Source: Dehalococcoidia bacterium
Lineage (GTDB): Bacteria > Chloroflexota > Dehalococcoidia > Lucifugimonadales > UBA3495
Assembly (NCBI GenBank): GCA_965243185.1
Contig: OZ251531.1
Span: 2,214,532 to 2,278,531 of the forward strand
Length of the DNA stretch: 64,000 nt
Direction of reading: 5' to 3'
Part shown: positions 1-64,000 of the stretch, piece by piece
How positions within the stretch are numbered: position 1 is the first letter of the stretch
Layout: every line of letters begins with the position of its first letter
Program-made: the position numbers and the translations under genes
The notes under the pieces: model-generated
The model's input: only the letters and a program-made list of their open reading frames with translations
The model's database searches: none
Told to the model about the DNA's origin: nothing

Positions 1-53
1 TCAGTTTTACGACATTAGCGAAAACCTGAAAACTGCTACAACAGAACGGAACC
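1..53 (-). repeat. B-type repeat unit, copy B0 (inverted, cut by window edge)
   Basis: Reverse complement of 1-53 (ggttccgttctgttgtagcagttttcaggttttcgctaatgtcgtaaaactga) aligns by eye at about 44/53 positions with 1229-1281. Confidence 0.75.
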
Positions 54-159
54 ATTGAGGATTTTTAGAGGTTACTGGAATTCCCGTTTTTTGCGGGAGG
101 AGGCAGCCGGCCGCTATTCCGGGTTTCCCCCTTCACCGGAATAACCCCAACCGGCCCGC

Positions 160-948
160 CTACAGCCCCAAAATGTTCTCCAAGCCCACCGCCAACCCCG
201 GCTTTTTCACCACTTCCCGAATACAGCGCATCACCCCCGGCATATAGCAGTCCCGGCTCAAAGTGTCGTGGCGCAGGGCTATTGTCTGCCCGGCAGCCCC
301 CATAATAACCTCGTGATGCGCGCTGCGGCCGGGCATTCGGATGCTGTGGATAGTTACGCCGTTATACTCCCCGCCCCGCGTATCCGGCAAATTCTCCCGT
401 TCCGGGTAGTTGCGGGTAAAACTGCGCTGGTCGCCGATGCCCTTGGCCAAAGCCATCGCAAATCCGGAAGGCGCGTCAATCTTGGCTTCATGATGGGCTT
501 CCACAATGTCCACATAGTCGAAAAACGGCGCCGCCTGCTCGACCAGTTTTTTCAGGATAACCGCCCCCAAGGCAAAGTTGGGCGCGACGATAACCCCAAT
601 GCCCCGTTCCTTGGCCAAAGCGTCCAGTCGGGCCAAATCGGCGTCCGTCAGTCCGCTGACCCCCAACACCAGGTTGACCCCCCGGGCCGCGGCCACCGGC
701 GCCGCCGCCATCGCAACGGCGGCATTGGTAAAATCCACCAGAACCCCCGGGCCGGTCTGCTCCAGTACCTGCTCCAAGTTGGTGGACAACGGAACTTCCC
801 CGCCATCAGGCAAAGCCAGCCCATCGCCCCGTTCCCGGCGGCAGACCCCGCCCACCAGAACCAAATCCTCCTCCCGGCCCAGGGCGGCCACTGTTTCCAT
901 CCCCATTTTCCCGGTTGCCCCGTTGATTGCCACCCGTATTGACGCCAT
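160..948 (-). CDS. dapB: 4-hydroxy-tetrahydrodipicolinate reductase
   Basis: 262-aa ORF with N-terminal NAD(P)-binding INGATGKMG and the diagnostic VEAHHEAKIDAPSG motif. Confidence 0.9.
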   Translation of the reverse strand: MASIRVAINGATGKMGMETVAALGREEDLVLVGGVCRRERGDGLALPDGGEVPLSTNLEQVLEQTGPGVLVDFTNAAVAMAAAPVAAARGVNLVLGVSGLTDADLARLDALAKERGIGVIVAPNFALGAVILKKLVEQAAPFFDYVDIVEAHHEAKIDAPSGFAMALAKGIGDQRSFTRNYPERENLPDTRGGEYNGVTIHSIRMPGRSAHHEVIMGAAGQTIALRHDTLSRDCYMPGVMRCIREVVKKPGLAVGLENILGL

Positions 949-1070
949 TGCAATCCCCCTTGCGCCCGCCGCAGCCGGCAGACTGAATCGCCCGGTATCT
1001 TACCACCGCCCGCCGGCCGCTGCCATTCCCTGCCGGGAGCAACGCCAAGGCAATTGCATCCTAATTATAT

Positions 1071-1079
1071 TGGTATAAT
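1071..1079 (+). promoter_or_regulatory. Extended -10 promoter (TGGTATAAT), with TTGCAT upstream
   Basis: tggtataat ends 1 nt before element A1. A TTGCAT box lies upstream at suboptimal (14 nt) spacing. Confidence 0.45.
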
Positions 1080-1080
1080 T

Positions 1081-1220
1081 GGTATTCTCAACACGGGTTG
1101 GCGTGAGGTAAAACAAGGAAAAGTCGCCCCGACCAAGAAAGGGATTCCTATTGATTCGCTGGTGCTGCTTTGGCTCCGACAAGGCCGTTTTTAGCAGTGC
1201 CAACCCGTGTTGAGAATACC
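1081..1220 (+). repeat. A-type element copy A1: ~140 nt with 22-bp perfect terminal inverted repeats (candidate structured RNA or MITE)
   Basis: GGTATTCTCAACACGGGTTGGC ... GCCAACCCGTGTTGAGAATACC. A second copy at 34955-35093 is ~85-90% identical by eye. Confidence 0.85.
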
Positions 1221-1228
1221 CTGCCGCC

Positions 1229-1306
1229 GGTTCCGTTTCGTTTTAGCAGTTTTTAACTTTTCGCTAATATCGTAAAGTTGACTAACTGCTAAAACAGAAC
1301 GGAACC
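1229..1306 (+). repeat. B-type unit copy B1, forming a 78-nt extended hairpin
   Basis: ggttccgtttcgttttagcag (1229-1249) pairs with ctgctaaaacagaacggaacc (1286-1306) at 20/21 positions. An inner AACTTT/AAAGTT stem is present. Confidence 0.8.
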
Positions 1307-1321
1307 CTGCCGCCGCCGTCC

Positions 1322-1350
1322 TTGACTACCCGCCCTTGACCCGCTAAAAT
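1322..1350 (+). promoter_or_regulatory. sigma70-type promoter TTGACT-N17-TAAAAT giving a near-leaderless PHP mRNA
   Basis: TTGACT at 1322-1327, a 17-nt spacer, TAAAAT at 1345-1350. The ATG is at 1360. Confidence 0.5.
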
Positions 1351-1359
1351 CATTCCCAA

Positions 1360-2058
1360 ATGGCTCGCATCTTTGACCTCCATATCCACACCACCAAGGG
1401 CAGCGCCGACAGCAGCCTCTCTCCCGAGGATTTGATTCTCGAAGCGGAACGGCTGGGCTTGCGCGGCTTGTGCATTACCGAACACAGCGGCCCTTGGGAT
1501 CGCCACGAATTCGAGCGGTTCGCCGCCCAACATAATGTCGTCCTGGTGCGGGCGATGGAAGCCGATACCGACATGGGGCATATGCTGGCTTTCGGGCTGG
1601 ACCAGTACCAATCCGGCTTTCACAAGGCCGCCGAACTGTGCCGGGCAGCTCGGGCCGCCGGCGGATTTGTAGTCAGCGCCCATCCCTTTCGCGGCGTCTT
1701 GGGCAAGCATATGCGGGAACGCCCCTATCTCTACCGCTCTTTGCCTAACGAACCCTTGCCCCAACTGCCGGAGGATGCCTTGACGCATCCGGTATTCCAG
1801 CTGGCTGATGCCGTCGAAGTCGTCAACGGCGGCACCGCCGACGAGGAAAATGCCTTTGCGATGGCCGTTGCCAGCAAGTTGGGGTTGCCGGTCACCGGCG
1901 GTAGCGATGCCCATTCCGTCCACGGTTTGGGCCGCTATGTTACCGCCTTTGCCGATGAAATCCATACCCAGGATGAGTTTATCACCGCCCTGCGCGCCGG
2001 CGGCTTTTTCCCGGCGGTGGGCTTGCGCGCCGGCCAACTGCGCCCCTACACTGGATAG
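1360..2058 (+). CDS. PHP-domain metal-dependent phosphoesterase
   Basis: N-terminal DLHIHT, a central ITEH motif and C-terminal GGSDAHS, which are typical PHP motifs. Confidence 0.8.
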   Translation: MARIFDLHIHTTKGSADSSLSPEDLILEAERLGLRGLCITEHSGPWDRHEFERFAAQHNVVLVRAMEADTDMGHMLAFGLDQYQSGFHKAAELCRAARAAGGFVVSAHPFRGVLGKHMRERPYLYRSLPNEPLPQLPEDALTHPVFQLADAVEVVNGGTADEENAFAMAVASKLGLPVTGGSDAHSVHGLGRYVTAFADEIHTQDEFITALRAGGFFPAVGLRAGQLRPYTG

Positions 2059-2157
2059 CCCGAAACCATCAGCCCCGGCCTGGGGAAACCCGGTCAAGTC
2101 TTTGCCATCCCTTGGCTATTCCGCCCCCGATTAGTGAATTAACTGGAAAGGTCTGCT

Positions 2158-5025
2158 GTGATGTCCCTCGGTCTGCAATTCCCGGCAACTTCCGCCTTGG
2201 AGCGGACTTTTGTTGCCCTGGACTTGGAAACTACCGGGTTGAACGCCGACCGGGGGGATAAAGTTATCCAGATTGGGGCAGTCAAGTTTCAAGGCGACCG
2301 GGTTATCGACCGCTTTGATACCTTTGTCAACCCCGGCAAAGACATCCCCGACTTTATCCAACGCTTGACCGGCATCCGCCCCGACCAAGTGCGGCGCGCC
2401 CCCCACTTCTCCTCGGTCAGCTATGACTTGGAGAGCTTTATCGAAGGCCATCCCATCATCGGCCACAACATCAGCTTTGACCTGAAATTTCTGGAAGTCG
2501 AGGGGCTGTCTCTGGCTAATCCCAGCTACGATACTTGGGATTTGGCTTACTTTCTGTTGCCGCGCAACCCGGAATACAACTTGCAATCCTTCATCCGTCA
2601 GTTTGACCTTTCCAGCGCCAAGGCGCACCAAGCCATTGACGATGCTGACGCCGCCCGCCAACTGTTTCTGCTGCTGCTGCGCCGGGCGGGCGAACTGGAG
2701 CCGGGCTTGCTGGCGTGGGTGCAGCAGCTGGCCCGCCGCAGCAACTGGCGCGTCGCCGACTTGCTGACCGGATTGGAAAGCGGCAACGGCCGTAATGGCG
2801 GCCCGGCCCTGTTTGAGGCCGCCGGGCTGAAACTGCACAGCTTGGCCGCCAAAGTTGGGCAGCCGGAACGCCGCCGCTACGATAATACTTTGCTCCATCT
2901 GGATGAAGCCAAGGCCGCCGGCTTGATGGGCCCGGACGGCCCCTTTGCTAAAACCTTTCCCAATTTCGAGCAGCGGCCGCAGCAGTCCGAAATGCTGGCC
3001 GCCGTAGCCCAAGCCATCTACCAGGGGCAGCATCTGATGGTCGAGGGCGGCACCGGTGTGGGCAAGTCAATGGCTTACCTGCTGCCGGCGGCCCTCTTTG
3101 CCCTTTCCCGCAATCAACGGGTGGTCATTTCCACCAACACCATCAACTTGCAGGAGCAGTTGATTAACAAGGATATTCCCGCACTGAATCAGGTTTTAGA
3201 GGAAGCCGGGGTTGTCGAGCCGGGTTCGATTAAATACGCCTTGCTGAAGGGGCGGGCTAATTATCTGTGCCTGAGCCGTTGGAATTATCTTGCTAATGGC
3301 GATGCTTTGGACCCGGCGGAAGCCCGCTTGCTCAGCAAAACGGCGGTTTGGCTGCAAGATGCTGGAACTGCCGATGGCGATCGCAGCGACTTGAACCTGG
3401 GGCGGGATGCCGGCAACTGGAACAAGGTATCCGCCGGGGAACGCATCCGCTGCCCCAATCTGCTCAACGGCGCCGGCCCCTGTTTCGTCCGCAGCTCCCG
3501 GGAACGGGCCGAGCAAGCCCATATTGTCGTGGTCAACCACGCCTTGCTGCTGTCCGACCTGATGCGCGGCGGCAGTATCATCCCCGACTACCAGCGCGTC
3601 ATCATCGACGAAGCCCACAACCTCGAGGATGCCGCCACCAATGAATTCAGCTTTGAGATAGCCCCGGAGCGGCTGAATGAGGAAGTCGAAGCCCTGACCC
3701 GCTTGACCCGGGAGGTGCGGCTGGCCTTGGGCGTCGAGGGACTGGATTCCACCCGGCGGCAGCAAGGGGAGCGGCTGATTGGTGATGGGGAAGCCCTATT
3801 GCCGCCGCTGCGGGACAATTGGGCTAACCTGTGGGTGGCTACGGAAGTTTTTTTCAACGCCCAGCGCAGCAAAAATGAGGAACTGCGGCTCCAGCCGCAG
3901 CACCGCAGTCAGCGCAGTTGGGCTGACTTGACTCTGGTTTGGGAAAAGGTGGATGTGGGCTTGCATAACCTCAGCCAAATCCTGGCAGACTTGGCGGACT
4001 TTCTGGAAAACAACCCCATTCCCCAAGCCAAAGAGCAGGCCGGCTTGACCCTGGAATCCGGCAATGTGCAGAGCCGCCTCGAGGAACTGAAAGGCCAGTT
4101 AGCGGCCATTATCGGCCGGGATGATGCCGCCGACATCCACTGGTTGCGCCGCGACCAGGGCAAAAGCGAGATAGCTTTTCACTCGGCGCCGCTGGAAGTT
4201 GGCCCCATCCTGTACGAACGGCTCTACTCCAAAAAGGAAAGCGTAGTTCTGACCAGCGCCACCCTGACCGTCAGTGATAGTTTTGACTTTCCCTTGCATC
4301 GCTTGGGACTGCCGTCCGCTGAAACCAATCAGCTGAAAGTAGGTTCGCCTTTTGACTACAAGCGGGCCGCCCTGCTGCTGACCCCGGAGGATACTTCCGC
4401 GCCCAATCATCCCGAATATCCCCGGGATCTATCCCGCGCCCTGGTTGACTTGGGCAAAACCCTGTCCGGGCGTACGATGGCTCTGTTCACTTCCCACAAC
4501 ACCCTCCGCAATGTGGAACGGCGCATCCGGGAACCCCTGAAAGCCGCCGGCATCGAGCTGTTGGCTCAGAATATCGACGGTTCCGCCCAGCAGATTGGCC
4601 GCCGTTTTGCCGATAATCACGACAAAGACATTCCGACGGTGCTGATTGGTACTAACAGCTTTTGGGAAGGGGTGGATTTCCCCGGCATCCTGAAAGCTCT
4701 GGTCATCACCCGACTGCCCTTTCCGGTGCCGACCAACCCGATAGTTGCCGCCCGCTCCGAATTGTACGAACGCAACGCCTTTAACGAATACTCCGTGCCG
4801 TTGGCGGTACTGCGCTTTCGGCAGGGGATGGGGCGGCTAATCCGCAGCAAGAGCGACAGCGGCGTGGTAGTGGTGCTGGATCAGCGCATCGTCAGCCAGG
4901 GCTACGGGCGGACTTTCTTTCAATCCATCCCGGACTGCACCCAGCACCCGGTCAGCTTGTCCAGCCTCGGGGAGTTGGCGGGCCGCTGGGTAACCCGGGA
5001 TAATCGCGGCGGCGGCCGGGGCTGA
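2158..5025 (+). CDS. dinG: DinG-family helicase fused to an N-terminal DnaQ-like 3'-5' exonuclease
   Basis: Exonuclease motifs LDLETTG, GHNISFD and HQAIDDAD; Walker A GTGVGKS; DEAH box IIDEAHNL. 955 aa. Confidence 0.88.
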   Translation: MMSLGLQFPATSALERTFVALDLETTGLNADRGDKVIQIGAVKFQGDRVIDRFDTFVNPGKDIPDFIQRLTGIRPDQVRRAPHFSSVSYDLESFIEGHPIIGHNISFDLKFLEVEGLSLANPSYDTWDLAYFLLPRNPEYNLQSFIRQFDLSSAKAHQAIDDADAARQLFLLLLRRAGELEPGLLAWVQQLARRSNWRVADLLTGLESGNGRNGGPALFEAAGLKLHSLAAKVGQPERRRYDNTLLHLDEAKAAGLMGPDGPFAKTFPNFEQRPQQSEMLAAVAQAIYQGQHLMVEGGTGVGKSMAYLLPAALFALSRNQRVVISTNTINLQEQLINKDIPALNQVLEEAGVVEPGSIKYALLKGRANYLCLSRWNYLANGDALDPAEARLLSKTAVWLQDAGTADGDRSDLNLGRDAGNWNKVSAGERIRCPNLLNGAGPCFVRSSRERAEQAHIVVVNHALLLSDLMRGGSIIPDYQRVIIDEAHNLEDAATNEFSFEIAPERLNEEVEALTRLTREVRLALGVEGLDSTRRQQGERLIGDGEALLPPLRDNWANLWVATEVFFNAQRSKNEELRLQPQHRSQRSWADLTLVWEKVDVGLHNLSQILADLADFLENNPIPQAKEQAGLTLESGNVQSRLEELKGQLAAIIGRDDAADIHWLRRDQGKSEIAFHSAPLEVGPILYERLYSKKESVVLTSATLTVSDSFDFPLHRLGLPSAETNQLKVGSPFDYKRAALLLTPEDTSAPNHPEYPRDLSRALVDLGKTLSGRTMALFTSHNTLRNVERRIREPLKAAGIELLAQNIDGSAQQIGRRFADNHDKDIPTVLIGTNSFWEGVDFPGILKALVITRLPFPVPTNPIVAARSELYERNAFNEYSVPLAVLRFRQGMGRLIRSKSDSGVVVVLDQRIVSQGYGRTFFQSIPDCTQHPVSLSSLGELAGRWVTRDNRGGGRG

Positions 5026-5957
5026 TGGTGGAGCTAATCGTTGACCGCCCCGTGGACCTGGAAGCCAGCTTGCTGGGCGGGCAAGCCCATCGTTGGCGGC
5101 CGGAAACGCCGGACGAAAACCCGGAAACGGAACTGGCGGAAAGCGGGATAATCTGGTACTCTGGCGTCCTCCGCGGCAACTTCATCCGCATCCGCCAAAT
5201 TACTCCCCAACGAATGGAGTTCCATTCTGCCCCCTGGCCGGAGGCAGCCGTTATCCCGCTGCTGCAAAGCTACTTCCGTATGGATGATGACCTCGACAGC
5301 ATCCACGCCCAAATCTGCCAGGATGAACGGGTGGCGGCGATGGCAGACCGCTACCCCGGCTTGCGGATTCTACGGCAAGAGCCGTGGGAGTGTCTGGTGG
5401 CCTACATCTGCTCCGCCAATTCCAACATCAAGCGCATCCATCAGGTATTGGAAAATATCGCCGGGGCTTGCGGCGACCCCATTGACCTGAAGGGCATCCG
5501 TCGCTATGCTTTTCCTAGGCCGGCTGACTTGGCGGCCGCCGGGGAAGCGGAATTGCGCCGCTTGGGGCTGGGGTTTCGCGCTCCCTATGTGGACCGGGCG
5601 GCTCAGGAAGTAGCCAGCGGCGACTTGGACTTGAACGCCCTAGTACGCCTGCCTTATGCCCCGGCTAAAGAACGCTTGCTCGAGTGTTACGGCATCGGCA
5701 GCAAAATCGCCGATTGCATCGCCGTCTTTTCTCTGGAAAAGTTGGAAGCCTTTCCCATCGATGTCTGGGTGCGGCGGGCTTTGGGCGAATGGTACTTCCC
5801 CGGTCAAAAGACGCCCCCGGACCGGGAACTGTTGGCTTGGGCGCAAAGCTACTTCGGCCCCTACGCCGGCTACGCCCAGCAGTACCTCTTTCACGGGCGG
5901 CGTCTGGAAAAACAAACGGTGGAATCCCCGGCAGCGTACCGGGAATCGGGAGGATAG
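5025..5957 (+). CDS. ogg: 8-oxoguanine DNA glycosylase (OGG1 type), paralog 1, canonical
   Basis: OGG_N motif GGQAHRWR; LRQEPWECL; HhH-GPD motif YGIGSKIADC...FPIDVW with Lys and Asp retained. The start overlaps the dinG stop (TGATG). Confidence 0.85.
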   Translation: MVELIVDRPVDLEASLLGGQAHRWRPETPDENPETELAESGIIWYSGVLRGNFIRIRQITPQRMEFHSAPWPEAAVIPLLQSYFRMDDDLDSIHAQICQDERVAAMADRYPGLRILRQEPWECLVAYICSANSNIKRIHQVLENIAGACGDPIDLKGIRRYAFPRPADLAAAGEAELRRLGLGFRAPYVDRAAQEVASGDLDLNALVRLPYAPAKERLLECYGIGSKIADCIAVFSLEKLEAFPIDVWVRRALGEWYFPGQKTPPDRELLAWAQSYFGPYAGYAQQYLFHGRRLEKQTVESPAAYRESGG

Positions 5958-5962
5958 ACCTA

Positions 5963-6832
5963 ATGGAACTGGATACCCGCGGCCAACCCTTCGACTTGGA
6001 ATTCACCCTGTTCAGCGGCCAGGCTTTCCGCTGGGCTCGGGAAAAGGATACCCCGGATAGCTGGTTCTCCGGCGTAGTGCAGGGCAACCTGATCAGAATA
6101 CGCCAGACCGATCTGGGCATCGAATTCCGCAGCACCCTGCCCGAAGGAATGACCCAATACCACCTGCAAAACTACTTCCGAATGGGGGACGATGTAGCCG
6201 CCATTTATGCGGAAATCTGCCACGACTGGCGGGTGGAGATGATGGTGCGGGAATACTGGGGAATGCGGCTGCTGCGGCAGGAACCCTGGGAGTGTCTGAT
6301 TGCTCACCTGTGTTCCCCGGACAACAGCGTGGCCCAAGTCAGTCAAATTGTCGAGCGGCTGTCGGAAACCCTGGGCAACGCTATATCCCTGGACAGCGAA
6401 ACCCGCTATTCCTTTCCCACTCCGGAGCGGCTGCTTGAAGCCGGCCCGGAGGGTCTGGAGCGGGCGCATCTGGGGCCGGAGCGGGCGACCCATCTTTACC
6501 AGGCCGCCCAAGTGGTAGCCGACGGTTCTCTGGACTTGTACGCTTTGGGGGATATTCCTTACATCCACGCCAAAAACCGCCTGCTCCGCTACCCCGGCGT
6601 CAACCCCCAAATCGCCGACGCCGTCCTGCTCTTTTCCCTCGACAAGTTCGAGGCTTTCCCCATCGACCGGACGGCGGCCCGGGCTTTGGCGGAAAAATAC
6701 TTCCCCGGCCAGGAGCCCCCGGAACAGGAGGAACTGCCCGACTGGACCGAACTGTTTCAGGAACACTTTGGCCCATACGCCGGCTATGCCGGGCAGTTTC
6801 TCTTTCACGGCATCCGGATGGGGCAGTTTTAG
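5963..6832 (+). CDS. OGG1-like glycosylase paralog 2, lacking the catalytic Lys
   Basis: SGQAFRWAR and LRQEPWECL are present, but the HhH motif reads GVNPQIADA (Lys to Gln, Cys to Ala). GGGAGGA RBS upstream of ATG 5963. Confidence 0.75.
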   Translation: MELDTRGQPFDLEFTLFSGQAFRWAREKDTPDSWFSGVVQGNLIRIRQTDLGIEFRSTLPEGMTQYHLQNYFRMGDDVAAIYAEICHDWRVEMMVREYWGMRLLRQEPWECLIAHLCSPDNSVAQVSQIVERLSETLGNAISLDSETRYSFPTPERLLEAGPEGLERAHLGPERATHLYQAAQVVADGSLDLYALGDIPYIHAKNRLLRYPGVNPQIADAVLLFSLDKFEAFPIDRTAARALAEKYFPGQEPPEQEELPDWTELFQEHFGPYAGYAGQFLFHGIRMGQF

Positions 6833-6850
6833 GGCAGGCGCGGGGTTGCT

Positions 6851-7708
6851 ATGGAACTGGAATATGACGCCGGCCAGCCGCTGGACTTGAACATATCCCT
6901 GCGGATGGGGCAAGCCTTTCGCTGGAAAGCCGCCGCCGATGGCTGGTTCAGCGGCGTAGTGCGCGGCCAGTTCATCCAAATCCGCAAGGTCCGCGACGGG
7001 CTGCTGGAGTTTCAAGCCGCCCCCGGCCCGGACGCCAAGGCCGCGGCCATCATCAGCGATTACCTGCGGTTGGATGAGGATATTACCGCCATCTATGTCG
7101 ATCTCAGTAAGAGGGACGGGAAAATTGCGGAACTGGTCGCGAAATACCGGGGTTTGCGGATTTTGCGGCAAGAGCCGTGGGAGTGTTTGGTATCATACAT
7201 CCTGTCCGCCCAATCGCCGATACCCCGCATTGAAAGGAATGTTAAGGCGTTGGCCGACCAATTCGGCGACCGTATCGTACCGGGAATGTCGGCATTTCCT
7301 ACGCCGCGGCAACTGGCAGAAGTAAGCCAAGACGAAATTTCCCAAGTGCTGGTCGGATTCAAGCGATACGCCGTGAGCGTATCAGGAGCGGCTCGGGAAG
7401 TTGCGGGCGAGCGGCTGGACTTGGATAGCTTGGCAAAGTTGGATTATGAACCAGCCAAGCAACGGTTAAAGCAGTGTTATGGGGTCGGCGATAAAGTTGC
7501 CGACTGTGTGCTGCTGTTTTCACTGGATAAACCTGAAGCATTTCCGATTGACCGGCACATCGGCCGAGCCTTGTCTGATTACTACTTCCCAAGAGTAAAA
7601 ACGCCGTCTGACGCCAAACTCCGGGATTGGGCGCAAAATCACTTTGGCCGCTACGCCGGCTATGCCGGGCAGTTCCTGTTTTACGAGGAAAGGCCGGTGC
7701 GGAACTAG
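6851..7708 (+). CDS. OGG1-like glycosylase paralog 3
   Basis: MGQAFRWK, LRQEPWECL and YGVGDKVADC...FPIDRH, with Lys and Asp retained. Confidence 0.8.
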   Translation: MELEYDAGQPLDLNISLRMGQAFRWKAAADGWFSGVVRGQFIQIRKVRDGLLEFQAAPGPDAKAAAIISDYLRLDEDITAIYVDLSKRDGKIAELVAKYRGLRILRQEPWECLVSYILSAQSPIPRIERNVKALADQFGDRIVPGMSAFPTPRQLAEVSQDEISQVLVGFKRYAVSVSGAAREVAGERLDLDSLAKLDYEPAKQRLKQCYGVGDKVADCVLLFSLDKPEAFPIDRHIGRALSDYYFPRVKTPSDAKLRDWAQNHFGRYAGYAGQFLFYEERPVRN

Positions 7709-7760
7709 CGGATTCCTTACCGACGCAGTGCATTGCCCATCCCGCCTCCTCCCGGCAATG

Positions 7761-7769
7761 TGCTATAAT
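7761..7769 (+). promoter_or_regulatory. Extended -10 promoter TGCTATAAT
   Basis: tgctataat lies 31 nt upstream of ATG 7800. Confidence 0.45.
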
Positions 7770-7799
7770 AGGCGCAAGAAAAGGGGCAAGGTTTGGAAT

Positions 7800-8093
7800 A
7801 TGGCAGTTTCTGACCGCAATACTGACCAGTCCCCCGACAAGTTCAGCTGGAAACGCTTCCTCAGCGGGCTTTTCGGTAGCAACATCCGGGAGACCATTGC
7901 CGACATCCGGGCGATTCGCGGAAAGCGTCAAACTGCCATTGCTGCATCCGACCAAAGCGCGCATAAGCCCGATTGGAAGCACATATTCAGCGGACTTTTC
8001 GGTAGCACTATCCGGGAAACTATCGCCGACCTCCGGATTATCCGCGATGGTATTCGCCATCGCCCGCCGGAACATCCCCCGGAAGCCAAGTAA
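7800..8093 (+). CDS. Small hypothetical protein (97 aa) with an internal tandem repeat
   Basis: KFSWKRFLSGLFGSNIRETIADIRAIRG and KPDWKHIFSGLFGSTIRETIADLRIIRD repeat within one ORF. Internal ATG chosen because the longer ORF overlaps the paralog 3 end. Confidence 0.5.
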   Translation: MAVSDRNTDQSPDKFSWKRFLSGLFGSNIRETIADIRAIRGKRQTAIAASDQSAHKPDWKHIFSGLFGSTIRETIADLRIIRDGIRHRPPEHPPEAK

Positions 8094-8106
8094 CCGGCCG
8101 CTATTC

Positions 8107-9144
8107 CTAAGGCCGCAATATCAACTTCCCGAAAAAGTTCGCATCCTCCATTACCCGATGCGCCTCGGCCGCTACCGGCAGCGGATATACTTGATGAATT
8201 GCCGGGCGGATGATGCCCCGGTTCAGCATCGCCACAATCTGCCGCATATCCTCCTTGCTGCCCATAAAAGTGCCGTAAATCTCAATCTGCCGGGTGAACA
8301 GCAGCCCCAGATGCAGCTCTGCCCGCAGTCCGGTGGTCGCCCCGCAAATGGTGTAACGCCCGCCCGGCCGCAGGGAATTAAAGGCCGCGCTGAAAAACTC
8401 CGCCCCTACATGATCCACCAGCACATCCACTCCCGCGCCTCCGGTCAACGCCTTGACCCGCTCGGCAATATCCTCCTCTTTGTAGTTAATAACCTCATCC
8501 GCGCCCAACTCCCGGGCCTTGGCGGCCTTGTCCGGGCTGCTGGTAGTGGCGATAACCTGCGCCCCGACCACATTTTTAGCCACCTGAATGGCTGCCGTGC
8601 CAACGCCGGCCGATGCCGACAGGACTAATACCGTCTCCCAAGGCTGCAACCGCGCCCGCCGCACCATCATATTCCACACCGGCAGAAAGGTTGTCGGCAC
8701 GGCCGCCGCTTCCTCGTAAGAAACCGTGTCGGCAATGCGATGGGCGTTGACCGCGGGAACGGCCACAAACTCGGCGTAACTGCCATCGGACGCGCTGCCC
8801 ATAAACCGGGACGCCGGGCACAAATCATCGCGCCCGGCCATACACCGGGGACACGCATTGCAGCTGATGCGCGGGTTGACTACCACCCGGTCGCCCACTT
8901 GCAAGGTGTCCACTCCGGACCCCACCTGTACCACATCTCCGGCGCAATCGCCGCCCAGAATCAACGGCGGCGGAAACTCCCGCCGCAATCCCCGGCCGCC
9001 GGCCCGGGTATAAAGGTCAAGGCGGTTCAGCGCCGCCGCCTGCACTTTCAACTTCACTTCCCCGGCTTGCGGCGCCGGCTCCGGCCGCTCCCCATAAATC
9101 AGCGTCTCCGGCCCGCCGTGGGCCTCAATATAAACTGCCTGCAT
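8107..9144 (-). CDS. Zn-dependent alcohol dehydrogenase / quinone oxidoreductase family (MDR)
   Basis: Protein starting MQAVYIEAHGGPETL, with a GroES-like domain, CNACPRC and the Rossmann motif SASAGVGTAAIQ. Confidence 0.8.
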   Translation of the reverse strand: MQAVYIEAHGGPETLIYGERPEPAPQAGEVKLKVQAAALNRLDLYTRAGGRGLRREFPPPLILGGDCAGDVVQVGSGVDTLQVGDRVVVNPRISCNACPRCMAGRDDLCPASRFMGSASDGSYAEFVAVPAVNAHRIADTVSYEEAAAVPTTFLPVWNMMVRRARLQPWETVLVLSASAGVGTAAIQVAKNVVGAQVIATTSSPDKAAKARELGADEVINYKEEDIAERVKALTGGAGVDVLVDHVGAEFFSAAFNSLRPGGRYTICGATTGLRAELHLGLLFTRQIEIYGTFMGSKEDMRQIVAMLNRGIIRPAIHQVYPLPVAAEAHRVMEDANFFGKLILRP

Positions 9145-9199
9145 AAACTGCCGCTCCCCCAGTATGATGGATGATGCCCGGGTCGGAAACAATCCCCAC

Positions 9200-9412
9200 T
9201 TACAACCGCCGCCCTTCGCCGCAATCGTTGCAGAGAAAGACGATAGCCAGGGCTTCCTCGTGGCTGCCGATACGGCCGCATTGGGGAAGATCGCTGTCCT
9301 GACTCCAAGGGCGGTGAAACTTGCCGCCGCACATTTGGCAGGCGGTCTGATTGATGCCGTCCAGCGCGCCGTTGCAGATAACGCAGGACTCCCGATCCAG
9401 CTCCTCAAGCAT
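9200..9412 (-). CDS. Small Cys-rich (zinc-ribbon-like) hypothetical protein
   Basis: 70 aa with CxxC (CVIC), CxxC (CQMC) and CxxC (CNDC). GGAGGG RBS 11 nt upstream of the ATG. Confidence 0.5.
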   Translation of the reverse strand: MLEELDRESCVICNGALDGINQTACQMCGGKFHRPWSQDSDLPQCGRIGSHEEALAIVFLCNDCGEGRRL

Positions 9413-9429
9413 AACGCCGCCAACCCTCC

Positions 9430-10734
9430 CTACTCCATAAAATTATTTGCCGCCAGCCACCCCGCAACCCGCCGCCTTTCCCCGGCGGCATCCCAAACCC
9501 GGCCATCCTGCCACGCCGCCCGAAGTTGTGCCAGGGCGGCCCCCACCGCCGGGCCGGGCGGTACGCCCATTGCCAGCAAATCATCCCCCCGCAATGACGG
9601 CTTGAGGTGCCGCAACTCGACCAGATAGCGGCGCAAATCCCGGCTGACCGCCGGGGAATCGGTCAACTTGGACACTACCGCCACCGCCGCCAAACTTACG
9701 CCCTCCAACAAACCGCACAACCGGGACGGGGGCAAAGCCGGGTCAGCGATAACTCCTTCCTGACGCCGCAAACTGATGATATCTCTTACTACCGCCGCCC
9801 ACGCTTTGGGCATATTCAGCCGGCTAATCAGCCCTTCCCCAGCGCCGGCCGATAGGGGATAAGCCAAAGCCGCCAGCCAAGTCAATTCCCGGCAAGGGTT
9901 GCTCAAACTCGTTTCCTCGATTATCTCCGGCCCGCTTTCCGCCCACCGTTGCAGATAATCAACCCGCCCCCAGTCGGGATGAATGGCCGGCAGGATACCC
10001 AGTTCTAACGCCCGCAGCAATGGCGGCCCCGGCCGGGTTTCCGCAAACATCCGCGCCAATTCGTGCCGCAGCCGGTCACCGCTGACCGTGTTAAGACAGC
10101 CTTGGGCTACCGCAGCTCGCAGCCGGCTTTCCGTATCCCTTTCCAGCGCAAACCCCAACCGCTGCTCATAACGCGCCGCTCGCAGCAGCCGGGTCGGGTC
10201 ATCGACAAAGCTGGCGGGGTGCAGGATGCGGATGATTCCCCGGTTCAGGTCCGCAACCCAGCCGGCTGGAGCCAGTAACTGCTGGTTAGCCCCGGCCAAG
10301 GGTAGCGCCATCGCGTTGACCGAAAAGTCCCGCCGGGCCAAGTCATCGTGAATCGTACCCGGAAACACTTGCGGCAGGCTGCCCGGCCGGGGATAAACTT
10401 CCCGGCGGGCGGTGACTAAGTCCACTCGCATATTGGCGGCGGTAACGGTAGCCGTGCCAAAGCGGGAATGAATAACCGCCCGGCCGCCCAATTCTGTCGC
10501 CAACCACCGGGCTAAGGCGGGCGTGTCTCCCTCCACCGCAAAATCTAGGTCTTGCCCCGGCCCGCCCAAGAGCAAATCCCGCACCGGCCCGCCTACCAGA
10601 TAAACCGGCACGGCAACGGCCGCCGCCAGCCGCCGCAGCGCATTCAGCAGGGCAAGGCCGCCGTCATTCAAGCCAGCGGCAACCGTGTCTATTGTTATCC
10701 CGGCGGATTTGCCGTCAGCAAGCAGAGTCGTCAT
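9430..10734 (-). CDS. cca: CCA-adding tRNA nucleotidyltransferase / poly(A) polymerase family
   Basis: GGPVRDLLLG...DLDFAV nucleotidyltransferase motif. Start set at the ATG 9 nt after a TGCTATAAT box. Confidence 0.8.
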   Translation of the reverse strand: MTTLLADGKSAGITIDTVAAGLNDGGLALLNALRRLAAAVAVPVYLVGGPVRDLLLGGPGQDLDFAVEGDTPALARWLATELGGRAVIHSRFGTATVTAANMRVDLVTARREVYPRPGSLPQVFPGTIHDDLARRDFSVNAMALPLAGANQQLLAPAGWVADLNRGIIRILHPASFVDDPTRLLRAARYEQRLGFALERDTESRLRAAVAQGCLNTVSGDRLRHELARMFAETRPGPPLLRALELGILPAIHPDWGRVDYLQRWAESGPEIIEETSLSNPCRELTWLAALAYPLSAGAGEGLISRLNMPKAWAAVVRDIISLRRQEGVIADPALPPSRLCGLLEGVSLAAVAVVSKLTDSPAVSRDLRRYLVELRHLKPSLRGDDLLAMGVPPGPAVGAALAQLRAAWQDGRVWDAAGERRRVAGWLAANNFME

Positions 10735-10743
10735 TGCAGCGGC

Positions 10744-10752
10744 ATTATAGCA
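10744..10752 (-). promoter_or_regulatory. Extended -10 promoter TGCTATAAT (minus strand), leaderless cca
   Basis: The minus strand reads tgctataatgccgctgcaATG. Confidence 0.45.
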
Positions 10753-10855
10753 TAATGGACGATCGCTAACTCTTGAATCCGGCTGCCCCAAAGCCGGTTG
10801 GCTAATTCTTGGGGATGTGCTACAATGCCCCTAACTTCTGTAGGAGGTGACGCTG

Positions 10856-11509
10856 ATGACTACGCCCGAAGCCGATTTCCGAACCTACTACGACTTCCGT
10901 TGACCCTTCGTGTATAACGCCGCCATGTGGCTGGCGAAGGTGCGCGAAACCACCGGACAGGACATCACGGTCGACTGGCAGCCCTTCTCTTTGGAGCAGG
11001 TCAACAGCGACAACAAGCTGGCCGAAGGGGAGACTTCGGTCAAGTTCTGGGAACTGCCCGGGGCCTTGGACGGCTCGGACCAGACCTTGCTTTCCCACCG
11101 GGCCGGCTTGGCGGCCAAGCGGCAGGGCAAGGAAGCCTTCGAGTCGTTCTTTATGGCCCTGCTGAAACTGCGCCATGAGGAGCGGCGCAGTCTCACCGAC
11201 CCGGCGGTGATGGAGGAAGCCCTAGCCAACTCCGGCATCGACGCGGCCCGGTTCCGGGAGGATTTGGCCGACCCCGACCTGCTGCGGGAGATTGGGGAAA
11301 GCCATACTACCGCCGTCGAGGAATACGGGGCTTTTGGCGTGCCGACCTATGTTTTCCCCAACGGCAGCACGGCCTTTGTCAAGATGCACATCCCCCCGGC
11401 GGAACAGGCGGGCGAGATTTACGAATCGCTGACCCGGGTGATTACCGACGCCCAGCACGTGGGCGAGGTCAAGCGCCCCTCGCCGCCGTGGCCGCACGGC
11501 ATCATCTAG
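10856..11509 (+). CDS. DsbA-like thioredoxin-fold protein with an in-frame TGA (candidate Sec) at 10901-10903
   Basis: AGGAGGTG RBS then ATG 10856. The frame reads MTTPEADFRTYYDFR-TGA-PFVYNAAMW and continues into the 199-aa track ORF. The TGA falls where the family has the first Cys of CPxC. Confidence 0.7.
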
Positions 11510-11524
11510 GCACGGACGGCAGGC

Positions 11525-12496
11525 TTGGCTTTGTCCCGCGACCGGCAGACCATTAAGGAACTGGAATCCCGGCTGGGGCTGAGTTTCCGCGACCAGGGCT
11601 TGCTGCGGCAAGCCCTGGTGCACCGCTCTTATCTTAACGAACAGGGCGGCTCCGCTCTCGATTCCTACGAGCGGATGGAGTTCCTGGGGGACGCCGTTCT
11701 GGAACTGGTGATTTCCAACGAGCTTTACCGCAGCCTGCCCCAAGAGGATGAGGGGACATTGACGAAGGGCCGGGCGGCCCTGGTTTGCCGGGAAAGCCTA
11801 GCGCAAGCCGCCCGCCGTCTGGACTTGGGCGATTATATTGCCTTGGGCCGGGGGGAACGGAGCAGCGGCGGCCCGCAACGGGATTCCATCCTCGAGGAAG
11901 TCTTTGAGGCAATGGTGGCGGCGGTCTATCTCGACCGGGGCTATGACGCCGCCCGTCAGTTCATTATGCAGGCTCTGGAGCCGGAACTGTCGGCCTACTG
12001 TAGCGGGGGACAAACTCCGGAAAACCCCAAGTCTCTGTTGCAGGAAACTCTGCAAGCCCAAGGCCGGGCTACGCCCCGCTACCAGGTATTAGCCATGGAC
12101 GGCCCCGGCCATCAGCCGGTTTTTACCGTGGCGGTTACGGTGGACGGACAAACCTTGGGGAAAGGCAGCGGCGCAAAAAAAGCCGAAGCCGAGCGCGCCG
12201 CCGCCCGGGACGCTTTAGCCCAATACGGCCCGTCCCCGGATAGGCCGGCCGCCGCCCCAACTAACCGCAAAACCGCAGCCAAGGCCACGGAACACCGGGG
12301 CAATTCCGGGAAAAATCAGTCAAACCGCAGCGCAGGATTATGCTCTCCTTCTTTCGACGCAACCGGGACGCCAATCAAGAACGCACCGCCCAAGCTACCC
12401 AACGGAGCCGTAATCAGTGGTTCGGCCGCATCCAGTCCCTTCTCCGCTCCGCTAAACTGGATGAAGCGGTTTGGGAGGAACTCGAGGAAATCCTGA
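11525..12496 (+). CDS. rnc: Ribonuclease III
   Basis: ERMEFLGDAVLE signature and a C-terminal dsRBD (PKSLLQE...GSGAKKAEAERAAA). A long low-complexity tail overlaps ftsY. Confidence 0.85.
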   Translation: MALSRDRQTIKELESRLGLSFRDQGLLRQALVHRSYLNEQGGSALDSYERMEFLGDAVLELVISNELYRSLPQEDEGTLTKGRAALVCRESLAQAARRLDLGDYIALGRGERSSGGPQRDSILEEVFEAMVAAVYLDRGYDAARQFIMQALEPELSAYCSGGQTPENPKSLLQETLQAQGRATPRYQVLAMDGPGHQPVFTVAVTVDGQTLGKGSGAKKAEAERAAARDALAQYGPSPDRPAAAPTNRKTAAKATEHRGNSGKNQSNRSAGLCSPSFDATGTPIKNAPPKLPNGAVISGSAASSPFSAPLNWMKRFGRNSRKS

Positions 12497-13296
12497 TTTC
12501 CGCGGATGTGGGTGTTGATACTTCCCTGCGGATTATCGCCGACCTGAAAGGCCAGGTGCAGGCTGAGCAGATTACCGATGCGGACGCTGTCTTTGCCCGC
12601 TTGAAGGAAATCCTGATTAGGGACTTGGAAGCCGGCGTGGATCCGGCGGCTTGGCTGGACGCCCCCAATCCGGCAGCGCCTTATGTCATCCTGATGGTGG
12701 GCGTCAACGGCGTGGGCAAAACGACCAGCATCGCCAAGCTGGCCTATCACTTTCAGCAGGAGGGCAAAAAGGTTATCCTCGGCGCGGCCGACACTTTCCG
12801 GGCGGCCGCCGAGGAGCAGCTGGAAATCCTGGGCGAGCGAGCCGGGGTAGCGGTAATCAGCCATCAGCCCGGCGCCGACCCGGGGGCCGTGGCTTATGAC
12901 GCTTACCATGCCGGCAAAGCCCGCGGGGCGGATGTGCTGATTGTGGATACGGCCGGCCGGCTGCATACCCGCGCCAACCTGATGGCGGAACTGCAAAAGG
13001 TGCGCCGGGTTATCAACCGGCTCGATGAAACTGCCCCCCATCAAGTTATCCTCACCCTCGACGCTACCACCGGACTGAACGGTTTGAGCCAGGCCAAGGC
13101 TTTTCAAGAAGCGGTGGGCTGCACCGGCATTTTTCTGGCAAAGCTGGACGGCACGGCCCGCGGCGGGATTGCCTTGGCGATTAAGCAGGAACTGCAAGTA
13201 CCCATCCTGTTCATCGGCACCGGGGAGGCTCTGGACGATTTGGCGACTTTTGAACCGGGACAGTTCGTTGATGCCCTGCTGGCTCCGGTTTCCTGA
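12340..13296 (+). CDS. ftsY: Signal recognition particle receptor FtsY
   Basis: GVNGVGKTT, DTAGR and LAKLDGTARGG motifs. Confidence 0.9.
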   Translation: MLSFFRRNRDANQERTAQATQRSRNQWFGRIQSLLRSAKLDEAVWEELEEILISADVGVDTSLRIIADLKGQVQAEQITDADAVFARLKEILIRDLEAGVDPAAWLDAPNPAAPYVILMVGVNGVGKTTSIAKLAYHFQQEGKKVILGAADTFRAAAEEQLEILGERAGVAVISHQPGADPGAVAYDAYHAGKARGADVLIVDTAGRLHTRANLMAELQKVRRVINRLDETAPHQVILTLDATTGLNGLSQAKAFQEAVGCTGIFLAKLDGTARGGIALAIKQELQVPILFIGTGEALDDLATFEPGQFVDALLAPVS

Positions 13297-13351
13297 GCGG
13301 CGGCTTTTGTGCCGGGAGTTCAAGTTGGCACTAGCGCCAATGGGATAGGCT

Positions 13352-15766
13352 GTGATGGACCTGATTGTCTGGCTGCTGCTGATTGAGGTGTTGGGCTTGC
13401 TGGCCTTTCCCCCGGCTTACCTGTTGTTGGGACGGCTGCCCGACCGGGGTTTTAGCGTGGCCAAGCCGCTGGGCTTGCTGCTCTTTGCCTTTCCCTTGTG
13501 GCTTCTGGGCTTGTCCCGCATCATTCCCAACGCTCCGGCAACCGCGCTGTTCGTATTCCTGCTGGGCGCGGCCCTGTCCGGCTGGCTGTTTTACCGAAAC
13601 CGCGCTGCAATAGTGCCGTTTGTTCAATCCCAATGGCGGATTTTAGCCGTGGCCGAAGGGCTGTTCCTGCTGCTATTTCTGGTCTGGTCGCTGCTGATTT
13701 CCGACTTTCCAGCCATTAACCACACCGAAAAGCCGATGGACTTTGCCTTTATCAACGCCGTCTTGCAAAGCCCTGCCTTTCCTCCGCAAGACCCCTGGTT
13801 GGCCGGCCATTCCATCAGCTACTACTACTTCGGCCACTTTATGCTGGCGATGCCGATGCAGTTGCTGCAAATGGTCGGCTTTGCCTCCAATGTGGGCTAC
13901 AACCTGGCTTGGGCTACTTCGCCCGGCTTGGTGGGAATGGCGGCCTTTGGCTTGACCGGAAACTTGATACGCTTGGCGGGCGGCGGTCGGAGGTTTGCGG
14001 TCGGGTTCGGGTTGACCGCCCCCCTGCTGATTGTGCTAATCGGCAATCTCGAGGGGGTTTTCGAGTTTATGCAGCTGCGCGGCTTGGGCGGCCCGGAGTT
14101 CTGGCAATGGGTGGGCATTAAGGGGTTGGAGGGCGGCGCGGCCGGTGGCTTCTTTCCGCAGGATAACTGGTGGTGGTGGCGGGCGACCCGGGTTATTGAC
14201 ACCGTAGTGGACGGGCAAAGCCTGGACTACACCATTACCGAGTTTTCATTTTTCAGCTTCCTCCTCGGCGACCTGCATCCTCATGTTTTGAGCTTGCCTT
14301 TCCTATTATTGACTTTGAGCTTGGGGTTGAACCTGTTTGTAACACCGGGGCCTTTGCGCTGGGGCTGGCTGCGGGAAAATCCGGTAACGGCTGGGGCGAT
14401 TGCTCTGCTGCTGGGCGCGTTGGCATTCATCAACATTTGGGATTTTCCCATTTACGCCTTGCTTTTCGGCGCGTTGCTGCTGGTCAAAATCTATGGCAGC
14501 GCAATGAACGAACCTTCCCGGGTGTTCAGCCTGCGTTTCAACCGGGGCAAAGCCGCCCTGGGCCAAGCTGCCGGGAACGCCGCGCTGCTAATGACGCCCC
14601 TGCTTTTGGCAGCCGTTATCCTCTTTCTGCCTTTTTATTTGACGCTGGACAGCCAAGCCTCCGGCGTTCTGCCGGTGTTGGGGCCGGGCACCGGGCTGCT
14701 GCACTTCCTTATCGTGATTGGCTTGCCCTTTCTTATCGGGGTTTCCTTTCTGCTGCGGCAGCTGCCGGGAGTGTCGAAACCCGGGCCTAATGAAAGTCCG
14801 TCCATAGTGCTGATGCTGGCGGTGGCTTTGCTGCCGATTTTGCTGTGGCTGGGGATGGCATTGGCTTGGGGGGTGATTACCGGGGACTTGAACGCCGCTT
14901 TGGCCACGGCGGCCGGTCGGCTGGTGTTGACTTTGCCTTTGCTGGCGGTGGCCGGATTGGCCGGCTACTGCGCGCTGCAACGGGCAGCCCGGCGGCAGGA
15001 GATGGCGATGGCTTTTCCGCTGCTGCTGCTGTCCGCCGCCGCCTACCTGCTGGCTATCGCCGAGTTGTTCTATCTGGTCGATTTCTTTGGCAACCGAATG
15101 AATACTGTTTTCAAGCTTTACTATCAGGCGTGGCTGCTGCTGGGCATAGCCGGGGCTTTCGGACTTTATTACTGGTATGCCCACCGGGCTTCCCGGAACG
15201 ATTGGGCTACTGCCGGCAACTACGCTTGGCTGGTATTAGCGGCGGCGTTAGTGGCGGCGTCCCTTTACTATCCGGTGGGGGCGGCTCTGGAGCGTACCGG
15301 CTGGTTTCAGGAACGGCACACCTTCCGGGATAACACGCTGGACGGCTTGGCATATATCCGGGATACGGATCCGGGAGAGTACGCCGCCATCCAATGGCTG
15401 CGGGACGAGGCCGAGTATGGGCGGATGGTCGAAGCGGTGGGCGATGCCTATTCCGCTTACGGGCGGGTTTCCGCCGCTACCGGCTTGCCGACCGTTCTGG
15501 GTTGGCCGGGCCACGAACAGCAGTGGCGGGGCGGCAGTGAACTGTTCGACGGGCGGGCAGAGGAGGTAGCCCAAATTTACCAGAGCCAAGACCCGGCGGT
15601 CGTGCGCCCGTTGCTGGAAAAGTATAATATCCGCTACATCTATTTAGGCAGCCGGGAGCGGGCCAGCTACGGCGTCAGCGCATTGCCCGATTTCGGCGGC
15701 TGGCTGCAAATCCCTTTCCAGCAGGAGGGCGTAGTCATCTACGAGCGGGTTATCGGTTTTGAGTGA
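13352..15766 (+). CDS. Chlor_Arch_YYY (DUF2298) polytopic membrane protein
   Basis: 804 aa, very hydrophobic, with the family-defining SISYYYFGHF motif. Confidence 0.75.
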   Translation: MMDLIVWLLLIEVLGLLAFPPAYLLLGRLPDRGFSVAKPLGLLLFAFPLWLLGLSRIIPNAPATALFVFLLGAALSGWLFYRNRAAIVPFVQSQWRILAVAEGLFLLLFLVWSLLISDFPAINHTEKPMDFAFINAVLQSPAFPPQDPWLAGHSISYYYFGHFMLAMPMQLLQMVGFASNVGYNLAWATSPGLVGMAAFGLTGNLIRLAGGGRRFAVGFGLTAPLLIVLIGNLEGVFEFMQLRGLGGPEFWQWVGIKGLEGGAAGGFFPQDNWWWWRATRVIDTVVDGQSLDYTITEFSFFSFLLGDLHPHVLSLPFLLLTLSLGLNLFVTPGPLRWGWLRENPVTAGAIALLLGALAFINIWDFPIYALLFGALLLVKIYGSAMNEPSRVFSLRFNRGKAALGQAAGNAALLMTPLLLAAVILFLPFYLTLDSQASGVLPVLGPGTGLLHFLIVIGLPFLIGVSFLLRQLPGVSKPGPNESPSIVLMLAVALLPILLWLGMALAWGVITGDLNAALATAAGRLVLTLPLLAVAGLAGYCALQRAARRQEMAMAFPLLLLSAAAYLLAIAELFYLVDFFGNRMNTVFKLYYQAWLLLGIAGAFGLYYWYAHRASRNDWATAGNYAWLVLAAALVAASLYYPVGAALERTGWFQERHTFRDNTLDGLAYIRDTDPGEYAAIQWLRDEAEYGRMVEAVGDAYSAYGRVSAATGLPTVLGWPGHEQQWRGGSELFDGRAEEVAQIYQSQDPAVVRPLLEKYNIRYIYLGSRERASYGVSALPDFGGWLQIPFQQEGVVIYERVIGFE

Positions 15767-18377
15767 TTCAGTCCCATACCATTCCGAAACAGCGGCGTCG
15801 GATTGCCCGGCGGCTGAGCAAGGCCGGGCGGTATCCCCTGGCCCGCCTACCGGGCCGTCCCGGCTGCTGAACTACATCCGCCATTGGCGGCCCGGCTGGT
15901 GCGAAGTTGGCTTTATCCTGCTACTTGCCGCCGCCTTGCTGCTGCGCCTGTGGGAATTGACCGGGCGCACGATGCACTACGATGAGGCGATTCATCTCTA
16001 CTACGCTTGGCAGCTTGCCAATTTCGAGGAGTATATTCACTCCCCGTGGATGCACGGCCCCTTTCAGATTGAACTGACCGCCCTGCTACTGCTCTTGTTG
16101 GGCGATACTGACTTCGTGGCCCGCCTGGGCTACGCGCTGTTTGGAACGGCGTTGGTGGGATTGCCTTGGTTCCTGCGGCGGCAACTGGGGCAAAGCGGCG
16201 CATTGCTGACCGGCGTAATGCTGGCAATATCCCCGGCTCTGCTCTACTTCAGCCGTTTCGGGCGCAACGACATACTGATGGCTTTTCTGGCGGCCGCCCT
16301 GTTCATCCTGATGTGGCGTTACTTCAGGGAAAGACAGAACCGGTATCTTTACTTGGCGGCCGTGGTGTTGGCTCTGATGTTTGCCGCCAAGGAAACGGCC
16401 TATATTATTACCCTGGTGTTCGGCGGCATTGCTTTTCTAACCGCTCTGACCGCTATGTTGCGGTGGGTGCGGGACGGCGACCACGACCGCCTTTCTTGGG
16501 CTGCCGGGGCCGGCGGGTTTCTGCTGCTACTGTTGACCTTGACTTTGCCGCAATGGTCGGCCGGCTTTGCCGTCTTTCAGGATTGGCTGGGGCTGACTTT
16601 GGCTAACCGGGATGGGGCGGTCAATGGCATTGTCGGCGCGCCGCAGTGGGAAGCGCCTTTTGTGCCGCTGCCTCTGTTTTCCGCGCCCCAATGGCTGCAC
16701 TGGCTGGTTTTGCTACCTTTCCTTGCTTTCTGGTTCCGTTCGGCTTGGCGGTACTCTAGCGACTGGCCGCGCCGTTTAGCCGGCATCGGCATACCGGTGG
16801 CAATGGTGGACGCCGGGGCGTTGCTGCTGCTCCGTCCCGCCGGCGGCAACAGCGACTGGATAGTGGCGGGCAGCATTGCCGCCTTGTGCGTAGGGGCATT
16901 GATTTATCTGCGCTACCCCTGGAAACGGGGCTTGCTGCTCTTGGCTGTGCCTTTTCTGGCGGCGGTGGCTTATGTTGCCTTGCTGCTGCCGGTGGTGGAT
17001 TTGGATGCTCTGTTGCGGGCGGTCTTGCCGGACGGCGTGCCGGTAGCCGCCCCGGACAACGCCATTCCGGTCAATTTCATCGTAGCCGGCGGGATTCTGG
17101 CGACAACAGCCTTGCTTTCCCTGATTGTCGGTTTGCGCTGGAAGGGCGGGGTCTGGTTGACTTGCGCCGCCCTTTTTTACCTGATTTGGACGGCTCTTTA
17201 CACTACCCTTTACACCAACTGGGCCGGCTTGTTCAGCGGCAGTTGGCAAGGGATGGGCTACTGGATTGCCCAGCAGGATGTAGCCCGGGGCAATCAGCCC
17301 TGGTACTACTATTTTGTTGGCTTGTCGGTGTATGAACTGCTGCCGGTGGTTTTCGGCGTTATCGCCGCCTTGGTCTTTATCAAACGGCGGGACGGGTTCG
17401 GCATTGCCCTGACCTTGTGGGCCGGAGTCAACCTGCTGGCTTACACTATTGCCAGTGAAAAGATGCCTTGGCTGCTGGTGAATATCACTCTGCCGTTTAT
17501 TTTTCTGGCCGGCAAACTTTTGGGGGAATGGATTGAACAAGGGGAATGGCGGCGGATTTTGGCACAAGGCCGGTTTCTGCTGCTGTTCTTACCGACGCTG
17601 GTTATGGCCGGCATCCTGTACGGCTTGCTGACTTTTGCCGACCCGGACATTCCCTTTTCCCTGACGCACGGCAGCGTTTCGGCCGGCGCGGCGCTGTTGG
17701 CCTTGGCGGCGGCTTGGCTAATCCGGCGTACCGGGAGTGGCGGCGCGGCGTTAGCCGGGTTGGGGATAGCCGCCTTGCTGCTGGTATTTACCGGTTTCAC
17801 CGCCGGGCGCGCTGCCTATACCTATGACGACTCCAATGTGGAAATTCTGGTTTATGCCCAAGGCGGCGCCGATTTGACGGAAACTTATCAAATCCTGGCT
17901 CAGCAGGTAATTGACGGCCCCGACCCGGCGGCTTTAGCCGACAATCCGGTAGTCGTGGACTACGACCTGTGGTTTCCCTTTCAGTGGTACGCCCGCCACT
18001 GGAAAGCGGAGGATAAACTGCGCTTTGCCTGTTTCAAGGCTGAGGACAACGGCGGCTGCGAACCGGTAGCGGCGGATACCCAAGCCGCCGCCTTGCTGCT
18101 GACGGATGCCCACCGCTACCGTGGCGGGAGTATGCCGCCCCACTACCGGCAGGAGGGGCCCAAGCGCAGCTTGCTTTGGTTCCCGGAGAGCTACCGCCGC
18201 CCCGGTGAAAACCGGCAAGCCGAAGGGCCGGGCGCGGAGTTGAGCAAAGACCTGGATTTTTTCCGGGGGGCGGCCACGAACCGGGACTTGTGGCATCAAG
18301 CCCTGAACTATTTGCTGTTCCGGGAGCTTAACTCGGACTGGTTCGCTGCCGAATACTACACTTACCTGCCCAAATAG
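15759..18377 (+). CDS. TIGR03663-like / GT-C (ArnT/PMT-like) membrane protein
   Basis: 872 aa, polytopic, with the MHYDEAIHLYYAW loop motif. It overlaps the upstream gene stop and is the usual genomic partner of YYY proteins. Confidence 0.65.
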   Translation: MSDSVPYHSETAASDCPAAEQGRAVSPGPPTGPSRLLNYIRHWRPGWCEVGFILLLAAALLLRLWELTGRTMHYDEAIHLYYAWQLANFEEYIHSPWMHGPFQIELTALLLLLLGDTDFVARLGYALFGTALVGLPWFLRRQLGQSGALLTGVMLAISPALLYFSRFGRNDILMAFLAAALFILMWRYFRERQNRYLYLAAVVLALMFAAKETAYIITLVFGGIAFLTALTAMLRWVRDGDHDRLSWAAGAGGFLLLLLTLTLPQWSAGFAVFQDWLGLTLANRDGAVNGIVGAPQWEAPFVPLPLFSAPQWLHWLVLLPFLAFWFRSAWRYSSDWPRRLAGIGIPVAMVDAGALLLLRPAGGNSDWIVAGSIAALCVGALIYLRYPWKRGLLLLAVPFLAAVAYVALLLPVVDLDALLRAVLPDGVPVAAPDNAIPVNFIVAGGILATTALLSLIVGLRWKGGVWLTCAALFYLIWTALYTTLYTNWAGLFSGSWQGMGYWIAQQDVARGNQPWYYYFVGLSVYELLPVVFGVIAALVFIKRRDGFGIALTLWAGVNLLAYTIASEKMPWLLVNITLPFIFLAGKLLGEWIEQGEWRRILAQGRFLLLFLPTLVMAGILYGLLTFADPDIPFSLTHGSVSAGAALLALAAAWLIRRTGSGGAALAGLGIAALLLVFTGFTAGRAAYTYDDSNVEILVYAQGGADLTETYQILAQQVIDGPDPAALADNPVVVDYDLWFPFQWYARHWKAEDKLRFACFKAEDNGGCEPVAADTQAAALLLTDAHRYRGGSMPPHYRQEGPKRSLLWFPESYRRPGENRQAEGPGAELSKDLDFFRGAATNRDLWHQALNYLLFRELNSDWFAAEYYTYLPK

Positions 18378-18521
18378 CCCTTTTCCGGTATCGGCATACC
18401 CGCCTTGGGCAGTGTATAATATCCAGTGGCGCGGCGCGCTGCCCGGTGTTGCCCGGGCGTCCTGAAGCGCCGCAACCCGGGCCAATCTATCAAGAATCCA
18501 ACGGTTTCAAGGACGGTCTAA

Positions 18522-19598
18522 TTGAGCATCAACAACTGGCGGCTTTGGGTCGGCATCGGCGTAAGCGCCCTGTTCATCCTGTTCCTGTTGCTGTCCATTG
18601 ACGGGGCCAAACTATGGCAGGTAATGCAGGCGGCCGATTACCGTTACGCCATTCCCGCCGCCGTCATCTACTTTATCGCGGTCTTTATCCGCTCGGCCCG
18701 CTGGCAGTATGTACTGTCCCCCCTCCGCGCCATCCCCCTCCGCCGCCTCTATCCGGTAGTGGTTATCGGCCACGCCGGCAACAATGTGCTGCCGGCTCAC
18801 ATGGGAGAACTAATCCGCGCCTACTACTTGGCCCAGCGGGAGCGGTTCAGCGGCAGCGCGGCATTGGCGACCATCGGCGTGGAGCGGGTCTATGACGGAC
18901 TTACCCTGCTGGCCTTGGCCGCCCTATCGGTGCTGCTCTTGCTGCTGGCCGGCGAGTTCACCGGCATCGGCGATTTTTCCCGGAGCGCCATCGTCATCAC
19001 CGCCGTTGGCGTGGCCGCCGTATTTTTCTCCGGTTTTGTGGTGGTTACTCTGCTGGCTGTCGCTCCCGGCGCGGCCCGGCTGCTTTACCGGCTGTCCGAC
19101 TTGCTGCCGGCCCGGTTCCGCGCCCAAGCCCGCGAACTCATCCACAGCTTTATCGAGGGTTTGACTATCCTGTCCACGCCCAAACAGCATTTTATGCTGG
19201 CCCTGCGGACTTTGCCGGTCTGGTTGGGCGAGGCTGCCGTCTATCTGACCATTGCCTACTCCTTTAACATCCAGGGCCACTTTGACAGCGCCATTGCCTT
19301 TGTCTTTGCCATCGTTCTGGTAACGGCTACTTCCAACCTGGCCTCCGCCTTTCCCTTTGCCATTGGCGGCATTGGCCCCTTCGAGCTGATCTCCCAGCTG
19401 ACCTTGGTAGTGTTGGGCGTTCCCCCGGAAGTAGCCCTCAGCTACGCCCTGGTCGCCCATCTGGTCGCCCTCTGGCTGCCGGTCAACTTGGCGGGCTTGG
19501 CTCTGATGCTCAAGCATAACCTTTCCCTGAAACAGCTGACCGTCCCCGCCGAATACGCCGACCCGGTCGAACCATCCCAACCGGCCCGGGGGGTGTAG
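18522..19598 (+). CDS. UPF0104 / lysylphosphatidylglycerol-synthase-TM-like (flippase-like) membrane protein
   Basis: 358 aa with about 8 TM segments. The RSARWQ motif follows TM2, as in this family. Confidence 0.6.
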   Translation: MSINNWRLWVGIGVSALFILFLLLSIDGAKLWQVMQAADYRYAIPAAVIYFIAVFIRSARWQYVLSPLRAIPLRRLYPVVVIGHAGNNVLPAHMGELIRAYYLAQRERFSGSAALATIGVERVYDGLTLLALAALSVLLLLLAGEFTGIGDFSRSAIVITAVGVAAVFFSGFVVVTLLAVAPGAARLLYRLSDLLPARFRAQARELIHSFIEGLTILSTPKQHFMLALRTLPVWLGEAAVYLTIAYSFNIQGHFDSAIAFVFAIVLVTATSNLASAFPFAIGGIGPFELISQLTLVVLGVPPEVALSYALVAHLVALWLPVNLAGLALMLKHNLSLKQLTVPAEYADPVEPSQPARGV

Positions 19599-19601
19599 CC
19601 G

Positions 19602-20930
19602 ATGCGTGTCGGAATTATCGGCGGCGGCGCGGCCGGCTTGGCCGCCGCCTACGAACTGACCAAACAAGGCCACTACGCCGAAGTCTTTGAGGCCGCCCCT
19701 TTCCTCGGCGGCCAGGCATCCACTTTCGAGGTCGGCGGCGGCCAGTTGGAACGCGGCTATCACCATCTCTTTGTCAGCGACACCGCCATTACCGACCTGA
19801 TTCACGAATTGGGCTTGGGGGATAAGTTGGCGTGGCTGGAGTCCAAAGTCGGCTTGTACCACAGCGGCCGCATCTGGGACTTTTCCACCCCCATGGACTT
19901 GCTGCGCTTCAAGCCCCTGTCGCTGGCCCAACGCATCCGCCTGGGCTTGTGGACTTTCGCTTTGCAAAAAACCCGCAACTGGCAGAAGTTCGAGGGCATC
20001 ACCGCCCAGGAATGGCTAACCCAACATTTGGGCGCGGCGACCTACCGCACTATTTGGGAGCCGTTGCTCCGCGGTAAGTTCGGCGAATACTACGACCAAA
20101 TCAGTATGACCTGGATTTGGGGCAAAATCTATCTGCGGGTGGCCTCCCGGGAGAAGGGGCTGCAAAAGGAACGCTTGGGCTACCCGATGGGCAGTTTCGG
20201 CGAAGTCTTTGACCGCTTGGGCGCGCGGGTTGTCGAGTTGGGCGGCAATGTGCATATCTCCGCCCGCGTCCACCGCATCGCCGCCGCTGACAATGGCGCG
20301 GCAACCGGCTTGGAAGTGCAGTTATACGGTCAAGAACCCGAAATCCGCAACTATGACGCCGTCATTGCCACCACCCCCTCCTACATCTTTACCCGACTGG
20401 CACCGCCCTTGCCTGACGCCTACCGGCAGCAACTGGAAAGCGTCCGCTACCTGTCGGCGGTGCTGCTGATTCTGACCCTGGACCGCCCCCTGTCGGCAAA
20501 GTATTGGCTCAATGTAGCCGACCGCACCTTGCCTTTTGTCGGCATCATTGAACACACCAATATGATTGACCAATCCCTCTACGGCGGCCGCCATATCCTC
20601 TACTTGACCAACTACACCCCCCGGGATAGCGACCTCTACCGCAAAACCCCGGAGGAACTGCTGGACGAATTCGTCCCCCACCTGCAAAAAATCAACCCGG
20701 CCTTTCACCGTTCCTGGATTCAGGAATACTACCATCACAAGGTGGACGGCGCGCAGCCCATCATCGGCATCAACTACGGCCGCCAAATGCCCGACCACCG
20801 CACGCACTACAAAAACCTCTACCTCGCCAACACCACCCAAATCTACCCCGAGGACCGCGGCACCAACTACTCCGTGAAAATGGGCCGGGAAGTAGCCCAA
20901 ATGGTGTTGGCCGATAACGGCGTCGGCTAG
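19602..20930 (+). CDS. FAD/NAD(P)-binding oxidoreductase (amine oxidase / phytoene desaturase-like)
   Basis: N-terminal VGIIGGGAAGLAAAYEL...FEA...GG dinucleotide-binding motif. Confidence 0.75.
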   Translation: MRVGIIGGGAAGLAAAYELTKQGHYAEVFEAAPFLGGQASTFEVGGGQLERGYHHLFVSDTAITDLIHELGLGDKLAWLESKVGLYHSGRIWDFSTPMDLLRFKPLSLAQRIRLGLWTFALQKTRNWQKFEGITAQEWLTQHLGAATYRTIWEPLLRGKFGEYYDQISMTWIWGKIYLRVASREKGLQKERLGYPMGSFGEVFDRLGARVVELGGNVHISARVHRIAAADNGAATGLEVQLYGQEPEIRNYDAVIATTPSYIFTRLAPPLPDAYRQQLESVRYLSAVLLILTLDRPLSAKYWLNVADRTLPFVGIIEHTNMIDQSLYGGRHILYLTNYTPRDSDLYRKTPEELLDEFVPHLQKINPAFHRSWIQEYYHHKVDGAQPIIGINYGRQMPDHRTHYKNLYLANTTQIYPEDRGTNYSVKMGREVAQMVLADNGVG

Positions 20931-21009
20931 AAAAGCAATCGGCCGGCAAACCCGGGCAAACCAACGGAGTTTGCCACCGCCGCTGACCGGTGCATTACCC
21001 CTTCCCGGC

Positions 21010-21018
21010 TGGTATAAT
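21010..21018 (+). promoter_or_regulatory. Extended -10 promoter TGGTATAAT
   Basis: tggtataat lies 40 nt upstream of GTG 21058. Confidence 0.4.
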
Positions 21019-21057
21019 ACCCCCCAACATCGTAACTCGAACCAGGGAGAGCTACCC

Positions 21058-21279
21058 GTGCTGAAAAAGAACACCGCAACCGTTGCCAACAACGGGCAGA
21101 GCCGCCGCCGTTTCCTGGCGGGACTCGGCATCGGCGCCGCCGCCGTAACCCTCCTTTCCGCCGGCTTGCTGCGCCGCGGCCGCCAACCCGACCCGGCCAT
21201 GGCTAAAGACTTCCCCGGCCCCGACTCCATTTTTCACCCGATCCAAGACCCGCGCAGCGATCCCCGCCGCCAGGGTTAA
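21058..21279 (+). CDS. Small (73 aa) protein with a twin-arginine signal
   Basis: SRRRFLAGLGIGAAAV Tat motif. AGGGAG RBS before GTG 21058. Confidence 0.5.
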   Translation: MLKKNTATVANNGQSRRRFLAGLGIGAAAVTLLSAGLLRRGRQPDPAMAKDFPGPDSIFHPIQDPRSDPRRQG

Positions 21280-21383
21280 AACCGGGCGGCCATTGCCCGC
21301 CCACCATTCCCGGTAAAATGAAAAGCGGCCGGCAGTACTGCCGGCCTCCCCATCCCTTTACAGCCTCCCGCCCCGCTGATTTT

Positions 21384-23138
21384 CTACCGCCGCCCGAACT
21401 CCCGCTCCATCTGATAGGAACTGAAATGCAGCAGCGTCGGCCGTCCGTGGGGGCAGGTATGGGGATTGTCCGTAACCTCCAGTTGTTCCAGCAGGGCGCG
21501 CATTTCCGCATCGGTCAACGATTGGCCGGCCCGGATGGCGCTGTGGCAGGCCACGGACGCCGCCAGTATATCCTCCCGCTCCTTCAGCAATCCCTCAAAG
21601 GCCGCCAAATCCAGCACATCCCGCAGCGACCGCGCCGGGTCTTGCGTGGTCAGCATCGCCGGCATTGCCCGCAGCAGGTAGCTGTTGCCCCCGCCAAACG
21701 GTTCCACCTCAAATCCGTAGGTTTGCAGGAACTCCCGGCTGCCTTCCAGCGTCTCCAACTGCCCCGGCGTCAACTCCACCACTGCCGGCGACAGCAGCGG
21801 CTGCGCCTGAACCTCCCGCTGCGCTGTCCCCTGCACAATGCGGTCAAACAAAACCCGCTCGTGGGCTGCGTGCTGATCCACCAGATACATCCCGTCCGGG
21901 CTTTCCGCCACAATATAAGTCAACCGCACCTGTCCCACCACCCGCAAAGCCGGCAAAGCCTGCTGCGGCGTCAAGGCGGCCCCTACCGGCCCGGCGCCGT
22001 CCTCCCCGGCCCTGGCGTCCCTGCTAATTGCCGCATTGCCCGGACTGCGCGCGTCAAAAGGACTGCGGAAAAACCCCGGAGTCCCGGAATTGCCGCCCGC
22101 CCCGATAGTCCGCACCGGCCCGCTAATATCCCGCACCGGCGCGGCCGCGACCAACGCCGCCCGGGCCGCTCGTTGCAGTGCCGCATATACTTTCCCCTCC
22201 TGATGAAACCGCACCTCCCGCTTTGCCGGGTGCGAATTCACATCCACCGCATCATAAGGCAGCGTCAAGTTCAGCGCCGCCAAGGGGTAACGCTTTTCCG
22301 GCAGCAAACCGTGATAGGCTTCCTCCAAGGCAAAGGACAGCAGCCGGCTCTGTATCCACCGCCGGTTGACGAAAAAGGTCATATAAGTGCGGTTCGCCCG
22401 GTGCAGGTTGGGCGCGCCGGCAAACCCCGCAACCCGATAGCCGGTCTCTGGGTCTTGCCCGGCGACTTCCAGCATTGCCGCCGCCGCTTCCGCCCCATAC
22501 ACCGCCAGTAAAACCTCCGCCGGCCGCCCGCTGCCCGGCGTGGCTAAGGCTTGCCGGTCGCCCAATGTCAAGCGGAAAGCGATTTCCGGGTACGCCAGCG
22601 CATAGCGGGAAACCAGCTCGTGGACGCGGCCGCCCTCAGCATTAGCCGATTTCAGAAACTTCCGCCGGGCTGGCAGATTGCCGAACAAATCCGCCACCGT
22701 CACCGCCGTTCCCGGCGGCCCGCCTTCCGCCCCTTCCTTCAGCAGCTTGCCCCAGACGAAATCAATGCAATAGCACCGGTCGGCAGCCGCCGGCCGGGTG
22801 GTCAAAGTCATTCGGGAAACGGCGGCGATACTGGGCAGGGCTTCACCGCGAAAGCCCAAAGTGCCGATAGCGTCCAACTGCTCCGGCCCGCTCAGCTTGC
22901 TGGTAGCGTGATGCTGAAACGCCAGCGCGACTTCATCCGGCGGGATACCCGAACCGTCATCCACCACCCGGATGCGCTCAATCCCGCCGCCCCGGATTTC
23001 CACGCTGATGCGACCAGCCCCGGCGTCAATGGCATTCTCCACCAACTCCTTGACCACCGACGCCGGCCGTTCCACTACCTCGCCGGCCGCAATCTGCGCC
23101 GCCAATTCCGGGGACAGCAGTCTGATCGGCATCAGCAA
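21384..23138 (-). CDS. mutL: DNA mismatch repair protein MutL
   Basis: GHKL ATPase motifs (VVKELVENAIDAG, GFRGEAL) and a C-terminal dimerisation domain. Confidence 0.92.
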   Translation of the reverse strand: MLMPIRLLSPELAAQIAAGEVVERPASVVKELVENAIDAGAGRISVEIRGGGIERIRVVDDGSGIPPDEVALAFQHHATSKLSGPEQLDAIGTLGFRGEALPSIAAVSRMTLTTRPAAADRCYCIDFVWGKLLKEGAEGGPPGTAVTVADLFGNLPARRKFLKSANAEGGRVHELVSRYALAYPEIAFRLTLGDRQALATPGSGRPAEVLLAVYGAEAAAAMLEVAGQDPETGYRVAGFAGAPNLHRANRTYMTFFVNRRWIQSRLLSFALEEAYHGLLPEKRYPLAALNLTLPYDAVDVNSHPAKREVRFHQEGKVYAALQRAARAALVAAAPVRDISGPVRTIGAGGNSGTPGFFRSPFDARSPGNAAISRDARAGEDGAGPVGAALTPQQALPALRVVGQVRLTYIVAESPDGMYLVDQHAAHERVLFDRIVQGTAQREVQAQPLLSPAVVELTPGQLETLEGSREFLQTYGFEVEPFGGGNSYLLRAMPAMLTTQDPARSLRDVLDLAAFEGLLKEREDILAASVACHSAIRAGQSLTDAEMRALLEQLEVTDNPHTCPHGRPTLLHFSSYQMEREFGRR

Positions 23139-23156
23139 ACCCCGGCCGGCAAACGC

Positions 23157-23594
23157 CTACCACAACGGCAGCACGGTGCCTTTCGCCCGATACTGCTTAT
23201 CCTCGGAAGTCCCTGCCGTGGCAAAATCGCAGACGATTTGATAGACCCGGGCCATCTGCTGGTCCACATTCCGCGCAAAAAAGTACGGCGGCACCCACGC
23301 CCCCCCAAAGGCCGCTACTACCTCCGGGTAATCGTCAATCACGAACTCCGGCTCAAAGGGAATCCGCAGCTCCTCCAGCCGCTCGTGAAAGTGGTGCGTC
23401 GGCTTCTCGTACACCCCGCTGATGAACGGGTTCAGGTGATGCTTCTCCACCACCTCCCACCGTTCCCCCATCCCCGACCAGATGTAGATTTCGTGCTGGT
23501 CTTCCAGCAGCTTCTGAAAGGTCTCCTTGGTGCCGGGCCGCAGCGTGTCGTCCAGCCCCAGGATGGTGTAGTCCACATCAAAGAATATCTTCAT
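23157..23594 (-). CDS. Small HAD-like hydrolase
   Basis: N-terminal FFDVDYT (DxD nucleophile motif); 145 aa. Confidence 0.55.
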   Translation of the reverse strand: MKIFFDVDYTILGLDDTLRPGTKETFQKLLEDQHEIYIWSGMGERWEVVEKHHLNPFISGVYEKPTHHFHERLEELRIPFEPEFVIDDYPEVVAAFGGAWVPPYFFARNVDQQMARVYQIVCDFATAGTSEDKQYRAKGTVLPLW

Positions 23595-23821
23595 CGTCCG
23601 ACTAAAGTCCCCCCGACGGTAAAAATCGGCTAAAAGAATATCATAACCGTTAATATGTCAACAATAGAATCATTGCAATTTTCTCCGTCTTTTTTGCCGA
23701 ACCGCGACTCGTCCTTCCCACGAAAGGGGAATCCAGCGTCCCCGCAACTTCCGGATTCCCCCTTTCTCGGCTCTCGGCAATGACCGGTTTAAGCGGTAGT
23801 AGCAATAACCGGCTAGACCCG

Positions 23822-24172
23822 CTACTCCAACGCCGCCGCCAGTGCCTTCAGGTTCGCCCCGATAATCAGCCGGTCGCCCAGCCGGGTTATCGGCCGCCGC
23901 AGCAAGCGCGGCTCCTCCAGAATCAGCCGACGCAGCTCCGCATCGGCCAGCTCCTGCCCGGCCAACCCCAGCTGATTCAGGCTAGGACTCCGCCACGCAA
24001 ACAGCTCCGACAGCGGCGCCAATCCCGCCAGTTCCTCCAACTCCTCCGGCCGCAGCGGCTCCTTGAAATAATCCCGTTCCGCCACCGCGATCCCCTTCTG
24101 CAAGAGCAACTCTCTCGCCTTGCGGCAGGAACTTCAACGCGGCCACCAGTAAAAAGTTGCTTGTTCCCCCAA
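23822..24172 (-). CDS. ArsC/Spx-family thioredoxin-fold protein with an in-frame TGA (candidate Sec) at 24134-24136
   Basis: GGGAGGG RBS then TTG 24172. The frame reads MGEQATFYWWPR-TGA-SSCRKARELLLQKGI and continues into the 95-aa track ORF. The TGA replaces the first Cys of the family CxxC / PRC motif. Confidence 0.7.
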
Positions 24173-24314
24173 AGCGTCCCTCCCGGCGGCTTGGCTAACT
24201 ATCGGTATCCCCCGGCCCGCCGCCAATTCCGCCCTATTCTAGCCCCGGTCGTCGGGGAATTAAAAGGCATTACCAGCGCGGTTTATGCCGAAATCCTTGC
24301 CGGCTGAACCCGCG

Positions 24315-26975
24315 CTAACCCTTGCTCCCATTGCGCGCCCGCTCCTGCAACTCATACAACTTGTTAATCGCCTCCAGCGGCGTCAAGTTGGGAATATCCA
24401 AGTCCAGCACCGCATCCCGCAGCGGCTCCTCCGGCTGAAACAACGGCATTTGCGCGATAGCCGCCTCCTGCCCCGACCGCCGGCCCTTGCCGCCGGCCCG
24501 GCTCGATGCCGCGCCCTGCTCCAGTTCCGCCAACGCCTCCCACGCCCGGCTCACTACCGCCCGCGGCAGCCCGGCCAGTTGCGCCACATGAACCCCGTAA
24601 CTGCGGTCGGCTCCCCCCGGCACAATCCGATGCAGAAACACTACCCGCCCCTCCTCCTCGGCCACTGCCACGCTGTAGTTGCGGACGCCCGGCAAAGTCT
24701 GCGCCAACTCCGTCAATTCGTGGTAGTGCGTGGCAAACAGCGACTTGCAGCCCAAACGCGGGTCATTATGCAGATGTTCAATCACCGCCCGGGCAATTGA
24801 CAACCCGTCATAAGTGCTAGTGCCGCGCCCGATTTCATCCAGCACCACCAGCGACCGCGGCGTGGCTTGGTTCAATATCGCCGCCGTTTCCACCATCTCC
24901 ACCATAAAAGTGGACTGCCCGGTGGTCAAATCATCCTGCAACCCCACCCGCGTAAAAATCCGATCCACTAACCCGATTTCCGCCGCCGCCGCCGGCACAA
25001 AGCTCCCGATTTGCGCCATCAAAACGATAATCGCCGCTTGCCGTATATAGGTGGACTTCCCCGCCATATTCGGCCCGGTCAGCACAATCACCCGCGCCGC
25101 GCCATTGGCAATCTGCAAATCGTTAGGCACATAAGCCCCCGCCCCCAGCGTCCGCTCCACTACCGGATGCCGCCCGTCCTTGATACTGATGGCATCCCCA
25201 CCGTTCAGCTTCGGCCGCACATAGTCGTACCGCACTGCTACTTCAGCCAGGGCCGCGAACACATCCAAAGCCGCAATCCCGGCCGCTAACCGCCCGATTG
25301 GCTCCGCATATCCCCCCAACTGGCTGCACACCTGCCGAAACAGCGATCGCTCCAATTCCTGAATCCGTTCCTGCGAATGTAGCACCAGCGACTCGTACTC
25401 TTTCAACTCCGGGACGATGAACCGTTCCCCGTTAGTCAAAGTCTGCCGGCGGATATAATCCGGCGGCGCCTGCCGCAGGTTGGCTTTGCTGATCTCGATG
25501 TAATACCCGAAAATCTGATTGTAGCCTACCCGCAGGTTGCGGATGCCGGTGCGTTGCCGTTCCCGGCTTTCCAACCCGGCGATAAAACCCCGGGCATCCC
25601 GCCCGGCCGCTTTCAATTCATCCAGTTCCGGGGAAAAGCCTTCCCGGATAACCTTGCCTTCCCCCACAATCCCCGTCGGTTCCGCGGCGATAGATTCCTC
25701 AATCAGCGCCGCCGCCGCTGGCACCGGCCCCAACTGCCGCGCCAGCCAAGCCACCGACTCCGCCGCCCCATCCTCTCTTGCCAAAGTAGCCGCCAGCGAC
25801 TCCGCCGCCGCCAGCCCCGCTTTCAACGCCGTCAAGTCCCGGGGCATCGCCGTGCCGGCTTGCACCCGCCCCAGTATCCGCTCCAAATCGGCAATGTTGC
25901 CCAACAGACTGCGGGCATCGCTGCGGCGGAAAGCGTCGGCGAAAAAATGCTCCACCGCATCCAGCCGCTGCTCCAACTCCCCGGTCTCCAGCAGCGGCTG
26001 CCCCAGCCATCGCCGCAGCAGACGCCCGCCCATCGCCGTCCGGGTATCATCCAACGCCGCCAGCAGCGAAAACTGCCGGCTTTCCCACCGCCCGGCTGCA
26101 AACAACTCCAGATTGCGCCGGGTTTGCGCATCCAGCGTCATATAAGCCGCCGTGGAATAAACCCCCAACGCCGCCAGCCGGGGCTTGGCCGCCTTGTAAG
26201 TCTGCCCCAAGTAATCCACAATCGCCCCGGCCGCCCGCGTCGCCAACGGCAAATCGGCGCACCCAAAGGCTTCCAAAGAGCGAATGTCATAGTGGGACAG
26301 CAGCGCATCCCGGGCGATGTCCCAGTCAAAAGTAGCCGGGTTCAGCCGGGTCAAGGAATAGCCCGACCGGTCAACGCCCTCTCCGCCATCCTCTACGGAA
26401 CCGGAGCCGTATCCGTGGCCGTTGCCGGCCCCCAACCATGCCGGCGGCGTATCGGCCGCCGCGATCAGAACTTCCGCCGGCCCAATCCGCTCCAACTCCG
26501 GCAATAGTCGCTCCACCGCCAGTTGTGTTGCCGCAAACTCCCCAGTGGTAATGTCCACATAAGCCAGCCCCGCCGCCGCCTCATCCACTACTACCGCCGC
26601 CAAGTAGTTGTTGGCTTTCTGCTCCAGCAGCCCCGTCTCTACCACTGTGCCCGGCGTAACCACCCGCACCACATCCCGCTCCACCAATCCTCGGGATGCC
26701 GCCGGGTCCGACAGCTGTTCGCAGATGGCTACCTTATGCCCCTTCTTGATCAGCCGCGCCAAGTACGACTCCAGCGCCACCGCCGGGATCCCGGCCATTG
26801 GCACTTTCAGGCTCTTGCCCAAGCGGCGCGAAGTGAGCGCAATCTCCAACTCCCGCGCCGCCAAATGCGCGTCATCGTCAAAAGTTTCGTAAAAATCCCC
26901 CATCCGGAACAGCACCAACGCGTCCGGATAGGAATGTTTGATTTTTAGATACTGGCGGCGTACCGGCGTAACCAT
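24315..26975 (-). CDS. mutS: DNA mismatch repair protein MutS
   Basis: Mismatch-binding N-terminus (FYETF), Walker A GPNMAGKST and DEIGRGTSTYDG. Confidence 0.93.
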   Translation of the reverse strand: MVTPVRRQYLKIKHSYPDALVLFRMGDFYETFDDDAHLAARELEIALTSRRLGKSLKVPMAGIPAVALESYLARLIKKGHKVAICEQLSDPAASRGLVERDVVRVVTPGTVVETGLLEQKANNYLAAVVVDEAAAGLAYVDITTGEFAATQLAVERLLPELERIGPAEVLIAAADTPPAWLGAGNGHGYGSGSVEDGGEGVDRSGYSLTRLNPATFDWDIARDALLSHYDIRSLEAFGCADLPLATRAAGAIVDYLGQTYKAAKPRLAALGVYSTAAYMTLDAQTRRNLELFAAGRWESRQFSLLAALDDTRTAMGGRLLRRWLGQPLLETGELEQRLDAVEHFFADAFRRSDARSLLGNIADLERILGRVQAGTAMPRDLTALKAGLAAAESLAATLAREDGAAESVAWLARQLGPVPAAAALIEESIAAEPTGIVGEGKVIREGFSPELDELKAAGRDARGFIAGLESRERQRTGIRNLRVGYNQIFGYYIEISKANLRQAPPDYIRRQTLTNGERFIVPELKEYESLVLHSQERIQELERSLFRQVCSQLGGYAEPIGRLAAGIAALDVFAALAEVAVRYDYVRPKLNGGDAISIKDGRHPVVERTLGAGAYVPNDLQIANGAARVIVLTGPNMAGKSTYIRQAAIIVLMAQIGSFVPAAAAEIGLVDRIFTRVGLQDDLTTGQSTFMVEMVETAAILNQATPRSLVVLDEIGRGTSTYDGLSIARAVIEHLHNDPRLGCKSLFATHYHELTELAQTLPGVRNYSVAVAEEEGRVVFLHRIVPGGADRSYGVHVAQLAGLPRAVVSRAWEALAELEQGAASSRAGGKGRRSGQEAAIAQMPLFQPEEPLRDAVLDLDIPNLTPLEAINKLYELQERARNGSKG

Positions 26976-27074
26976 CAGCCCACCGAACCCTTCCCGCTCT
27001 GAACAAATATCCCCTTTGCCCGGATCCGGTTGCCAGGTCTCTCCGACTCACGCCGGGCAAATACCCCGCATACC

Positions 27075-27118
27075 AAAGAAAACCGGTTAGGGCAGCGCTG
27101 CCATTCTACCCTAACCGG
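27075..27118 (-). terminator. Rho-independent terminator after the FNR gene
   Basis: On the minus strand, a 10-bp perfect stem CCGGTTAGGG/CCCTAACCGG is followed by TTTTCTTT, 28 nt after the stop. Confidence 0.55.
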
Positions 27119-27145
27119 CGTACCCTTACCAAGGGCAAAGCGGCC

Positions 27146-27913
27146 CTACTCTTTCCAGAACCGTTCCTCCCGGAACTGCCAACCCTGCGGCGTAACTATT
27201 TCCTTCACCCCGGCAATCATCCCCGGATGCCCGCAGGTATAGACCATCGTATCCTCTGGCGGCAGGTCAAACTCGGCCAGGTAATGCTCCACCAGATTGT
27301 TGAGCCGTCCCGTTGCCCCGGCCCACCCGGCGTTGCGCTCCTCATTAGGACGACTCACCGCCGGCACAAACTTGATAAAATCCGGATACTGCGCCGCCAG
27401 TGCCGCCAACTCCCGGTCATAGGTCAGCTCATCCTGATAACTGGCGCCCAGCAGCACATAAAAATAGTGGCCCGTCCCGCCCTGATGCAGATACTCCCGG
27501 ATGATGCTCAAGTACGGCCCCACCCCGGTCACCGTGGCCAGCATCAAATGATGATGTACCTTTTCGTTCAGGGTAAAAATCCCCTTGGGCCGCGGCCGGA
27601 TGGACATTGTATCCCCCACCGCCATTTGCCACATCTTGGGCGTCAACCCCCCCTCCGGCACCAACTCCACGAAAATCTCCAGCGTCTCCTCGTACGGCGC
27701 GGACACGATGGAATAGGCCCGTTCCACTCCCTCTTTGCCCAGGGTGCAATACTGCCCCGGCTTGAACTTGAACGGCCCCTCCTGCGGCGCCAGCTTCATC
27801 ACCATCAACTCCTCGGTGATGTCCCGCCGTTCAACCAGTTCGGCTTGCGGCAGCTGGTCCGTGCGGTATTGCGGCCGCCCCGGGGCCGCCGCCCTATCGC
27901 TGCTGGTGGTCAT
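27146..27913 (-). CDS. Ferredoxin-NADP+ reductase-type FAD/NAD(P) oxidoreductase
   Basis: RAYSIVS FAD-binding (RxYS) motif and a C-terminal NAD(P)-binding domain; 255 aa. Confidence 0.8.
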   Translation of the reverse strand: MTTSSDRAAAPGRPQYRTDQLPQAELVERRDITEELMVMKLAPQEGPFKFKPGQYCTLGKEGVERAYSIVSAPYEETLEIFVELVPEGGLTPKMWQMAVGDTMSIRPRPKGIFTLNEKVHHHLMLATVTGVGPYLSIIREYLHQGGTGHYFYVLLGASYQDELTYDRELAALAAQYPDFIKFVPAVSRPNEERNAGWAGATGRLNNLVEHYLAEFDLPPEDTMVYTCGHPGMIAGVKEIVTPQGWQFREERFWKE

Positions 27914-28048
27914 CTTTACCTCGCTTCAACTAATTTTCCAGGGATTGCCGGGGACAATTCACCCCGAACGTTTCCCAAACCGTCCGAAACTAAACCGCCG
28001 TCTCCGAACTACCCTCCGGTCAATCCGTCCCCGCCGGCTCGCAATACC

Positions 28049-30910
28049 CTAATCCCCGTTACCGCCCTCCGCCGCCACTTTCACCACCCGCGCCGGCAAA
28101 ATATCCAACCCCGGCACCCGGGACATCGGATCCGGCTCCGTCGAATTCTGCAAATCCACCGCCAGTTGCCCGAACAGAATCGTCGCCGCCACCGTCCCCC
28201 TCGGCCGCGCCGAATCCAGCCGCGCTTGCCCGGCCAGCCGTCCTCCCGGCGTCTGCACTTCCACTGTATCCCCCTCGACAATGCCCCACGCGGCCGCATC
28301 CTCCGGGTTCAACTCCACCACTTCCTCCCGTTCAATGCGGTTGCTACCGCCCGGCCCATCCGCCGTCACCCGGGTATCCCGATCCCGTTGCAGCAGCACC
28401 CGCCCCGGCACAAACCGCGCCGGATAATCCCCATCCACATCCGCCGCGGCCAGCGCCGCCCGGAATTGCGGAATCAGCCAATCCGCCTTGCCCCCGGGAA
28501 AACCATCCTGGTACAGAATCGCCGTCCCGCCGCCGCTTTCCCCCGCCGGCCACTGTAGCCCCCGCTGCTCCTTGCTGACATAAAGCAACTGTGTCGGCTG
28601 CGGACTTTCCAACCCGCTCCGCAAAGTCAACCCCGTTTCCTTTTCCAACCGGGCATAGGATATTCCGGCATAATTGGGAACCACTTCCGCGATTTCATCC
28701 ATCACCGCCCCGGCATCCGGATAGTCAAAGCCGGCCGCGCCCAACCGTTGCCCCAACTGGCAAAACACCCACTGCTCCGGTTTAGCGTTGCCGCTTTGCG
28801 GCTGAAACACCGGCCGCACCCGCTGCACCCGTCGCTCCAAATTGGTATAAGTCCCATCCTTTTCCGCAAAGGATACCCGCGGCAAAACTACCTCCGCCAG
28901 TTGCGCCGGCCGGCTCAGGAAAGTATCCATCACCACCAGAAACTCCAGGTTCTGCAATGCCGCCAACCCGTCCCCCAAGCGGCCGTTCACCAGGTTATAG
29001 CTGTCTCCCACCAGCAGCATTGCCTTGACCGTCCCTTGCCGCGCCGCCGCCGCCATTTGCGGCAAGCCCAAACCGGCCTCCGTTGGCAAAGCGCAGCCCC
29101 ACCGTTCCTCCAGTTCCTGCCGCGCCGGACGTTCCCCCCGCCCGGGTTTCACTCCCGGCAGTAGGTCGTGAACGCAGCCCACATCCACCGCGCCCGCTTC
29201 ATTAGTTCCTTGCGGCAGCGGATAAATCCCTGCCCCCGCCTTGCCCACATTCCCGGTCAGTAACGCCAGGTTCACCAAAGCGTTGACGCAATCCCGCTGC
29301 AAATCCGGGTCGATGTTGTCCAGCGAATAGCAAACCGCGGCCTTATCCGCCTCCCCGAAAAACTCGGCCGCCCGGGCCATTTCCGCCCGCCCCACTCCGG
29401 TAATGGCGGCGATTTCCTCCAGATCCAGGTTGTTCAGGTAGTAATACAGCGTAGCCGGATCCTCGCACCGCTGCTCCACCCATTCCTTATCGACCCGCCC
29501 CTGCTCCACCACTTCCCGCAGTAATCCCCCCAGTAGCAGCAACTCCGTGCCGGGAATCGGCCGCAGCCAGCAGGCGGCGTAGCGGGTCAGCTCTACCTCC
29601 CGGGGGTCAATAACTATCAGCTTCGCCCCGGCTTTCACCGCCCGCTTTATCGGCACCCCCACCACATTGTTGTCCTCGGTCAGGTTGCTGTTGAACACCA
29701 AAATCGCCCCGGCCCGCTCCAAATCCCAAATCGGATTGGTCGCCCACCGGTAACCCAAGGCTTGCTCCAACCCCCCGGTCAATTCCGGCTGCAAGTTGGA
29801 AGTCAAGTCCACATTGTTGGACTGCATCGCCACCCGCGCCAACTTCTGCGCCAGGTAATGCTCCTCCGTAGTCCCGTTGGGCGCTGCCAACAGCCCGAAA
29901 GCCGCTCCCCGGTACTCGGCCAGCCGTTGGGCAATGTAGTCCAACGCCTCCTCCCAGCTGCATTCCGTCAGTTGCCCCTCCCGCCGTAGCAGCGGCGTCT
30001 GCAACCGGTCGCCCCGGTTAATAAACTCCAACCCGAACTTCCCCTTGAAACACCCTTGCCCCCGGTTGGCGGGCGAATTATATTCCGGCACCACCCGAAT
30101 CAGCTGCCCGTCCCCGTTCAGCTCCAAATTCAGCTGACAGCCCACCGGGCAGTGCGGGCAAATCGTCCGTTCCACCCGCCGCGCCTTTTCCCACTTGTGT
30201 TCCCGCTCCACCAACGCCCCTACCGGGCAGACATCAATACACGCCCCGCAAAACTCGCACCCCGACTCCAGTAGCGATGACCCGAAAGAAGTCCCCACCA
30301 ACGCCTTGCCCGACCGTTCGGTGAAACAAATAGCGTCATCCCCCCGGATTTCCTCACACGCCCGCACGCACCGCCCGCAGGTGATGCACAGGTTATAGTC
30401 CCGGTCATAAAAGGGATCCGCCACTTCCAGCGGAATCTGCTTGTATTTATAGTTCAGCGGCGACTCCAGCTCCATCCCCAGATAGCGCACCGTATCCTTG
30501 AACTCGCACCGCTCATTCTTGGGACAGGTAACGCAGCGGTCATTCACCGCCACATGACGCAGGCAAATATCCTGCGGCCCGCAAATGTCAATCCGATGGC
30601 AGGTCAGGCAGCCGTTGGGATGTTCCGCAATCAGCATCTGCATTACCGACCGCCGCAGTTCGTTCACATCCCGCGTCTCGCTGCGAATTCGCATCCCGTC
30701 CGCCGCCGGCAAAGTGCAGGCCGCCGGAAAGCCCCGCCCGCCTTCGACCGCCACCACGCACATTCGGCAGGCCGCGTACGGCTCCATCCCCGGATGGTAG
30801 CACAGATACGGAACATAGATGCCGGCGTCAATGGCCGCTTCCAGGACCATTTTGCCCCGTTCCGTAGTTATCTCCACCCCGTCAATGGCGATGGTAATTT
30901 CCTCAGCCAT
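28049..30910 (-). CDS. nuoG: NuoG-like Fe-S / molybdopterin-oxidoreductase-fold subunit (FdsA architecture, no catalytic Cys/Sec)
   Basis: N-terminal 2Fe-2S motif (CYHPGMEPYAACRMC), 4Fe-4S motifs and CPHCPVGC. At the formate dehydrogenase Cys/Sec-His position the sequence reads NNVDLTSNLQPE. Confidence 0.8.
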   Translation of the reverse strand: MAEEITIAIDGVEITTERGKMVLEAAIDAGIYVPYLCYHPGMEPYAACRMCVVAVEGGRGFPAACTLPAADGMRIRSETRDVNELRRSVMQMLIAEHPNGCLTCHRIDICGPQDICLRHVAVNDRCVTCPKNERCEFKDTVRYLGMELESPLNYKYKQIPLEVADPFYDRDYNLCITCGRCVRACEEIRGDDAICFTERSGKALVGTSFGSSLLESGCEFCGACIDVCPVGALVEREHKWEKARRVERTICPHCPVGCQLNLELNGDGQLIRVVPEYNSPANRGQGCFKGKFGLEFINRGDRLQTPLLRREGQLTECSWEEALDYIAQRLAEYRGAAFGLLAAPNGTTEEHYLAQKLARVAMQSNNVDLTSNLQPELTGGLEQALGYRWATNPIWDLERAGAILVFNSNLTEDNNVVGVPIKRAVKAGAKLIVIDPREVELTRYAACWLRPIPGTELLLLGGLLREVVEQGRVDKEWVEQRCEDPATLYYYLNNLDLEEIAAITGVGRAEMARAAEFFGEADKAAVCYSLDNIDPDLQRDCVNALVNLALLTGNVGKAGAGIYPLPQGTNEAGAVDVGCVHDLLPGVKPGRGERPARQELEERWGCALPTEAGLGLPQMAAAARQGTVKAMLLVGDSYNLVNGRLGDGLAALQNLEFLVVMDTFLSRPAQLAEVVLPRVSFAEKDGTYTNLERRVQRVRPVFQPQSGNAKPEQWVFCQLGQRLGAAGFDYPDAGAVMDEIAEVVPNYAGISYARLEKETGLTLRSGLESPQPTQLLYVSKEQRGLQWPAGESGGGTAILYQDGFPGGKADWLIPQFRAALAAADVDGDYPARFVPGRVLLQRDRDTRVTADGPGGSNRIEREEVVELNPEDAAAWGIVEGDTVEVQTPGGRLAGQARLDSARPRGTVAATILFGQLAVDLQNSTEPDPMSRVPGLDILPARVVKVAAEGGNGD

Positions 30911-30955
30911 TCAATCCTCGCGCAGCCCTTGCCCAATGCTGCTGCTAATCGTCAA

Positions 30956-32680
30956 CTACCGCCGGCTCAGCCGCGGCGTAAAATGCGGCTCCCCGCACCG
31001 GCCGGTCGGACACCGCTTCTCCTCAATATGCGCCGCAAACTCCTCGGGAAAATACCGCAGCGCCGACGCCACCGGGCTGAACCCCAATTGCCCATGCCCG
31101 CACAGCGAACCGGCTTGCATATTCAACCCCACCGACCGCATCAAATCCAAATCCTCCGGGCCGCCCTCCAGCCGTCCAATCCGCTCCAACGCCTCCAGCA
31201 GATGACTCATCCCCATCCGACAGGGAAAGCACTTGCCGCAGGACTCGTACTGGCAAAAGGCAATCAATACCCGCGTCAAATCCACCACGCAGGCATCATC
31301 CCCCGCGGCGATTATCCCCCCGGAACCCAAAATCGCCCCGGCATTGCGAAACACCTCAAAATCCAGCAGCAAATCCGCCGCATCGATCCCCAGCACGCCC
31401 CCCAACGGCCCCCCGGTCTGAATAAACTTCAACTTCCGGCCCGCCGGCGGCCCCCCGGCAATTTCATACAGCACCTCTTGCAGGTTCAACCCCATCGGCA
31501 GCTCCACCATTCCGGTATAATTCAACGCCCCGCTCAGGCACAAAATCACCGTCCCGGTGCTGCGCTCGTGGCCGATGCCCGCAAACCACTCTCCGCCCTT
31601 GGCGATAATCTCCGGCACATACGCCAAAGTTTTGACATTGTTGATATTGGTCGGCTTCCCGAAAACTCCCACTTGCGCCGGAAACGGCGGCCGGTACCGC
31701 GGCATCGACCGCTTCCCCTCAATGGCCTCCATCAACGCCGTTTCCTCCCCGGCAACATAGGAATCCCCGGTTAAAGCCACCTCCAGGTCAAACTGGAACC
31801 CCGACCCCAGAATATCCGCCCCCAGTAGTCCCAACTCGTAGGCTTGCGCCACCGCCGCCTTGGCCCGCTCAATCGGCCCATCGTGCCCGTGCCGAATGAA
31901 AATATACCCGTAGTTGGCCCCGGTAGCGTACCCGGCCAGTATCATCCCCTCCACTACCGTATGCGGGTCGCTCTCCAAAATCCCCTTATCGTTAAACGCC
32001 CCCGGGTCGCCCTCCTCGCAGTTGCACAGAATATACTTGTCCGCCGCCCCGTTATCCGCCAGAAACTTCCACTTAACCCCGGTGGCAAAGGCCGCGCCGC
32101 CGCGCCCCCGCAGCCCCGACGCCGTAACCTCCTCCCTTACCCCCTCCGGCGTCATTGCCGTCAACGCCTGCTGCAAAGCCGCGTAACCCCCGTTAGCCAC
32201 ATACTGGTAAATATCCAGCGGGTCAATCTGCCCGGCATTCCGCAAAGCAATCCGCTGCTCCTTAACCCGCATCGGATGCCGGTTCAAGTCCGGCAGCCCA
32301 ATGCCGCCGCTGTCATCCCCCTCGGGATAAATGCAGCCCAACGCAGCCGCCGCTACCGGTACGCCCCCGACAATATGGGACGCCACAATTTCCTCGGCCA
32401 ATTCCGGGCTGACCTTCCCGTAAAAAACCCGCGCCTGCCCCGGCACGGCCACCTCCACCAACGGCTCCGCAAAGCACAGCCCCAAGCAGCCCACCCGACT
32501 CACCACCGCATCCAAACCCCGCCTTGCCAACGCCGTCTCCAGCGCCGCCGCCGCTTCCTCCGCTCCCGCCGCCTGCCCGCACAACGCCGTCCCCACCCGC
32601 AGCCACGGCCGCCCGCCGGCCGTCAACTCCGTCCAGCGGCTGGCCGCGGCGGCCTGGATTTCCTCAAAAGTGGGGAACAT
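30956..32680 (-). CDS. nuoF: NuoF-like NADH-binding FMN/4Fe-4S subunit with an N-terminal extension
   Basis: GRGGAAFATGVKW FMN/NADH motif and ESCGKCFPCR 4Fe-4S motif. Confidence 0.88.
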   Translation of the reverse strand: MFPTFEEIQAAAASRWTELTAGGRPWLRVGTALCGQAAGAEEAAAALETALARRGLDAVVSRVGCLGLCFAEPLVEVAVPGQARVFYGKVSPELAEEIVASHIVGGVPVAAAALGCIYPEGDDSGGIGLPDLNRHPMRVKEQRIALRNAGQIDPLDIYQYVANGGYAALQQALTAMTPEGVREEVTASGLRGRGGAAFATGVKWKFLADNGAADKYILCNCEEGDPGAFNDKGILESDPHTVVEGMILAGYATGANYGYIFIRHGHDGPIERAKAAVAQAYELGLLGADILGSGFQFDLEVALTGDSYVAGEETALMEAIEGKRSMPRYRPPFPAQVGVFGKPTNINNVKTLAYVPEIIAKGGEWFAGIGHERSTGTVILCLSGALNYTGMVELPMGLNLQEVLYEIAGGPPAGRKLKFIQTGGPLGGVLGIDAADLLLDFEVFRNAGAILGSGGIIAAGDDACVVDLTRVLIAFCQYESCGKCFPCRMGMSHLLEALERIGRLEGGPEDLDLMRSVGLNMQAGSLCGHGQLGFSPVASALRYFPEEFAAHIEEKRCPTGRCGEPHFTPRLSRR

Positions 32681-32688
32681 ACCGAACT

Positions 32689-33162
32689 TTACTCCGGAGA
32701 CTGACCCAAGGCTTGGGTCACCCGGCGGCCCGCTTCCTCCGGCGAAAGCCGGCCGACTAAATGATGATTAACCGACATCACCGGCGCCAGGGCGCAGGCC
32801 CCCAAGCAGGTATTGTACCGCACCGACAGCCGCCCGTCCGGGGTATCGCCTTCCTCCTCCAACCCGGCCGCCGCCAGCGTCGCCGCAATCACCGGCATTG
32901 CCCCAACCAAATGGCACGACGGCCCCCAGCAGACCTCAATCCGCTGCTCGCAAGGCGGCGTCGTGCGAAAATTGGGATAAAAGGACACCACCGCCCAAAC
33001 ATCATTGACCGTAGCCTGGTTGAACTCCGCCACCGCCGCCACCGCTTCCTTGGGGATATACCCCAATTCATCCTCCACCGCCAGCAGCGACGACAGAATC
33101 GTAATCGTCCGTTGCGGCTGCCGCGCCACCGCCCGGCTGCTCCGTTCCTTCAGCCCATCCAT
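32689..33162 (-). CDS. nuoE: NuoE-like 2Fe-2S thioredoxin-like subunit
   Basis: CWGPSCHLVG ... CLGACALAP cysteine pattern. Start set at MDGLKER. Confidence 0.85.
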   Translation of the reverse strand: MDGLKERSSRAVARQPQRTITILSSLLAVEDELGYIPKEAVAAVAEFNQATVNDVWAVVSFYPNFRTTPPCEQRIEVCWGPSCHLVGAMPVIAATLAAAGLEEEGDTPDGRLSVRYNTCLGACALAPVMSVNHHLVGRLSPEEAGRRVTQALGQSPE

Positions 33163-33284
33163 CTGCCGGGAACCTGACCTCTGCCTAAATACTCTGCGCC
33201 TGACTATCGCCCCGCCCCGTAACCCCGCCGGAATGTTACCACAGGAAAATAGGCGGTTCAACCAATTTTCCCGCCGCCAGCCCC

Positions 33285-33929
33285 CTACTCCCCCTGCAAA
33301 TACTGCCGCATCGCCGACCGGAAAATATCGTATGGATGCGCCCCGGTGAACATCAAATTCCCCACCACAAAGGTCGGAATCCCCCGGATCCCGTACTGCA
33401 ACGCCTCCTGATACTGCTGCATCACCACCCCCGAATAGGTATGCGCCGCCAAATGCTCCAGCAGCTCCTCGGCATTCAGCGATACCGCCCGCGCCACCTC
33501 CGCCAACGCCGCCGGCTGCCCCAAATCCAGCCCTTCCTCCCAATAGGCTTTATAGGCGGCGTGATGAAACTCCAGAAACTTCCCCTGCTGCTGGGCATAC
33601 TCCGTCGCTTCCAGCGCATACAGCGTATTCGGCGTAACCGCCGGCGGCCGCATAATCAATCCGGCCTCCCGCACCTGCGACCGAATCGGTTCCGCCAATT
33701 CCTCCGCCGTTTCCCCGGCCCGCGGCTGCCGCTGCAAACCCTCCTGCGGCGTATCCGGCCGCAACAGATAAGCCCGCCCCTCCACGGCGATGTTGTAATC
33801 CTGACCCAACTTGTCAACCCGCTCCAGGCCGACATAGCACCAGGGTCAAATATAGTCATACCAGACGATAACCCGCACCGGCTCCGTCCCCTTGCCCCCC
33901 GCCGCCATCCCCTGCGCCGCTTCCTCCAT
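33285..33929 (-). CDS. DsbA/FrnE-like oxidoreductase with an in-frame TGA (candidate Sec) at 33846-33848
   Basis: AGGAGG RBS then ATG 33929. The frame reads ...PVRVIVWYDYI-TGA-PWCYVGLERVDKLGQDY and continues into the 174-aa track ORF. The TGA replaces the first Cys of CPWC. Confidence 0.75.
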
Positions 33930-34018
33930 AACCAACCTCCTGTTCAACCGGACTTACCCGCCCGGCGCGAGCAATCCTCGGTAAAACTCCCGGCCCCTGG
34001 TGAATTGAATCAGCCCCC

Positions 34019-34795
34019 CTACTCCGCCGCCTGCTCCCCATAGGAATACTCCGCCGCCATCCCCTTCCCTTGTGGCGGCATCAACGACCCCGGCGCCGCC
34101 GCCAGCAGCCCATCCAACTCATCCAAACCCGCTATCCGGACGCAATCTGTCACCTCCCGCTGCCATCCGCCCCGATCCAGCAGCACCGGATAAATCCCGG
34201 CGGAACGCGCCCCCAACACATCCGAACGCGGCTGATCGCCGATATGCACCGCCTCGCCCGGCAGCGCATCCACCCGGGCCAGCGCCGCCGCAAAAAACTC
34301 CGCCGCCGGCTTCTCCACCCCCGCCTCCGCCGCCGTCAAACAAAAATCCAGATACGGCGCCAACCCCATCCGGTCGCAAAGCTCATCCATATCCCGCCGC
34401 AGGTTGGTGATAACCCCCAGCCGGTAGCCCTGATCCCGCAGCCGCGCCAACGCCGGCCGCGCATCCGGAAAGGCCGCAAAATCCTTGGGAACGCTAATGG
34501 CAATTTCCCAGATTTGCCGCGCCAAATCCCGCGACACCGCCAACCCCGCCTTCTCCAGCAGGATTTGCTCATAGCGGGCGAAAAAAGCCAGCCGCTCCGC
34601 CGCGCTCCGCTCCGCCAGCGGCTTAACCTCATTCTCCCGGTTAAAATACACATCCGCCACCGCATAGCCGTACTTAATGCCCTCGGCATCCACCTTCAGC
34701 CCCAACTCCCGGCACGCCGCCTGCTGAATCTGATCCAACGGCGGCCAGAACCGCGCCAGCGTATTGTAGAAGTCGAAAAATACGGCTTTAATCAT
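34019..34795 (-). CDS. HAD-superfamily hydrolase
   Basis: MIKAVFFDFYNTL (DxD-type motif I) and a C-terminal HIGDQPRSDVLGA motif. Confidence 0.8.
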   Translation of the reverse strand: MIKAVFFDFYNTLARFWPPLDQIQQAACRELGLKVDAEGIKYGYAVADVYFNRENEVKPLAERSAAERLAFFARYEQILLEKAGLAVSRDLARQIWEIAISVPKDFAAFPDARPALARLRDQGYRLGVITNLRRDMDELCDRMGLAPYLDFCLTAAEAGVEKPAAEFFAAALARVDALPGEAVHIGDQPRSDVLGARSAGIYPVLLDRGGWQREVTDCVRIAGLDELDGLLAAAPGSLMPPQGKGMAAEYSYGEQAAE

Positions 34796-34954
34796 CGCCC
34801 CTGCCCCAATCGGCTTTTGCCCACCCGATGGCCTTGGTAGCACCGGGTCAATATCTACTACTCCGGCCTTTCCCTGAACCCTCCGGCTTGGAAAAGCCCT
34901 TGCGCCCCGCCATTCTAGCACACCCGCCCAACTTGTGCATCACCCCGGGCAACT

Positions 34955-35093
34955 GGTATTCTCAACACGGGTTGGCATAAGTTAAAACAGGGAAAAATCG
35001 CCCCGACCAAGAAGGGGATTCCTATTGATTCTCTGACACTGCTTCGGCTCCGACAAGTCCGTTTTTAGCAGTGCCAGCCCGTGTTGAGAACAC
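34955..35093 (+). repeat. A-type element copy A2
   Basis: Same 22-nt arms as A1, with one G:U and one mismatch, and a conserved interior (CGCCCCGACCAAGAA, GGATTCCTATTGATTC, GGCTCCGACAAG, CCGTTTTTAGCAGTGCC). Confidence 0.85.
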
Positions 35094-35107
35094 ACGAATC
35101 GTGGCGG

Positions 35108-35136
35108 CATTGACCGGAATTGCCAGATAATCTATA
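35108..35136 (+). promoter_or_regulatory. sigma70-type promoter TTGACC-N17-TATATT
   Basis: ttgacc ggaattgccagataatc tatatt, located between A2 and B2. Confidence 0.45.
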
Positions 35137-35181
35137 TTTATTAGCCAGCTTTAGAGCCGGCTATTTTATGCGTTTCGGAGT

Positions 35182-35236
35182 GGATTCCGTTTGCTTTTAG
35201 GGCATATTCAACTTAACGACAAAATCGTAAAGTTGA
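35182..35236 (+). repeat. B-type unit copy B2 (degenerate)
   Basis: ggattccgtttgcttttagggcatattcaacttaacgacaaaatcgtaaagttgaa is ~70% identical to B1 by eye, with the same inner CAACTT/AAGTTG stem. Confidence 0.6.
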
Positions 35237-35369
35237 ACGCAGATTGTTGCTTTGCAATACCAAGCCCGGTTGCGCGGTAAAATCTGCCTTAACTAAAAAT
35301 GCTCTGAAAGCAAATGGAGACATCGCGGGGATTAAGGCACAGCGGCCGCCGGGCGGCAAGGAGCTATTG

Positions 35370-38300
35370 ATGGACGGAGATGGAGCAAATCGTCTCTTTT
35401 TCTGCCCGGCCGGGCCAGCGGCCGCGGCGGCCTTGGGATCTTATGTCCGGGCCATACAAGGGGATGACCCCTTGGCGCCGGTTACCGTGGTCGGGCCATC
35501 GACTTACGCCAACCTGGCCTTGCGGCGGGAGTTGGGGCGCGGCGGGTTGGCTAATGTGGGATTTGTGCATCCGCATCGGTTGGCCGATTTGTTGGGTGGG
35601 CCGCGGCTGGCGGCGCGGGGATTGCGGCCGCTGACGCCGCTAGTGGAAAGCCAAGCCCTACGGCAGGCGGTGAGCCAGACGGACGGCTTGCTGCGGGAAA
35701 AAGGCTACCATCCCGCTACGCACCGGACGCTAAAGGCGGCGATACGGGAACTGGCGCAGCTCTCCCCGGCGGAAAAGACGGCGTGGCAAGGGCGCGGCAG
35801 CCAGTTGAGCCGGGAGATATTGCAGATTGAGACCGCCTTTCGGGAGCTTACGGCCGGTTACTACACCGAGGCCGAGGATTTGGCGCAGGCGGCGGCGTAC
35901 GGGGTAAGAACCGGCGGACAGGGCAACGCCCTGACCGACTTGGGATTGGTGATTTTCTTTCAACTGCGGCGGATTACGGCGGGGCAGCAGGAGCTTATTG
36001 AATCGTTAGCGGCCGCCGGTAAATGCGCCGTTTTTTTGCCGCTGGTGGGCGATGACGAAGGCGACCGGGCGGCGCGGGAAATCGCGGAACGATTGACCGG
36101 CGCTTTGGGGACGCCGACGGTTTATGCTGAGGTTGGGTCAAGTAGGGATGGAAATGCGCCGCCCGCCGACCGGGTTTCCGGGATGCGGCTGCTGGTAGCC
36201 CAAGACGCCCATCAGGAAATACGGTGGGTTATCCGCAACATTTTCCGCCAGATCAGCAGCGGTACGCCGCTGCACCGGATCGCGGTTCTGTATCGGCAGA
36301 CTTTCTACGGCGCGCTGATACCGGAGGAGTTGGCATTAGCCGGTCTGCCGGCAGCCGGGCCAAATACGACGCCGCTGACGCAAACCGGGCCGGGGCGGAC
36401 GCTGACCGGCTTGGTCAACTTGGCGCAAGGCGTCCGGGCGGCGCAAGGGCGGGAACTGCCCCGGGAGGAAGTTACGGCGTGGCTGACCGCTTGCCCGGTG
36501 CGCTTTCCGGGCGGGTTAGCGGCGGATTTTAACCCCAGCCAGTGGGACAATATATCCAAGCAAGCCGGCATCGTCCGGGGCTTGGCGCAGTGGCAGGATA
36601 AGCTGAGCCGGTTGGCTAGTGACCGGGCGCGGCAAGCGGAACGTTTAGCTGCGCAGGGGGAAGTGTCCGAGGCCAAGGCGGAATTGATGGCGGCGGAAAG
36701 CCGGGCCGCCGGACAACTGCGCGGGTTTATTACCGGGTTGGCGGCGGCGTTGATGCCGCCAGCCGAGGGCAGTTCGTGGGGCGAGTTTGCTCAGTGGGTC
36801 AGGAAACTGCTGGAACGCTACGGGGCGGCGGCTACCCTGTCCGATGCCGAAGCGCAAAACCGGGAACGGATTGGCGAAGTAGTAGCAAGCCTGGCCGAAC
36901 TGGATCAACTGGAGACCGGCGGTATCGGGTCTGACCGGTTCCGGGAGACTCTGGATGAAGCCTTGGCCGGAACGCCGGGACGCTTGGGGGCAACGGGGCA
37001 AGGGGTCTTTGTTGCGCCGTTAAGCCAAGCGGCCGGAATGTCCTTTGACGCGGTACATCTGGTCGGAATGGTCGAGGGGGCGTTTCCGCCGCCACTACGG
37101 GAATCGCCGCTGCTGCCGGAGTCGGAAAAACCGGCTGAAGTGGGCGCTGGTTGGCGGCCATCCCGGTCGGAACGGTTAGCCGATGAGCGGCACAACTTTA
37201 TGGCGGCCCTGGCGGCGGCGCCGCTGCAAACCCTTTCCTATCCCTTGGCCGACGCCGGCGGTTCCCGGGGCAACTACCCGTCCCGGTGGTTTCTGGAACA
37301 GGCAACGCGGCTGGAAGGGAAAGCGGTGCGGAGTTCCACCCTGAAATCCCTGGTCAATCAAAAGGAGTGGCTGACCGCCATCGGTTCCCCGGAACAGGAA
37401 TTTGGCAGCATCGCGGGTTTGGCGGCGGCCGACCAGCACGATTATGACCTGGCAAGTTTGTGGGATTGCCGGGAACGGAGCGGCGGCATTCGGCAGCATC
37501 CCCTGGCTAAAGAGGGCATCCTGGCCGGCGCGCTGCAAGTAGGTCGGAGCCGCTACAATCCCTATTACGGCTCCTACTTTTCGGAATGGAACGGCAACTT
37601 GGCTGGGGCCGCCGGCCCGTCGGGATTGGCCGGCGGGTTGAGCGGACAAGTGCTTTCGCCGACCGGCTTGGAAAAGTGGTCCAACTGCCCCTTCAGCTAC
37701 TTTCTGGGGCAGCAACTGCGGTTGAGCGCGCAGGACAGCCCGGAGGACATCTACCGCATATCGGCCTTGGAGCAGGGTTCGCTGATCCACGAAATCCTGG
37801 AGCAGTTTATCGGGCAAGCCCGGGAGCGGGGAACGGTGCCGCCGCCGGGGCAAGGGTGGACGGATGCGGACGCCGGGGTTTTGCAGGAAATTGCGGAAAG
37901 GGCGTTCCAGGAAGCGGAAAGCCGGGGCATTACCGGACGGACGCTGCTGTGGCGAATGTCCCAAGCGGATATTCGGGATGATTTGACGGCATTTCTCGAA
38001 GCGGATACGTATGTGCGGGAACGGTTCGGCTTGTCGCCGGCGCGGGAGGAAGCGCGGTTCGGCATTGACGGCGACAACGCCGCCGATAGCTGGGCGGCGG
38101 CGGTCTATCGGCTGCGGGACGGGACGGAAATACGGTTCCGGGGCGTGATTGACCGGGTTGACCGGTCGGCAGACGGGCGGGCGGCTTTGGTGCTGGACTA
38201 CAAGAGCGGGGGCGCCAGTCGGTACGCCGGTTTGGAGGAGGATGCCATTGATAAGGGGCGGCGATTGCAGTTGGGCATTTACGGACTGGCGGCGCAGCAG

Positions 38301-38663
38301 GCTTTGGGCGCGGAAGTGCAGGTGCGGGCGGCGTACTGGTTCGTGAGCAGCCGGGGCGGGTTCAAGCTGATACCCGAGGAGCCGGTGCGTATGGAGGATG
38401 CGGCGGTGCAGGAACGGTTTGAGGAAGGCATCGCCGCCATCGTCTCCGGGATTCGGGGCGGCGTGTTTCCGGCTAATCCGGGGCCGTGGGATTTCAACAG
38501 TTTCTTGGGCAAGTCCAACGGCAAGAACTGCCATTACTGCGATTTTGACGCCCTGTGTCCGGCGCGGCGGGTGAACCTGTGGGAACGGCTGAAAGGCCGC
38601 CGGGAAAATCAGCGGGCCCTGGCCGGCTATCTGGAATTGGCTGAGGAGGAGTCTGAGGAATGA
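35370..38663 (+). CDS. addB: AddB/AdnA-like helicase-nuclease subunit (PD-(D/E)XK nuclease with C-terminal Fe-S cysteines)
   Basis: About 1100 aa. C-terminal DYKSG nuclease motif and CHYCDFDALCP. AAGGAG RBS before ATG 35370. The stop overlaps the next gene's start (ATGA). Confidence 0.75.
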   Translation: MDGDGANRLFFCPAGPAAAAALGSYVRAIQGDDPLAPVTVVGPSTYANLALRRELGRGGLANVGFVHPHRLADLLGGPRLAARGLRPLTPLVESQALRQAVSQTDGLLREKGYHPATHRTLKAAIRELAQLSPAEKTAWQGRGSQLSREILQIETAFRELTAGYYTEAEDLAQAAAYGVRTGGQGNALTDLGLVIFFQLRRITAGQQELIESLAAAGKCAVFLPLVGDDEGDRAAREIAERLTGALGTPTVYAEVGSSRDGNAPPADRVSGMRLLVAQDAHQEIRWVIRNIFRQISSGTPLHRIAVLYRQTFYGALIPEELALAGLPAAGPNTTPLTQTGPGRTLTGLVNLAQGVRAAQGRELPREEVTAWLTACPVRFPGGLAADFNPSQWDNISKQAGIVRGLAQWQDKLSRLASDRARQAERLAAQGEVSEAKAELMAAESRAAGQLRGFITGLAAALMPPAEGSSWGEFAQWVRKLLERYGAAATLSDAEAQNRERIGEVVASLAELDQLETGGIGSDRFRETLDEALAGTPGRLGATGQGVFVAPLSQAAGMSFDAVHLVGMVEGAFPPPLRESPLLPESEKPAEVGAGWRPSRSERLADERHNFMAALAAAPLQTLSYPLADAGGSRGNYPSRWFLEQATRLEGKAVRSSTLKSLVNQKEWLTAIGSPEQEFGSIAGLAAADQHDYDLASLWDCRERSGGIRQHPLAKEGILAGALQVGRSRYNPYYGSYFSEWNGNLAGAAGPSGLAGGLSGQVLSPTGLEKWSNCPFSYFLGQQLRLSAQDSPEDIYRISALEQGSLIHEILEQFIGQARERGTVPPPGQGWTDADAGVLQEIAERAFQEAESRGITGRTLLWRMSQADIRDDLTAFLEADTYVRERFGLSPAREEARFGIDGDNAADSWAAAVYRLRDGTEIRFRGVIDRVDRSADGRAALVLDYKSGGASRYAGLEEDAIDKGRRLQLGIYGLAAQQALGAEVQVRAAYWFVSSRGGFKLIPEEPVRMEDAAVQERFEEGIAAIVSGIRGGVFPANPGPWDFNSFLGKSNGKNCHYCDFDALCPARRVNLWERLKGRRENQRALAGYLELAEEESEE

Positions 38664-41600
38664 CCAGCGCATTTACGCCGCAGGATGACGCCGCCCGGCA
38701 GCGGATCTTGCACGGGTTGGGCGATACCCTTTTTGTCGAAGCCGGCGCTGGCACCGGCAAAACCACCAGCTTGGTGGGTCGAGTGGCAAACCTGGTTTCC
38801 AGCGGCGCAACTACCTTGGATCGGGTAGCGGCCATTACCTTTACCGAAGCGGCGGCGGCGGAACTGCGCGACAAAATCCGGGAACGATTAGAGGAGTCGG
38901 CGGCGCCGGATTCGGCGTTGCGCGACCTTGAACGGGAACGGTGCGAGCGGGGATTAGCCGACCTGGATCAGGCATCCTTTCAGACTTTGCACAGTTTCGC
39001 CGGCGGCCTGCTGCGGGAGCGGCCGCTGGAAGCCGGGCTGCCCATTGCCTTTCAGATTGCCGACCCCATTGTCAGCCAGTTGGATTTTGACCGGGCGTGG
39101 CGGGATTGGCTGGATACGGCGTTGGAAAGGGAGGAGTTACAGGTACCGCTGACTATGGCTTTGTCTTTGGGATTGAACCTGACGCGATTGCGGGAGGTAG
39201 CCGTCGCCTTTCACCAGAATTATGACATCGTGGAACAGACGGATTTTGAGGATGGAGAGGACTCCGAGGATAAGGAGCCGGCAAATCCGGTAGCCGGTCA
39301 ACTGGCGGCGGAAGCGGATGAACTGGCGCGGCTGTGCGGTTACTCCCGGTTGGGCGCGGAGGATGCCCTGTATCAGCATACGCAGGGGGTAATTGCCGCC
39401 GGCCGCCGCCTGGACGGGATGAACCCCACGGCGGCGGAAAGCTATCGGCTGCTGCAAAAAGTGCGGCTGTCCTGCGGCCGCGGCCGGCAAGGGGATTGGG
39501 ATAACGACCCTAAATCGGGCGGCAACGCTTGCAAACTGCTGAAAGACCGGCTTAAAGAACTGCAAGCTGCCGCCAATGATGAATTGGCCGCGGCCCGACG
39601 CCAATCCCTGTTGCTACTGCTGCGGGAACTGCGGACTTTCGTTCTGGACTACGCGGCGCAACGGAAGGCGGCGGGCAAGGCGGAATATAATGACCTGCTG
39701 ATTTGGGCGCGGGATTTGCTGCGGGACAACCTGGCAGCCCGGGATTACTTTCGGGGGCGGTTTTCCCATCTGCTGATTGACGAAGTGCAGGATACGGATC
39801 CCATCCAAGCGGAAATCGCAATGTTTCTGGCCGAAGCGGTTACGCCGGGGATAGCGGCCGCCGGGCGTCCCCAAGAGTGGGAAGCGATTACCCCGGAAGC
39901 CGGCAAACTGTTCGTCGTGGGCGACCCGAAACAGTCCATCTATCGGTTTCGGCGGGCCGATGTGCGGCAGATGAACCGGCTGCGGCAACGAATGGGCGGG
40001 GAAACTCTGCAACTGACCCAAAACTTCCGCTCCCAGCGGCCGGTTATCGCTTGGGTCAACCGACTCTTTGAGCAGTGGATGAGGCAAGGCAGCCCGGAGC
40101 AAGCCCAGTATGTGGACTTAATCCACCGCTGGGACGGGGCGTCGGAACATCTCCAGAAGCCGGGAGTGTGGCGGCTGGGCGCCGGCATTGACGAAAATGT
40201 TAATGCAGTACGGCGGGAAGGCGCGGAAGCAGTGGCCAGCCTGCTGTCCGGCATTCCGGGGGAAGGCTGGCCAGTGCGGGATACGGCCGCTGCCGGGGAA
40301 CAGTACCGGGACGCCGGCTTTTCCGATGTGTGCATCCTGATGCCGCGGCGGACTTCCCTGCGGGAGTTGGAGCAGGCGTTGGATGACGCTGACCTACCGT
40401 ATCGGCTGGAGGGTTCGTCGCTGATTTTTGACACCCAGGAAGTGCGGGATTTGCTGAACTGCCTGCGGGCCATTGACGACCCGGCGAATCAAGTAGCCAT
40501 TGCGGCGGCGCTGCGCTCGCCGGCCTTCGGCTGTTCCGATATTTCCCTGCTGGAGTTGGTACAGGCGGGCGGCAGTTTTGACTATCTGGCCGAACTGCCG
40601 ACAGCGGCGGCGGCCGGGCCGGCCAGTCAGGGTTTGCGCGAATTGAAAGGGTATCACTACGCCCGGCTGGAGGAATCGCCGGCTTTGCTGATGGAGCGGT
40701 TTATCCGGGAGCGGCAGCTGATGGCGGCGGCGTTGGAACAGCAACGGCCGCGGCAGCAGTGGCGGCGGTATCGGTTTATGATTAACCAGACGCGGGCCTT
40801 TACCGAAGCCGGCGGCGGTTCCCTGAGGGAGTTTTTGAGTTGGGCGGAACAGCAAGCGGCGGAAAATGCGCGGGTTACTGAAACGCCGGTTCCCGAGGAG
40901 CAAGAGGAAGCGGTGCGGGTGATGACGGTCCACGGAGCCAAGGGGCTGGAGTTTCCGATAGTGATTCTGACCGGGTTGGATTCGGGCAGTCCGAACCGCA
41001 CTGAGACCGTATTGGTGGACCGGGAACGGGGGCAAGTCGAGGTTCGGATGGGCAGCGGCAGTCAGGTTTTTGAGACGCCGGGCTATGCCGAACTACGGGA
41101 ACGGGAAGGGCAGCTTGGCGCGGATGAAGCGGTACGGCTGCTCTATGTAGCGGCAACCCGGGCCAAAGAGCATCTGGTGGTGAATATGTACCACCGGGAG
41201 GAAGGGCGGGATTGCCCGGCCCGGCAAATCGCCGCCTTGCTGGAAAGCGATGATGGAACGGGAATGTGGGAAAGGATTGACGCGCCGCCCCTCGACCCAG
41301 CGGCGGCCGAATTGTTAGCGGCGGCGGCCCCGGCAACGCCGGAAACGGCAAGGGATTTTATGGGGCAGCGGGAGCGGTGGCGTCAAGAACGGGCGAAACT
41401 AATCCGGGCGCAGAGCCGGCCGATTTCCGTAGCGGCCACTACCCTGGCCCGGGTGGCTAAAGAGGAAGCGGCCGAAACGGCGGCTGAAACCGAACCGTGG
41501 CGGCGGGGGCGCGGCGGAACTTCAATCGGGCGGGCGGTACACGCCGTCCTACAAACCATTGACCTGGCGACCGGGGAAGGATTAGCGGAAACGGCCCAAG

Positions 41601-42034
41601 CCCAAGCCGCCGGGGAGAATATCCCGGGGCGGCGGCAGGAAATTATTGACTTGGTCCAAGTAGCTTTAGATAGCCCGGCAGTGCGGCGGGCGGTGGCGTC
41701 CGGGCGGTACTGGCGGGAAGTGCCGGTAGCCGCGCCTTTGGGCGACGGGCTGGTCGAGGGCTTTATCGACCTGCTCTATGAAACCGAGGGCGGGTTGGCC
41801 GTGGTCGATTACAAGACGGACGATATTGACGCGGCGGAAACCGGGGAGACGCTGCAACGTTACCGGTTGCAGGGCGGCACCTACGCTTTGGCCGTGGAGC
41901 GGGCGACGGGGAAAGCAGTAAAGGAAGTCGCGTTCCTGTTCCTGCGCCCCAACCGGGAGGAACGGCTGACCGACATCGGGCAACTGACCGCGGAAGCGGA
42001 AGGGCGGGCGTTGGCGTATTTGCAGGGCGGGTAG
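38660..42034 (+). CDS. addA: AddA/AdnB/RecB-like UvrD-family helicase-nuclease
   Basis: Walker A AGAGTGKT, DEVQDT, VMTVHGAKGLEFP, and a C-terminal GFIDLLY...VVDYKTD nuclease motif. Confidence 0.85.
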   Translation: MTSAFTPQDDAARQRILHGLGDTLFVEAGAGTGKTTSLVGRVANLVSSGATTLDRVAAITFTEAAAAELRDKIRERLEESAAPDSALRDLERERCERGLADLDQASFQTLHSFAGGLLRERPLEAGLPIAFQIADPIVSQLDFDRAWRDWLDTALEREELQVPLTMALSLGLNLTRLREVAVAFHQNYDIVEQTDFEDGEDSEDKEPANPVAGQLAAEADELARLCGYSRLGAEDALYQHTQGVIAAGRRLDGMNPTAAESYRLLQKVRLSCGRGRQGDWDNDPKSGGNACKLLKDRLKELQAAANDELAAARRQSLLLLLRELRTFVLDYAAQRKAAGKAEYNDLLIWARDLLRDNLAARDYFRGRFSHLLIDEVQDTDPIQAEIAMFLAEAVTPGIAAAGRPQEWEAITPEAGKLFVVGDPKQSIYRFRRADVRQMNRLRQRMGGETLQLTQNFRSQRPVIAWVNRLFEQWMRQGSPEQAQYVDLIHRWDGASEHLQKPGVWRLGAGIDENVNAVRREGAEAVASLLSGIPGEGWPVRDTAAAGEQYRDAGFSDVCILMPRRTSLRELEQALDDADLPYRLEGSSLIFDTQEVRDLLNCLRAIDDPANQVAIAAALRSPAFGCSDISLLELVQAGGSFDYLAELPTAAAAGPASQGLRELKGYHYARLEESPALLMERFIRERQLMAAALEQQRPRQQWRRYRFMINQTRAFTEAGGGSLREFLSWAEQQAAENARVTETPVPEEQEEAVRVMTVHGAKGLEFPIVILTGLDSGSPNRTETVLVDRERGQVEVRMGSGSQVFETPGYAELREREGQLGADEAVRLLYVAATRAKEHLVVNMYHREEGRDCPARQIAALLESDDGTGMWERIDAPPLDPAAAELLAAAAPATPETARDFMGQRERWRQERAKLIRAQSRPISVAATTLARVAKEEAAETAAETEPWRRGRGGTSIGRAVHAVLQTIDLATGEGLAETAQAQAAGENIPGRRQEIIDLVQVALDSPAVRRAVASGRYWREVPVAAPLGDGLVEGFIDLLYETEGGLAVVDYKTDDIDAAETGETLQRYRLQGGTYALAVERATGKAVKEVAFLFLRPNREERLTDIGQLTAEAEGRALAYLQGG

Positions 42035-42136
42035 CAGCCGGTACTTCCCCTCTTTCCCCTTGGCCCGAACCGGTCGGTTTTGATAAGGGATTGCCCGGCG
42101 CCATCGGGCTTGTGCGGCCGGTCTTGCCCCAAGCGG

Positions 42137-43435
42137 TTACAAGGCTCCGTCGAGGCGGTGGAGGAGCAAGCCGGTAGGGAGTTTGGGGTAAAAGAAGGTG
42201 GATTTGGAAGGGAGCCGCTGGCCGCCGCTGACGATGGATTCAAAGGCGTCCATAGGAAAGGGTTTGAGCAGAAATGCTATTTGCCGGCGGCCGGCGGCAA
42301 TCAGTTGGGCCGCTTGGGCCGGGTCGTGGCTGTAGTCCACATATTGGGCGGTATCACCTAGAAGGGGCTGAATAACCTGTTCATCCAACAGCCAAGCCGT
42401 AGAGACCGCCAAGCTGCCCCAGCGTTGCCAGTCAATTTCCGGTTTAAGGGTCAATAGCTGCGGCGGAGTGTCGCCGGGGCCGAGGATCCCGACGGTATGC
42501 CGGCCCGGGCCGCGGTCAATGACCTGCTGAGCCAATTGCGCCGGGCTGATGGTCGGGTCGAGGGGTTCCGGGTCGAACAGCTCCAGCAATCGCTGCGGCA
42601 AGGCGGTCAGTTGCTCCGGGGAAAGGCCGCCGATAAGTTTGTGGTAGGGGAGCAAGAGCAAGCCGGGGTCGTCAAACTCGGTAAGGGACATCATTACATA
42701 GTTATGGGCGGCGTCCGGGCTGGCGGCGTTGGCGGCTTGTTCCTGGCCTTGACGGTAGCGGCGGGCGGCCTCGTAGCGATGATGACCGTCGGCAAGAAAG
42801 ACCGGGCGGGCGGCGAAAAAGTCGGTGATGGCCTGCTGCGCGGCCGGGTCAGCAATCGGCCACAGGGCAAGCGCTCCGATATTGCTGTCCGGGATCGGCA
42901 GCGTTTCCAAGTCCGGGGGCGCTGCCATTACCTGGTCAAAGATATGGCGGAGTTCCCCGGCAGAATCGCGATAGAGGGTCATCAGGGGGCTGAACTGGGT
43001 TTGCGCGGCTTGCAGCAAGTCTACCCGGTCAAGGACTGCCGGCTCCCGGGTGAATTCGTGGGGCAGCACGGAGCCGCCATCGTAATCCTCGACCAGCACC
43101 GCGCCAAATAGTCCCAACTGGGCCCGTTCCTGTCCCTGATGCCGGTAGGAATGGCGCATCAGGTAAAAGGCGGGCTGTCCGTCGCGGCGGAGGATGCCGG
43201 CGGTTTGCCACTGCTGAAAGAGGTCGGCGGCCTGCTGGTAGCCGGCAGCCGGGTTCACCGGGTCGGGCTGTTCGCCGCCTTCGAGGTGTACGGCGTTGTA
43301 GGGGCTGCGCCGTTGCAAGACGGCTTTGAGTTCGGGGCCAATCATATCGTAGGGGGGGCAAAGGACGGCGTCAAGGGGGCCGCCGAGGGCCGGCGGATGG
43401 TAGCGAAGGCCGCGGAAGGGACGGAATACGGTCAT
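42137..43435 (-). CDS. DUF1015 family protein
   Basis: N-terminal MTVFRPFRGLRY, typical of DUF1015/COG4198; 432 aa. Confidence 0.7.
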   Translation of the reverse strand: MTVFRPFRGLRYHPPALGGPLDAVLCPPYDMIGPELKAVLQRRSPYNAVHLEGGEQPDPVNPAAGYQQAADLFQQWQTAGILRRDGQPAFYLMRHSYRHQGQERAQLGLFGAVLVEDYDGGSVLPHEFTREPAVLDRVDLLQAAQTQFSPLMTLYRDSAGELRHIFDQVMAAPPDLETLPIPDSNIGALALWPIADPAAQQAITDFFAARPVFLADGHHRYEAARRYRQGQEQAANAASPDAAHNYVMMSLTEFDDPGLLLLPYHKLIGGLSPEQLTALPQRLLELFDPEPLDPTISPAQLAQQVIDRGPGRHTVGILGPGDTPPQLLTLKPEIDWQRWGSLAVSTAWLLDEQVIQPLLGDTAQYVDYSHDPAQAAQLIAAGRRQIAFLLKPFPMDAFESIVSGGQRLPSKSTFFYPKLPTGLLLHRLDGAL

Positions 43436-43644
43436 AAGGGGGCTGCTCCCTGGGGATTATTGGCATTATTCTACCGGATAGACGGGATTTGAGGGTGCCG
43501 GAATCCCGTTGGCAAGAGAATAACAATTGTGGGAGTGCCGTAGGGATTTCGGGTAAGAATTTTTAGATTCCGCGGCGCAACCGCGGAATGACCCGGAAGG
43601 GCGGCGGGAGTTTCCGGTGAAATTTCAGACCCGGCCGCCCTTTA

Positions 43645-44082
43645 CTAAGGTTCCCCCAAAGTGGAGCGCATATCGCCCCGGGCGCGGCGGCGGCGGACGA
43701 TGTTGAGGCGAACTTGGGCGCGGCGGACAGCGGCGGCGGCGCGTTCCAGTTCCAGGTCGGTGGCATGGGTTTGCAGTCGTTCCTGGGCGCGGGTCATGGC
43801 GGTTTGGGCGCGTTCCTCGTTGATTTCTTGGGAATACTCGCAGGCGGCGGCAAGGATGGTTACTTTGTTGGCCAGCACTTCCATAAAGCCGCCGGTAACG
43901 GCGAGGTAGGAAGGTTCGCCGTCTTTGCGAATCATAACTTCGCCGGGCTGCAAGGCGGTCATCAGGGGGGCGTGGCGGGGCAGGATGCCCAACTGGCCGC
44001 CGATGCCGGGGGCGACGACGCTGTCCACCTGGTCGGCAAAGACCTGGCGCTCGGCGGTGATGATTTCGAGTTGCATGGGCAT
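43645..44082 (-). CDS. atpC: F1 ATP synthase subunit epsilon
   Basis: 145 aa. N-terminal beta-sandwich motif (GILPRHAPL) and C-terminal helical hairpin. Last gene of the atp cluster. Confidence 0.88.
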   Translation of the reverse strand: MPMQLEIITAERQVFADQVDSVVAPGIGGQLGILPRHAPLMTALQPGEVMIRKDGEPSYLAVTGGFMEVLANKVTILAAACEYSQEINEERAQTAMTRAQERLQTHATDLELERAAAAVRRAQVRLNIVRRRRARGDMRSTLGEP

Positions 44083-44085
44083 AGC

Positions 44086-44796
44086 TTAAACTCCCGCTAC
44101 TTCTAAAACTAGCTGCTTGACCGCTTCCGTCGCTGGGGCGGCTGCTGCATCCAAGGCCAACTTTACGTCGCTCATTTTCTTGAGCGGCAATGCCGCTTCC
44201 TGCAACAGCAACTGATGATTTCCCTCTCTTTCTGGGGTCAGCTTCGAGTAAGAGACCGCCCACAGGGGCTTGCCCTGCTTTACGCACTCCATTGCGGCGT
44301 TGATGGTTCCACCGGTTTCTTGGGCTTCCACCACGAACAAGCCCGTGGACAAGCCCACAATCAGCTTGTTGCGGGTCATTGCCCGCCAAGACTGCCAAGT
44401 CGCCTCCGGCTCAAACATAGAGATAGCCAGAAAATTACTGTCCATCTCCACAAGACTCGCCAACTCCCGCCGGATGGAGAACCCCGCAATGCCCTCGGGA
44501 AGCACCGCGATAGTGCTTCCCCCGGCAGCCAATGCGCCTTTATGGGCTTGCCGGTCAACGCCGCGGGCGTACCCGCTGACTACTAACAGGCCGCGTTTGG
44601 CTGCCTCGTTGCCAAACCGGAATGCCCATTCGTGGGCCTCGGCAGAAGCCGCCCGGGAGCCGCAAATGCCAACCCCGGGCTGGGTCAACAGGTCGATGTT
44701 TCCGATGGCGTACAGGGTTACGCTGCCAAGGACGCCCCGCAGCCGCTCCGGGTAACTGGGGTTGGTAGGGGGAATGGCAATGTATTGCATTTTCAT
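44086..44796 (-). CDS. DprA/Smf-like (SLOG Rossmann) protein, ShosA-like
   Basis: GSRAAS...VVSGYARGVDRQAHKGALAAGGSTIAVLPEGI matches the DprA core. Its ATGA overlaps the upstream PRTase stop (an alternative ATG is at 44802). Its stop is 3 nt before the atpC ATG. Confidence 0.75.
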   Translation of the reverse strand: MKMQYIAIPPTNPSYPERLRGVLGSVTLYAIGNIDLLTQPGVGICGSRAASAEAHEWAFRFGNEAAKRGLLVVSGYARGVDRQAHKGALAAGGSTIAVLPEGIAGFSIRRELASLVEMDSNFLAISMFEPEATWQSWRAMTRNKLIVGLSTGLFVVEAQETGGTINAAMECVKQGKPLWAVSYSKLTPEREGNHQLLLQEAALPLKKMSDVKLALDAAAAPATEAVKQLVLEVAGV

Positions 44797-45605
44797 TCCC
44801 ATCGCTCCTTATTCAGGCCGACGCCCCCATTAGTGAATTTGGCGTCTTTGGCAACAGACAGACCGTAAACTTCCCTCGCGCCAGCTTCTCGTAACGCCCG
44901 CGCTATTTCCTTCAGCGTCCCTCCTGAGCGGATTGTGTCGTCCAGAATAAGAACCCGCTCACCGCCGGTTATCTCGGACACCCCTACGCTATGGGCAATT
45001 CGGTTGGTTAAGTCGGTTTCGTTTTCTCCTTCGTTCCAGTCTTTTTGCGGGCCAGTTACTCGGGTCTTGTAACTGCTTATCCGACGCCAACCCCGGTTGC
45101 GGGCAATCTCTTGCGCCCACTTGCCAACCAAGTCTGGAGTACCAGGGTCGCTTTTGGGAGCGGAGATAATAGCGTTAACCGTCCTGATCGGTAGATGTCC
45201 CTCTATGAAATCCTCAATACGAGTTAGGCAATAAGAACTCGCAGACGAGTTGCGCCAATACTTCGCCTGATTGACCGCATTGCCCCACGAGGAGGTGCTT
45301 CTCCGTTCACCCTCAAACAAACTGTAGGGACCGAGAGCATAGCACTCATCCAGCTCTGGCGACAGGTCAATAATTACCCTATGTTTAAGCAGGTCAAAGA
45401 ACCTGAACAGCGTATCCGGTTCCCTGACCCCCTCCAGAATAAACGCAGGGTCGAGAAAGTCGACTTGAGACATCGCCGAAGCCAAGCCAGACCGCTTTAC
45501 TACCTCCTCCAAGTTGCCATGCCCTTCCAGCCGCAACTGCAACCGGTAATCTTGCCCGGACACCGGCGTGAGTTCGTAGGAGTGGAAACAACAGCAGTTG
45601 GGCAT
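44793..45605 (-). CDS. Phosphoribosyltransferase-domain protein, ShosT-like
   Basis: C-terminal PRPP-binding loop VLILDDTIRSGGTLKE; 270 aa. GC is visibly lower than in flanking atp genes. Confidence 0.75.
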   Translation of the reverse strand: MPNCCCFHSYELTPVSGQDYRLQLRLEGHGNLEEVVKRSGLASAMSQVDFLDPAFILEGVREPDTLFRFFDLLKHRVIIDLSPELDECYALGPYSLFEGERRSTSSWGNAVNQAKYWRNSSASSYCLTRIEDFIEGHLPIRTVNAIISAPKSDPGTPDLVGKWAQEIARNRGWRRISSYKTRVTGPQKDWNEGENETDLTNRIAHSVGVSEITGGERVLILDDTIRSGGTLKEIARALREAGAREVYGLSVAKDAKFTNGGVGLNKERWE

Positions 45606-45635
45606 ACGACAAACCTGATAGAACTTTTGTTTGCC

Positions 45636-45664
45636 ATTATTGCATCCCCGTAAAGGGATGTCAA
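45636..45664 (-). promoter_or_regulatory. sigma70-type promoter TTGACA-N17-AATAAT in front of the PRTase gene
   Basis: The minus strand reads ttgaca tccctttacggggatgc aataat, immediately after the atpD stop. Confidence 0.5.
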
Positions 45665-45671
45665 TACCCGC

Positions 45672-47138
<1,467 letters not shown>

Positions 47139-47999
47139 TTATCCTTCGAGGGCAATCTGCCCGCCGACCAGGTCGAGCAGTTCGTTGGTGATGCTGTCCT
47201 GTCGCAGTTTGTTCATTACCAGGGTCAAATCGCCGGCCAGAGATTTGGCGTTGTCGGTAGCGTTCCGCATTGCCACCATCCGGGCCGACTGCTCGCTGGC
47301 AATGGATTCGAGCAGGGCGTGATAGACCTGCATATCGACGAATTGCGGCAGCAATTCCCCCAAGACCGTCAGGGAATCCGGTTCGTAGATGTAGCCGGAA
47401 CGGTCGGATGCGGCGAGTTCGCTGGGTTCGACCGGCAGCAGCTTTTCCACCGTCGGCACTTGGGACACGGTGGAGGCAAAGCGGGTATAGCCGAGATACA
47501 CTTCGTCCATTTCCCCGGCGGTGAACTGGTCGATAATCATTCGGGAAATGGGCAGGGTGTCCTCGACCACCGGCCGGTCGCCCAAGTCGGTAAAGACGGC
47601 GAGCAAATCCTGGCTGTAGCGGGCCATAAAGTCGCGGCCCTTGCGGCCCAGGGCAATGCTGCGTACCGGGGCGGTCTGTTCGAGGATGAACTGGGCGGCG
47701 CGGCGGTTGATGGCGGAGTGCATCCCGCCCGCCAAGCCCCGGTCGGGAGTGATAACCAGCAAGCCGACCCGATGCACCGGGCGGGCGGCGAGGAGGGGAT
47801 GCAAAGTGCCATCATCCCGGGGCTGCGCCGCCAGGTGCGCGATTACTTCGTGAATTTTTTGGGCGTAGGGCCGGCCCTGGACGGTGGCATTCTGGGCCCG
47901 CCGCATTTTTGAGGCGGCAATCAACGACATGGCGTTAGTTACCTTGCCGGTGTTTTCCACGCTGCGGATTCGCCGCCTGATGTCCCTTACGCTAGGCAT
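47139..47999 (-). CDS. atpG: F1 ATP synthase subunit gamma
   Basis: 286 aa. N-terminal IRRRIRSVENTGKVTNAM and C-terminal ITNELLDLVGG. Confidence 0.92.
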   Translation of the reverse strand: MPSVRDIRRRIRSVENTGKVTNAMSLIAASKMRRAQNATVQGRPYAQKIHEVIAHLAAQPRDDGTLHPLLAARPVHRVGLLVITPDRGLAGGMHSAINRRAAQFILEQTAPVRSIALGRKGRDFMARYSQDLLAVFTDLGDRPVVEDTLPISRMIIDQFTAGEMDEVYLGYTRFASTVSQVPTVEKLLPVEPSELAASDRSGYIYEPDSLTVLGELLPQFVDMQVYHALLESIASEQSARMVAMRNATDNAKSLAGDLTLVMNKLRQDSITNELLDLVGGQIALEG

Positions 48000-48026
48000 C
48001 CTGTTTTTCCCGGTTCAGGTTTGGGG

Positions 48027-49535
48027 TTAGCTGAAAGTAGCCTTGAAATTGTTGATCGCTTGGGTCAACTGGGCGGAGACCTCATCCTCGAGACGGCCGC
48101 TGTCGGCAATGCTCTGCCCGATTTCCGGGTGGGTGGTCTCGAGGTAGCTTAACAGCTCCCGCTCAAAGGCGTTCACCCGCTCCAGCGGCACTTCGTCGGT
48201 CAAGCCGGCGTTGACCGCATAGAGAATCATCACTTCCTGCTCCAGTCGCAGGGGCTGGTACTGGGGCTGTTTCAGCACTTCGGTGGAAAGCTGGCCGCGG
48301 GCCAACTGGGCCCGGGTGGCCGCGTCCAGGTCAGAAGTGCCGAATTGGGCAAAGCTGGCTAGTTCCCGGTATTGGGCCAAGTCCAGGCGCAACCGGCCGG
48401 CCACTTGACGAATGGCGCGGGTTTGGGCGGCGCCGCCCACCCGGGAGACGGACAAACCCACATTCACCGCCGGCCGGACGCCGATATTGAACAGTTCCGG
48501 CTCGAGGTAAATCTGCCCGTCGGTGATAGAGATGACATTAGTGGGAATGTAGGCGGAAACATCGCCGGCCTGGGTTTCGATGATAGGCAGAGCGGTAATC
48601 GAGCCGCCGCCGTGTTCAGCGTCGAGACGGGCGGCCCGCTCGAGCAGGCGGCTGTGCAGGTAGAAAACATCCCCCGGGTAGGCTTCCCGGCCGGCCGGCC
48701 GGCGCAGCAACAGGGACATCTGCCGGTAAGCCCAGGCGTGCTTGGTCAAGTCATCATAGACCACCAGCACATCCCTACCCTGCGCCATAAACTCCTCAGC
48801 CATGGCGCAGCCGGCGTAGGGAGCGATGAATTGCAGGGGCGCGGAGTCGGCCGCCCCGGCGTTGACGACGATGGTATGCGCCATCGCGTCGTTTTCCTCG
48901 AGGATGCCCACTACCTGGGAAACCTTGCCCTGCTTCTGCCCGACCGCGACATAGACGCAAATCAGGTCGCCGCCGCGCTGGTTAATGATGGTGTCGAGGG
49001 CAATGGCGGTTTTGCCGGTAGAGCGGTCGCCGATAATCAGTTCCCGCTGCCCCCGGCCAATGGGAATCATTGCGTCAATGGCCTTAATGCCGGTCTGCAC
49101 CGGAGTATCGACCGATTGCCGCACCACCACATTGGGGGCGGTCTGTTCCACCGGGCGGGTGGTCGTGGTGTTAATCGGCCCCTTGCCGTCGAGCGGCCGC
49201 CCCATCGGGTCGACGACCCGGCCAATAAGGGCATCCCCCACCGGAATCTCGATAATCTGGCCGGTGGAGCGGACCTGATGGCCTTCCTTGACGGCGTTGG
49301 CGTCGCCGAGGATGGCCGCGCCCACGATGTCGGACTCGAGGTTGAGAGCCAGCCCCATAATGTCATTGCCGAAGTCCAGCAGTTCGTTGGAGCGGACGCC
49401 TTGCAGTCCCTGAATGCTGGCAATGCCGTCGCCAACCTGCACCACAGTGCCGACATCGACCAGGCTCAAGTCGCCGCCAAACTCCTCAATCTGGCGTCGG
49501 ATTAACGAAACGATTTCCTGACCCCTGATGGCCAT
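48027..49535 (-). CDS. atpA: F1 ATP synthase subunit alpha
   Basis: Walker A GDRSTGKT; 502 aa. Confidence 0.95.
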
Positions 49536-49661
49536 GGAGCATTCTCCTTACGATTTCAGACTCTCCGGGTTTCCCCCGGCTTCGGCCGCTTGCCGCCCGC
49601 CGGCAAACCTAATTGCCGGATAAGGGGGATGCCGGCCCCAGCCAAAGTTAACCCCGGAACT

Positions 49662-50204
49662 TCAGGCTGCCGCCTCAGTTCGCAGTTGTTTCCGCAGTCC
49701 TTCCAGTTTAGCCCGGGCGCTGCCGTCGAGGAGCCGGTCGCCAATCTGAATGATGATGCCGCCGAGGATAGCCGGGTCAACCCGGGCGGTCAGCGCCACT
49801 TCCTTGCGGATGAGGCCGGCGACGAATTGACGGACTTGCTCCGTTTCCTCGTCGTTCAATTCCACGGCGGTGGTAACGGCGACCTGCTGACGGTCCAGGC
49901 GGGCGTCAAGGCGGCGGCGGTAGCCGATTGCCACATCCCCGACGGTGTCCACGGCGTTGCGGGTAATCAGCAGCGCGCCCAGGTTCCGCACCAGGGGGTC
50001 GACTTCCGGCAGCACCGCGGCCAGAGCGGCGATTTTCCGCTCCAGCGGCACCTCGGCGTGTTTCAGGAAGGCGTTAAACTCGCCATCCTGCAAAGCCGCC
50101 GCCATAAAGTCCAGCTCCGCCGCCCACGGCTCCGCCTGATCCTGCTGCACCGCCAACTCAAACAGGGCTTGGGCGTAGCGGCTGCCGGCCACTTGTTTAG
50201 CCAT
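49662..50204 (-). CDS. atpH: F1 ATP synthase subunit delta (OSCP)
   Basis: 180 aa, N-terminal RYAQALFELA, positioned between atpF and atpA. Confidence 0.85.
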   Translation of the reverse strand: MAKQVAGSRYAQALFELAVQQDQAEPWAAELDFMAAALQDGEFNAFLKHAEVPLERKIAALAAVLPEVDPLVRNLGALLITRNAVDTVGDVAIGYRRRLDARLDRQQVAVTTAVELNDEETEQVRQFVAGLIRKEVALTARVDPAILGGIIIQIGDRLLDGSARAKLEGLRKQLRTEAAA

Positions 50205-50210
50205 CGCTGC

Positions 50211-50711
50211 CTACCCCCGCCGCAGGCTTTCGCCTTCCTGGAGTACCTGGGCAATCAGCTCCTCGTGGGCTTGCCGGTCGAGGGAACGCTGAATAACCCG
50301 CTCGGCGGCGGTAATGGCCAAGTCGCCGAAACCGGCGCGCAGTTCCTCGAGGGCGGCGTCCCGTTCCCGTTGGATGTCGGCCCGGGCCCGCTCGGCAAAG
50401 GCTTCGGCTTCCTGCCGGGCCCGTTCCATTTCACCCTCCCGGTAACGCTGCGCCGCCTCCCGGGCCTGGTCGAGGAGCCGCTGCCCCTCCCGCCGGGCTT
50501 CGTTCAACTGCTCCTCGACGGCGGCTTGGGAAGTGGCGGCCTCCGCCCGGGCCTGTTCGGCCGCCGACAGACCCTCCTGGATGCGGGCCGTGCGCTGATC
50601 CATCGCCGCCATCAGCGGCTTGTAGGCGAACTGGTAGAGGATTGCCAACAGGATTACGAAGGTAATCAGGTAGGCAATGAGCAGGGGCAGGTTGATTCCG
50701 AGTTCAACCAT
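50211..50711 (-). CDS. atpF: Fo ATP synthase subunit b
   Basis: One N-terminal TM segment followed by a long charged helix; 166 aa; position in the operon. Confidence 0.85.
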   Translation of the reverse strand: MVELGINLPLLIAYLITFVILLAILYQFAYKPLMAAMDQRTARIQEGLSAAEQARAEAATSQAAVEEQLNEARREGQRLLDQAREAAQRYREGEMERARQEAEAFAERARADIQRERDAALEELRAGFGDLAITAAERVIQRSLDRQAHEELIAQVLQEGESLRRG

Positions 50712-50715
50712 AACG

Positions 50716-50982
50716 CTAGACCACGAACAGCAGGATTACCGCGACGATAAGGGAGTAAATCCCCAGAGCCTCGGCGAAGGCAATCGCCAGGATCATATTG
50801 GTGGTGATGGAACCGGCCGCCTCCGGGTTGCGGCCGATGGCGCCCATCGCGCCGGCGCCCAGTATGCCGATGCCGATGCCCGGCCCAATAACGCCGATGG
50901 CAATCGCCAAGCCGGCGCCCAGAAACTTGGCCGCTTGCGGCTCCAGCTGCAAGAGAAGGGGTAGTAGCTCCAGTGCTGCCAT
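50716..50982 (-). CDS. atpE: Fo ATP synthase subunit c
   Basis: Helical hairpin with a GxGxGxG-type helix 1, RNPE loop and conserved carboxylate (AFAEALGIY). Confidence 0.9.
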   Translation of the reverse strand: MAALELLPLLLQLEPQAAKFLGAGLAIAIGVIGPGIGIGILGAGAMGAIGRNPEAAGSITTNMILAIAFAEALGIYSLIVAVILLFVV

Positions 50983-51123
50983 TTGTCCGAGTCCTCCCTT
51001 ATGTGTTGGGTTCCGGGTTCCGGGCCGCAGCCCGTCCCGTTAACCGCCGTGAGTAACCCTCTAGGTTAGTGGACCGTCCCGGTTAATCGCGTTGTTCCCG
51101 ATTTTACCGGATTATAGCGGAAT

Positions 51124-52193
51124 CTAATGCTCCTCGTGATGCACCGCCAGGGACAGGAATACCAGGGTCAAGCCGGCAAAGATTACCGCCTGAATCAGCC
51201 CCACCAGCAGCTCGAGGCCGAATACAAAGACATTGGCGACGAACGGCACCAGGAAAGTAATCATCACTACCAGGATTTCCCCGGCGGTCATATTGCCGAA
51301 CAAGCGGAAGGTAAAACTGACAATCCGCACCAGTTCGCTGATGAGTTCCAGGATGCCGACGAAGGCGTCAATAAGACCGCTCGGCCGCAGCCGCAGCAGG
51401 TTGCCAAAGGCAAAGAACTTCTTGAAATAGCCCAAGCCCAATACCCGGATGCCCCAATACTCGACAAAAACGAAAGACACCAGAGCCAAAGCCAGGGGCA
51501 TATTAACATCGGTGCCGGCCGGCCGAATCAGATGGGCTTTCAGCTGAAAGTCCCACCAGCCGCCGCTGCCAAAGCCCACCGCTTGGTACAGCGGCACCAG
51601 AAACAGCGCAATCCAGGCGTTGAACAGCACAAAGAAAAATATCGTTGCCACTACCGGAAAGGCTTTGCGCGCCATCTCCCGCCCTAGCACACTGGCCGCA
51701 AAGTTCAGCACCCCCTCAAAGATACTTTCGACCAACGACTGAAAGCGTCCCGGCACCATCGCCCGTTTGCGCGCCCCAGGACAAAGAACAGGACAATGAC
51801 GATGCTGGCCACCCAAGCGGAGAGCAGGGTGTTGGTAACGGCGAATTGGGTAACGCCGAGGGGGGTGAAGTGGTGTTCCTCCGCCCCGTGTTCGTCATGT
51901 TCCCCGGCATCGGCCGGGTGCTGTTCGGCGTCCACGGCGGCGGTAGCGTGTTCGGCGGCGGGTTTTTCCGCCTCGGGGTATTGGGTATCCGCATAGCCGA
52001 GGCTGCTTTTGACGGCGGAAAAGGGAAAGACCGGCTGCGGCGGCAAATGAATCTCCGGCTGCGCCAAAAACGGCCGCTCCAGCCCGAACATCGTAGAACC
52101 GATGGCCCCGACCACGAATCCGGCAATCAACAGCGCCAGCATAACCACGCCGGCCAGCAACGCAAACCTTTTAGCTCCGGCCCCCGAAGGCAC
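51124..52193 (-). CDS. atpB: Fo ATP synthase subunit a, reading frame broken by a 1-nt shift at the C/G run 51774-51777
   Basis: The N-terminal part (track ORF 51705-52193) ends ...IVIVLFFVLG in one frame. The C-terminal part (51124-51816) continues ARKRAMVPGRFQSLVES in the -1 frame. Joined, they give a normal subunit a. Confidence 0.8.
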
Positions 52194-52456
52194 TACTTGT
52201 CGCTCCCTTTTCCTGCCGGCTCCGCCGGGCCTTTCCGCCCGTACAGTACCGGCAGTATCATCTTATACACGCCCCAAAAGGCGGCAACGCTGCCCAAGAC
52301 TACCCCGACCAATAGCAGCCAGGGCGAAGTCCCGGCAACCCTATCGAGGCCGATACCGATTAGAATGCCCGCGACAATACAGAGGGCCACATACCAGCCC
52401 AATCCGGTCAGGCGCAGGGCAACCAGCCACCAAACCATCCCGCTCACCAAGCGCAA
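52193..52456 (-). CDS. AtpZ/AtpI-family small membrane protein
   Basis: 87 aa with two TM helices; first gene of the atp cluster. Confidence 0.65.
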   Translation of the reverse strand: MRLVSGMVWWLVALRLTGLGWYVALCIVAGILIGIGLDRVAGTSPWLLLVGVVLGSVAAFWGVYKMILPVLYGRKGPAEPAGKGSDK

Positions 52457-52699
52457 GGCATATTACCACTGGATTCGGGAAAAGTCAAACCGGTAATTGG
52501 CGATGATTTTCCCATACTTTTGGCCTATCGGTTTTCAGCAGTTTCCCCCTCGCCTTGAACTTGCTGCCGGCCGGGAAATCGCTGAACGCAAACAAACCCT
52601 TTTAACCAACCTTGCCACCAATAACCGGAGCCGCATCCTGTTTGACACCCGCCAGCATCAACCCTACAATCCCCTTACTCCAGCCCCCGGAGGTCAAAC

Positions 52700-53338
52700 G
52701 TGTCCGTCCGCTACAGCATATCCGTTATTCCCGAATCCCGTTTCACCGTCCGGGCTTATCAGGCCCGGCAGCTAATCTGCGGCCAGTACGCCAGCTGGGC
52801 GGCGGAAATGCACCCGATACACCTGCCCCTGGTGGACTATTTTGCCCTCCCGGAGGATAAAGTCGCGGCGGTTTCGACCGGGCTGCAAGCGGCGGTGCCG
52901 GATTTCGTGCGCTACCACCGCCGCGCCTTGTTGCCGGTATGGGAATTGAACGCCGCCGCCGGGCACCTCTACCTGGACTTTGCCGCCAAAGAAACCTATC
53001 AGCCGCCCGCCCAATGGCCGGTCAACCTCCTGCGGCAGGGAGTTATTGAGCAGCTGCGACCAATTGACCAGTTGCCCCCTTTGCCGGCAATCGACCCGGA
53101 CAATCCGCCCCTCCGCCTGCCCTTAATGCAGTATGCCAACCTGCCGGAACCCGTCTTTGCCGCCGCCGCCGATTTTGCCCAAGCCGTCCTGCGGGAACTG
53201 CTGCTCCCCCGCTACGCCCGCCTGGGCCAGCTGACCCTCCTCCGTTTTGAATCCGCGGCCGCCGGCGATGACTGGAGCCACGGCCGCTGGGCGGCCGATT
53301 TGCGCTTTCAAGTTGTTGACAGCTACCCCCTGAATTAG
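52700..53338 (+). CDS. Hypothetical protein
   Basis: 212-aa ORF with a GTG start and coding-like composition. No motif I can name with confidence. Confidence 0.5.
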   Translation: MSVRYSISVIPESRFTVRAYQARQLICGQYASWAAEMHPIHLPLVDYFALPEDKVAAVSTGLQAAVPDFVRYHRRALLPVWELNAAAGHLYLDFAAKETYQPPAQWPVNLLRQGVIEQLRPIDQLPPLPAIDPDNPPLRLPLMQYANLPEPVFAAAADFAQAVLRELLLPRYARLGQLTLLRFESAAAGDDWSHGRWAADLRFQVVDSYPLN

Positions 53339-53570
53339 AAAGGTCTTTCCCCCCTCTATTTCCCGCCCAGCCTTTAATCCCCCATCCCCCATTTGCCTCC
53401 CGTCCCCAAAAAATCGCCCAAAATCGCCCTTCCTGCCCTTATTGACAAATCCCATTATGTTATATTCTATACCCCGGCTATCCCTTGCAAAACCAGTCCC
53501 GACCCGAACCTAACCCGCCGCCCGGCATCCCGCTAATTTCCGCCGCGCGGCCCCCAAGCGAGCCGGAACT

Positions 53571-54494
53571 ATGTCTCTCGAACGCTTCCTCGACACCCTC
53601 GCCGACCCGGCCCAACCCCTCGGCAACTCCGACTTCATCGAAGTCTCCGACCTCTCCCCCGCCGAGTTAGGCATCTTTGCCCGCGCTTGGTTCCGAATGC
53701 CCCGGGACCGCCGCCGCGCCATCATCGCCGCCATGGTCGAACTGGCCGAGGACAACCCCGAACTCGACTTCGGCGCCGTCTTTAAGATGTGCCTCAAAGA
53801 CCAGGACGAACCCGTCCTCGAACAAGCCATCGCCGGCCTCTGGGAACACGACGACCGCTCCGTCATCCCCGGCCTCCTCCAAATCCTCAACTCCGACAAA
53901 AGCCCCCCAATCCGCGCCGCTGCCGCCGCCGCCCTCGGCAAATTCGCCGCCCTGGCCCAAGAAGGCGTCCTCCTCCCCAAAGACGCCGGCTGCGTCCGCG
54001 ACCACCTCCGCGCCATCCTCGACAACCCCGCCGAAAATCCCGAAGTCCGCCGCCGCAGTCTCGAAGCCATCGCCCCCTTCAACACCCCCGACATCCACGA
54101 CTACTTGTCCCAAGCCTACGCCAGCCCCGACCTCAAACTCAAATCCAGCTCCATCTACGCCATGGGCCGCACCGGCGAATCCGTCTGGCTGCCCTTGCTC
54201 ATCAAAGAACTCCAAAACTGCGAACCCGCCCTCCGCTACGAAACCGCCAACGCCTGCGGCGAACTCGGCGACGAAACCGTCGTCCCCCACCTCATTTGCC
54301 TGCTCCAGGATGAGGATGACCAAGTGCAAATGGCCAGCCTCGCCGCCCTCGGCAAAATCGGCGGCATCCTTGCCAAACGCGCCCTCCTCCGCTGCCTCAA
54401 AGACGGCGACGCCGCTATCGCCGACGCCGCCCGCGATGCCCTCGAAAATGTCGAATTCCTCGAAGACCCCCTCGCCTTCGCCCCCGACCTCTGA
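53571..54494 (+). CDS. HEAT-repeat (PBS-lyase-like) protein
   Basis: Repeated helical units: PIRAAAAAALG, EVRRRSLEAI, ALRYETANACGELG, QVQMASLAALGKIG. Confidence 0.75.
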   Translation: MSLERFLDTLADPAQPLGNSDFIEVSDLSPAELGIFARAWFRMPRDRRRAIIAAMVELAEDNPELDFGAVFKMCLKDQDEPVLEQAIAGLWEHDDRSVIPGLLQILNSDKSPPIRAAAAAALGKFAALAQEGVLLPKDAGCVRDHLRAILDNPAENPEVRRRSLEAIAPFNTPDIHDYLSQAYASPDLKLKSSSIYAMGRTGESVWLPLLIKELQNCEPALRYETANACGELGDETVVPHLICLLQDEDDQVQMASLAALGKIGGILAKRALLRCLKDGDAAIADAARDALENVEFLEDPLAFAPDL

Positions 54495-54938
54495 ATGAAC
54501 CTCACCCCCCGGCAAATCCAACGCCTCAACGCCGCTCCGGTCGGCCGCCTCGCCACCGCCGGCCCGGACGCCGCCCCCCATATCATTCCGGTCTGCTTCG
54601 CCCTGGCCCACCCCGCCGCCGGCGCCCGCCTCTATTCCGTACTAGACCAAAAACCCAAACGCGCCCCCTTGACCCGCCTCCGCCGCGTCCGCAACATCCT
54701 CGCCAACCCCCAGGCCGCCTTCCTCATCGACCACTACAATGCCGACTGGCGGCAGCTCTGGTATCTGCTCCTCAGCGGCCCGGCCCAACTGCTGACCGAC
54801 CCCGCTGACCCGGAGCGTCAAACCGCCCTCCGCCGCCTCCAACAAAAATACCCCCAATACCGAACCATGGCCATCGCCGCCAACCCGGTAATCAAACTGA
54901 CCATCGCCCAAGCCGTAAGTTGGGACGCCGCCCCCTAG
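54495..54938 (+). CDS. PPOX-class (pyridoxamine 5'-phosphate oxidase-like, probably F420-dependent) split-barrel protein
   Basis: 147 aa; GRLATAGPDAAPHIIPVCF ... FLIDHY pattern typical of the family. Confidence 0.65.
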   Translation: MNLTPRQIQRLNAAPVGRLATAGPDAAPHIIPVCFALAHPAAGARLYSVLDQKPKRAPLTRLRRVRNILANPQAAFLIDHYNADWRQLWYLLLSGPAQLLTDPADPERQTALRRLQQKYPQYRTMAIAANPVIKLTIAQAVSWDAAP

Positions 54939-55364
54939 CCGCCGCCGCGCCCTCCCCCAACAGCAAAACCGGCCCCGATTAAAGGAATCAAGGCCGGCTA
55001 ACTCTCTTTGGTTTTGCCCGTCAATAAATACGATGGTACGCATAAAAGTACACCCGCCCGGGGTGTCTTGACTAAAGCCAAGTCCATGCGGGCGGGGAGA
55101 AAATCAATATAATCCTAGCCGGAGGGCAATCCTTTGTCCAGGGGCCGGCCGCCGATTTTCCTGAATTGCCGGAACTAAAAGACCCGCACCATCCCCCAAA
55201 CTCCAAAAGTTTTGAGGGGGTGCGGGGGAACTTTTACAAAAGTTCCCCCGCCGTCTCCCCGGCTGACAACCGTCATCCCCACCCTCTCACCGTCATTCCC
55301 ACGAAAGTGGGAATCCAGAACCCCCAATCCCAAAAACTAATCCGAAAATCCGTCTCAAACCCCC

Positions 55365-55393
55365 TTGACAACTACAAATCCACCCCCCATAAT
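55365..55393 (+). promoter_or_regulatory. Near-consensus sigma70 promoter TTGACA-N17-CATAAT
   Basis: ttgaca actacaaatccaccccc cataat. No ORF with an RBS follows it. Confidence 0.5.
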
Positions 55394-55399
55394 AATACC

Positions 55400-56160
55400 C
55401 GTCGAGGTCAGACCCGGCCCCTGGACGCAGGGACTTAAACGATTCGCTAGCTTACCGTTGCTTTACCGCCACAGCGCGCTGTGGGCGTCCGCCCAGCCCT
55501 AACCGGCAACGCGGCCGCCTCAACTCCTCCCCCGGGGAAAACGGCCCAGGAACCCGTATTCCCCAACCGGAGCGAACGGAAAACGGCAAATCCCAATCGC
55601 CGCCAAACCGCCGCCCCATCCTGATAGGAGTTCGAGCTTAGGGTTGACTGGAGCGTGGTCAACCAACGGTAGCCGGACTGGGCCAACCCGCCGGAATGGC
55701 CACCATACCAACCGGCGTCAGTAGCCAATTCAAGGTACAGCTGCCGTAATCGGCAGTCTGGTCGGGCATTACCGGAATGTGCAGCAAGGTATCCAACCGG
55801 CGTAGCAACCCAAATGACCAGCCTGCCAACCACCTTCCGCGACGGGCGGAACCCCTAGGTACCCAGGGGTTCCGCCAATACCGCTTTGCAATTTCTCCCC
55901 ATCCCCTTTCCCCCAACAACCGGCCGAAAAACACCGCCATCCCGGCCGTAACCGGAATGGCGGGCATCCATACTAAACGGTATGACCTCAGCCCAAATGC
56001 CGGATATTCTAATTCCGGTGCCGGGTTGTTTTGTAACCCATTGCGAACGGCACGAGGGAACCGTTGGCATAGTCCTCAGTCGCAAAATCGAGAGGTAGCA
56101 AGTGCCGGTCAACACCAGTTGGGGCCGGGAAAGAGTCAATGACTGGCCCCCTGTTACCAA
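55400..56160 (+). other. ORF-free, hairpin- and repeat-rich region (candidate large ncRNA or decayed element; strand uncertain)
   Basis: Only short overlapping ORFs in all six frames. 12-bp perfect stem at 55845-55876. ccggaatg...ccaaccggcgt units recur 81 nt apart (55691 and 55772). Confidence 0.3.
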
Positions 56161-56169
56161 CCTACGCTG

Positions 56170-56584
56170 CGGTTTCAGCCGGGGCTTATCGTACAGGAGT
56201 ATCTAATTCAGGCACTTAAAGAGCGTTACCCCCAACACCCGGTAGTCCAGATTAACGGCGGTATGTCCTTGGGCGAGAAGCGGCGAGGGCATTAACCTGC
56301 ACCAAAATTGCCATGTGCTGGTCAACTATGACTTGCCGTGGAACCCCAGCCGCTTGGTGCAAAGGGCCGGCCGGCTTTACCGCTATGGTCAGACCCAGCG
56401 GGTAATCGTCTTTAACCTGATGGCGGATGACGGGTTTGACAATCGGGCTATCAGCTTGATGTTGGAGCGGGTTGACCGGATTGCCGCCGCTCTGCGGCCG
56501 GTAAGCTCCGAGGTCACTTTCCAAAAGTTCGGCGACGCTGATGTAATCCTTTCCTGGAGGGCGTTCTGCCGTATAAAGGCGTAG
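56170..56584 (+). pseudogene. SNF2-family helicase C-terminal remnant (N-terminally truncated, internal deletion/frameshift near 56285)
   Basis: Frame 1 reads ...VQINGGMSLGEKRRGH*. The +1 frame continues GEGINLHQNCHVLVNYDLPWNPSRLVQRAGRLYRYGQ (helicase motifs V-VI). Confidence 0.7.
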
Positions 56585-56783
56585 AAATCAGGAACCGGTT
56601 GTACGGCGGCAAAGTGCTGGAACTGGAGTTGCCACATGATATGCGGGGAGCCTATTCGGAGTTTCCGGCCAGAGCAACGTTAGTTCGAGTGTCGGCAGAC
56701 CGGCAGTGTACTGCCCTGCGACCCTAACGACATCGTGCGTATGGCATCGGCAACCATCACTGCCCCTTAACTGGTTGCCCCCT

Positions 56784-56819
56784 AAGGAAAACCGGGGCCG
56801 GTGAAGTTGCCCGCCCCGG
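56784..56819 (-). terminator. Candidate rho-independent terminator
   Basis: On the minus strand, the CCGGGGC/GCCCCGG stem is followed by TTTTCCTT, 60 nt after the 56880 stop. Confidence 0.4.
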
Positions 56820-56879
56820 CATCATTATTTCCCGGCGCCGCTTCCGCGCCATCCGGGTTATTTGCTGACCGCCGCTCCG

Positions 56880-57719
56880 CTAATACCCGGCAAAGGCGGT
56901 GGTAAAGAGCAAGGCTTTTTCCAGCGGGCCGTCAATTTCCAGTTGGGCGGTGGCCGGCGCGCCGCCGCTGAGGTCGAGGCGGCCGTAGGTCAGCAGCACA
57001 TAGGCGCTGGCGTTGCCGCGAAAGGTTACATCGGCCGGCGTATCTGCTGCGTCCTCAATGGTGAAACTATCCCCAGCCAAGACCACATCTTGGCGGCGGG
57101 CGGCAGACCCGGAAACCTCAAAGCGGAAACGGGCCGATTCTGCCACCGGGGTAAAGCAGGCGTTCAGCCAACGGTGGGTCAGGGACATTATGGCGGCGGC
57201 CGCCCCCTCGGAGATTTCCGCCGCCGGGTCGAGGGCAGAACGCAAGTCCCAGCCGTGAATGGCGATTTCCTGAATGCGGCGGGCGATGTTTTCGTGGACG
57301 GGAATGATGCCGCGGCGGTGGAAAGAGGGCTTTCCCCAATCCTCCCCTTGCAGCGCGCCGGCGGCGGCCGCCAAGCGGCCGGAGGCGGCATCATAGGCCG
57401 CCAGCAGTTCCCGGGGCGTCTGCTCGCCCCGGTAGGCAATGGCCCGTTCCGCCGTCATTTGGGAGGCCCGCTCCCCGGCGTCAAGGAGCCGCTGCCCCGG
57501 CGGCGGGCTGGGGTCGCCGGCTTTAGCCCGGGTCAAAGCTACCGCCGCGCCGTCCGCGCCCTGGGTCAAATGGGCGACCACATCGGAGATAGTCCAGTCG
57601 GTGCAGGCGCTTTCCCGCGTCCACCAGTCCGCAGGAATAACCGACAGCGCCCCGCTCAGAAAGGCGGATTCGTGGCGCAGCAGGGCAATGGAGCTTTCCA
57701 TTTCCGGTAGTTCGGGCAT
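56880..57719 (-). CDS. DinB-like / mycothiol-maleylpyruvate-isomerase N-terminal-domain family protein
   Basis: N-terminal four-helix DinB-type segment with WTISDVVAHL. Start set at MPELPEM. Confidence 0.6.
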   Translation of the reverse strand: MPELPEMESSIALLRHESAFLSGALSVIPADWWTRESACTDWTISDVVAHLTQGADGAAVALTRAKAGDPSPPPGQRLLDAGERASQMTAERAIAYRGEQTPRELLAAYDAASGRLAAAAGALQGEDWGKPSFHRRGIIPVHENIARRIQEIAIHGWDLRSALDPAAEISEGAAAAIMSLTHRWLNACFTPVAESARFRFEVSGSAARRQDVVLAGDSFTIEDAADTPADVTFRGNASAYVLLTYGRLDLSGGAPATAQLEIDGPLEKALLFTTAFAGY

Positions 57720-57724
57720 TGTTT

Positions 57725-58630
57725 TTACTCCTTTGTTGATTTCGTTTGTTCCTGTACCCACTGCCAGGTTGCCGTCAAACCGGCGCGCAAATCCACTTCC
57801 GGCTGCCAGTCCAGGCATTGTTTAGCCCGGCGGATGTCCGGGCGGCGCTGTCGAGGTTCGCCGGCCCGGGGCGGCAGCCAAGCAATTTCCGCCGTTATGC
57901 CGGTTACTTCCTGGAGCCGGGCTACCAGTTCCAAGATGGTCAGTTCGGCGGGATTGCCCAGGTTGACCGGTTCGCTTACTTCCGAGTTCATCAGCTTAAT
58001 CAGCCCGCGTACCAAGTCAGAAATGTAGCAGAAGGAGCGGGTTTGCGTACCAGGCGGCACCAGCGGCAGGGGTTGGCCTTTGACCAAGGCATCCATAAAG
58101 GCGGGAATGACCCGCCCGTCATCCAGCCGCATCCCCGGCCCGTAGGTGTTGAAAATGCGGGCGGTGCGGGTTTCAATGCGGTGGGAAACCAGGGTAAGCA
58201 GCGTTTCGGCGGCCCGCTTGCCTTCGTCGTAGCAGGCCCGGGGGCCACGGCAGTCCACATTGCCCCAATAATCCTCCCGCTGCGGATGCTCCAAAGGGTC
58301 GCCGTAAATCTCCGAAGTGGAAGCCAGCAGCAGGCGGGCTTGCTTGCGGTCGGCTAACTCGGTCAGCAGCCGGGTGCCGAATACGGCGGCGTTGAAAGTG
58401 TCGAGGGGGTCGCGGCTATATTCAACCGGGGAAGCCGGACAAGCCAGATGATAAATCTGTTCGACCGGCCCCATTCCATCAAAATCGGCGATGGCGGCTT
58501 GGGTCAAATCCAGTTGCCAATCCCCGCCGGGGCGGCGGTCGAGGGCAATAACCGACTGACCGCCCGCCCGCAGGGCATTTACCAGGTGCTGGCCGATAAA
58601 GCCGGCGGCGCCGGTTACCAGGAGGGACAT
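57725..58630 (-). CDS. UDP-glucuronate decarboxylase (UDP-xylose synthase)-type SDR
   Basis: VTGAAGFIG Rossmann motif and catalytic YDEGKR; 301 aa. Confidence 0.8.
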   Translation of the reverse strand: MSLLVTGAAGFIGQHLVNALRAGGQSVIALDRRPGGDWQLDLTQAAIADFDGMGPVEQIYHLACPASPVEYSRDPLDTFNAAVFGTRLLTELADRKQARLLLASTSEIYGDPLEHPQREDYWGNVDCRGPRACYDEGKRAAETLLTLVSHRIETRTARIFNTYGPGMRLDDGRVIPAFMDALVKGQPLPLVPPGTQTRSFCYISDLVRGLIKLMNSEVSEPVNLGNPAELTILELVARLQEVTGITAEIAWLPPRAGEPRQRRPDIRRAKQCLDWQPEVDLRAGLTATWQWVQEQTKSTKE

Positions 58631-58750
58631 GGGGGCTTCCTTTCGGCAGGCATCGGCGGAATTGTAGCAGGGGCGGGTAAGAGTGTCAAAAGATGGCGGT
58701 CAAGGGGGCACTGTTTCAGAAAGGGAATTATATGCCCGCGGAAAGCCTGA

Positions 58751-59332
58751 CTACTCCCGCCGTTTCCGCACCACATAAGTGCCGCCGATGTGGTCGTGCC
58801 AGCCCCGCTTTTCCTTGTCCCAGCCGACCCACAAGTAGCCCAAGTACAAGGCGATGTTGGAAAGGAACTTGCCGACGGTTTCCCGCAGCAGAACCGAGCC
58901 GAATCTCGGGGTATTGCCGCCCCGGTTCACTACTTGGATGCCCACAGCCATTTTACCGGGGGTCTGACCCTTAGTCGTGATGAAAGCGACATGGTAAATC
59001 CAAGGGCTGGCGATCAAGATGATCAAGAATGCCACGCCCAGACCGATACCGACCGAACCGAAAGATGTAAAAATTCCTCCCAGCAACGTGAACCACAACA
59101 ACAGGAGCAACAGGGAAGTGACGCTAAGCAGGATAGCGTCAATCAAGGCTGCCGCAACCCGAATCCAGAAGCCCATATACTCGCCGTCGACCAGGTCAGG
59201 CAGCCCCGGGACATAGCCCGGGCCGCCGCCGGGAGATGACGCTCCGCAGTTGGAGCAGAAGGGCGTACCCGGTTCCTGTTCCCGGCCGCAGGTGGCGCAG
59301 GAAGTTCCGTTGGCTCTCGGGCGGTAGTCCAT
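58751..59332 (-). CDS. RDD-family membrane protein with an N-terminal zinc ribbon
   Basis: CATCG...CSNCG ribbon followed by an RDD-type TM domain (GFWIRVAAALIDAI ... GWHDHIGGTYVV). AGGAGA RBS. Confidence 0.7.
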   Translation of the reverse strand: MDYRPRANGTSCATCGREQEPGTPFCSNCGASSPGGGPGYVPGLPDLVDGEYMGFWIRVAAALIDAILLSVTSLLLLLLWFTLLGGIFTSFGSVGIGLGVAFLIILIASPWIYHVAFITTKGQTPGKMAVGIQVVNRGGNTPRFGSVLLRETVGKFLSNIALYLGYLWVGWDKEKRGWHDHIGGTYVVRKRRE

Positions 59333-59526
59333 TGACTTTCTCCTGTGGCGGCTAGTTTTAGTAATGGCTGGCGGCCCGGTTCGAGTCCCGCTGTGCCAAG
59401 AACCATACCACCGCCCCACCGCCTTCGCAAGATGGATTTCCTCTGCTACTAAAGTGTCAAAAAGCGGCGGACGAGGGGGGTGCCGGAGCCGGCGGCAAAG
59501 GGCGCAAGCGGTCACCGCAGTATCCG

Positions 59527-59730
59527 CTATTCCCGGTAAAACGCCCGCAGAAACAAGCCGGACAGGAAAAATGCCAAGCTAATCCCCAACAGCCAGTAGT
59601 TAAAGCCGAAGGAGGGCATAGTCGGAACTGACCGCACAAAGAATAAGGCCGCTATCCCCAGACAAGAAGTGCCAATGTCCGGGAAAGTCAGCCGCATTCC
59701 ATCGTAGAAACGCCGGAACAAGTCGCCCAC
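59527..59730 (-). CDS. Small hypothetical membrane protein
   Basis: 67 aa with two hydrophobic segments. GTG start 8 nt after AAGGAG, directly after the upstream stop. Confidence 0.4.
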   Translation of the reverse strand: MGDLFRRFYDGMRLTFPDIGTSCLGIAALFFVRSVPTMPSFGFNYWLLGISLAFFLSGLFLRAFYRE

Positions 59731-59732
59731 GC

Positions 59733-59954
59733 TTACGGCTCCTTCTTGAACACCGCCAGCAACAAGCCAGCGCCGGTAACGCCGATGGACAGAGCAACTA
59801 CGGTGTAGGCGCCGTACAGCGAATCCTTCAGGGAGGGGTACTGCTCGACATTCAGCGCACCCCAATTCAATTGATGCCCCAGCACCAGCATCCAGCACAG
59901 GGCAATAAGGGCAACTACCAACAGGATGATGAACTTTTGCAGGAAAGTCCGCAT
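59733..59954 (-). CDS. Small hypothetical membrane protein
   Basis: 73 aa with two clear TM helices (FIILLVVALIALCWMLVL and VVALSIGVTGAGLLLAVF). Confidence 0.5.
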   Translation of the reverse strand: MRTFLQKFIILLVVALIALCWMLVLGHQLNWGALNVEQYPSLKDSLYGAYTVVALSIGVTGAGLLLAVFKKEP

Positions 59955-60105
59955 AAGACCACTTCCTCAACCGGCCGGCTGATTATCGGGCGGGTTGAGT
60001 TGATTATAACAGATTGCCGGTAAAGGCAACCCGGCCCATTCCGCAACAGTATGCGGAATGGGCGGATTTTTACGGGACGGGACGGTTTGGATGGACGCTC
60101 GACCT

Positions 60106-61776
60106 CTACCCGCCCGTGCGCCGGTTAATCATCGCCGCGGCCAGGGGGCTGGCCCCGGAGCGGACGACCACATTGACCAGAGACGGGCGGCCGGAGTTGA
60201 TGGCCCGTTCCACCGCTGGGGCTACTTCGGCCGGCTTTTCCACATATTCGGCATAGCCGCCGATTGCAGCGACTACCTGGTCGTAGCGGATAAAGCGCAG
60301 GTCAGTGCCTACTGCCCGCCCGTAATACGCCACTTGAAAGGTCTTGTCAATGCCCCAAGTGGCATCGTTGCCCATTACGGTGGTGATGGGCAGGTTGTGG
60401 CGGATGCAGGTATCGTATTCCATCGGGTAAAAGCCAAAGGAACCGTCGCCGCAGAACACCAGTACCTTGCTTTCCGGGTGGGCCAACTTGGCCGCCATTC
60501 CGTAGGGGATGCCGCCGCCCAAGTGTCCCAACGGCCCCAAACGCAGGAATCGCCCCGGCTTACGGGCGCTGAAATAGGAACGACCCCACTGCACATAGTC
60601 GCCGCCGTCCAGGATGATGAAAGTATCATCGTCAATCAGCGGCTCAATGCCGGTGAACACATCGACCGGGTGCATCGGTTCCGCGCCGGTGGCGTTGGCG
60701 CGCATCTGCTCGAGCCAGGCCGCCCGGTCCTGGTTCAGTTGGGCTACCCAAGGGGATAGATCGGACTTGCCGCCGCGCCCGGCGGCCGCGGTCAGCTGTT
60801 CGGCAATGGCCCCCAAATCGCCCAACAAGCCGACGGCTACGCCCCGGTTGCGGCCGATTTCCGCCGGGGCCGGGTCGGCTTGGATCAGCTGGGCATCCGG
60901 GCTGAAAATCTGACCGTAGCGATAGCGATGGTCTAACCGCTTGCCCAGCAGCAGTACCACATCCGCCTCCCGGAACCGGCGGGCCGCGCCATTCAGCGCG
61001 CCGTCAGCGTAGCCGAAACAGAGGGGATGTTCGTCATCAATCATCCCCCGGGCTTGCTCCACAGTAAAAGCCGGTATGCCGGTGGCTTCGACCAGGGCGG
61101 TCAACTGCTCTTGGGTAGCGGTGTAGCGGGCCGGGTTGCCGACGATGATGACCGGCCGCCGGGCTTGCCGCAGCAGGTCGGCGGCTTGCTGAATCAGGGT
61201 CGGGTCGCCTTGAGCTTTGCCCATATTGCGGTATTCCTGCGGCAGGTAGGGCGGCAGTTCCTCCTCGGCGATGGGCTGGTCCTGGATGTCGATGGGCAGG
61301 GTGAGATGCACCGGGCCAGGGCGGCCGGACATTGCGGTGCGAAAGGCGGTGGCGATAAACTCCGGGATGCGCTTGCGGTCGTGAATCAGCCAGGAGCCTT
61401 TGGTGACCGGGGCGGTCATCCCTACCTGGTCCACTTCCTGAAAGGTGGTCATACCCTTTTCCGGCAGTTCGGCGCAGCCGGCGACAAAGATGACCGGGCT
61501 TTCCGAGGTGTAAATGGCCGGCAAGCCGGAGATGGCGTTGGAAAAGCCGGGGCCGCCGGTGAACATTGCCACGGCCGGCTCTCCGGTGATGCGGGCGTAG
61601 CCGTCAGCCATATGCATCGCCGCCCCTTCGTGGCGGGTGTCGATGAACTCGATGCCTTCGTCGGCCGCCGCGTCCACCAGGGGCAGGATGGTATCGCCGA
61701 CGATGGTGAACACCCGCTTGACGCCTTCCTGTTTCAGACAGCGGATGAAAAGATGGCCTCCGTTCAGGTTGGGCAT
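60106..61776 (-). CDS. Thiamine-pyrophosphate enzyme (acetolactate synthase large-subunit-like)
   Basis: N-terminal TPP-pyrimidine domain (HEGAAMHMADGYAR) and C-terminal GDGSFGF TPP-binding motif. Confidence 0.85.
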   Translation of the reverse strand: MPNLNGGHLFIRCLKQEGVKRVFTIVGDTILPLVDAAADEGIEFIDTRHEGAAMHMADGYARITGEPAVAMFTGGPGFSNAISGLPAIYTSESPVIFVAGCAELPEKGMTTFQEVDQVGMTAPVTKGSWLIHDRKRIPEFIATAFRTAMSGRPGPVHLTLPIDIQDQPIAEEELPPYLPQEYRNMGKAQGDPTLIQQAADLLRQARRPVIIVGNPARYTATQEQLTALVEATGIPAFTVEQARGMIDDEHPLCFGYADGALNGAARRFREADVVLLLGKRLDHRYRYGQIFSPDAQLIQADPAPAEIGRNRGVAVGLLGDLGAIAEQLTAAAGRGGKSDLSPWVAQLNQDRAAWLEQMRANATGAEPMHPVDVFTGIEPLIDDDTFIILDGGDYVQWGRSYFSARKPGRFLRLGPLGHLGGGIPYGMAAKLAHPESKVLVFCGDGSFGFYPMEYDTCIRHNLPITTVMGNDATWGIDKTFQVAYYGRAVGTDLRFIRYDQVVAAIGGYAEYVEKPAEVAPAVERAINSGRPSLVNVVVRSGASPLAAAMINRRTGG

Positions 61777-61941
61777 AACTTCTCCTTTTGCGGTGGGGGG
61801 ATAATCGGCCCCGGTTTTGCCCTACAGATTACCTTGACGGCGGGTTTTAGGCAAGGGCGGGCGGCGCTGGTTTCCTGTCCCGGATAGCGATGTCGGTAGA
61901 ATCCGGTCAGCGGCGGGAGGCAAGGCCGGGCATAGGGGGTG

Positions 61942-61950
61942 TGTTATAAT
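61942..61950 (+). promoter_or_regulatory. Extended -10 promoter TGTTATAAT, leaderless start
   Basis: tgttataat lies 8 nt before ATG 61959. Confidence 0.45.
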
Positions 61951-61958
61951 GCGGCACT

Positions 61959-64000
61959 ATGCTGCCATCCTTGCCCCAACCGGTCGCAGACTTCTGCCGG
62001 GCTGCGCTTAACTTGCTGCCAACCCGCGGTTGGGCTTGGTTAGTCTGCGCTATGTTTGCACTGGCCGGCGCGGCTTTGGTCGACGATTACGGGGTGTCCG
62101 TGGACGAATGGGCGCAGCGTAACGTTGCCATTAGAAACCTGAACATTATTCGGCAAGGCGGCGCGTTGCCGTTTACCCGAGACGAAGCTTTTAACTGGGA
62201 AACTGTGACCAGAGCTTATGGGGCTACAGTTGAGTTGCCCTTGTTGCTGGTTGAGCGCGTCTTGAGATTAGAGGATACTCGCCAAATCCACCTCAGCCGC
62301 CACATTCTGTTGCACTTTTTCTTTATTATTGGCGGCTTTTTCTGCTACCTGCTGGTGTACCGATTATTCAATAATCGGCTGCTGGCGTTGCTGGCCTTGC
62401 TGCTGTTTCTGCTGCACCCCCGGCTGTACGCCCATTCTTTCTTTAACTCCAAAGATTTGCCCTTCGTCAGTATGTTTATGATTGCCCTGTTTCTGATACA
62501 CCGGGCCTTCCGGAAAGACACGGTTGGAGCCTTTGTGCTTTGCGGTGTGGCAGTGGGGCTATTGACCACCGCTCGGATTATGGGATTGATACTGCTCGTC
62601 GCCGTTATCGCAATGCGGGGTTGGGATTTACTCTTTGCTGCCGGGGTAGTAGAACGCCGCCGCGTTTTGCTGACCGCTGGGTTGTTTTTACTGGCGGGCG
62701 GCTTGGCTTATTATGTCGCCACCCCGTATCTTTGGCGCGACCCCTCATCAATAGCGCGGATACTTACGGCGCTTTTCCAATTTCCCGCGATTATAGGGCA
62801 GGTATTCCAAGGCGAGCTTATCCTTTCTACGGAAGCCCCGCCCCGTTACCTCCCGGTTTGGATTGCCATTACCACCCCTCCGGTTGTCCTGCTGACAGCA
62901 CTGATTGGAGCGGCGGCTGTTCTAGCGCGCGGCATCAGTAGTCCCCTTGCGATTTTCCGCAACGGCGACTTGCGCTTTGGCTTCCTCTTGCTGGCCGGCG
63001 GCGCGTTGCCGGTGCTGGCGATTGCCCTAGCTGGTTCCTCCGTTCACAACGGCTGGCGGTTGGTATTTTTTCTCTATGCCCCCCTATGCCTGCTGGCGGT
63101 GTTTGGAATAAGTTGGCTGGTGGCCAACTTAAACCGTAAAGCTCTGCGAACCGGCGTCTATGGCTTGGGCGGCGTCGGCTTGGCTCTGGTCGTCCTGCAG
63201 ATGGTGCAACTGCACCCCAGCCAGCAAGTCTATTTCAACTTGCTGGTGGACCGTACAACCCCGGAATATCTGCGCTCCCGGTACGATTTGGACTATTGGG
63301 GGCTGTCCTACCGGGCAAGCCTGGAATGTTTGTTGAAGGAATACCCGGATTTGCCGCTCTATTTGGAAGGGCTGGGGCGAAACGACTTGAAGCGAAACCG
63401 GGAAATCCTGCCGCTGGCCGACCGGCAGCGGATATTTATTCGCGGTGAAAATGTCGGTTTTGCGCTGCCCGGTTATTACGCCGGCGGCTGGCAACGGGAA
63501 TTGCCGGCCACGGCCAAGTGCGTCGTTCAAGCGTATGGCAACACCCTGATGGCAGCGGAGCCGACCGAGCCGAGCCGCCCTTATACCGACCTGGCAGCCG
63601 AGTACCGGCAGACCACCCAAGCAGTTTATCAGTCCCTAGCCGCCGACCATCCGGATGCTCGCGCTGATTTTGACCTGTACCTGCGGGAGCAGACCCTGCA
63701 TTATCTGAAGGAGCAATGCCGCCCGGCGGATACTGAGACCAAATTTTCTTTGCACATCATCCCCACTAACCAATCCGACTTGCACCCTGAACGGCGTCAG
63801 TATCGCTTTGACAATCGGGACTTCTATTTCTACCGCAATGGCGCGAGACTGGACGGAGTATGCTTGGCGACGGTTCCCCTGCCGGATTATCCCATTGACG
63901 AAATCCGCACCGGCCAGGGCGACCGGTGGCGGGTCCGTCTGCCGCTGGGACTAGCTGAACGCCGTCAAGCGACCTGGCAGGAACTGACCCGCGGCAAACC
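61959..64000 (+). CDS. GT-C fold (GT39/ArnT-like) membrane glycosyltransferase, 3' end outside the window
   Basis: My own translation from ATG 61959 runs stop-free to the window end (680 codons). It is absent from the track because it has no stop. Polytopic; DDYGVSVDE loop and FFNSKDLPF motif. Confidence 0.7.
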   Translation, partial: MLPSLPQPVADFCRAALNLLPTRGWAWLVCAMFALAGAALVDDYGVSVDEWAQRNVAIRNLNIIRQGGALPFTRDEAFNWETVTRAYGATVELPLLLVERVLRLEDTRQIHLSRHILLHFFFIIGGFFCYLLVYRLFNNRLLALLALLLFLLHPRLYAHSFFNSKDLPFVSMFMIALFLIHRAFRKDTVGAFVLCGVAVGLLTTARIMGLILLVAVIAMRGWDLLFAAGVVERRRVLLTAGLFLLAGGLAYYVATPYLWRDPSSIARILTALFQFPAIIGQVFQGELILSTEAPPRYLPVWIAITTPPVVLLTALIGAAAVLARGISSPLAIFRNGDLRFGFLLLAGGALPVLAIALAGSSVHNGWRLVFFLYAPLCLLAVFGISWLVANLNRKALRTGVYGLGGVGLALVVLQMVQLHPSQQVYFNLLVDRTTPEYLRSRYDLDYWGLSYRASLECLLKEYPDLPLYLEGLGRNDLKRNREILPLADRQRIFIRGENVGFALPGYYAGGWQRELPATAKCVVQAYGNTLMAAEPTEPSRPYTDLAAEYRQTTQAVYQSLAADHPDARADFDLYLREQTLHYLKEQCRPADTETKFSLHIIPTNQSDLHPERRQYRFDNRDFYFYRNGARLDGVCLATVPLPDYPIDEIRTGQGDRWRVRLPLGLAERRQATWQELTRGK

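Follow-up and report, generated by a model that had tools for sequence, protein, structure and literature searches.

TIMEs are miniature two-end elements that a replicative DDE transposase moves in trans, and pairs of them can move the genes that lie between; they have Tn3-type 38-bp ends, make 5-bp duplications and depend on a resolvase system. The Correia elements of Neisseria are short palindromic intergenic repeats of 100-155 bp that have terminal inverted repeats and a TA duplication, form long hairpins in transcripts and lie beside promoters and gene ends; no partner transposase is known for them. Elements of the IS6 family duplicate 8 bp of their target, move by way of cointegrates and inversions and are known to build compound-type structures; the family includes members of 1.71-1.76 kb and zinc-finger transposases of 340-350 aa, the latter found mostly in Clostridia, and only two IS6 MITEs, of 227 and 336 bp, were catalogued in a 2021 review (PMC7986276). 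For IS26, intramolecular replicative transposition is known to invert DNA and to leave the target duplicated in reverse complement (PMC4471558, PMC7986276).

We analyzed a stretch of 64,000 nucleotides (the window, G000:C1:2214532-2278531) from a Dehalococcoidia genome, G000, which is a 3.37-Mb single contig and 99.4% complete. Two families of short repeats, A and B, lie beside dapB at its left end. We consider it about 85% probable that B is a family of non-autonomous MITEs that an IS6/IS26-like DDE transposase from elsewhere in the same genome moves in trans. B is ordinary mobile DNA, a new example of an element type that is already known.

B resembles the IS6 family in its ends, which begin GGTTC.GT, in its 8-bp target duplications and in the associated DDE_Tnp_IS240 transposases, which have an N-terminal zinc finger and about 350 aa as in clade h; a related 1.72-kb IS falls in the size class of the family. 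Comparative evidence from a sister species adds an IS26-like replicative inversion. There are differences as well. B elements measure 78-100 bp, whereas the catalogued IS6 MITEs measure 227 and 336 bp, so that B would add very small MITEs to a family for which the review lists two (PMC7986276). The host belongs to the Dehalococcoidia and not to the Clostridia that supplied most of the zinc-finger transposases of the review, the best-matching autonomous element is a 5-kb transposon with cargo genes instead of a simple IS, and its transposase falls 3 bits below the NCBI IS6 cut-off. B shares the general design of TIMEs but has IS6-type ends and 8-bp duplications. It shares the form and placement of Correia elements, but its duplications are 8 bp long and a partner lineage can be identified in the genome that carries it. 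Resemblance to type II CRISPR repeats and tracrRNAs is confined to a GTTTTAG-like start and a nearby complementary partner; B has no array, spacers or Cas9, and the partner is its own second terminal repeat.

Repeats A and B in and beside the window

The features that concern us are as follows (positions are those of the window unless G000 is given).

B0: G000:2214507-2214584, begins 25 nt before the window and ends at position 53, no strand assigned, 78-nt palindromic MITE
dapB: 160..948, minus strand, 4-hydroxy-tetrahydrodipicolinate reductase, 262 aa (TIGR00036, 205 bits)
A1: 1081..1220, no strand assigned, 140-nt MITE with 22-bp perfect terminal inverted repeats
B1 target-site duplication, left copy: 1221..1228, no strand assigned, 8 bp, CTGCCGCC
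B1: 1229..1306, no strand assigned, complete 78-nt palindromic MITE, arms GGTTCCGTTTCGTTTTAGCAG / CTGCTAAAACAGAACGGAACC
B1 target-site duplication, right copy: 1307..1314, no strand assigned, 8 bp, CTGCCGCC
A2: 34955..35093, no strand assigned, IS1-derived MITE, 90% identical to A1
B2: 35182..35236, plus strand, truncated one-armed relic, arm GGATTCCGTTTGCTTTTAGGGCAT

A first-pass annotation of the window had described a repeated unit of about 53 nt here. The repeat is real: positions 1-53 pair with 1229-1281 at 83% complementarity across 53 nt, and the 21-nt arm pattern GGTTCCGTTYYGTTKTAGCAG occurs at three sites in the window (33-53 minus, 1229-1249 plus and 1286-1306 minus) with none expected from shuffled sequence. 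From the window sequence and its extension to the left, the unit proved to be one half of a 78-nt palindromic element. B1 was correctly described as a hairpin; it is near-perfect (DNA fold -23.8 kcal/mol, z = -7.9). The window edge cuts through B0, leaving its right-hand 53 nt as positions 1..53, and extension by 25 nt beyond the edge completed it as a 78-nt hairpin too. Because B0 and B1 are two palindromes, their description as inverted copies holds only for their asymmetric loops, which are opposed. The third reported copy, B2, is present but weakly matched (77% over 51 nt, E = 0.008): it consists of a left arm and the inner ATCGTAAAGTTGA block common to B1, and its right arm is missing. 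All 23 bases of the B2 arm agree with the end of the 5-kb IS6-like transposon described below except for one inserted A.

A tRNA-Pro(GGG) gene is found 62 nt away from B0, which has no target-site duplication at its flanks. The arms of B0 come from two subfamilies, with TGGGTGA towards tRNA-Pro and TAGCAG towards dapB, so that the middle stem is mismatched, which suggests a trace of exchange between two copies.

Element A has another parentage. G000 contains six full-length IS1-family elements of ~840 bp with ends like those of A, each encoding an InsA zinc finger and then an InsB-type DDE domain in another frame; on the IS1 model NF033558, the first frame aligns with positions 1-78 (67.3 bits) and the second with 87-199 (58.6 bits). 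The ends of these elements and of A read GGTATTCTCAACACGTGTTGGC, the terminal repeats of A2 are perfect over 22 bp like those of A1, and the IS1-family copy at 712240 is flanked by the 8-bp duplication GGGCATTT. A1 itself is not flanked by a target duplication. Judged by its ends, A is a MITE of an IS1-family element and independent of B. The first-pass annotation had seen in A a B block that could serve as an anti-repeat. The common block is about 8-13 nt long and derives from the IS1 end, where full-length copies read GGATTTAGCCACGCCAAC; since the parent IS has TTTAGCCAC where A has its TTTAGCAG block, A resembles B only incidentally, and we read the resemblance as chance. Both repeat families of the window can now be traced to a parent type, B to IS6-like elements and A to the IS1 family. 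At the IS1 ends in G000, cross-copy duplications are also apparent by eye.

The B family and related transposons

G000 contains about 11 two-armed B copies and ~25 solo arms, and at least 12 B copies are present in G001, a sister species with 92-95% nucleotide identity to G000. The elements are 78-100 nt long, with terminal inverted-repeat arms of ~21-25 bp, a short loop and no ORF. Subfamilies differ in the middle stem yet stay self-complementary (TAGCAG/CTGCTA, TGGATGA/TCATCCA and GGGGTAC/GTACCCC), and three copies lie beside tRNA genes.

Insertion of B duplicates 8 bp of the target. Perfect 8-bp direct duplications flank B1 (CTGCCGCC) and the copies at 85530 and 1658105 in G000, and a copy at G001:C5:1260916 is flanked by GATTGGGG. 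Filled and empty sites agree with this: the G001 orthologue of the right flank of B1 carries CTGCCGCC once, at its start, and G000:2501924-2501931 is vacant where G001 is occupied. Because B1 has a direct duplication of its own, it was inserted alone. Terminal inverted repeats, a duplication of fixed length, dispersed copies and a matching autonomous element are thus all found for B, as for other MITEs. Direct duplications were seen at just 3 of the ~11 two-armed copies in G000, and among about 48 B-family flanks in that genome we found no convincing reverse-complement or cross-copy 8-mers.

We surveyed the end motif GGTTCCGTTYKSTTDTRG in 201 sampled genomes of the order. It occurred in 23 of them (13/103 genera), frequently as inverted pairs of 70-100 nt, whereas the reversed pattern, used as a control, gave 1 match in all. 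B0 and B1 are members of the CTGTT subfamily, which within this survey was confined to G000 and G001.

One pair of copies in G001 records how B can move. Two 100-nt copies lie in inverted orientation ~22 kb apart (G001:C5:374237-374336 and 396216-396315); their left flanks, GGTTTAAG and CTTAAACC, are exact reverse complements, and their right flanks are unrelated. In G000, the DNAs of both left flanks are contiguous and meet at one intact CTTAAACC (2501924-2501931). The target is split, with each half at one of two inverted copies and the 8 bp in reverse complement, as intramolecular replicative transposition predicts. Comparison of the two genomes thus shows at least one such event, in which 22 kb were inverted and the two resulting copies came to carry the 8-bp target in reverse-complement form. 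Had two ordinary insertions recombined, reverse-complement pairs would be expected on both sides, which are not seen in this pair. The pair is a clean case from nature of a 100-bp element causing a replicative inversion, and the mechanism explains the lack of direct duplications at most B copies.

Three types of larger element in G000 are related to B by their ends or their transposases.

5,052-bp transposon: G000:2111176-2116227, ends begin GGTTCCGTTTGCTTTTAGGGCAT, 8-bp duplication CCGGCTTT
1,950-bp element: G000:3075071-3077020, B-type ends, 7/8 duplication
1,724-bp sister IS: at least five full-length copies, ends GGTWCTGTAGCATTTTGCTGGGGG

The 5,052-bp transposon has terminal repeats of 44 nt that agree with each other at 43/44 positions, and the B arms (GGTTCCGTT...TTTTAG) match them. 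The transposon encodes a 351-aa transposase (G000:2111217-2112272) with a zinc ribbon at its N-terminus and a DDE_Tnp_IS240 domain, as well as HNH, N6/N4-methylase and Bro-N genes as cargo. The best NCBIfam model for the transposase is IS6 (NF033587), which it matches over the full profile with 121.7 bits against a cut-off of 125; on PF13610 it scores 69.7 bits (cut-off 27). The 281-aa transposase of the 1,724-bp IS exceeds the IS6 cut-off (129.6 bits), and 8-bp duplications flank all four copies of this IS that we examined. We infer that the 351-aa zinc-finger transposase is the best candidate for moving B. Such an IS6/IS26-like DDE enzyme would act in trans on the two terminal inverted repeats of B.

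The fit to the 5,052-bp transposon varies among B subfamilies. The arm of B1 agrees with its end at 15/21 positions only; closer matches come from other subfamilies, represented by B2, by two further copies (93277 and 443665) and by the inverted pair of G001. The subfamily of B1, CTGTT, may therefore lack a partner transposon that it once had. We also considered whether a B copy at 230873 is the end of an adjacent IS6-like remnant; it is not, as that IS stops at 230659.

Relocation of dapB and gene order

The dapB gene of the window is the sole intact copy in G000. At G000:1919194-1919520 we found a dapB remnant consisting of the last ~80 coding nt and the ancestral downstream DNA, in the downstream context seen in G001 and G002. 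Because a 3' remnant persists at the old locus and the only intact copy is that of the window, dapB is a relocated copy, moved in this lineage. In both G001 and G002, the sequence that adjoins B0 on the left, the dapB segment and the sequence that adjoins B1 on the right lie in three separate places, and the synteny breaks fall at B0 and at A1/B1, the right-hand one between A1 and the duplication of B1. The first-pass annotation had suggested that 54-1228 is an invertible or formerly mobile segment. Its position is indeed rearranged and lineage-specific, with junctions at B0 and A1/B1, but we saw no sign of an invertible switch.

All B-family sites that could be placed in G001 by both flanks are at breaks (B0, A1/B1, A2/B2 and five others). 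Some coincidence of repeats and breaks is expected by chance, synteny in the genus being so fragmented: the background, taken from 40 kb of the window, is five breaks, or ~1 per 8 kb, and one of these five is A2/B2 and one has a B copy on the G001 side. B elements mark sites of reshuffling in G000, including the present site of dapB. We infer that transposase activity of the kind described above, or recombination between B copies, made the breaks at B0 and A1/B1, which would have set dapB between tRNA-Pro and a PHP-hydrolase gene. The junction X|Y at G000:815851 and the junction A1|B1 have 12 nt in common (CTGCCGCCGCCG), and no simple model for the path of the dapB move fits. More broadly, the data suggest B activity as a reason why, at 92-95% nucleotide identity, gene order in the genus is broken up at intervals of about 8 kb. 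For these uncultured bacteria, such scrambling bears on binning, on annotation from synteny and on the inference of operons.

Alternative readings and the IscB locus

We searched the whole G000 genome for RNA-guided nucleases and for the transposase of IS200/IS605 elements. Cas9 (TIGR01865) gave only HNH-domain matches of at most 30 bits (cut-off 100), and there was no match for Cas1 (PF01867), TnpB or the Y1 TnpA/RAYT family (PF01797). Of the nucleases that the first-pass annotation had proposed as possible partners, cas9 and tnpB are thus absent from the genome, and one IscB is present.

IscB: G000:1311610-1312908, 432 aa, NF040563 with 378 bits, 900 kb away
IscB mini-array: 1311174-1311303, repeat GGCAGTCCCCGGCGGGCGTGGGGCAACC, 61-nt period, three good copies and one degenerate copy

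Upstream of iscB lie the mini-array, an anti-repeat and a likely scaffold of about 260 nt. The locus belongs to the CRISPR-associated IscB type that Altae-Tran et al. 2021 described (cited in PMC12660989). Its repeat is unrelated to that of B. A BLAST search of the four spacers against G000 returned only self-matches, the best other hit being a GC-rich 17-mer. A solo B arm lies directly upstream of the array leader in both G000 and G001. It is not a general feature of IscB loci, as it is absent from those of three other genera (G023, G003 and G044), and we read it as one old neighboring insertion.

This arm, together with the presence of an IscB with a mini-array, the GTTTTAG start and the length of about 36-40 nt between the outer arms, speaks for B as an orphan type-II-CRISPR-like repeat and anti-repeat (a tracr-like relic), or as an RNA pair tied to an RNA-guided nuclease. 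We regard that idea, which the first-pass annotation had put forward, as extremely unlikely. The complete genome holds no array of the B unit; a crude scan for spaced repeats returned about 20 short clusters, one of them the IscB mini-array and none at a B copy. Of the claimed likeness in length and termini to type II repeats only the GTTTTAG start stands, and the periodicity is missing. Cas9, Cas1 and TnpB are absent, the IscB repeat is unrelated to B and its spacers have no match elsewhere in G000, the arm is lacking at the other IscB loci, and 8-bp duplications and an empty site show transposition. The complementary arm taken for an anti-repeat is simply the other terminal inverted repeat of the transposon. 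The same annotation had offered a MITE or a PATE as fallback. The former was right, B being a DDE-type MITE that makes 8-bp duplications. For the latter, a REP/REPIN or an IS200/IS605 PATE moved by a Y1 (HUH) transposase on single-stranded hairpins, one can cite the strong palindromes, the dispersed intergenic copies and the presence in G000 of IscB, which is usually an IS200/605 passenger. Y1 elements make no target duplications on insertion, however, whereas B makes them at 8 bp; a 99.4%-complete single contig has no PF01797 match; and the B ends match those of a DDE (IS6-like) element. The IS200/605 type is ruled out on these grounds, and we give the whole proposal hardly any credence. Neither A nor B has a CRISPR connection, and a false CRISPR lead is removed.

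Two further readings accept that B is mobile and add something to it. The segment B0-dapB-A1-B1 could be, or could once have been, a compound transposon (pseudo-compound or translocatable-unit-like) in which the two B elements brought dapB to its present site as a single unit, given that dapB was relocated and left its 3' remnant at G000:1919194 in the context of G001 and G002, that both junctions of the new position are at B0 and A1/B1, and that the IS6 family builds such structures (PMC7986276). The block is not flanked by an 8-bp duplication, however (outer flanks CCCGGCTC against CTGCCGCC), and the direct duplication of B1 marks a solitary insertion; because of these two observations we regard a compound move as possible and do not favor it. 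In addition, B-family arms already lie at tRNA-Pro and at dapB in G001, B0 and B1 are just 83% alike, and the right-hand break between A1 and the B1 duplication points to A1 or another event. Overall, we think this reading unlikely. Co-option of the hairpins as RNA signals (terminators, stabilizers or processing sites), which is compatible with an origin as MITEs, draws on the very stable stems, on the copies that adjoin tRNA genes and on the place of B0, which lies between dapB and tRNA-Pro (minus strand), 106 nt past the dapB stop. Position and orientation relative to genes are inconsistent, however, B1 being in a divergent promoter region; the stem is not followed by a T-run; and B sites are not kept between the sister species. 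Rfam returned nothing for the whole window at gathering threshold, and with permissive settings positions 1-1400 matched only generic miRNA-hairpin models far below threshold. A role of this kind is quite unlikely.

The B arm at the IscB locus might instead be a true transposon end, in which case the IscB cassette would have left its IS200/605 vehicle and been captured as cargo by an IS6-like element, on the model of the HNH and methylase cargo of the 5-kb transposon. We consider this very unlikely; if true, the B hairpins would be miniature relatives of a new carrier of RNA-guided nucleases. The IscB orthologue of G001 is 89% identical to that of G000, and its array has seven perfect repeats and a degenerate first copy. 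The spacers differ between the two arrays; the leader and the scaffold are the same.

IscB and its array

A CRISPR-associated IscB with a mini-array lies outside the window, on the single contig (C1) of the genome under study (G000).

C1:1311108-1312908 (locus L036:990-2790), IscB (432 aa; NF040563, 378 bits) and mini-array

Upstream of IscB are the mini-array, with 3-4 repeats of GGCAGTCCCCGGCGGGCGTGGGGCAACC at a 61-nt period, an anti-repeat and a likely scaffold of ~260 nt. No cas1, TnpA or TnpB was found in G000, and the spacers of its array have no match within that genome. In the array of the orthologue in the sister species, G001 (locus L077), a degenerate first copy is followed by seven perfect repeats. 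Because its spacers are wholly unlike those of G000 while the leader is conserved, the comparison suggests that spacers of this array turn over without known adaptation genes.

Elements with IS6-like or B-type ends

Several further elements were noted besides B, the family of 78-100-bp palindromic MITEs with IS6-like ends.

C1:3075071-3077020, element of 1,950 bp whose ends are of B type; its duplication reads CTCAAGTC/CTCAAGCC
L039:1207-1500 (G001) and C1:1658212-1658330 (G000), additional hairpin MITE families
C1:2111176-2116227 (L043:1172-3411 and beyond), 5,052-bp transposon; terminal repeats of 44 nt, 8-bp duplication CCGGCTTT

The transposase of the 1,950-bp element has a weak Mutator/IS256-like match (PF00872, 22 bits) and is not IS6-like. 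Ends of the additional hairpin families, for example GGTTCCGTGGCATTTTGCTGGGGGG...CCCCCCAGCAAAATGCCACAGAACC and GGTACTGTCGCATTTGCTGGGTA...TACCCAGCAAATGCAACAGTACC, are nearer to those of the 1,724-bp IS6-family insertion sequence, and the MITE with the latter pair immediately adjoins a B copy. The 5,052-bp transposon encodes an IS6-like zinc-finger transposase, an HNH endonuclease, an N6/N4 DNA methylase and a Bro-N protein. A further protein that it encodes, of 322 aa and without family assignment, has a C-terminus similar to that of the transposase.

Rearrangement and other repeats

Synteny between G000 and G001 (92-95% identity) is broken once per ~8 kb, and most of the breaks fall between genes, in promoter regions; shuffling at this fine scale is unusual between relatives this close.

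Window 10781-10792 and 18381-18395, synteny breaks, positions common to G002 (a second relative)
Window 20979-21014, 27093 and 34941-35328, synteny breaks
C1:1409777 and 1563636, IS1 ends, both with target duplication GTTGATTT
C1:1410614 and 2121590, IS1 ends, both with GGCGTTTT
C1:2120756 and 1564470, IS1 ends, both with CGGGTTT
C1:1919194-1919520, dapB remnant (last ~80 coding nt and ancestral downstream DNA)

Target duplications are swapped among three full-length IS1 copies in G000, which points to inversions through exchange between these copies. The dapB remnant, which comes straight after a membrane-protein gene, is the place where dapB was lost after a copy had arisen in the window.

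A ~320-nt repeat (L040:3333-3650 in G002) recurs in no fewer than 50 places in G000, with 75-80% identity. Window 5143-7685 holds three paralogous genes in tandem (~900-nt period, blocks with 64-89% nucleotide identity), which are the direct-repeat families D2-D5 and D9.

Follow-up and report, generated by a model that had tools for sequence, protein, structure and literature searches.

The question raised by this locus is whether a 140-nt element that occurs twice in a 64-kb stretch of DNA (hereafter the window, meaning the whole stretch analyzed) is a structured RNA or a MITE. Both copies lie in divergent promoter regions, 5' of DNA-repair genes, and from this position a regulatory role was suspected at first. 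The evidence assembled below makes it highly probable that the element, here called element A, represents a new low-copy MITE family, narrowly distributed in an uncultured Chloroflexota/Dehalococcoidia-like bacterium, and the best explanation is that of an ordinary genomic parasite and not of a new riboswitch or small RNA.

Two Copies of Element A in the Window

The two copies found in the window are as follows.

Positions 1081 to 1220: A1, 140-bp copy of the putative MITE; TIRs at 1081-1102 and 1199-1220, complementary at 22/22 positions; without a target-site duplication (TSD).
Positions 34955 to 35094: A2, second copy, in the same orientation as A1; TIRs at 34955-34976 and 35073-35094; without a TSD.

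A sequence-only reading of the window had proposed two copies of one ~140-nt element closed by a perfect 22-bp stem, and this is borne out: A1 and A2 differ at 15 of 140 bases, and the stem is perfect in A1, with three mismatches in the right arm of A2 leaving a TIR match of 19/22. Four sites in the window match the 22-nt arm GGTATTCTCAACACGGGTTGGC with no more than three mismatches, versus none in 100 shuffles, and the 22-bp TIR of the family reads GGTATTCTCAACACG[G/T]GTTGGC. The conserved blocks listed in the same reading exist as well, including a central 34-nt block that matches in A1 and A2 and is near-invariant across all four copies described here. Element A has a GC content of 48-51%, against 61% for the genome (and 61% for the window itself). 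The interior of A1 is the most diverged among the copies (12-13 of 96 positions), yet its arms are perfect, a combination that fits recent insertion from a diverged master copy; A2 is probably old, given its decayed right arm.

A1 has dapB (160-948, minus strand) to its left and a PHP phosphoesterase gene (1360-2058) to its right, the latter followed on its 3' side by an exonuclease-DinG helicase gene; A2 is flanked by a HAD hydrolase gene (minus strand) and by a PD-(D/E)XK AddB-like gene with a likely start at 35370. Pfam confirms the PHP domain and the RNase_T plus DinG-type helicase downstream of A1, and the PD-(D/E)XK AddB-like protein downstream of A2. Proteins labeled Dehalococcoidia, SAR202, or Chloroflexota match the PHP gene product best, and a search for records identical to the PHP protein of the window returned none.

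Downstream of the DinG gene, three tandem paralogous OGG_N/HhH-GPD (8-oxoguanine glycosylase-like) genes occupy positions 5004-7705 and appear as the direct repeat families D2-D4 with a spacing of ~900 bp; the relative L011 has two such genes and the relative L014 has one. A 73-nt direct repeat (7848-7920 and 7974-8046, 78% identity, 126 nt from start to start) follows, possibly a repeat within a coding sequence.

Copies in Related Bacteria Are Flanked by 8-bp Duplications

Since gene callers sometimes run open reading frames into repeats, further copies were sought by translating the element in six frames, joining the open-frame peptides, and using them as a protein-database query. The plus-strand frame of element A forms the C-terminal end of two predicted proteins, P0121 and P0122, and on the contig of each, blastn shows a full-length copy with 89-93% identity to A1 and A2. 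It should be noted that this peptide route detects only copies inside called reading frames, so that the genic location of both copies reflects ascertainment bias.

Contig L009, positions 2493-2632: copy of element A inside an N6_N4 methyltransferase remnant; TIRs perfect.
Contig L010, positions 3287-3426: copy of element A at the 3' end of a membrane-protein ORF; TIRs 21/22.

Both are metagenome contigs of related bacteria from project PANK22-1, the same project as the closest relative at the PHP locus. Exactly at both TIR ends, each copy is bounded by a perfect 8-bp direct repeat (AAATTTCT in L009 and TATTTCTG in L010), the chance of each such duplication being ~1.5e-5. The absence of a visible TSD reported in the sequence-only reading is true for A1 and A2 only. 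When the element and one TSD are subtracted from L009, the resulting protein reads ...FRNEISWRTT... and shows an unbroken Pfam N6_N4_Mtase match (residues 21-118, 52.4 bits), with the junction at residue 77/78, inside the match; the same subtraction in L010 restores the membrane-protein ORF with its natural stop, ending in AIANLFLVVLAWLYNPV. The four copies lie in four unrelated contexts: the dapB/PHP and HAD/AddB intergenic regions, the methyltransferase remnant, and the 3' end of the membrane-protein ORF.

The L009 and L010 copies form a subfamily in which both arms have changed together relative to the window copies (pair 16:125, G-C to T-A). Such a concerted change would be expected of ends recognized by one transposase and fits an RNA stem equally, and it is thus nondiscriminating.

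A Second Inverted-Repeat Family Adjoins Element A

Next to both window copies we found members of a second family, element B, with a third member at the start of the window.

Positions 1229 to 1306: B1, 78-bp inverted-repeat element of the second family; 23-bp TIRs GGTTCCGTTTCGTTTTAGCAGTT and AACTGCTAAAACAGAACGGAACC; 8 bp right of A1.
Positions 1221 to 1228: left copy of the 8-bp TSD of B1, CTGCCGCC.
Positions 1307 to 1314: right copy of the TSD of B1, CTGCCGCC; homology with L011 begins here.
Positions 35186 to 35318: B2, diverged and longer copy of element B; arms 83% complementary; 91 nt right of A2.
Positions 1 to 54: B0, third copy, in reverse orientation, cut by the window start, downstream of dapB.

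The relatives L011 and L004 have a single CTGACGCC at the homologous place, representing the empty site of B1; this empty site together with the 8-bp TSD indicates that small TIR elements are mobile in the lineage. The B copies have the core ATCGTAAAGTTGA in common, and the interior of B is itself palindromic, as in TTCAACTTAACGA-N5-TCGTAAAGTTGAA in B2. The right inner part of element A, CCGTTTTTAGCAG (1185-1197), resembles the B TIR CCGTTTCGTTTTAGCAG. Among the short-range inverted repeats of the window, A1, A2, and B1 are the top three and the only ones with arms of at least 22 nt and complementarity of at least 79%. By a crude gene map, A and B occur together in 2 of ~25 intergenic gaps, a co-occurrence with P ~0.01 under independent insertion by a rough estimate. 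Clustering and nesting of small repeats are known (PMC10969869), and the clustering of A and B could reflect a common target preference or a common transposase.

Two other stretches of the window may be recorded here. Between A2 and B2, a hairpin followed by a T-run (35143-35172, TAGCCAGCTTTAGAGCCGGCTATTTTAT) resembles a plus-strand intrinsic terminator, with a promoter-like TTGACC-17-TATATT (35110-35138) on its 5' side. Positions 54939-56314 comprise ~1.4 kb with no confident ORF in the crude gene map and contain a 32-bp near-perfect palindrome (55845-55876, GGCGGAACCCCTAGGT/ACCCAGGGGTTCCGCC); neither Rfam nor tRNA matches were found in the window, this region included.

The Orthologous Loci of Relatives and the Synteny Breakpoint

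For comparison we fetched orthologous PHP-DinG loci from relatives with 85-94% identity in the PHP protein. All fetched relatives keep the PHP-DinG operon together with a conserved promoter (TTGACT-17-TA[A/C]AAT) placed 8-9 nt before the ATG, and element A is absent upstream of PHP in L003/L011, L004-L007, and L012-L014; across the ~85 kb of these PHP-DinG loci, neither BLAST nor nhmmer detected a copy of A. In the closest relative, L011 (PHP protein 94% identical), nucleotide identity of 85% starts at window position 1307, from where the window aligns with L011 position 6421 onward, so that synteny starts exactly at the right edge of B1. On the 5' side of this point L011 encodes a HepT-like toxin-antitoxin pair and spermidine-synthase genes, not dapB. 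As the homology begins just right of A1 and B1, A1 lies at a synteny breakpoint. The PHP loci of the relatives are without A, but synteny breaks at the element edge, and a true orthologous empty site was obtained for neither A1 nor A2; a search with the AddB-like N-terminus for the A2 site gave only homologues of up to 47% identity.

One relative, L005 (contig of 3.3 Mb), has tandem-like repeats of its own 5' of PHP (2770-2945, …CCCCTGGAG[AG]CG[AC]GG…GTCAAC…), which are unrelated to A and B.

Promoters and Candidate Promoters around A1

Three promoter-like features surround A1.

Positions 1322 to 1350, plus strand: promoter of the PHP gene itself, TTGACT-17-TAAAAT, 9 nt before the ATG at 1360; conserved in relatives without A and B.
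Positions 1064 to 1091, minus strand: candidate hybrid promoter facing dapB; -35 box TTGAGA (1091 to 1086), 16-nt spacer, -10 box TATAAT (1069 to 1064).
Positions 1071 to 1079, plus strand: extended -10-like TGGTATAAT in the left flank of A1, not part of the element.

The PHP promoter ends 8-9 nt before the ATG with no Shine-Dalgarno sequence (window 1322-1362; L003 2960-3003; L005 and L006 ~2955-3003), and the PHP mRNA is probably leaderless. As this promoter lies downstream of A1 and B1, A1 is not part of the PHP mRNA unless by read-through. The candidate promoter facing dapB has its -35 box within the left TIR of A1 and its -10 box in the flank, agreeing with the consensus at 11 of 12 positions (a consensus match only); judged from the sequence, the left arm of A1 may supply the -35 box. 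Hybrid promoters are known for other MITEs and IS elements (PMC10969869). The TGGTATAAT box that the sequence-only reading placed near A1 is present, and it belongs to the flank of this copy and not to the element, being absent from A2, L009, and L010.

Distribution of Element A

Genome and metagenome contigs were scanned with exact patterns of both arms (CTCAACACGGG...CCCGTGTTGAG), which covered the GGG arm variant only and excluded the GTG/CAC variant of L009 and L010, so that the copy count is a lower bound. These scans with the GGG-variant arms returned no true copies, only chance or unrelated matches: L001 is a contig-end palindrome, L008 a different hairpin, and L002 a masked Planctomycete repeat family that has only an 11-12-mer in common with element A. 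The whole 8-kb L002 locus (CP070744.1, a Phycisphaerales MAG) is dense with this other palindromic family (…GCCACTGGCGGCTTGTCCGCCAGTGGCACAC… with CTCAACACGGGT ends), which is partly masked with N. Scans of viral contigs and blastn against plasmid and phage collections gave no match to A. Neither the window nor any fetched locus yielded additional copies to nhmmer profiles of A and B, and an autonomous IS with the TIRs of A was likewise not found there. Searching the literature for the TIR string or for Chloroflexi MITEs yielded nothing relevant. The A family appears to be rare and confined to one lineage, with the count from the GGG-variant DNA scans again a lower bound.

Alternative Explanations for Element A

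Under one alternative, element A is a structured noncoding RNA gene or family (sRNA-like), a ~140-nt unit with a 22-bp closing stem that may travel on, or descend from, a mobile element; we consider this very improbable. Either strand of A1 and A2 forms a fold much more stable than those of shuffled sequences (~-61 kcal/mol, z ~-6 to -7). Nearly all of this stability comes from the TIRs, however: the plus-strand centroid of A1 is essentially the terminal stem only, and in this long closing stem the two ends bound by the transposase simply pair. In an alignment of the four copies, two pairs change on both sides, but 48 of 500 shuffles score at least as high as the observed covariation (0.116), and TIR symmetry accounts just as well for the covarying pair in the terminal stem. 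The inner helices that had been drawn in A1 and A2 in the sequence-only reading are mostly invariant in the four copies: AGGAA/UUCCU shows A-to-G changes only (two), which keep G-U pairs on the plus strand, and CUGCU/AGCAG has a compensatory change (pair 85:117, C-G to U-A in L009), but two of the five pairs of this helix are broken in L010, and one pair of the GUCG/CGAC hairpin is lost in three of the four copies. The near-invariance of the 34-nt central block and the TGGTATAAT box directly 5' of A1 could likewise speak for an RNA, but this promoter box occurs in the A1 flank only, and there is no terminator in common. Nowhere in the window does an Rfam match reach its gathering threshold; relaxing the cutoff to E ≤ 10 added only miRNA-type hairpin matches that score far below threshold. 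The TSDs and the insertion inside ORFs indicate that location is set by transposition and not by function, and of the two possibilities originally put forward, structured RNA or MITE, it is the MITE that is supported, by TSDs at unrelated loci and by the split methyltransferase, the structured RNA being without positive support. Integron attC sites, retron ncRNAs, bridge RNAs, and omega-RNAs were rejected, as there is no adjacent integrase, RT, IS110, or TnpB gene and TSDs are present.

That element A serves instead as a cis-regulatory leader or operator of DNA-repair operons (PHP-DinG and AddB-like) would accord with the common orientation of A1 and A2 5' of Pfam-confirmed nuclease/helicase genes and with the identical order at both sites of A, then B, then gene. 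We nevertheless hold this to be extremely unlikely: the relatives keep the PHP-DinG operon and its promoter without A or B, and the absence of A 5' of these orthologous operons means that it is not a conserved leader; the L009 and L010 copies are not near repair genes; and the PHP promoter downstream of A1 and B1 leaves the element outside the PHP mRNA unless there is read-through. Equally unlikely is kinship in kind with the Rickettsia RPEs, palindromic insertions that encode a peptide, with the frame of A fused into host proteins. The plus-strand frame (GILNT.W...KQGK.APTKKGIPIDSL.LL.LRQ.RF) does stay free of stop codons for the first 111 nt of each of the four copies; in L009 and L010 it is joined to a host ORF lying upstream, and about half of its base changes are synonymous (our own count from the four-copy alignment). 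Against this, the element plus TSD measures 140 + 8 = 148 bp, which is not a multiple of three, and the host frame is accordingly shifted in L010, with the ORF ended by the stop codon of the element in L009; a stop codon closes the frame in three copies out of four, the fused copies came from a protein search and owe their location in ORFs to ascertainment bias, the window copies are intergenic and without a start codon, and a HMMER search of 1.84 billion representative proteins with the element A peptide returned P0121 only. Read as genes in their own right, both frames were rejected, the plus-strand frame for its lack of a start codon and of clear purifying selection, and the 67-aa minus-strand ORF over A1 for the stop codon that cuts it in A2. 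No frame of element A encodes a transposase or contains a conserved ORF that begins with a start codon.

Discussion

Prokaryotic MITEs are defined as elements of <500 bp with TIRs of 4-30 bp that are AT-richer than their host and give stable stem-loop transcripts (PMC10969869). Element A agrees with this definition in its occurrence at four unrelated sites, its TIRs, its 8-bp TSD, its lack of coding capacity, and its lower GC content: it comprises 140 bp without a transposase, has 22-bp TIRs, carries TSDs in L009 and L010, and is found at unrelated loci. In the mechanism that we envisage, a transposase supplied in trans by an insertion sequence would bind both arms of A, cut out or copy the element, and insert it at a staggered 8-bp cut, which would leave the 8-bp TSD; both this transposase and its family are postulated. 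An 8-bp TSD with ends starting in GG fits several IS families, namely IS6, IS256, ISL3, IS1595, ISAs1, and IS66.

Several observations count against the MITE interpretation. Neither A1 nor A2 has a TSD; direct repeats of MITEs are present in younger copies and fade with time (PMC10969869), and the TSD of A2, with its decayed right arm, may have been lost through age, that of A1 perhaps by rearrangement or adjacent deletion at the element end at the synteny breakpoint. Only four copies are known, so that the multicopy character is weakly shown, and no autonomous IS with matching ends was detected in the window or the fetched loci. For A1 to combine perfect arms with a diverged interior, either its master copy must have been diverged itself or pairing must be under selection. 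Should L009 and L010 belong to the L011 lineage, element A (89-93%) would be better conserved than coding DNA (85%), which would require recent activity, horizontal transfer, or constraint. Finally, the co-occurrence of A and B is not predicted by random independent insertion. Some of these points lead to a further reading, in which A is a mobile element with a selected function (the 34-nt core or the hairpin RNA acting as a protein-binding site or sRNA), or in which A and B are mechanistically linked by the same transposase or by targeting of hairpin-containing promoter regions; it draws on the A-B pair occurring twice in the same order 5' of DNA-repair operons, on the arms of A1 being perfect despite the most diverged interior, and on conservation of A between lineages that may exceed that of coding DNA. 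We regard it as very improbable.

As a probable MITE, element A resembles the Correia element of Neisseria and QMITE2 of Coxiella in being small and noncoding with TIRs of ~22-26 bp and a TSD of several bp, in being AT-richer than the host, mostly intergenic next to promoters, and a very stable hairpin if transcribed, and in having a possible outward -35 box in its TIR and adjoining other small repeats (PMC10969869). No detectable sequence similarity links element A to a described family in the phage and plasmid collections or in Rfam. The Correia element uses a TA target site, whereas the TSD of element A is 8 bp. Known A copies are few, and their host belongs to an uncultured Chloroflexota/Dehalococcoidia-like lineage. 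With ERIC/REP-type repeats (~130 bp) element A has in common that it is an imperfect palindrome between genes and would form a long hairpin in read-through transcripts. REP sequences are 20-40 bp long and are moved by RAYT (IS200-like) transposases (PMC3733652), without TSDs; element A differs in its clean 8-bp TSDs, which point to a DDE-type cut-and-paste or copy-paste mechanism. A REP/BIME mobilized by RAYT or an IS200/IS605-derived PATE was rejected on these duplications and on the full-length TIRs, as opposed to subterminal hairpins. RPEs are likewise ~150-bp palindromes with an open frame that occur inside host ORFs, as A does, but they insert in frame, whereas the 148 bp of A plus TSD shift the frame and the window copies are intergenic.

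The biology of MITEs as understood is unchanged by element A. For annotation, it is advisable to mask the A and B hairpins as mobile repeats rather than to list them as candidate riboswitches or sRNAs, and the position of A1 and B1 at an exact synteny breakpoint makes them markers of genome rearrangement in the lineage. MITEs are poorly catalogued in uncultured Chloroflexota, and a family with defined ends and an 8-bp TSD provides a means of finding the active transposase; it also allows one to test whether the insertion of A1 rewired the dapB promoter.

Follow-up and report, generated by a model that had tools for sequence, protein, structure and literature searches.

The 64-kb stretch of Dehalococcoidia DNA analysed here, which we refer to as the window, contains an open reading frame for a DsbA-like protein that is interrupted near its 5' end by an in-frame TGA. 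This locus raises the question of whether the TGA terminates translation, so that only the part downstream of it is a gene, or whether it is read as selenocysteine (Sec) within a longer coding sequence that includes the active site. Based on the observations described below, we suggest that the region 10856-11509 is very probably a genuine selenoprotein gene.

The reading frame across the TGA

It was originally predicted that the annotated open reading frame lacks the first strand (beta1) and the active site of a DsbA fold, and that a ribosome-binding site and an ATG for a longer frame are located upstream. Both elements were found in the sequence at the predicted positions and in the same frame (Table 1). 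Translation from this ATG gives MTTPEADFRTYYDFR*PFVYNAAMW and continues without a change of frame, as PFVYNAAMWLAKV..., to the TAG stop codon. When the TGA was translated as Cys, the 217-residue product matched the Pfam family DSBA (PF01323) with 71.2 bits (gathering cut-off 25.6) over profile positions 5-177, and the match, extending over residues 11-173 of the read-through product, spans the TGA. The annotated 194-aa product (10925-11509) reached 52.4 bits over profile positions 25-177. Since its match begins only at profile position 25, this product is devoid of beta1 and of the active site, exactly as predicted.

Table 1. Coordinates of the DsbA-like gene, its putative decoding signal and related features of the window
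Feature	Position	Strand	Remarks
Ribosome-binding site AGGAGGTG	10842..10849	+	evident from the sequence itself; 6 nt 5' of the ATG
Full coding sequence, predicted DsbA-like selenoprotein	10856..11509	+	217 residues, Sec predicted at residue 16, stop codon TAG 11507-11509
ATG start codon of the full coding sequence	10856-10858	+	15 sense codons, MTTPEADFRTYYDFR, up to the TGA
Invariant CGT (Arg) codon	10898..10900	+	directly 5' of the UGA
In-frame TGA, motif D-F-R-U-P-F-V	10901..10903	+	predicted to be read as selenocysteine
Whole stem-loop in the window	10907..10948	+	lower stem 10907-10915 with 10940-10948
Apical hairpin of the putative SECIS element	10918..10936	+	5' arm 10918-10924, loop AUGU 10925-10928, 3' arm 10929-10936
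ATG used by gene callers as a false start	10925..10927	+	within the loop of the putative SECIS element
rnc (RNase III gene)	11525..12496	+	16 nt downstream of the DsbA-like gene, followed by ftsY; labels from Pfam
ArsC/Spx-like gene	23822-24172	-	TGA 24134-24136; FYWWPR-U-SSC; ArsC E = 6e-15
FrnE/DsbA-like gene	33285-33929	-	TGA 33846-33848; VWYDYI-U-PWC; DSBA E = 9e-35

The variation among orthologues was examined separately for the two sides of the TGA, using 68 distinct orthologous sequences. Entropies summed over the nine codons 5' of the TGA were 2.76, 3.29 and 9.46 for codon positions 1, 2 and 3, respectively, and the corresponding sums after the TGA were 1.66, 1.06 and 6.93. As the variation is located mainly at third codon positions, selection acts at the protein level on both sides of the TGA and in one frame. 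A frameshift was ruled out, the frame being identical on either side. In the majority of the 80 orthologous loci, GG or RR is encoded just 5' of the start, which would fit a ribosome-binding site of the GGAGG type. The Arg codon CGT directly preceding the UGA was present in 68 of the 68 distinct sequences, while CGT makes up 5.2% of the Arg codons in the genes of the window. Being invariant yet rare, it indicates a nucleotide-level constraint at 10898-10900. The rnc gene follows the DsbA-like gene on the same strand in 81 of the 83 related loci.

Conservation of the TGA and its alternation with cysteine codons

The orthologue set was obtained by scanning one genome per GTDB species, which revealed 128 relatives; the best 80 of these 128 were fetched, and all of them are metagenome-assembled genomes of Dehalococcoidia, Chloroflexota or SAR202. 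Of seven further metagenome contigs, six (L001-L006) are independent assemblies of the gene of the window and one is from a relative with 92% identity. A TGA was found at this codon in 88 of 88 sequences (the window, the 7 metagenome contigs and the 80 species genomes). A start codon is located about 15 codons 5' of the TGA in 80 of the 80 species as well as in the seven contigs, mostly with a GGAGG-like site before it, and the protein sequence is retained on both flanks of the TGA (YYDFR-U-PFVYNA). Complete genomes with the TGA form include CBDESR010000005.1, which is 99% identical to the window, OZ244064.1 and OZ240220.1, and a Cys form is encoded on contig ctg833997 of ERZ25067264.

The original prediction considered a sequencing error or a pseudogene unlikely. 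Both were ruled out: the TGA is identical in the six independent assemblies of the window gene, where neither TGC nor TGT occurs, and is present in all 80 related species, and the conservation in 80 species also speaks against a pseudogene.

When 5.8 billion proteins were searched, most of the calls retrieved were 189-197 aa long, started with MYNAA... or MWLA... and were cut just after the TGA; a minority were full-length proteins of 201-210 aa that have Cys exactly at the TGA position. In one database entry (P0011) the residue at this position is W, presumably introduced by a gene caller with a UGA=Trp table.

Eleven full-length homologues of 201-210 aa could be aligned end to end with the read-through product and carry Cys in place of the TGA (F-Y-D-F-R-C-P-F-V-Y-N-A). 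The Cys codon is TGT at one locus (L088) and TGC at another (L089). The genes surrounding the former, which encodes the Cys-form protein P0035, are arranged as in the window: CCA-adding enzyme (on the opposite strand), DsbA-like gene, rnc, ftsY, DUF2298 and PMT_2. Because the gene order matches, L088 is regarded as a true orthologue with TGT. In the alignment with homologues, orthologues therefore carry one or the other, a TGA or a Cys codon, at this position.

These data also bear on the state of the public annotation. The exact 194-aa product starting at ATG 10925 is on record on 9 contigs, complete gene calls for the Sec form range from 172 to 194 aa, and every public record that we found is cut at the UGA. 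Where names are given, they read 'DsbA family protein', 'predicted DsbA family dithiol-disulfide isomerase' or 'hypothetical protein'. Records named as DsbA family proteins thus lack the active site of that family, and reading through the UGA corrects the annotation. No NCBIfam model matches the window protein, and as none covers the family, the error will propagate across SAR202 genomes.

The simplest alternative to a selenoprotein is that the TGA is a real stop codon, the functional gene being the truncated frame that starts at GTG 10910 or ATG 10925 (or else a pseudogene), with the 15 upstream codons forming an untranslated leader. All public gene calls that we found follow this model, and the truncated product passes the Pfam DSBA threshold with its 52.4 bits. 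However, such a product would be left without beta1 and without its sole catalytic residue, and the upstream segment, which this model treats as untranslated, is kept as protein with synonymous variation in the 68 distinct sequences. Eighty species maintain the TGA together with a start some 15 codons before it, in most cases with a ribosome-binding site, whereas a pseudogene would decay, and the Cys orthologues are contiguous proteins of 210 aa. We therefore consider a true stop at this codon very improbable, and regard the TGA as a translated codon of the full-length gene.

The stem-loop downstream of the UGA and the decoding of UGA

In the original prediction, a hairpin was folded by hand at 10918-10936, starting 15 nt after the TGA, with a bulged U and an AUGU loop. 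ViennaRNA reproduced this structure: U10932 is bulged, the stem consists of 3 bp, the bulge and 4 bp (7 bp in total), and the loop is spaced 21 nt from the UGA. The minimum free energy of the 71-nt segment was -27.3 kcal/mol (z = -2.57, a fold equalled by 5 of 200 shuffles), and that of the 45-nt segment was -16.6 kcal/mol (z = -1.58). As a single sequence, the hairpin region folds better than expected by chance only to a modest extent, and the significance of the hairpin is based on comparative data, not on single-sequence energy.

Base pairs were counted in an ungapped alignment of 67 distinct orthologues, with the hairpin of the window as the named structure. In this alignment 88% of the cells were paired, compared with 27-57% when the 3' partners were slid by 1-3 columns. 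The pair 10918-10936 is C-G in 38 orthologues, U-A in 27 and unpaired or of another type in 2; both of its columns are synonymous third positions (Asn AAC/AAT versus Ala GCG/GCA or Ser TCG). The pair 10922-10931 is G-C in 58 sequences and A-U in 9, and the covariation score was matched by 0 of 500 shuffles. On a neighbour-joining tree constructed from the rest of the protein, parsimony gave at least 5 state changes for the pair 10918-10936, so the double changes at these positions arose several times. Only part of the lower stem is kept across species, namely 10913-10915 with 10940-10942: the lower pairs 17-44 and 18-43 are retained in 67 of 67 sequences, and 18 of 67 lack pair 16-45.

RNAalifold missed the hairpin in the 67 orthologues, giving a consensus of only -1.85 kcal/mol, because clades use shifted stem registers. 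Such a shift was found in about a third of the sequences, in which GCA/GCG at codon 22 pairs the 'bulged' U; the AAC...UUG variants have a 5-nt loop. Since about a third of the orthologues pair this U with A or G, its bulging is not conserved.

The hairpins of the Sec forms have a mean free energy of -9.7 kcal/mol (range -11.4 to -7.7; 24 distinct sequences). Those of two Cys-form sequences have -5.4 and -7.0 kcal/mol, the whole Cys-form control comprising three DNA sequences only. The stem-forming codons are altered in the Cys forms, where A-A-M-W-L-A is replaced by A-T-M-W-L-E or A-A-T-V-L-A. A scan of metagenomes for further Cys-form DNA yielded one locus only.

According to a published model of the bacterial SECIS element (PMC13188914, Fig. 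2A), the loop comprises 3-9 nt and the upper stem 4-16 bp, a G occupies the first two loop positions, the spacing is 16-37 nt and the free energy is at or below -7.5 kcal/mol. The element of the window lies within these limits with regard to its 4-nt loop on a 7-bp, one-bulge upper stem, its 21-nt spacing and its free energy. Its AUGU loop has the G in third place, outside the 'first two positions' of the model, while the GUGU loop fits; the latter results from GTG as the loop codon, which was found in 33 of the 68 distinct orthologue sequences (one further sequence has CGG). Of the resemblance to a SECIS element claimed in the original prediction, the placement was borne out by the 21-nt spacing of the loop; the resemblance is looser than claimed with regard to the bulged U, which is on the 3' side and not conserved, and to the loop G, which is at position 3 in the window. 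Rfam searches, at the gathering threshold on the whole window and at a permissive setting on 10880-10980, gave no SECIS and no credible match.

A structured region around a start codon is a common regulatory device, and the ATG chosen by gene callers is located exactly in the apical loop. This would suit an arrangement of two translation units, in which a 15-codon leader peptide ends at the TGA and the hairpin regulates re-initiation at ATG 10925. However, the supposed leader corresponds to beta1 of the DsbA fold, and in the Cys orthologues it forms one uninterrupted chain with the remaining protein, the loop codon is not ATG in the 33 orthologues with GTG and the one with CGG, and no ribosome-binding site precedes 10925. 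Of the readings considered here, a leader peptide with re-initiation seems the most remote. We therefore retain the interpretation of the hairpin as a putative SECIS element acting on a UGA within a single coding sequence.

The two further genes of the window in which the same pattern had been noticed were recovered by a scan for read-through open reading frames combined with Pfam (Table 1), with the motifs U-P-W-C in the FrnE/DsbA-like gene and U-S-S-C in the ArsC/Spx-like gene. Each of them has a hairpin with a G-first loop about 20 nt after its UGA. In all three cases in the window, the UGA is located at the redox Cys position of a thioredoxin-fold family.

For the 39 window genes that are confidently coding, the stop codon is TGA in 7, TAG in 26 and TAA in 6; a global reassignment of UGA was ruled out on the basis of the 7 genes ending in TGA. 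Searches with Pfam, Rfam and ARAGORN detected neither selA, selB and selD nor tRNA-Sec within the 64-kb window, in which ARAGORN found no tRNA of any kind. In BSepDB, which covers species with the Sec pathway, Dehalococcoidia bacterium UBA1141 is listed with 49 selenoprotein genes (PMC13326102), and one of our loci (L078), which comes from the UBA1141 genome, carries the TGA orthologue. The host lineage is thus catalogued as a user of Sec, which we count as support for the Sec reading.

It could also be supposed that the UGA is translated, but as a residue other than Sec, whether in near-cognate read-through with insertion of Trp, Cys or Arg or in a lineage-wide reassignment. The W in entry P0011 would suit such a reading, as would the lack of matches to Sec machinery in the 64-kb window. 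On the other hand, TGA serves as the stop codon of 7 of the 39 window genes, and orthologues without the TGA invariably have Cys at this position, none having Trp or Gly. Moreover, the TGA is accompanied by a covarying hairpin at SECIS distance that is degraded in the Cys forms, each of the three UGA codons in the window stands in for a redox Cys in a thioredoxin-fold family, and related Dehalococcoidia are catalogued as Sec users. We consider the insertion of another amino acid improbable, and Sec remains the residue that we assign to codon 16.

Fold, proposed mechanism and comparison with known systems

An AlphaFold model was obtained for a Cys homologue (P0012) that is 68% identical to the window protein (pLDDT 89.7, pTM 0.86). 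In this model Cys14 is positioned between beta1 (residues 6-10) and alpha1 (15-29), which is the canonical position of the thioredoxin-fold nucleophile. Together with the Pfam DSBA match across the TGA, the model agrees with the earlier placement of the TGA at the active-site Cys position of DsbA. The window protein belongs to PF01323, as judged by its score above the gathering cut-off and by the DsbA-like fold of the P0012 model; its motif is U-P-F-V, and not the C-x-x-C or U-x-x-C active site of classical DsbA/FrnE. The closest solved structure is DR2335 of Deinococcus radiodurans (7DK9; C24S mutant 7DKA; E = 4e-17, TM 0.78), followed by Rv2466c (TM ~0.7) and then by YjbH, kappa-class glutathione transferases (GSTs), 2-hydroxychromene-2-carboxylate (HCCA) isomerase, DsbM and FrnE.

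The family proved to be small when searched exhaustively with HMMER, with 583 clusters at 50% identity at E <= 1e-3, including 29 with E <= 1e-30. The full-length relatives examined are all single-Cys proteins with the motif D-x-x-C-P-[YFW]-[VAS], P0214 alone having C-S-Y-V. A second (resolving) Cys was found neither in the window protein, with its U-P-F-V motif, nor in these relatives, in agreement with the single-Sec active site originally proposed. In three family members, a dephospho-CoA kinase (CoaE) is fused at the N-terminus; among the 150 best relatives the only fusions seen were of this kind, and no crotonase fusion occurred. The N-terminus of the window protein, MTTPEADFRTYYDFR, is polar and leads into beta1 directly; by inspection, no hydrophobic signal sequence was recognized in it, unlike in a classical periplasmic DsbA with its N-terminal signal peptide.

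Based on these observations, we propose the following mechanism. The UGA at codon 16 would be decoded as Sec under the direction of the stem-loop at 10907-48, with its apical hairpin at 10918-36. SelB, loaded with Sec-tRNA(Sec), would be recruited by this stem-loop and would compete with release factor 2. In the folded protein, Sec16 is expected to be placed at the N-terminus of alpha1, directly after beta1, which is the position of the nucleophilic Cys in DsbA, FrnE and Rv2466c. The selenolate might then attack a disulfide, or else a different substrate that is oxidised or electrophilic, giving rise to a selenenyl-sulfide intermediate with a low-molecular-weight thiol or a partner protein, and an external thiol would resolve the selenenyl-sulfide. 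Since there is no second Cys in the window protein or in the full-length relatives examined, a one-residue (monothiol-type) cycle seems the most likely. A cytoplasmic enzyme with a single selenol or thiol is suggested by the single Cys/Sec and by the lack of a hydrophobic signal sequence. The explanation as a whole, that is, a cytoplasmic DsbA-like protein in which UGA codon 16 specifies Sec by means of a coding-sequence stem-loop and which likely uses a one-residue cycle, we consider highly likely. The specific monothiol chemistry is at best a tentative proposal, to which we would give somewhat less than even credence.

The CoaE fusions provide a weak lead towards CoA. A further suggestion, which is more doubtful, is that the gene represents an undescribed selenoprotein family. 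According to this view, a single-selenol protein of the DR2335 type would be kept in every SAR202-type Dehalococcoidia species sampled, fixed next to rnc-ftsY, and decoded by a lineage-specific signal that departs from the published SECIS consensus (G-U at loop positions 3-4, the invariant rare CGU, and U at -1 before the UGA), with the CoaE fusions pointing to CoA-linked thiol chemistry. If this unlikely proposal were true, such chemistry might consist, for example, in the removal of CoA from proteins or the reduction of CoA mixed disulfides. The window gene and L088 constitute a clean natural pair of Sec and Cys orthologues, and might be helpful in understanding the role of selenium in a one-residue thioredoxin-fold site.

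The structural relatives provide several points of comparison. DR2335 resembles the window protein in being DsbA-like, cytoplasmic and equipped with a single conserved Cys, located in F-D-F-L-C-P-Y-A and aligned with the UGA, but it carries Cys instead of Sec and is only about 26-28% identical. A review reports the absence of functional data for DR2335 (PMC8945050), and our literature search for a functional study of DR2335 or 7DK9 found none. Rv2466c of Mycobacterium tuberculosis (structures 4ZIL and 4NXI) is a DsbA-like reductase of the cytoplasm that depends on mycothiol and has a low-molecular-weight thiol as its partner. The Rv2466c-like Pfam family PF22234 matches the window protein with 38.3 bits (cut-off 27) over profile positions 2-180 of 180; this match is borderline for the family as a whole, the Cys homologue P0012 scoring 25 bits, below the cut-off of 27. 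Rv2466c has a C-P-W-C dithiol motif, whereas the window protein and its relatives have a single Sec or Cys. Kappa-class GSTs and HCCA isomerases likewise have a DsbA-like fold and, in the same place, only one catalytic residue. Their motif is of the D-x-x-S-P type. They differ in that this residue is a Ser, the TM scores are 0.58-0.60 and no sequence-level match was found.

The putative decoding signal can be compared with the SECIS element of E. coli fdhF, which likewise follows the UGA at a short distance within the coding sequence and folds into a stem-loop whose small apical loop includes G-U. The bulge of the fdhF element (U17) is on the 5' side of the loop. In contrast, the bulged U of the window is 3' of the loop and not conserved, the loop is AUGU with G in third place, and there is no sequence similarity between the two elements.

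Among selenoproteins, DsbA-like proteins with a UxxC motif were reported from the Sargasso Sea in 2005 by Zhang, Fomenko and Gladyshev (PMC1088965). DsbA-like selenoproteins rank among the top bacterial selenoprotein families (PMC5029168), and the UxxC type is designated 'DsbA-like protein form 1' in a 2026 review (PMC13188914). The window gene resembles form 1 in its PF01323 fold, in having Sec in place of the N-terminal active-site Cys and in the coding-region SECIS predicted just downstream; marine bacterial hosts are also common to the Sargasso DsbA-like selenoproteins and the family of the window gene. However, it lacks the resolving Cys and belongs to a different, single-Cys subfamily; it is the second candidate of the window (33285-33929), with its U-P-W-C motif, that fits form 1. 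The entry of the same review for 'DsbA-like protein form 2' (PMC13188914, citing Peng et al. 2016) gives the motif DxxUP and the example MDP6049977.1. The D-F-R-U-P of the window fits this motif, and both are PF01323 proteins with a single Sec, as judged from the family description in the review.

Our literature search found no paper tying SAR202 to selenoproteins. DsbA-like selenoproteins have been in the literature since 2005 and selenoprotein-rich Dehalococcoidia have also been published, so that the window gene joins a known group, as a member that is new or, at most, has been sparsely documented. It does not overturn the current understanding of these proteins, and extends the redox toolkit of a lineage, abundant in the ocean and associated with sponges, by a probable single-selenol DsbA-like enzyme conserved in 80 species.

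Start, neighbours and fusions of the DsbA-like family

The start assigned by gene callers to the 'DsbA family protein' of the window is the ATG at positions 10925-10927, which sits within the apical loop of the SECIS hairpin of the DsbA-like gene. Among the selenocysteine-containing (Sec) forms examined in public data, the complete gene calls are shortened to 172-194 aa.

Downstream of the DsbA-like gene, rnc begins within about 16 nt and is itself followed by ftsY (11525-13296), and the adjacency of the DsbA-like gene to rnc is kept in 81 of the 83 related loci, including the one carrying the Cys orthologue. Three database relatives of the DsbA-like protein (P0185, P0208 and P0258), each of about 415 aa, are composed of an N-terminal dephospho-CoA kinase (CoaE, 3e-48) and a single-Cys DsbA-like domain. 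These fusions suggest a possible functional link of the single-Cys DsbA-like domain to coenzyme A thiol chemistry.

Other loci of the window

The additional features recognized in the window are listed in the table below.

Additional features of the window
Feature	Position	Strand	Remarks
ArsC/Spx-like candidate selenoprotein	23822-24172	(-)	in-frame TGA 24134-24136
Molybdopterin oxidoreductase, 953 aa	within 28049-32680	(-)	NuoG-type Fe-S domains, formate-dehydrogenase-like
FrnE/DsbA-like candidate selenoprotein	33285-33929	(-)	in-frame TGA 33846-33848, motif U-P-W-C
DinB/MDMPI_N-domain protein	56880-57818	(-)	mycothiol maleylpyruvate isomerase N-terminal domain, 5e-18

The molybdopterin oxidoreductase adjoins a NuoF-like protein of 574 aa (both within 28049-32680 (-)), and no in-frame TGA was found in the oxidoreductase gene. 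The oxidoreductase may carry Cys at the site occupied by Sec in FdhA selenoproteins. Enzymes of the DinB/MDMPI_N superfamily often require a low-molecular-weight thiol, so the gene for the DinB/MDMPI_N-domain protein may hint at the one used by this organism.

A segment of roughly 1.8 kb of the window (approximately 55050-56860) lacks any confident ORF, and its G+C content is slightly reduced (0.56-0.60). It includes, at 56315-56584 (+), what we take by eye to be a candidate isolated C-terminal fragment of an SNF2-type helicase. This region may represent a decayed gene or the remnant of a mobile element.

Codon context of the Sec-UGA and stop codon usage

The codon directly preceding the Sec-UGA of the DsbA-like gene (10898-10900) is CGT in all 68 orthologues (68/68); CGT accounts for 5% of the Arg codons of the window. 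The same codon precedes the TGA of the ArsC-like gene (24137-24139 (-)), and ATT that of the FrnE-like gene (33849-33851 (-)). Thus, in 3/3 window genes the UGA is preceded by U, which may be a lineage-specific decoding context.

At a G+C content of about 61%, which is that of the window (61%), TGA is usually the dominant stop codon. The 39 genes of the window end with TAG (26), TGA (7) or TAA (6), and this avoidance of TGA stops might be tied to heavy use of Sec.

The ArsC-like and FrnE-like candidate selenoproteins

The TTG start of the ArsC-like gene (24172-24170) is preceded by GGGAGGGA, and the residues around its UGA are FYWWPR-U-SSCRKA. Read-through of the TGA is needed for the product to cover positions 1-76 of the Pfam ArsC profile; the match of the annotated 95-aa ORF begins at position 19 of the profile. 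A hairpin with the loop GAGAG starts 19 nt past the UGA.

In the FrnE-like gene, CAGGAGG precedes the ATG (33929-33927), the UGA is placed within VWYDYI-U-PWCYVG, and a hairpin with the loop GAG starts 21 nt past the UGA. With U replaced by C, the product matches the Pfam DSBA profile (9e-35) over positions 2-190. By its U-P-W-C motif, this gene matches the published selenoprotein 'DsbA-like form 1' (UxxC), listed in the review PMC13188914.

Follow-up and report, generated by a model that had tools for sequence, protein, structure and literature searches.

A gene of the ArsC/Spx family lies between mutS and mutL in the 64,000-nucleotide stretch of Dehalococcoidia DNA analysed here (the window), and its reading frame contains a TGA at the first Cys of the CxxC motif. 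This locus raises the question of whether the TGA is a stop codon or is read as selenocysteine (Sec), and what such a protein could do beside two mismatch repair genes. Our results make it very probable that this is a genuine thioredoxin-fold gene of the ArsC/Spx family with a TGA-encoded Sec at the first Cys of CxxC, whose product is likely an oxidoreductase or redox sensor.

The coding sequence was located at 23822-24172 on the minus strand. It comprises 116 codons and a stop, with a TTG start, the TGA as codon 13 and a TAG end at 23822-23824. The translation reads L(TTG)GEQATFYWWPR-*(TGA, 24136-24134)-SSCRKARELLLQKG..., in which the proposed Sec (U13) is the first residue of a U-S-S-C motif and the resolving Cys16 is encoded at 24125-24127. 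The TTG start (24172-24170) is preceded, at a distance of 5 nt, by the Shine-Dalgarno-like GGGAGGG (24184-24178), which was read off the sequence at the place given in the original prediction. When Cys was put for the stop, the protein matched the Pfam ArsC family PF03960 with an E value of 6e-15 and a score of 55.7 bits (cut-off 24). This match supports the predicted assignment to the ArsC/Spx family. An ORF of 175 aa on the plus strand (23780-24307) overlaps the gene. It was taken as a spurious antisense ORF, because it is the minus-strand frame that has the Pfam domain and is conserved across genomes. A search of the assembly collection for an exact copy of the 95-aa ORF of the window returned no record.

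To follow the TGA across genomes, we used 81 sequences, namely the window and 80 related genome loci from Dehalococcoidia/Chloroflexota MAGs. The window and 80/80 related loci all had TGA at this codon, and the coding sequence was conserved on both sides of it (12 N-terminal and 103 C-terminal codons). The codon of Cys16 was invariantly Cys, as TGC in 67 sequences and TGT in 14. In the 12 codons 5' of the TGA, the protein motif [FLMI]YWWPR was kept and synonymous variation was present, with Phe encoded by TTC (26) or TTT (22), Tyr by TAC (41) or TAT (37) and Pro by four codons. The codon aligned with the TTG start was ATG in 70, TTG in 7 and GTG in 2 of the 81 orthologs, an RBS-like motif was present at -20..-4 in 79/81, and stop codons were found just upstream of the aligned start in the orthologs that were inspected. 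The close relatives include the chromosomes CBDESR010000005.1, whose protein is 92% identical, OZ240220.1 and OY730415.1. More distant homologs in other gene contexts (L087-L091) also carry the TGA. Judged from these alignments, the same TGA in 80/80 loci within conserved coding sequence is far more than chance would produce.

If the TGA were a true stop, the locus would be a pseudogene, or would yield a 95-aa N-truncated protein from an internal TTG. The public gene calls for homologs agree with this, since nearly all of them are 89-102 aa long and begin after the TGA. The search for Sec machinery also gave a result in its favour: no match to selA, selB or selD at 1e-5 was found in the window and the 80 loci (20 kb flanks) when the three E. 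coli proteins served as tblastn queries, and no tRNA-Sec was found by a tRNA scan of the 64-kb window and 60 loci. However, the 12 upstream codons, the start codon and the RBS are conserved across the 81 sequences with synonymous variation of the coding type. The truncated product would be without strand 1 and the entire redox motif, and the internal start positions vary among the orthologs. In a pseudogene, the same single lesion within an otherwise intact frame would not have persisted throughout a class-level radiation. The original prediction had raised the possibility that orthologs are truncated at this point, which is true for the gene calls and false for the DNA, where coding continues through the TGA. 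We consider a true stop extremely unlikely.

Full-length relatives indicate which residue belongs at this position. Cys aligns with U13 in P0007 (FYWWPR-C-SSC) and in P0123-P0133, and the variant L083 has TGC instead of TGA and retains the hairpin described below and the same downstream gene. The Cys-carrying homologs proposed as a check of the Sec reading were thereby found. A different kind of decoding was considered as well, in which TGA would be reassigned to Trp or Gly, or read through by a near-cognate tRNA as Trp or Cys. This could explain the Trp at this position in the database entries P0032, P0055, P0056 and P0122 (WS(T/S)C), and it is likewise favoured by the failure to find Sec machinery in the window and the 80 flanking loci. 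The simplest account of the Trp entries, however, is translation under a genetic code in which TGA means Trp, and the homologs have Cys rather than Trp. Moreover, TGA is the stop of bona fide genes of the window, namely the DinG-like gene, the DUF2298 gene and the AddB-like gene, where stop and start overlap as ATGA; this argues that TGA is not reassigned. The position is also that of the nucleophilic Cys of CxxC, a classic site of Sec/Cys exchange, and a covarying hairpin follows at SECIS distance. Non-Sec decoding is thus very unlikely.

The hairpin was directly observed in the alignment as a conserved, SECIS-like structure at 24100-24118 on the minus strand. It is 19 nt long, starts 15 nt after the UGA and consists of a 7-bp stem GCGAGAG/CUCUUGC (24118-24112 with 24106-24100) closed by the loop AGUUG (24111-24107). 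RNAalifold recovered it independently. Across the orthologs 99.8% of the cells were paired, with three compensatory pairs (CG/UA 33/29, AU/CG 62/16 and AU/GC), and 0/500 shuffles attained the observed values. Synonymous sites were frozen at codons 21-23, which lie in the hairpin, and the codons of the loop and the 3' arm were nearly fixed (GAG 79/79, TTG 69/70, CTC 80/81); in the rest of the gene, Leu and Arg codons mostly had a diversity of about 0.5-0.77. Because conserved codons (R-E-L-L) lie within the hairpin, its conservation is partly that of the protein. The Rfam scan of the window gave no family at gathering score, and the folding energy of the window sequence was unexceptional (z = -0.75 and -1.23 for 60-71 nt pieces).

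A different register had been folded by hand in the original prediction, with a GCAAGG/UCUUGC stem and a GAGAG loop at 24100-24123. This fold stands as the minimum-energy structure of the window's own sequence, where it is slightly more stable than the conserved register (-11.0 vs -9.7 kcal/mol). It was rejected as the conserved structure: its columns (14-19 with 32-37) were 77.8% paired without covariation, and it was the more stable register in only 4/81 sequences, against 77/81 for the conserved one. The two registers have the 3' arm in common.

A second selenoprotein candidate was detected 10 kb from the ArsC-like gene. This DsbA/FrnE-like gene (33285-33947, minus strand; Pfam DSBA, 9e-35) has an in-frame TGA at 33848-33846, which would give U-P-W-C. 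All of its 120 best homologs are N-truncated gene calls, several of them on chromosomes that also bear the ArsC-like gene. The TGA was present in L092 and in 10/10 loci with this gene in a sequence-motif search of the 80 flanks. This gene supports Sec decoding as probable in this genome. Entry into the database BSepDB requires at least two of SelA, SelB and SelD in a species, and two Dehalococcoidia MAGs are among its ten bacteria richest in selenoprotein genes, with 46-49 each (PMC13326102). Indirect support for Sec decoding comes from these selenoprotein-rich MAGs and from the DsbA-like gene, whose TGA is also conserved and which occurs in genomes that carry the ArsC-like gene. Taken with the DsbA-like gene, the ArsC-like gene adds evidence of extensive selenium use in Dehalococcoidia/SAR202-type bacteria.

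In conclusion, the sequence comparisons support the Sec reading through the conservation of the TGA, the coding sequence upstream of it, the covarying hairpin, the Cys relatives and the use of TGA as an ordinary stop elsewhere. Sec insertion itself, its dependence on SelB and a redox function of the product are inferred. Translation would begin with the TTG at 24172 (ATG in most orthologs). When the ribosome reaches the UGA of codon 13, the hairpin (7-bp stem, AGUUG loop) 15 nt downstream would recruit SelB with Sec-tRNA(Sec), and Sec would be inserted in place of termination. In the predicted fold, Sec13 would stand just ahead of helix 1 and Cys16 within the first turn of this helix, and the pair could cycle between the selenol/thiol and the selenenylsulfide forms. 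The subfamily is now defined comparatively by its start, its U-S-(S/T)-C motif and its covarying 19-nt SECIS hairpin, and this definition can be used by annotation pipelines and selenoprotein databases.

The neighbourhood of the gene was then compared among the loci. In the window, mutS (24315-26975, minus strand; Pfam MutS domains I-V) is the upstream neighbour and mutL (21384-23138, minus strand; Pfam MutL_C, DNA_mis_repair and HATPase) lies downstream. Among the related loci, mutS was upstream and co-directional in 75/80, and mutL was downstream in 77/80. A gene for a 145-aa capless HAD-type phosphatase-like protein (23157-23594, minus strand) ends 19 nt upstream of mutL. All four HAD motifs are present in it, with invariant DxDxT, S40, K64 and D87-D88, and its library matches were weak. 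Its AF2 model had a pLDDT of 86 and gave weak Foldseek matches to capless HAD phosphatases. This gene was found downstream of the ArsC-like gene in 79/80 loci, with 57-99% identity. The predicted block, with the ArsC-like and the small HAD gene wedged between mutS and mutL on one strand, was thereby confirmed, and the synteny check showed that the order mutS, ArsC-like, HAD, mutL is kept in 72/80 loci. The scan of 23100-24400 for sigma-70 promoters and intrinsic terminators found none.

The order kept in 72/80 loci across a deep radiation suggested that the Sec-containing Spx-like protein and the HAD phosphatase might be functional partners of MutS/MutL in Dehalococcoidia. In one version of this idea, a selenium redox sensor, or a factor binding RNA polymerase or MutS/L, would tune mismatch repair, and the HAD enzyme would act on DNA ends or damaged nucleotides. 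If this were true, the four genes would form a repair module under redox control that has so far gone unrecognised. Synteny is what speaks for the partnership, and we regard it as improbable. No mutS/mutL context was found around the distant homologs P0126, P0128, P0135 and P0137, whose neighbours are a molybdopterin oxidoreductase, CO-dehydrogenase-like subunits, an SDR and a rhodanese. The occurrence of distant homologs in other contexts indicates that the mutS/mutL association is lineage-specific, and in view of these other neighbours a role linked to mismatch repair stays hypothetical. Literature searches for a link of a selenoprotein or of Spx to mutS returned nothing relevant. The placement between mutS and mutL, beside a HAD phosphatase that is highly conserved and uncharacterised, makes a modest starting point for experiments rather than a demonstrated link.

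What kind of protein the gene encodes was addressed by its fold and by family models. The AF2 model of a Cys ortholog had a pLDDT of 90.4, its top Foldseek matches were Spx, YffB and ArsC (TM 0.67-0.81), and its best PDB matches were all ArsC-family proteins. No NCBIfam model reached its cut-off on the window protein. The scores were 53.4 against 75.05 for TIGR01617 and 53.3 against 123 for NF002459 (both Spx/MgsR models), 44.2 against 106.05 for TIGR00014 (ArsC) and 34.2 against 85 for NF041106, 'ArsC family (seleno)protein'. The Cys relatives scored 60-75.6 bits on TIGR01617, where only P0123 among the eight scanned passed, and marginally (75.6 vs 75.05); on NF041106 they scored 30-47. By these scores, NF041106 appears as a related but distinct subfamily.

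Spx/MgsR of Bacillota (PDB 1Z3E, 3GFK and 7F75) is the closest solved relative by sequence, with an E value of 4e-13 and about 35% identity, and its model TIGR01617 was the best of NCBIfam. This relation suggests a reading in which the gene still encodes a selenoprotein, and the product acts in the manner of Spx, as a regulator that attaches to the alpha subunit of RNA polymerase and is switched by a selenenylsulfide. The switch cysteines of Spx, C10 and C13, are aligned with U13 and C16, both proteins have the motifs R-K-A, RRP and G-x-N, and the folds agree with a TM of 0.67-0.77. In contrast to Spx, the window protein has Ser in the Gly52 column and lacks the next two residues, although the alignment in this loop is uncertain; we take Gly52 to be required for the contact of Spx with the RNA polymerase alpha-CTD. 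Its C-terminal end is about 15 residues short of the Spx tail, which presumably serves the control by ClpXP/YjbH. The scores below both Spx cut-offs, the origin from Chloroflexota rather than Bacillota and the Sec in place of Cys set it further apart. Sec is typical of catalytic redox sites rather than of sensors. An Spx-like regulator is therefore possible and rather doubtful.

The relation to E. coli ArsC and YffB is one of Pfam family and fold. In the alignment with E. coli ArsC, U13 falls on the catalytic Cys12 and Arg93 on Arg94, so that a glutaredoxin-coupled arsenate reductase with a Sec nucleophile could be imagined. However, the scores are far below the cut-offs of TIGR00014 and PRK10853. 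We assume that ArsC requires the triad Arg60/94/107, of which the Arg107 position is Ala in the window protein and the alignment of Arg60 is ambiguous. The protein has a resolving Cys (UxxC) where ArsC has CxxS, and there are no ars genes nearby, the neighbours being mutS, the HAD gene and mutL. We find an arsenate reductase proper highly improbable. These comparisons indicate that the ArsC-like protein is neither a canonical arsenate reductase nor a bona fide Spx. Going by its motif and fold, it is most likely a small selenol/thiol oxidoreductase or redox sensor.

The hairpin was compared with the bacterial SECIS of the E. coli fdhF type. Both are stem-loops within the coding sequence just 3' of the UGA, and both have the invariant loop G-U. 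The loop of the window hairpin begins 22 nt after the UGA, inside the range of 16-37 nt that bacterial SECIS search models use, and its G-U is, by our assumption on fdhF, 4 nt further from the UGA. Unlike the fdhF element, the window hairpin is short (7 bp with a 5-nt loop) and has no bulged U, and its recognition by SelB is a prediction here.

The nearest counterpart is a group of predicted selenoproteins. 'Arsenate reductase 2 (UxxC)' was described as a predicted selenoprotein family in the Global Ocean Sampling (GOS) data by Zhang & Gladyshev in 2008 (PMC2398784), and a 2022 review names an 'Arsenate reductase-like protein, COG1393, UxxC' (PMC9312934). The GOS family belongs to the same fold family (ArsC/Spx-like, cd03032) and has UxxC at the same position. 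In the literature searched, we found no paper that describes the orthologs from Dehalococcoidia, the SECIS hairpin or the position between mutS and mutL. The GOS group is not uniform: its member JCVI_READ_17177 is only 24% identical to the window protein and may correspond to NF041106. The read JCVI_READ_1318105 (MIYYTWNK-U-STCKKTRELLLQ...FAKRSPSVKK...EPRLIRRPL), in turn, is 40% identical to the window protein over 106 ungapped residues (E 7e-33) and has all family motifs in common with it. On this similarity, the window gene is a further member of a selenoprotein family already predicted in 2008. The original prediction, a reading of the raw sequence without tools, thus rightly detected a recoded gene that public annotations truncate to 89-102 aa; because the gene matches part of a family predicted as selenoproteins in 2008, it is a sound catch and not a new kind.

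The ArsC-like gene lies at 23822-24172 on the minus strand, and its translation reads L-GEQATFYWWPR-stop-SSCRKARELLLQKGIAVAERDYFKEPL...LIIGANLKALAAALE-stop, the internal stop being an in-frame TGA at 24136-24134 (-). The mechanical ORF list represents the gene solely by the 95-aa piece 3' of this codon. With the stop read as Cys, the protein of 116 residues matched Pfam ArsC (PF03960) with an E value of 6e-15 and 55.7 bits (cut-off 24), and its top NCBIfam matches were Spx/MgsR models, every one under its cut-off. Translation and Pfam match thus bear out the original prediction of an ArsC/Spx-family gene with TGA at the first Cys of CxxC (24134-24136). The GGGAGGG-N5-TTG described upstream was found at 24184-24170 (-), with GGGAGGG at 24184-24178 and the TTG start at 24172-24170. 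As the elements and neighbours could all be located, the locus is present as it had been described.

A protein search detected 156 relatives, and nearly all of the best 120 were 89-102 aa calls starting right after the TGA position. The rare full-length relatives read FYWWPR-C-SSCRK (P0007) or FYWWPR-W-STCRK (P0032, P0055 and P0056). A genome scan with one genome per species gave 374 loci encoding a relative. The best 80, whose labels are nearly all Dehalococcoidia or Chloroflexota MAGs, carry TGA at the exact aligned codon in 80/80 cases. A 12-codon N-terminus ending in [FLMI]YWWPR precedes it and S-(S/T/A)-C-(R/K)-K follows. Among the 81 sequences (window plus 80 loci), the aligned first codon is ATG in 70, TTG in 7 and GTG in 2, an RBS-like motif stands 5' of the start in 79, and the orthologs inspected have stop codons immediately 5' of the aligned start. 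The codons before the TGA show the synonymous variation of coding sequence (Phe TTC 26 / TTT 22, Tyr TAC 41 / TAT 37, four Pro codons). A pseudogene or a true stop at the TGA would not be expected to keep this N-terminus, start, RBS and synonymous variation, and both were ruled out on these grounds. Truncation of orthologs at this point, which had been named as evidence against the gene, was confined to gene calls, the DNA being coding through the TGA in 80/80 loci; the N-truncated orthologs in public records are a gene-calling artefact. By this comparison, the locus is almost certainly a real gene read through the TGA.

The codon just 5' of the UGA (24137-24139, -) is CGT in 79/81 sequences though Arg has six codons, unlike the other Arg codons of the gene, which are diverse. 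Sec decoding may require this sequence context. One of these loci, L035 (CATMQD010000066.1), bears a Flavobacteriales MAG label. It has the mutS, ArsC-like, HAD, mutL block in its Dehalococcoidia form, is nearly identical to L033, L044 and L074, and was probably mis-binned.

The RNA fold was analyzed on an alignment of 60 nt starting at the TGA (81 sequences). RNAalifold gave one hairpin, pairing columns 19-25 with 31-37 around an AGUUG loop (columns 26-30), which corresponds to 24118-24100 (-). Standard pairs occur in 99.8% of its cells, and three of the seven pairs show two-sided changes (CG 33 / UA 29 / UG 15; AU 62 / CG 16; AU 45 / GU 30 / GC 3). None of 500 shuffles matched the observed pairing or covariation score, and all slid registers fell to 34-65% paired. 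In two swaps, one arm carries an amino-acid change and the opposite arm a synonymous or conservative one, as with Val GTA and Leu TTA versus Ala GCR and Leu TTG. Synonymous sites are frozen in the loop and 3' arm (Glu GAG 79/79, Leu TTG 69/70, Leu CTC 80/81); in the rest of the gene, Leu and Arg are mostly written with 4-6 codons, at a diversity of about 0.5-0.77. The hairpin begins 15 nt 3' of the UGA and has an invariant G-U in its loop, a geometry typical of bacterial SECIS models, but the element is short. An Rfam scan of the window gave no family at gathering score. The hairpin originally folded by hand (GCAAGG/UCUUGC outer stem, GAGAG loop) is the minimum-energy fold of the window sequence (-11.0 versus -9.7 kcal/mol for the conserved register), but it is not conserved. 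It was rejected as the conserved structure, being 77.8% paired without covariation across the alignment and less stable than the conserved register in 77/81 sequences.

Orthologs had also been proposed for inspection of Cys at the key codon. All of the best 80 loci carry TGA, and Cys was found in P0007, which has the same gene context. At the corresponding nucleotide locus (L083, 365-736 of a 1.4-kb Logan contig), TGC replaces TGA at the key codon, the hairpin is preserved in full, and the 145-aa gene again follows 3'. This represents either a very recent replacement of Sec by Cys or a sequencing variant or read error.

Whether UGA is decoded as Sec was assessed from several sides. No tRNA gene was found in the window and no tRNA-Sec in 60 flanking loci, and neither the window nor the 80 flanks of 20 kb gave a match to E. 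coli SelA, SelB or SelD. TGA is the ordinary stop of the DinG-like helicase-exonuclease, the DUF2298 membrane protein and the AddB-like nuclease in the window, the last overlapping the ATG of the next gene; since it terminates bona fide genes, it is not reassigned. A systematic window scan for TGA codons in redox-motif contexts revealed a second selenoprotein candidate 10 kb away, a DsbA/FrnE-like gene at 33285-33947 (-) (Pfam DSBA, 9e-35), which is probably the "candidate 1" of the original prediction. It reads VRVIVWYDYI-TGA-PWCYVG (U-P-W-C), with TGA at 33848-33846. Its best 120 homologs are all N-truncated calls, several of them apparently on chromosomes carrying the ArsC-like gene. The TGA is kept in locus L092 and in 10/10 loci that yielded the gene when the 80 flanks were searched by sequence motif, and a stable hairpin (z = -2.46) follows it. 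BSepDB, which restricts entry to species that have two or more of SelA, SelB and SelD, lists two Dehalococcoidia MAGs among its top ten bacteria by selenoprotein genes, with 49 and 46 (PMC13326102). One of them belongs to the UUID-named assembly series that also supplied many of the ArsC-like loci. The indirect evidence for decoding of UGA as Sec in this organism is good, and we infer that read-through very probably inserts selenocysteine at the TGA through SelB and the hairpin.

Two further observations concern selenium use in the window. An NAD-linked formate-dehydrogenase-like complex cluster (27146-33543, -) lies between mutS and the DsbA-like gene, with NuoE-like, NuoF-like, 953-aa molybdopterin and FNR-like reductase members. 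The molybdopterin subunit has N-terminal Fe-S domains and no in-frame TGA, so it would be a non-Sec form in a selenium-using lineage. Stops of 20 large ORFs across 2158-61776 are TAG in 12, TAA in 5 and TGA in 3. TGA stops are normally common at 61% G+C, the G+C content of the window; the low use in this small sample might reflect TGA avoidance in a selenoprotein-rich organism.

Consistent with the original prediction, the ArsC-like gene and a small HAD gene (145 aa, 23157-23594, ending 19 nt before mutL) lie between mutS (24315-26975) and mutL (21384-23138), all on the minus strand. This co-directional order is kept in 72/80 loci, the exceptions being mostly contig ends. Of the four proteins, the 145-aa one shows the highest conservation (57-99% identity over 79 loci, at least 73% in 78/79). 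Its length is 145 aa in 114/120 best homologs and 147-164 aa in the others, and Chloroflexi and SAR202 records annotate it as "hypothetical". It had no Pfam match at the gathering threshold. D6-x-D8-x-T10, S40, K64 and D87-D88 are invariant and correspond to the four HAD motifs. HAD models match weakly, as does the predicted fold (AF2, pLDDT 86) to capless HAD phosphatases, including MDP-1, KDN-9-P phosphatase and the T4 Pnkp 3'-phosphatase domain (best E 1.3e-3). These motifs and matches show that the HAD label was right, and the protein is predicted to be a small, highly conserved and as yet uncharacterised phosphatase with a tie to mutL. Distant homologs of the ArsC-like gene have neighbours unrelated to mutS/mutL, so the mismatch-repair link is conserved synteny in one lineage rather than family-wide; functional coupling to mismatch repair would be speculative and is improbable. 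About 60 nt 3' of the ArsC-like stop codon, an inverted repeat GGGGGAATCC...GGATTCCCC followed by TTTCG (~23725-23762, -) may separate the gene from the HAD-mutL unit; its long loop and short T-run kept it from being called in the terminator scan. DNA-repair genes are abundant in the window (2158-5957, 21384-26975, 35244-42034), comprising, besides mutS and mutL, those for a DinG-like exonuclease-helicase (2158-5025), for an 8-oxoguanine glycosylase of OGG type (5025-5957) and for nuclease-helicases resembling AddB (35244-38663) and AddA (38660-42034).

The nearest solved structure by sequence is Spx (E 4e-13, ~35% identity over 104 residues), then ArsC and YffB. The AlphaFold2 model of the Cys ortholog P0007 (pLDDT 90.4) puts the redox motif where helix 1 begins, following strand 1, and in the PDB it best matches Spx, YffB and ArsC-family proteins (TM 0.67-0.81). 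We aligned the protein with ArsC of E. coli and Spx of B. subtilis, using an Spx sequence that is consistent with the PDB alignment. U13 aligns with ArsC Cys12 and Spx Cys10, and Arg93 with ArsC Arg94 and Spx Arg92. Motif and fold point, with somewhat better than even probability, to a selenol/thiol oxidoreductase. An Spx-like regulator, to which C16 (aligned with Spx Cys13) would fit, is rather unlikely: the Spx Gly52 column holds Ser with the following two residues deleted, the protein stops ~15 residues short of the Spx C-terminus, and it scores 53 against Spx cut-offs of 75 and 123. An arsenate reductase, for which the U13 and Arg93 matches speak, is very unlikely; ArsC has Ser at C16, its Arg107 column is Ala here, and the score is 44 against 106 for ArsC proper. 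The score for NF041106, "ArsC family (seleno)protein", is 34 against 85. Membership of Spx, ArsC proper or NF041106 was rejected on these curated cut-offs, and among eight Cys relatives scanned P0123 alone reaches the Spx/MgsR cut-off, marginally (75.6). From the structure matches, alignment and scores, we file the protein in the ArsC family, nearest Spx. Among the best 150 cluster representatives of an exhaustive search, at least 53 are full-length CxxC forms and at least 61 N-truncated calls, so that the wider family is mixed. Three truncated calls in other gene contexts have an in-frame TGA, UxxC and an NGUNG-loop hairpin at the same place. In another representative, P0151 (545 aa), a C-terminal region of MutS is joined to the last two-thirds of the ArsC-like protein. 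Rather than a true fusion, this most probably reflects a gene call or frameshift that runs through the intergenic region and the TGA-interrupted gene.

ArsC-like selenoproteins have been on record since 2005-2006 (PMC1794560). The GOS selenoproteome has an "Arsenate reductase 2" family (cd03032, motif UxxC), whose supplementary JCVI_READ_1318105 reads MIYYTWNK-U-STCKKTRELLLQNNF...FAKRSPSVKK...EPRLIRRPL (PMC2398784). This read is 40% identical to our protein without gaps (E 7e-33), whereas a second member of the group is only 24% identical, so that two subfamilies are lumped in the group. A 2022 review lists "Arsenate reductase-like protein, COG1393, UxxC" (PMC9312934). This kind of selenoprotein was thus known, as a computational prediction only. 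To it our analysis adds a comparative demonstration of the gene in Dehalococcoidia, its covarying SECIS-like hairpin, its systematic mis-annotation in public records, and the conserved block of mutS, ArsC-like gene, HAD and mutL.
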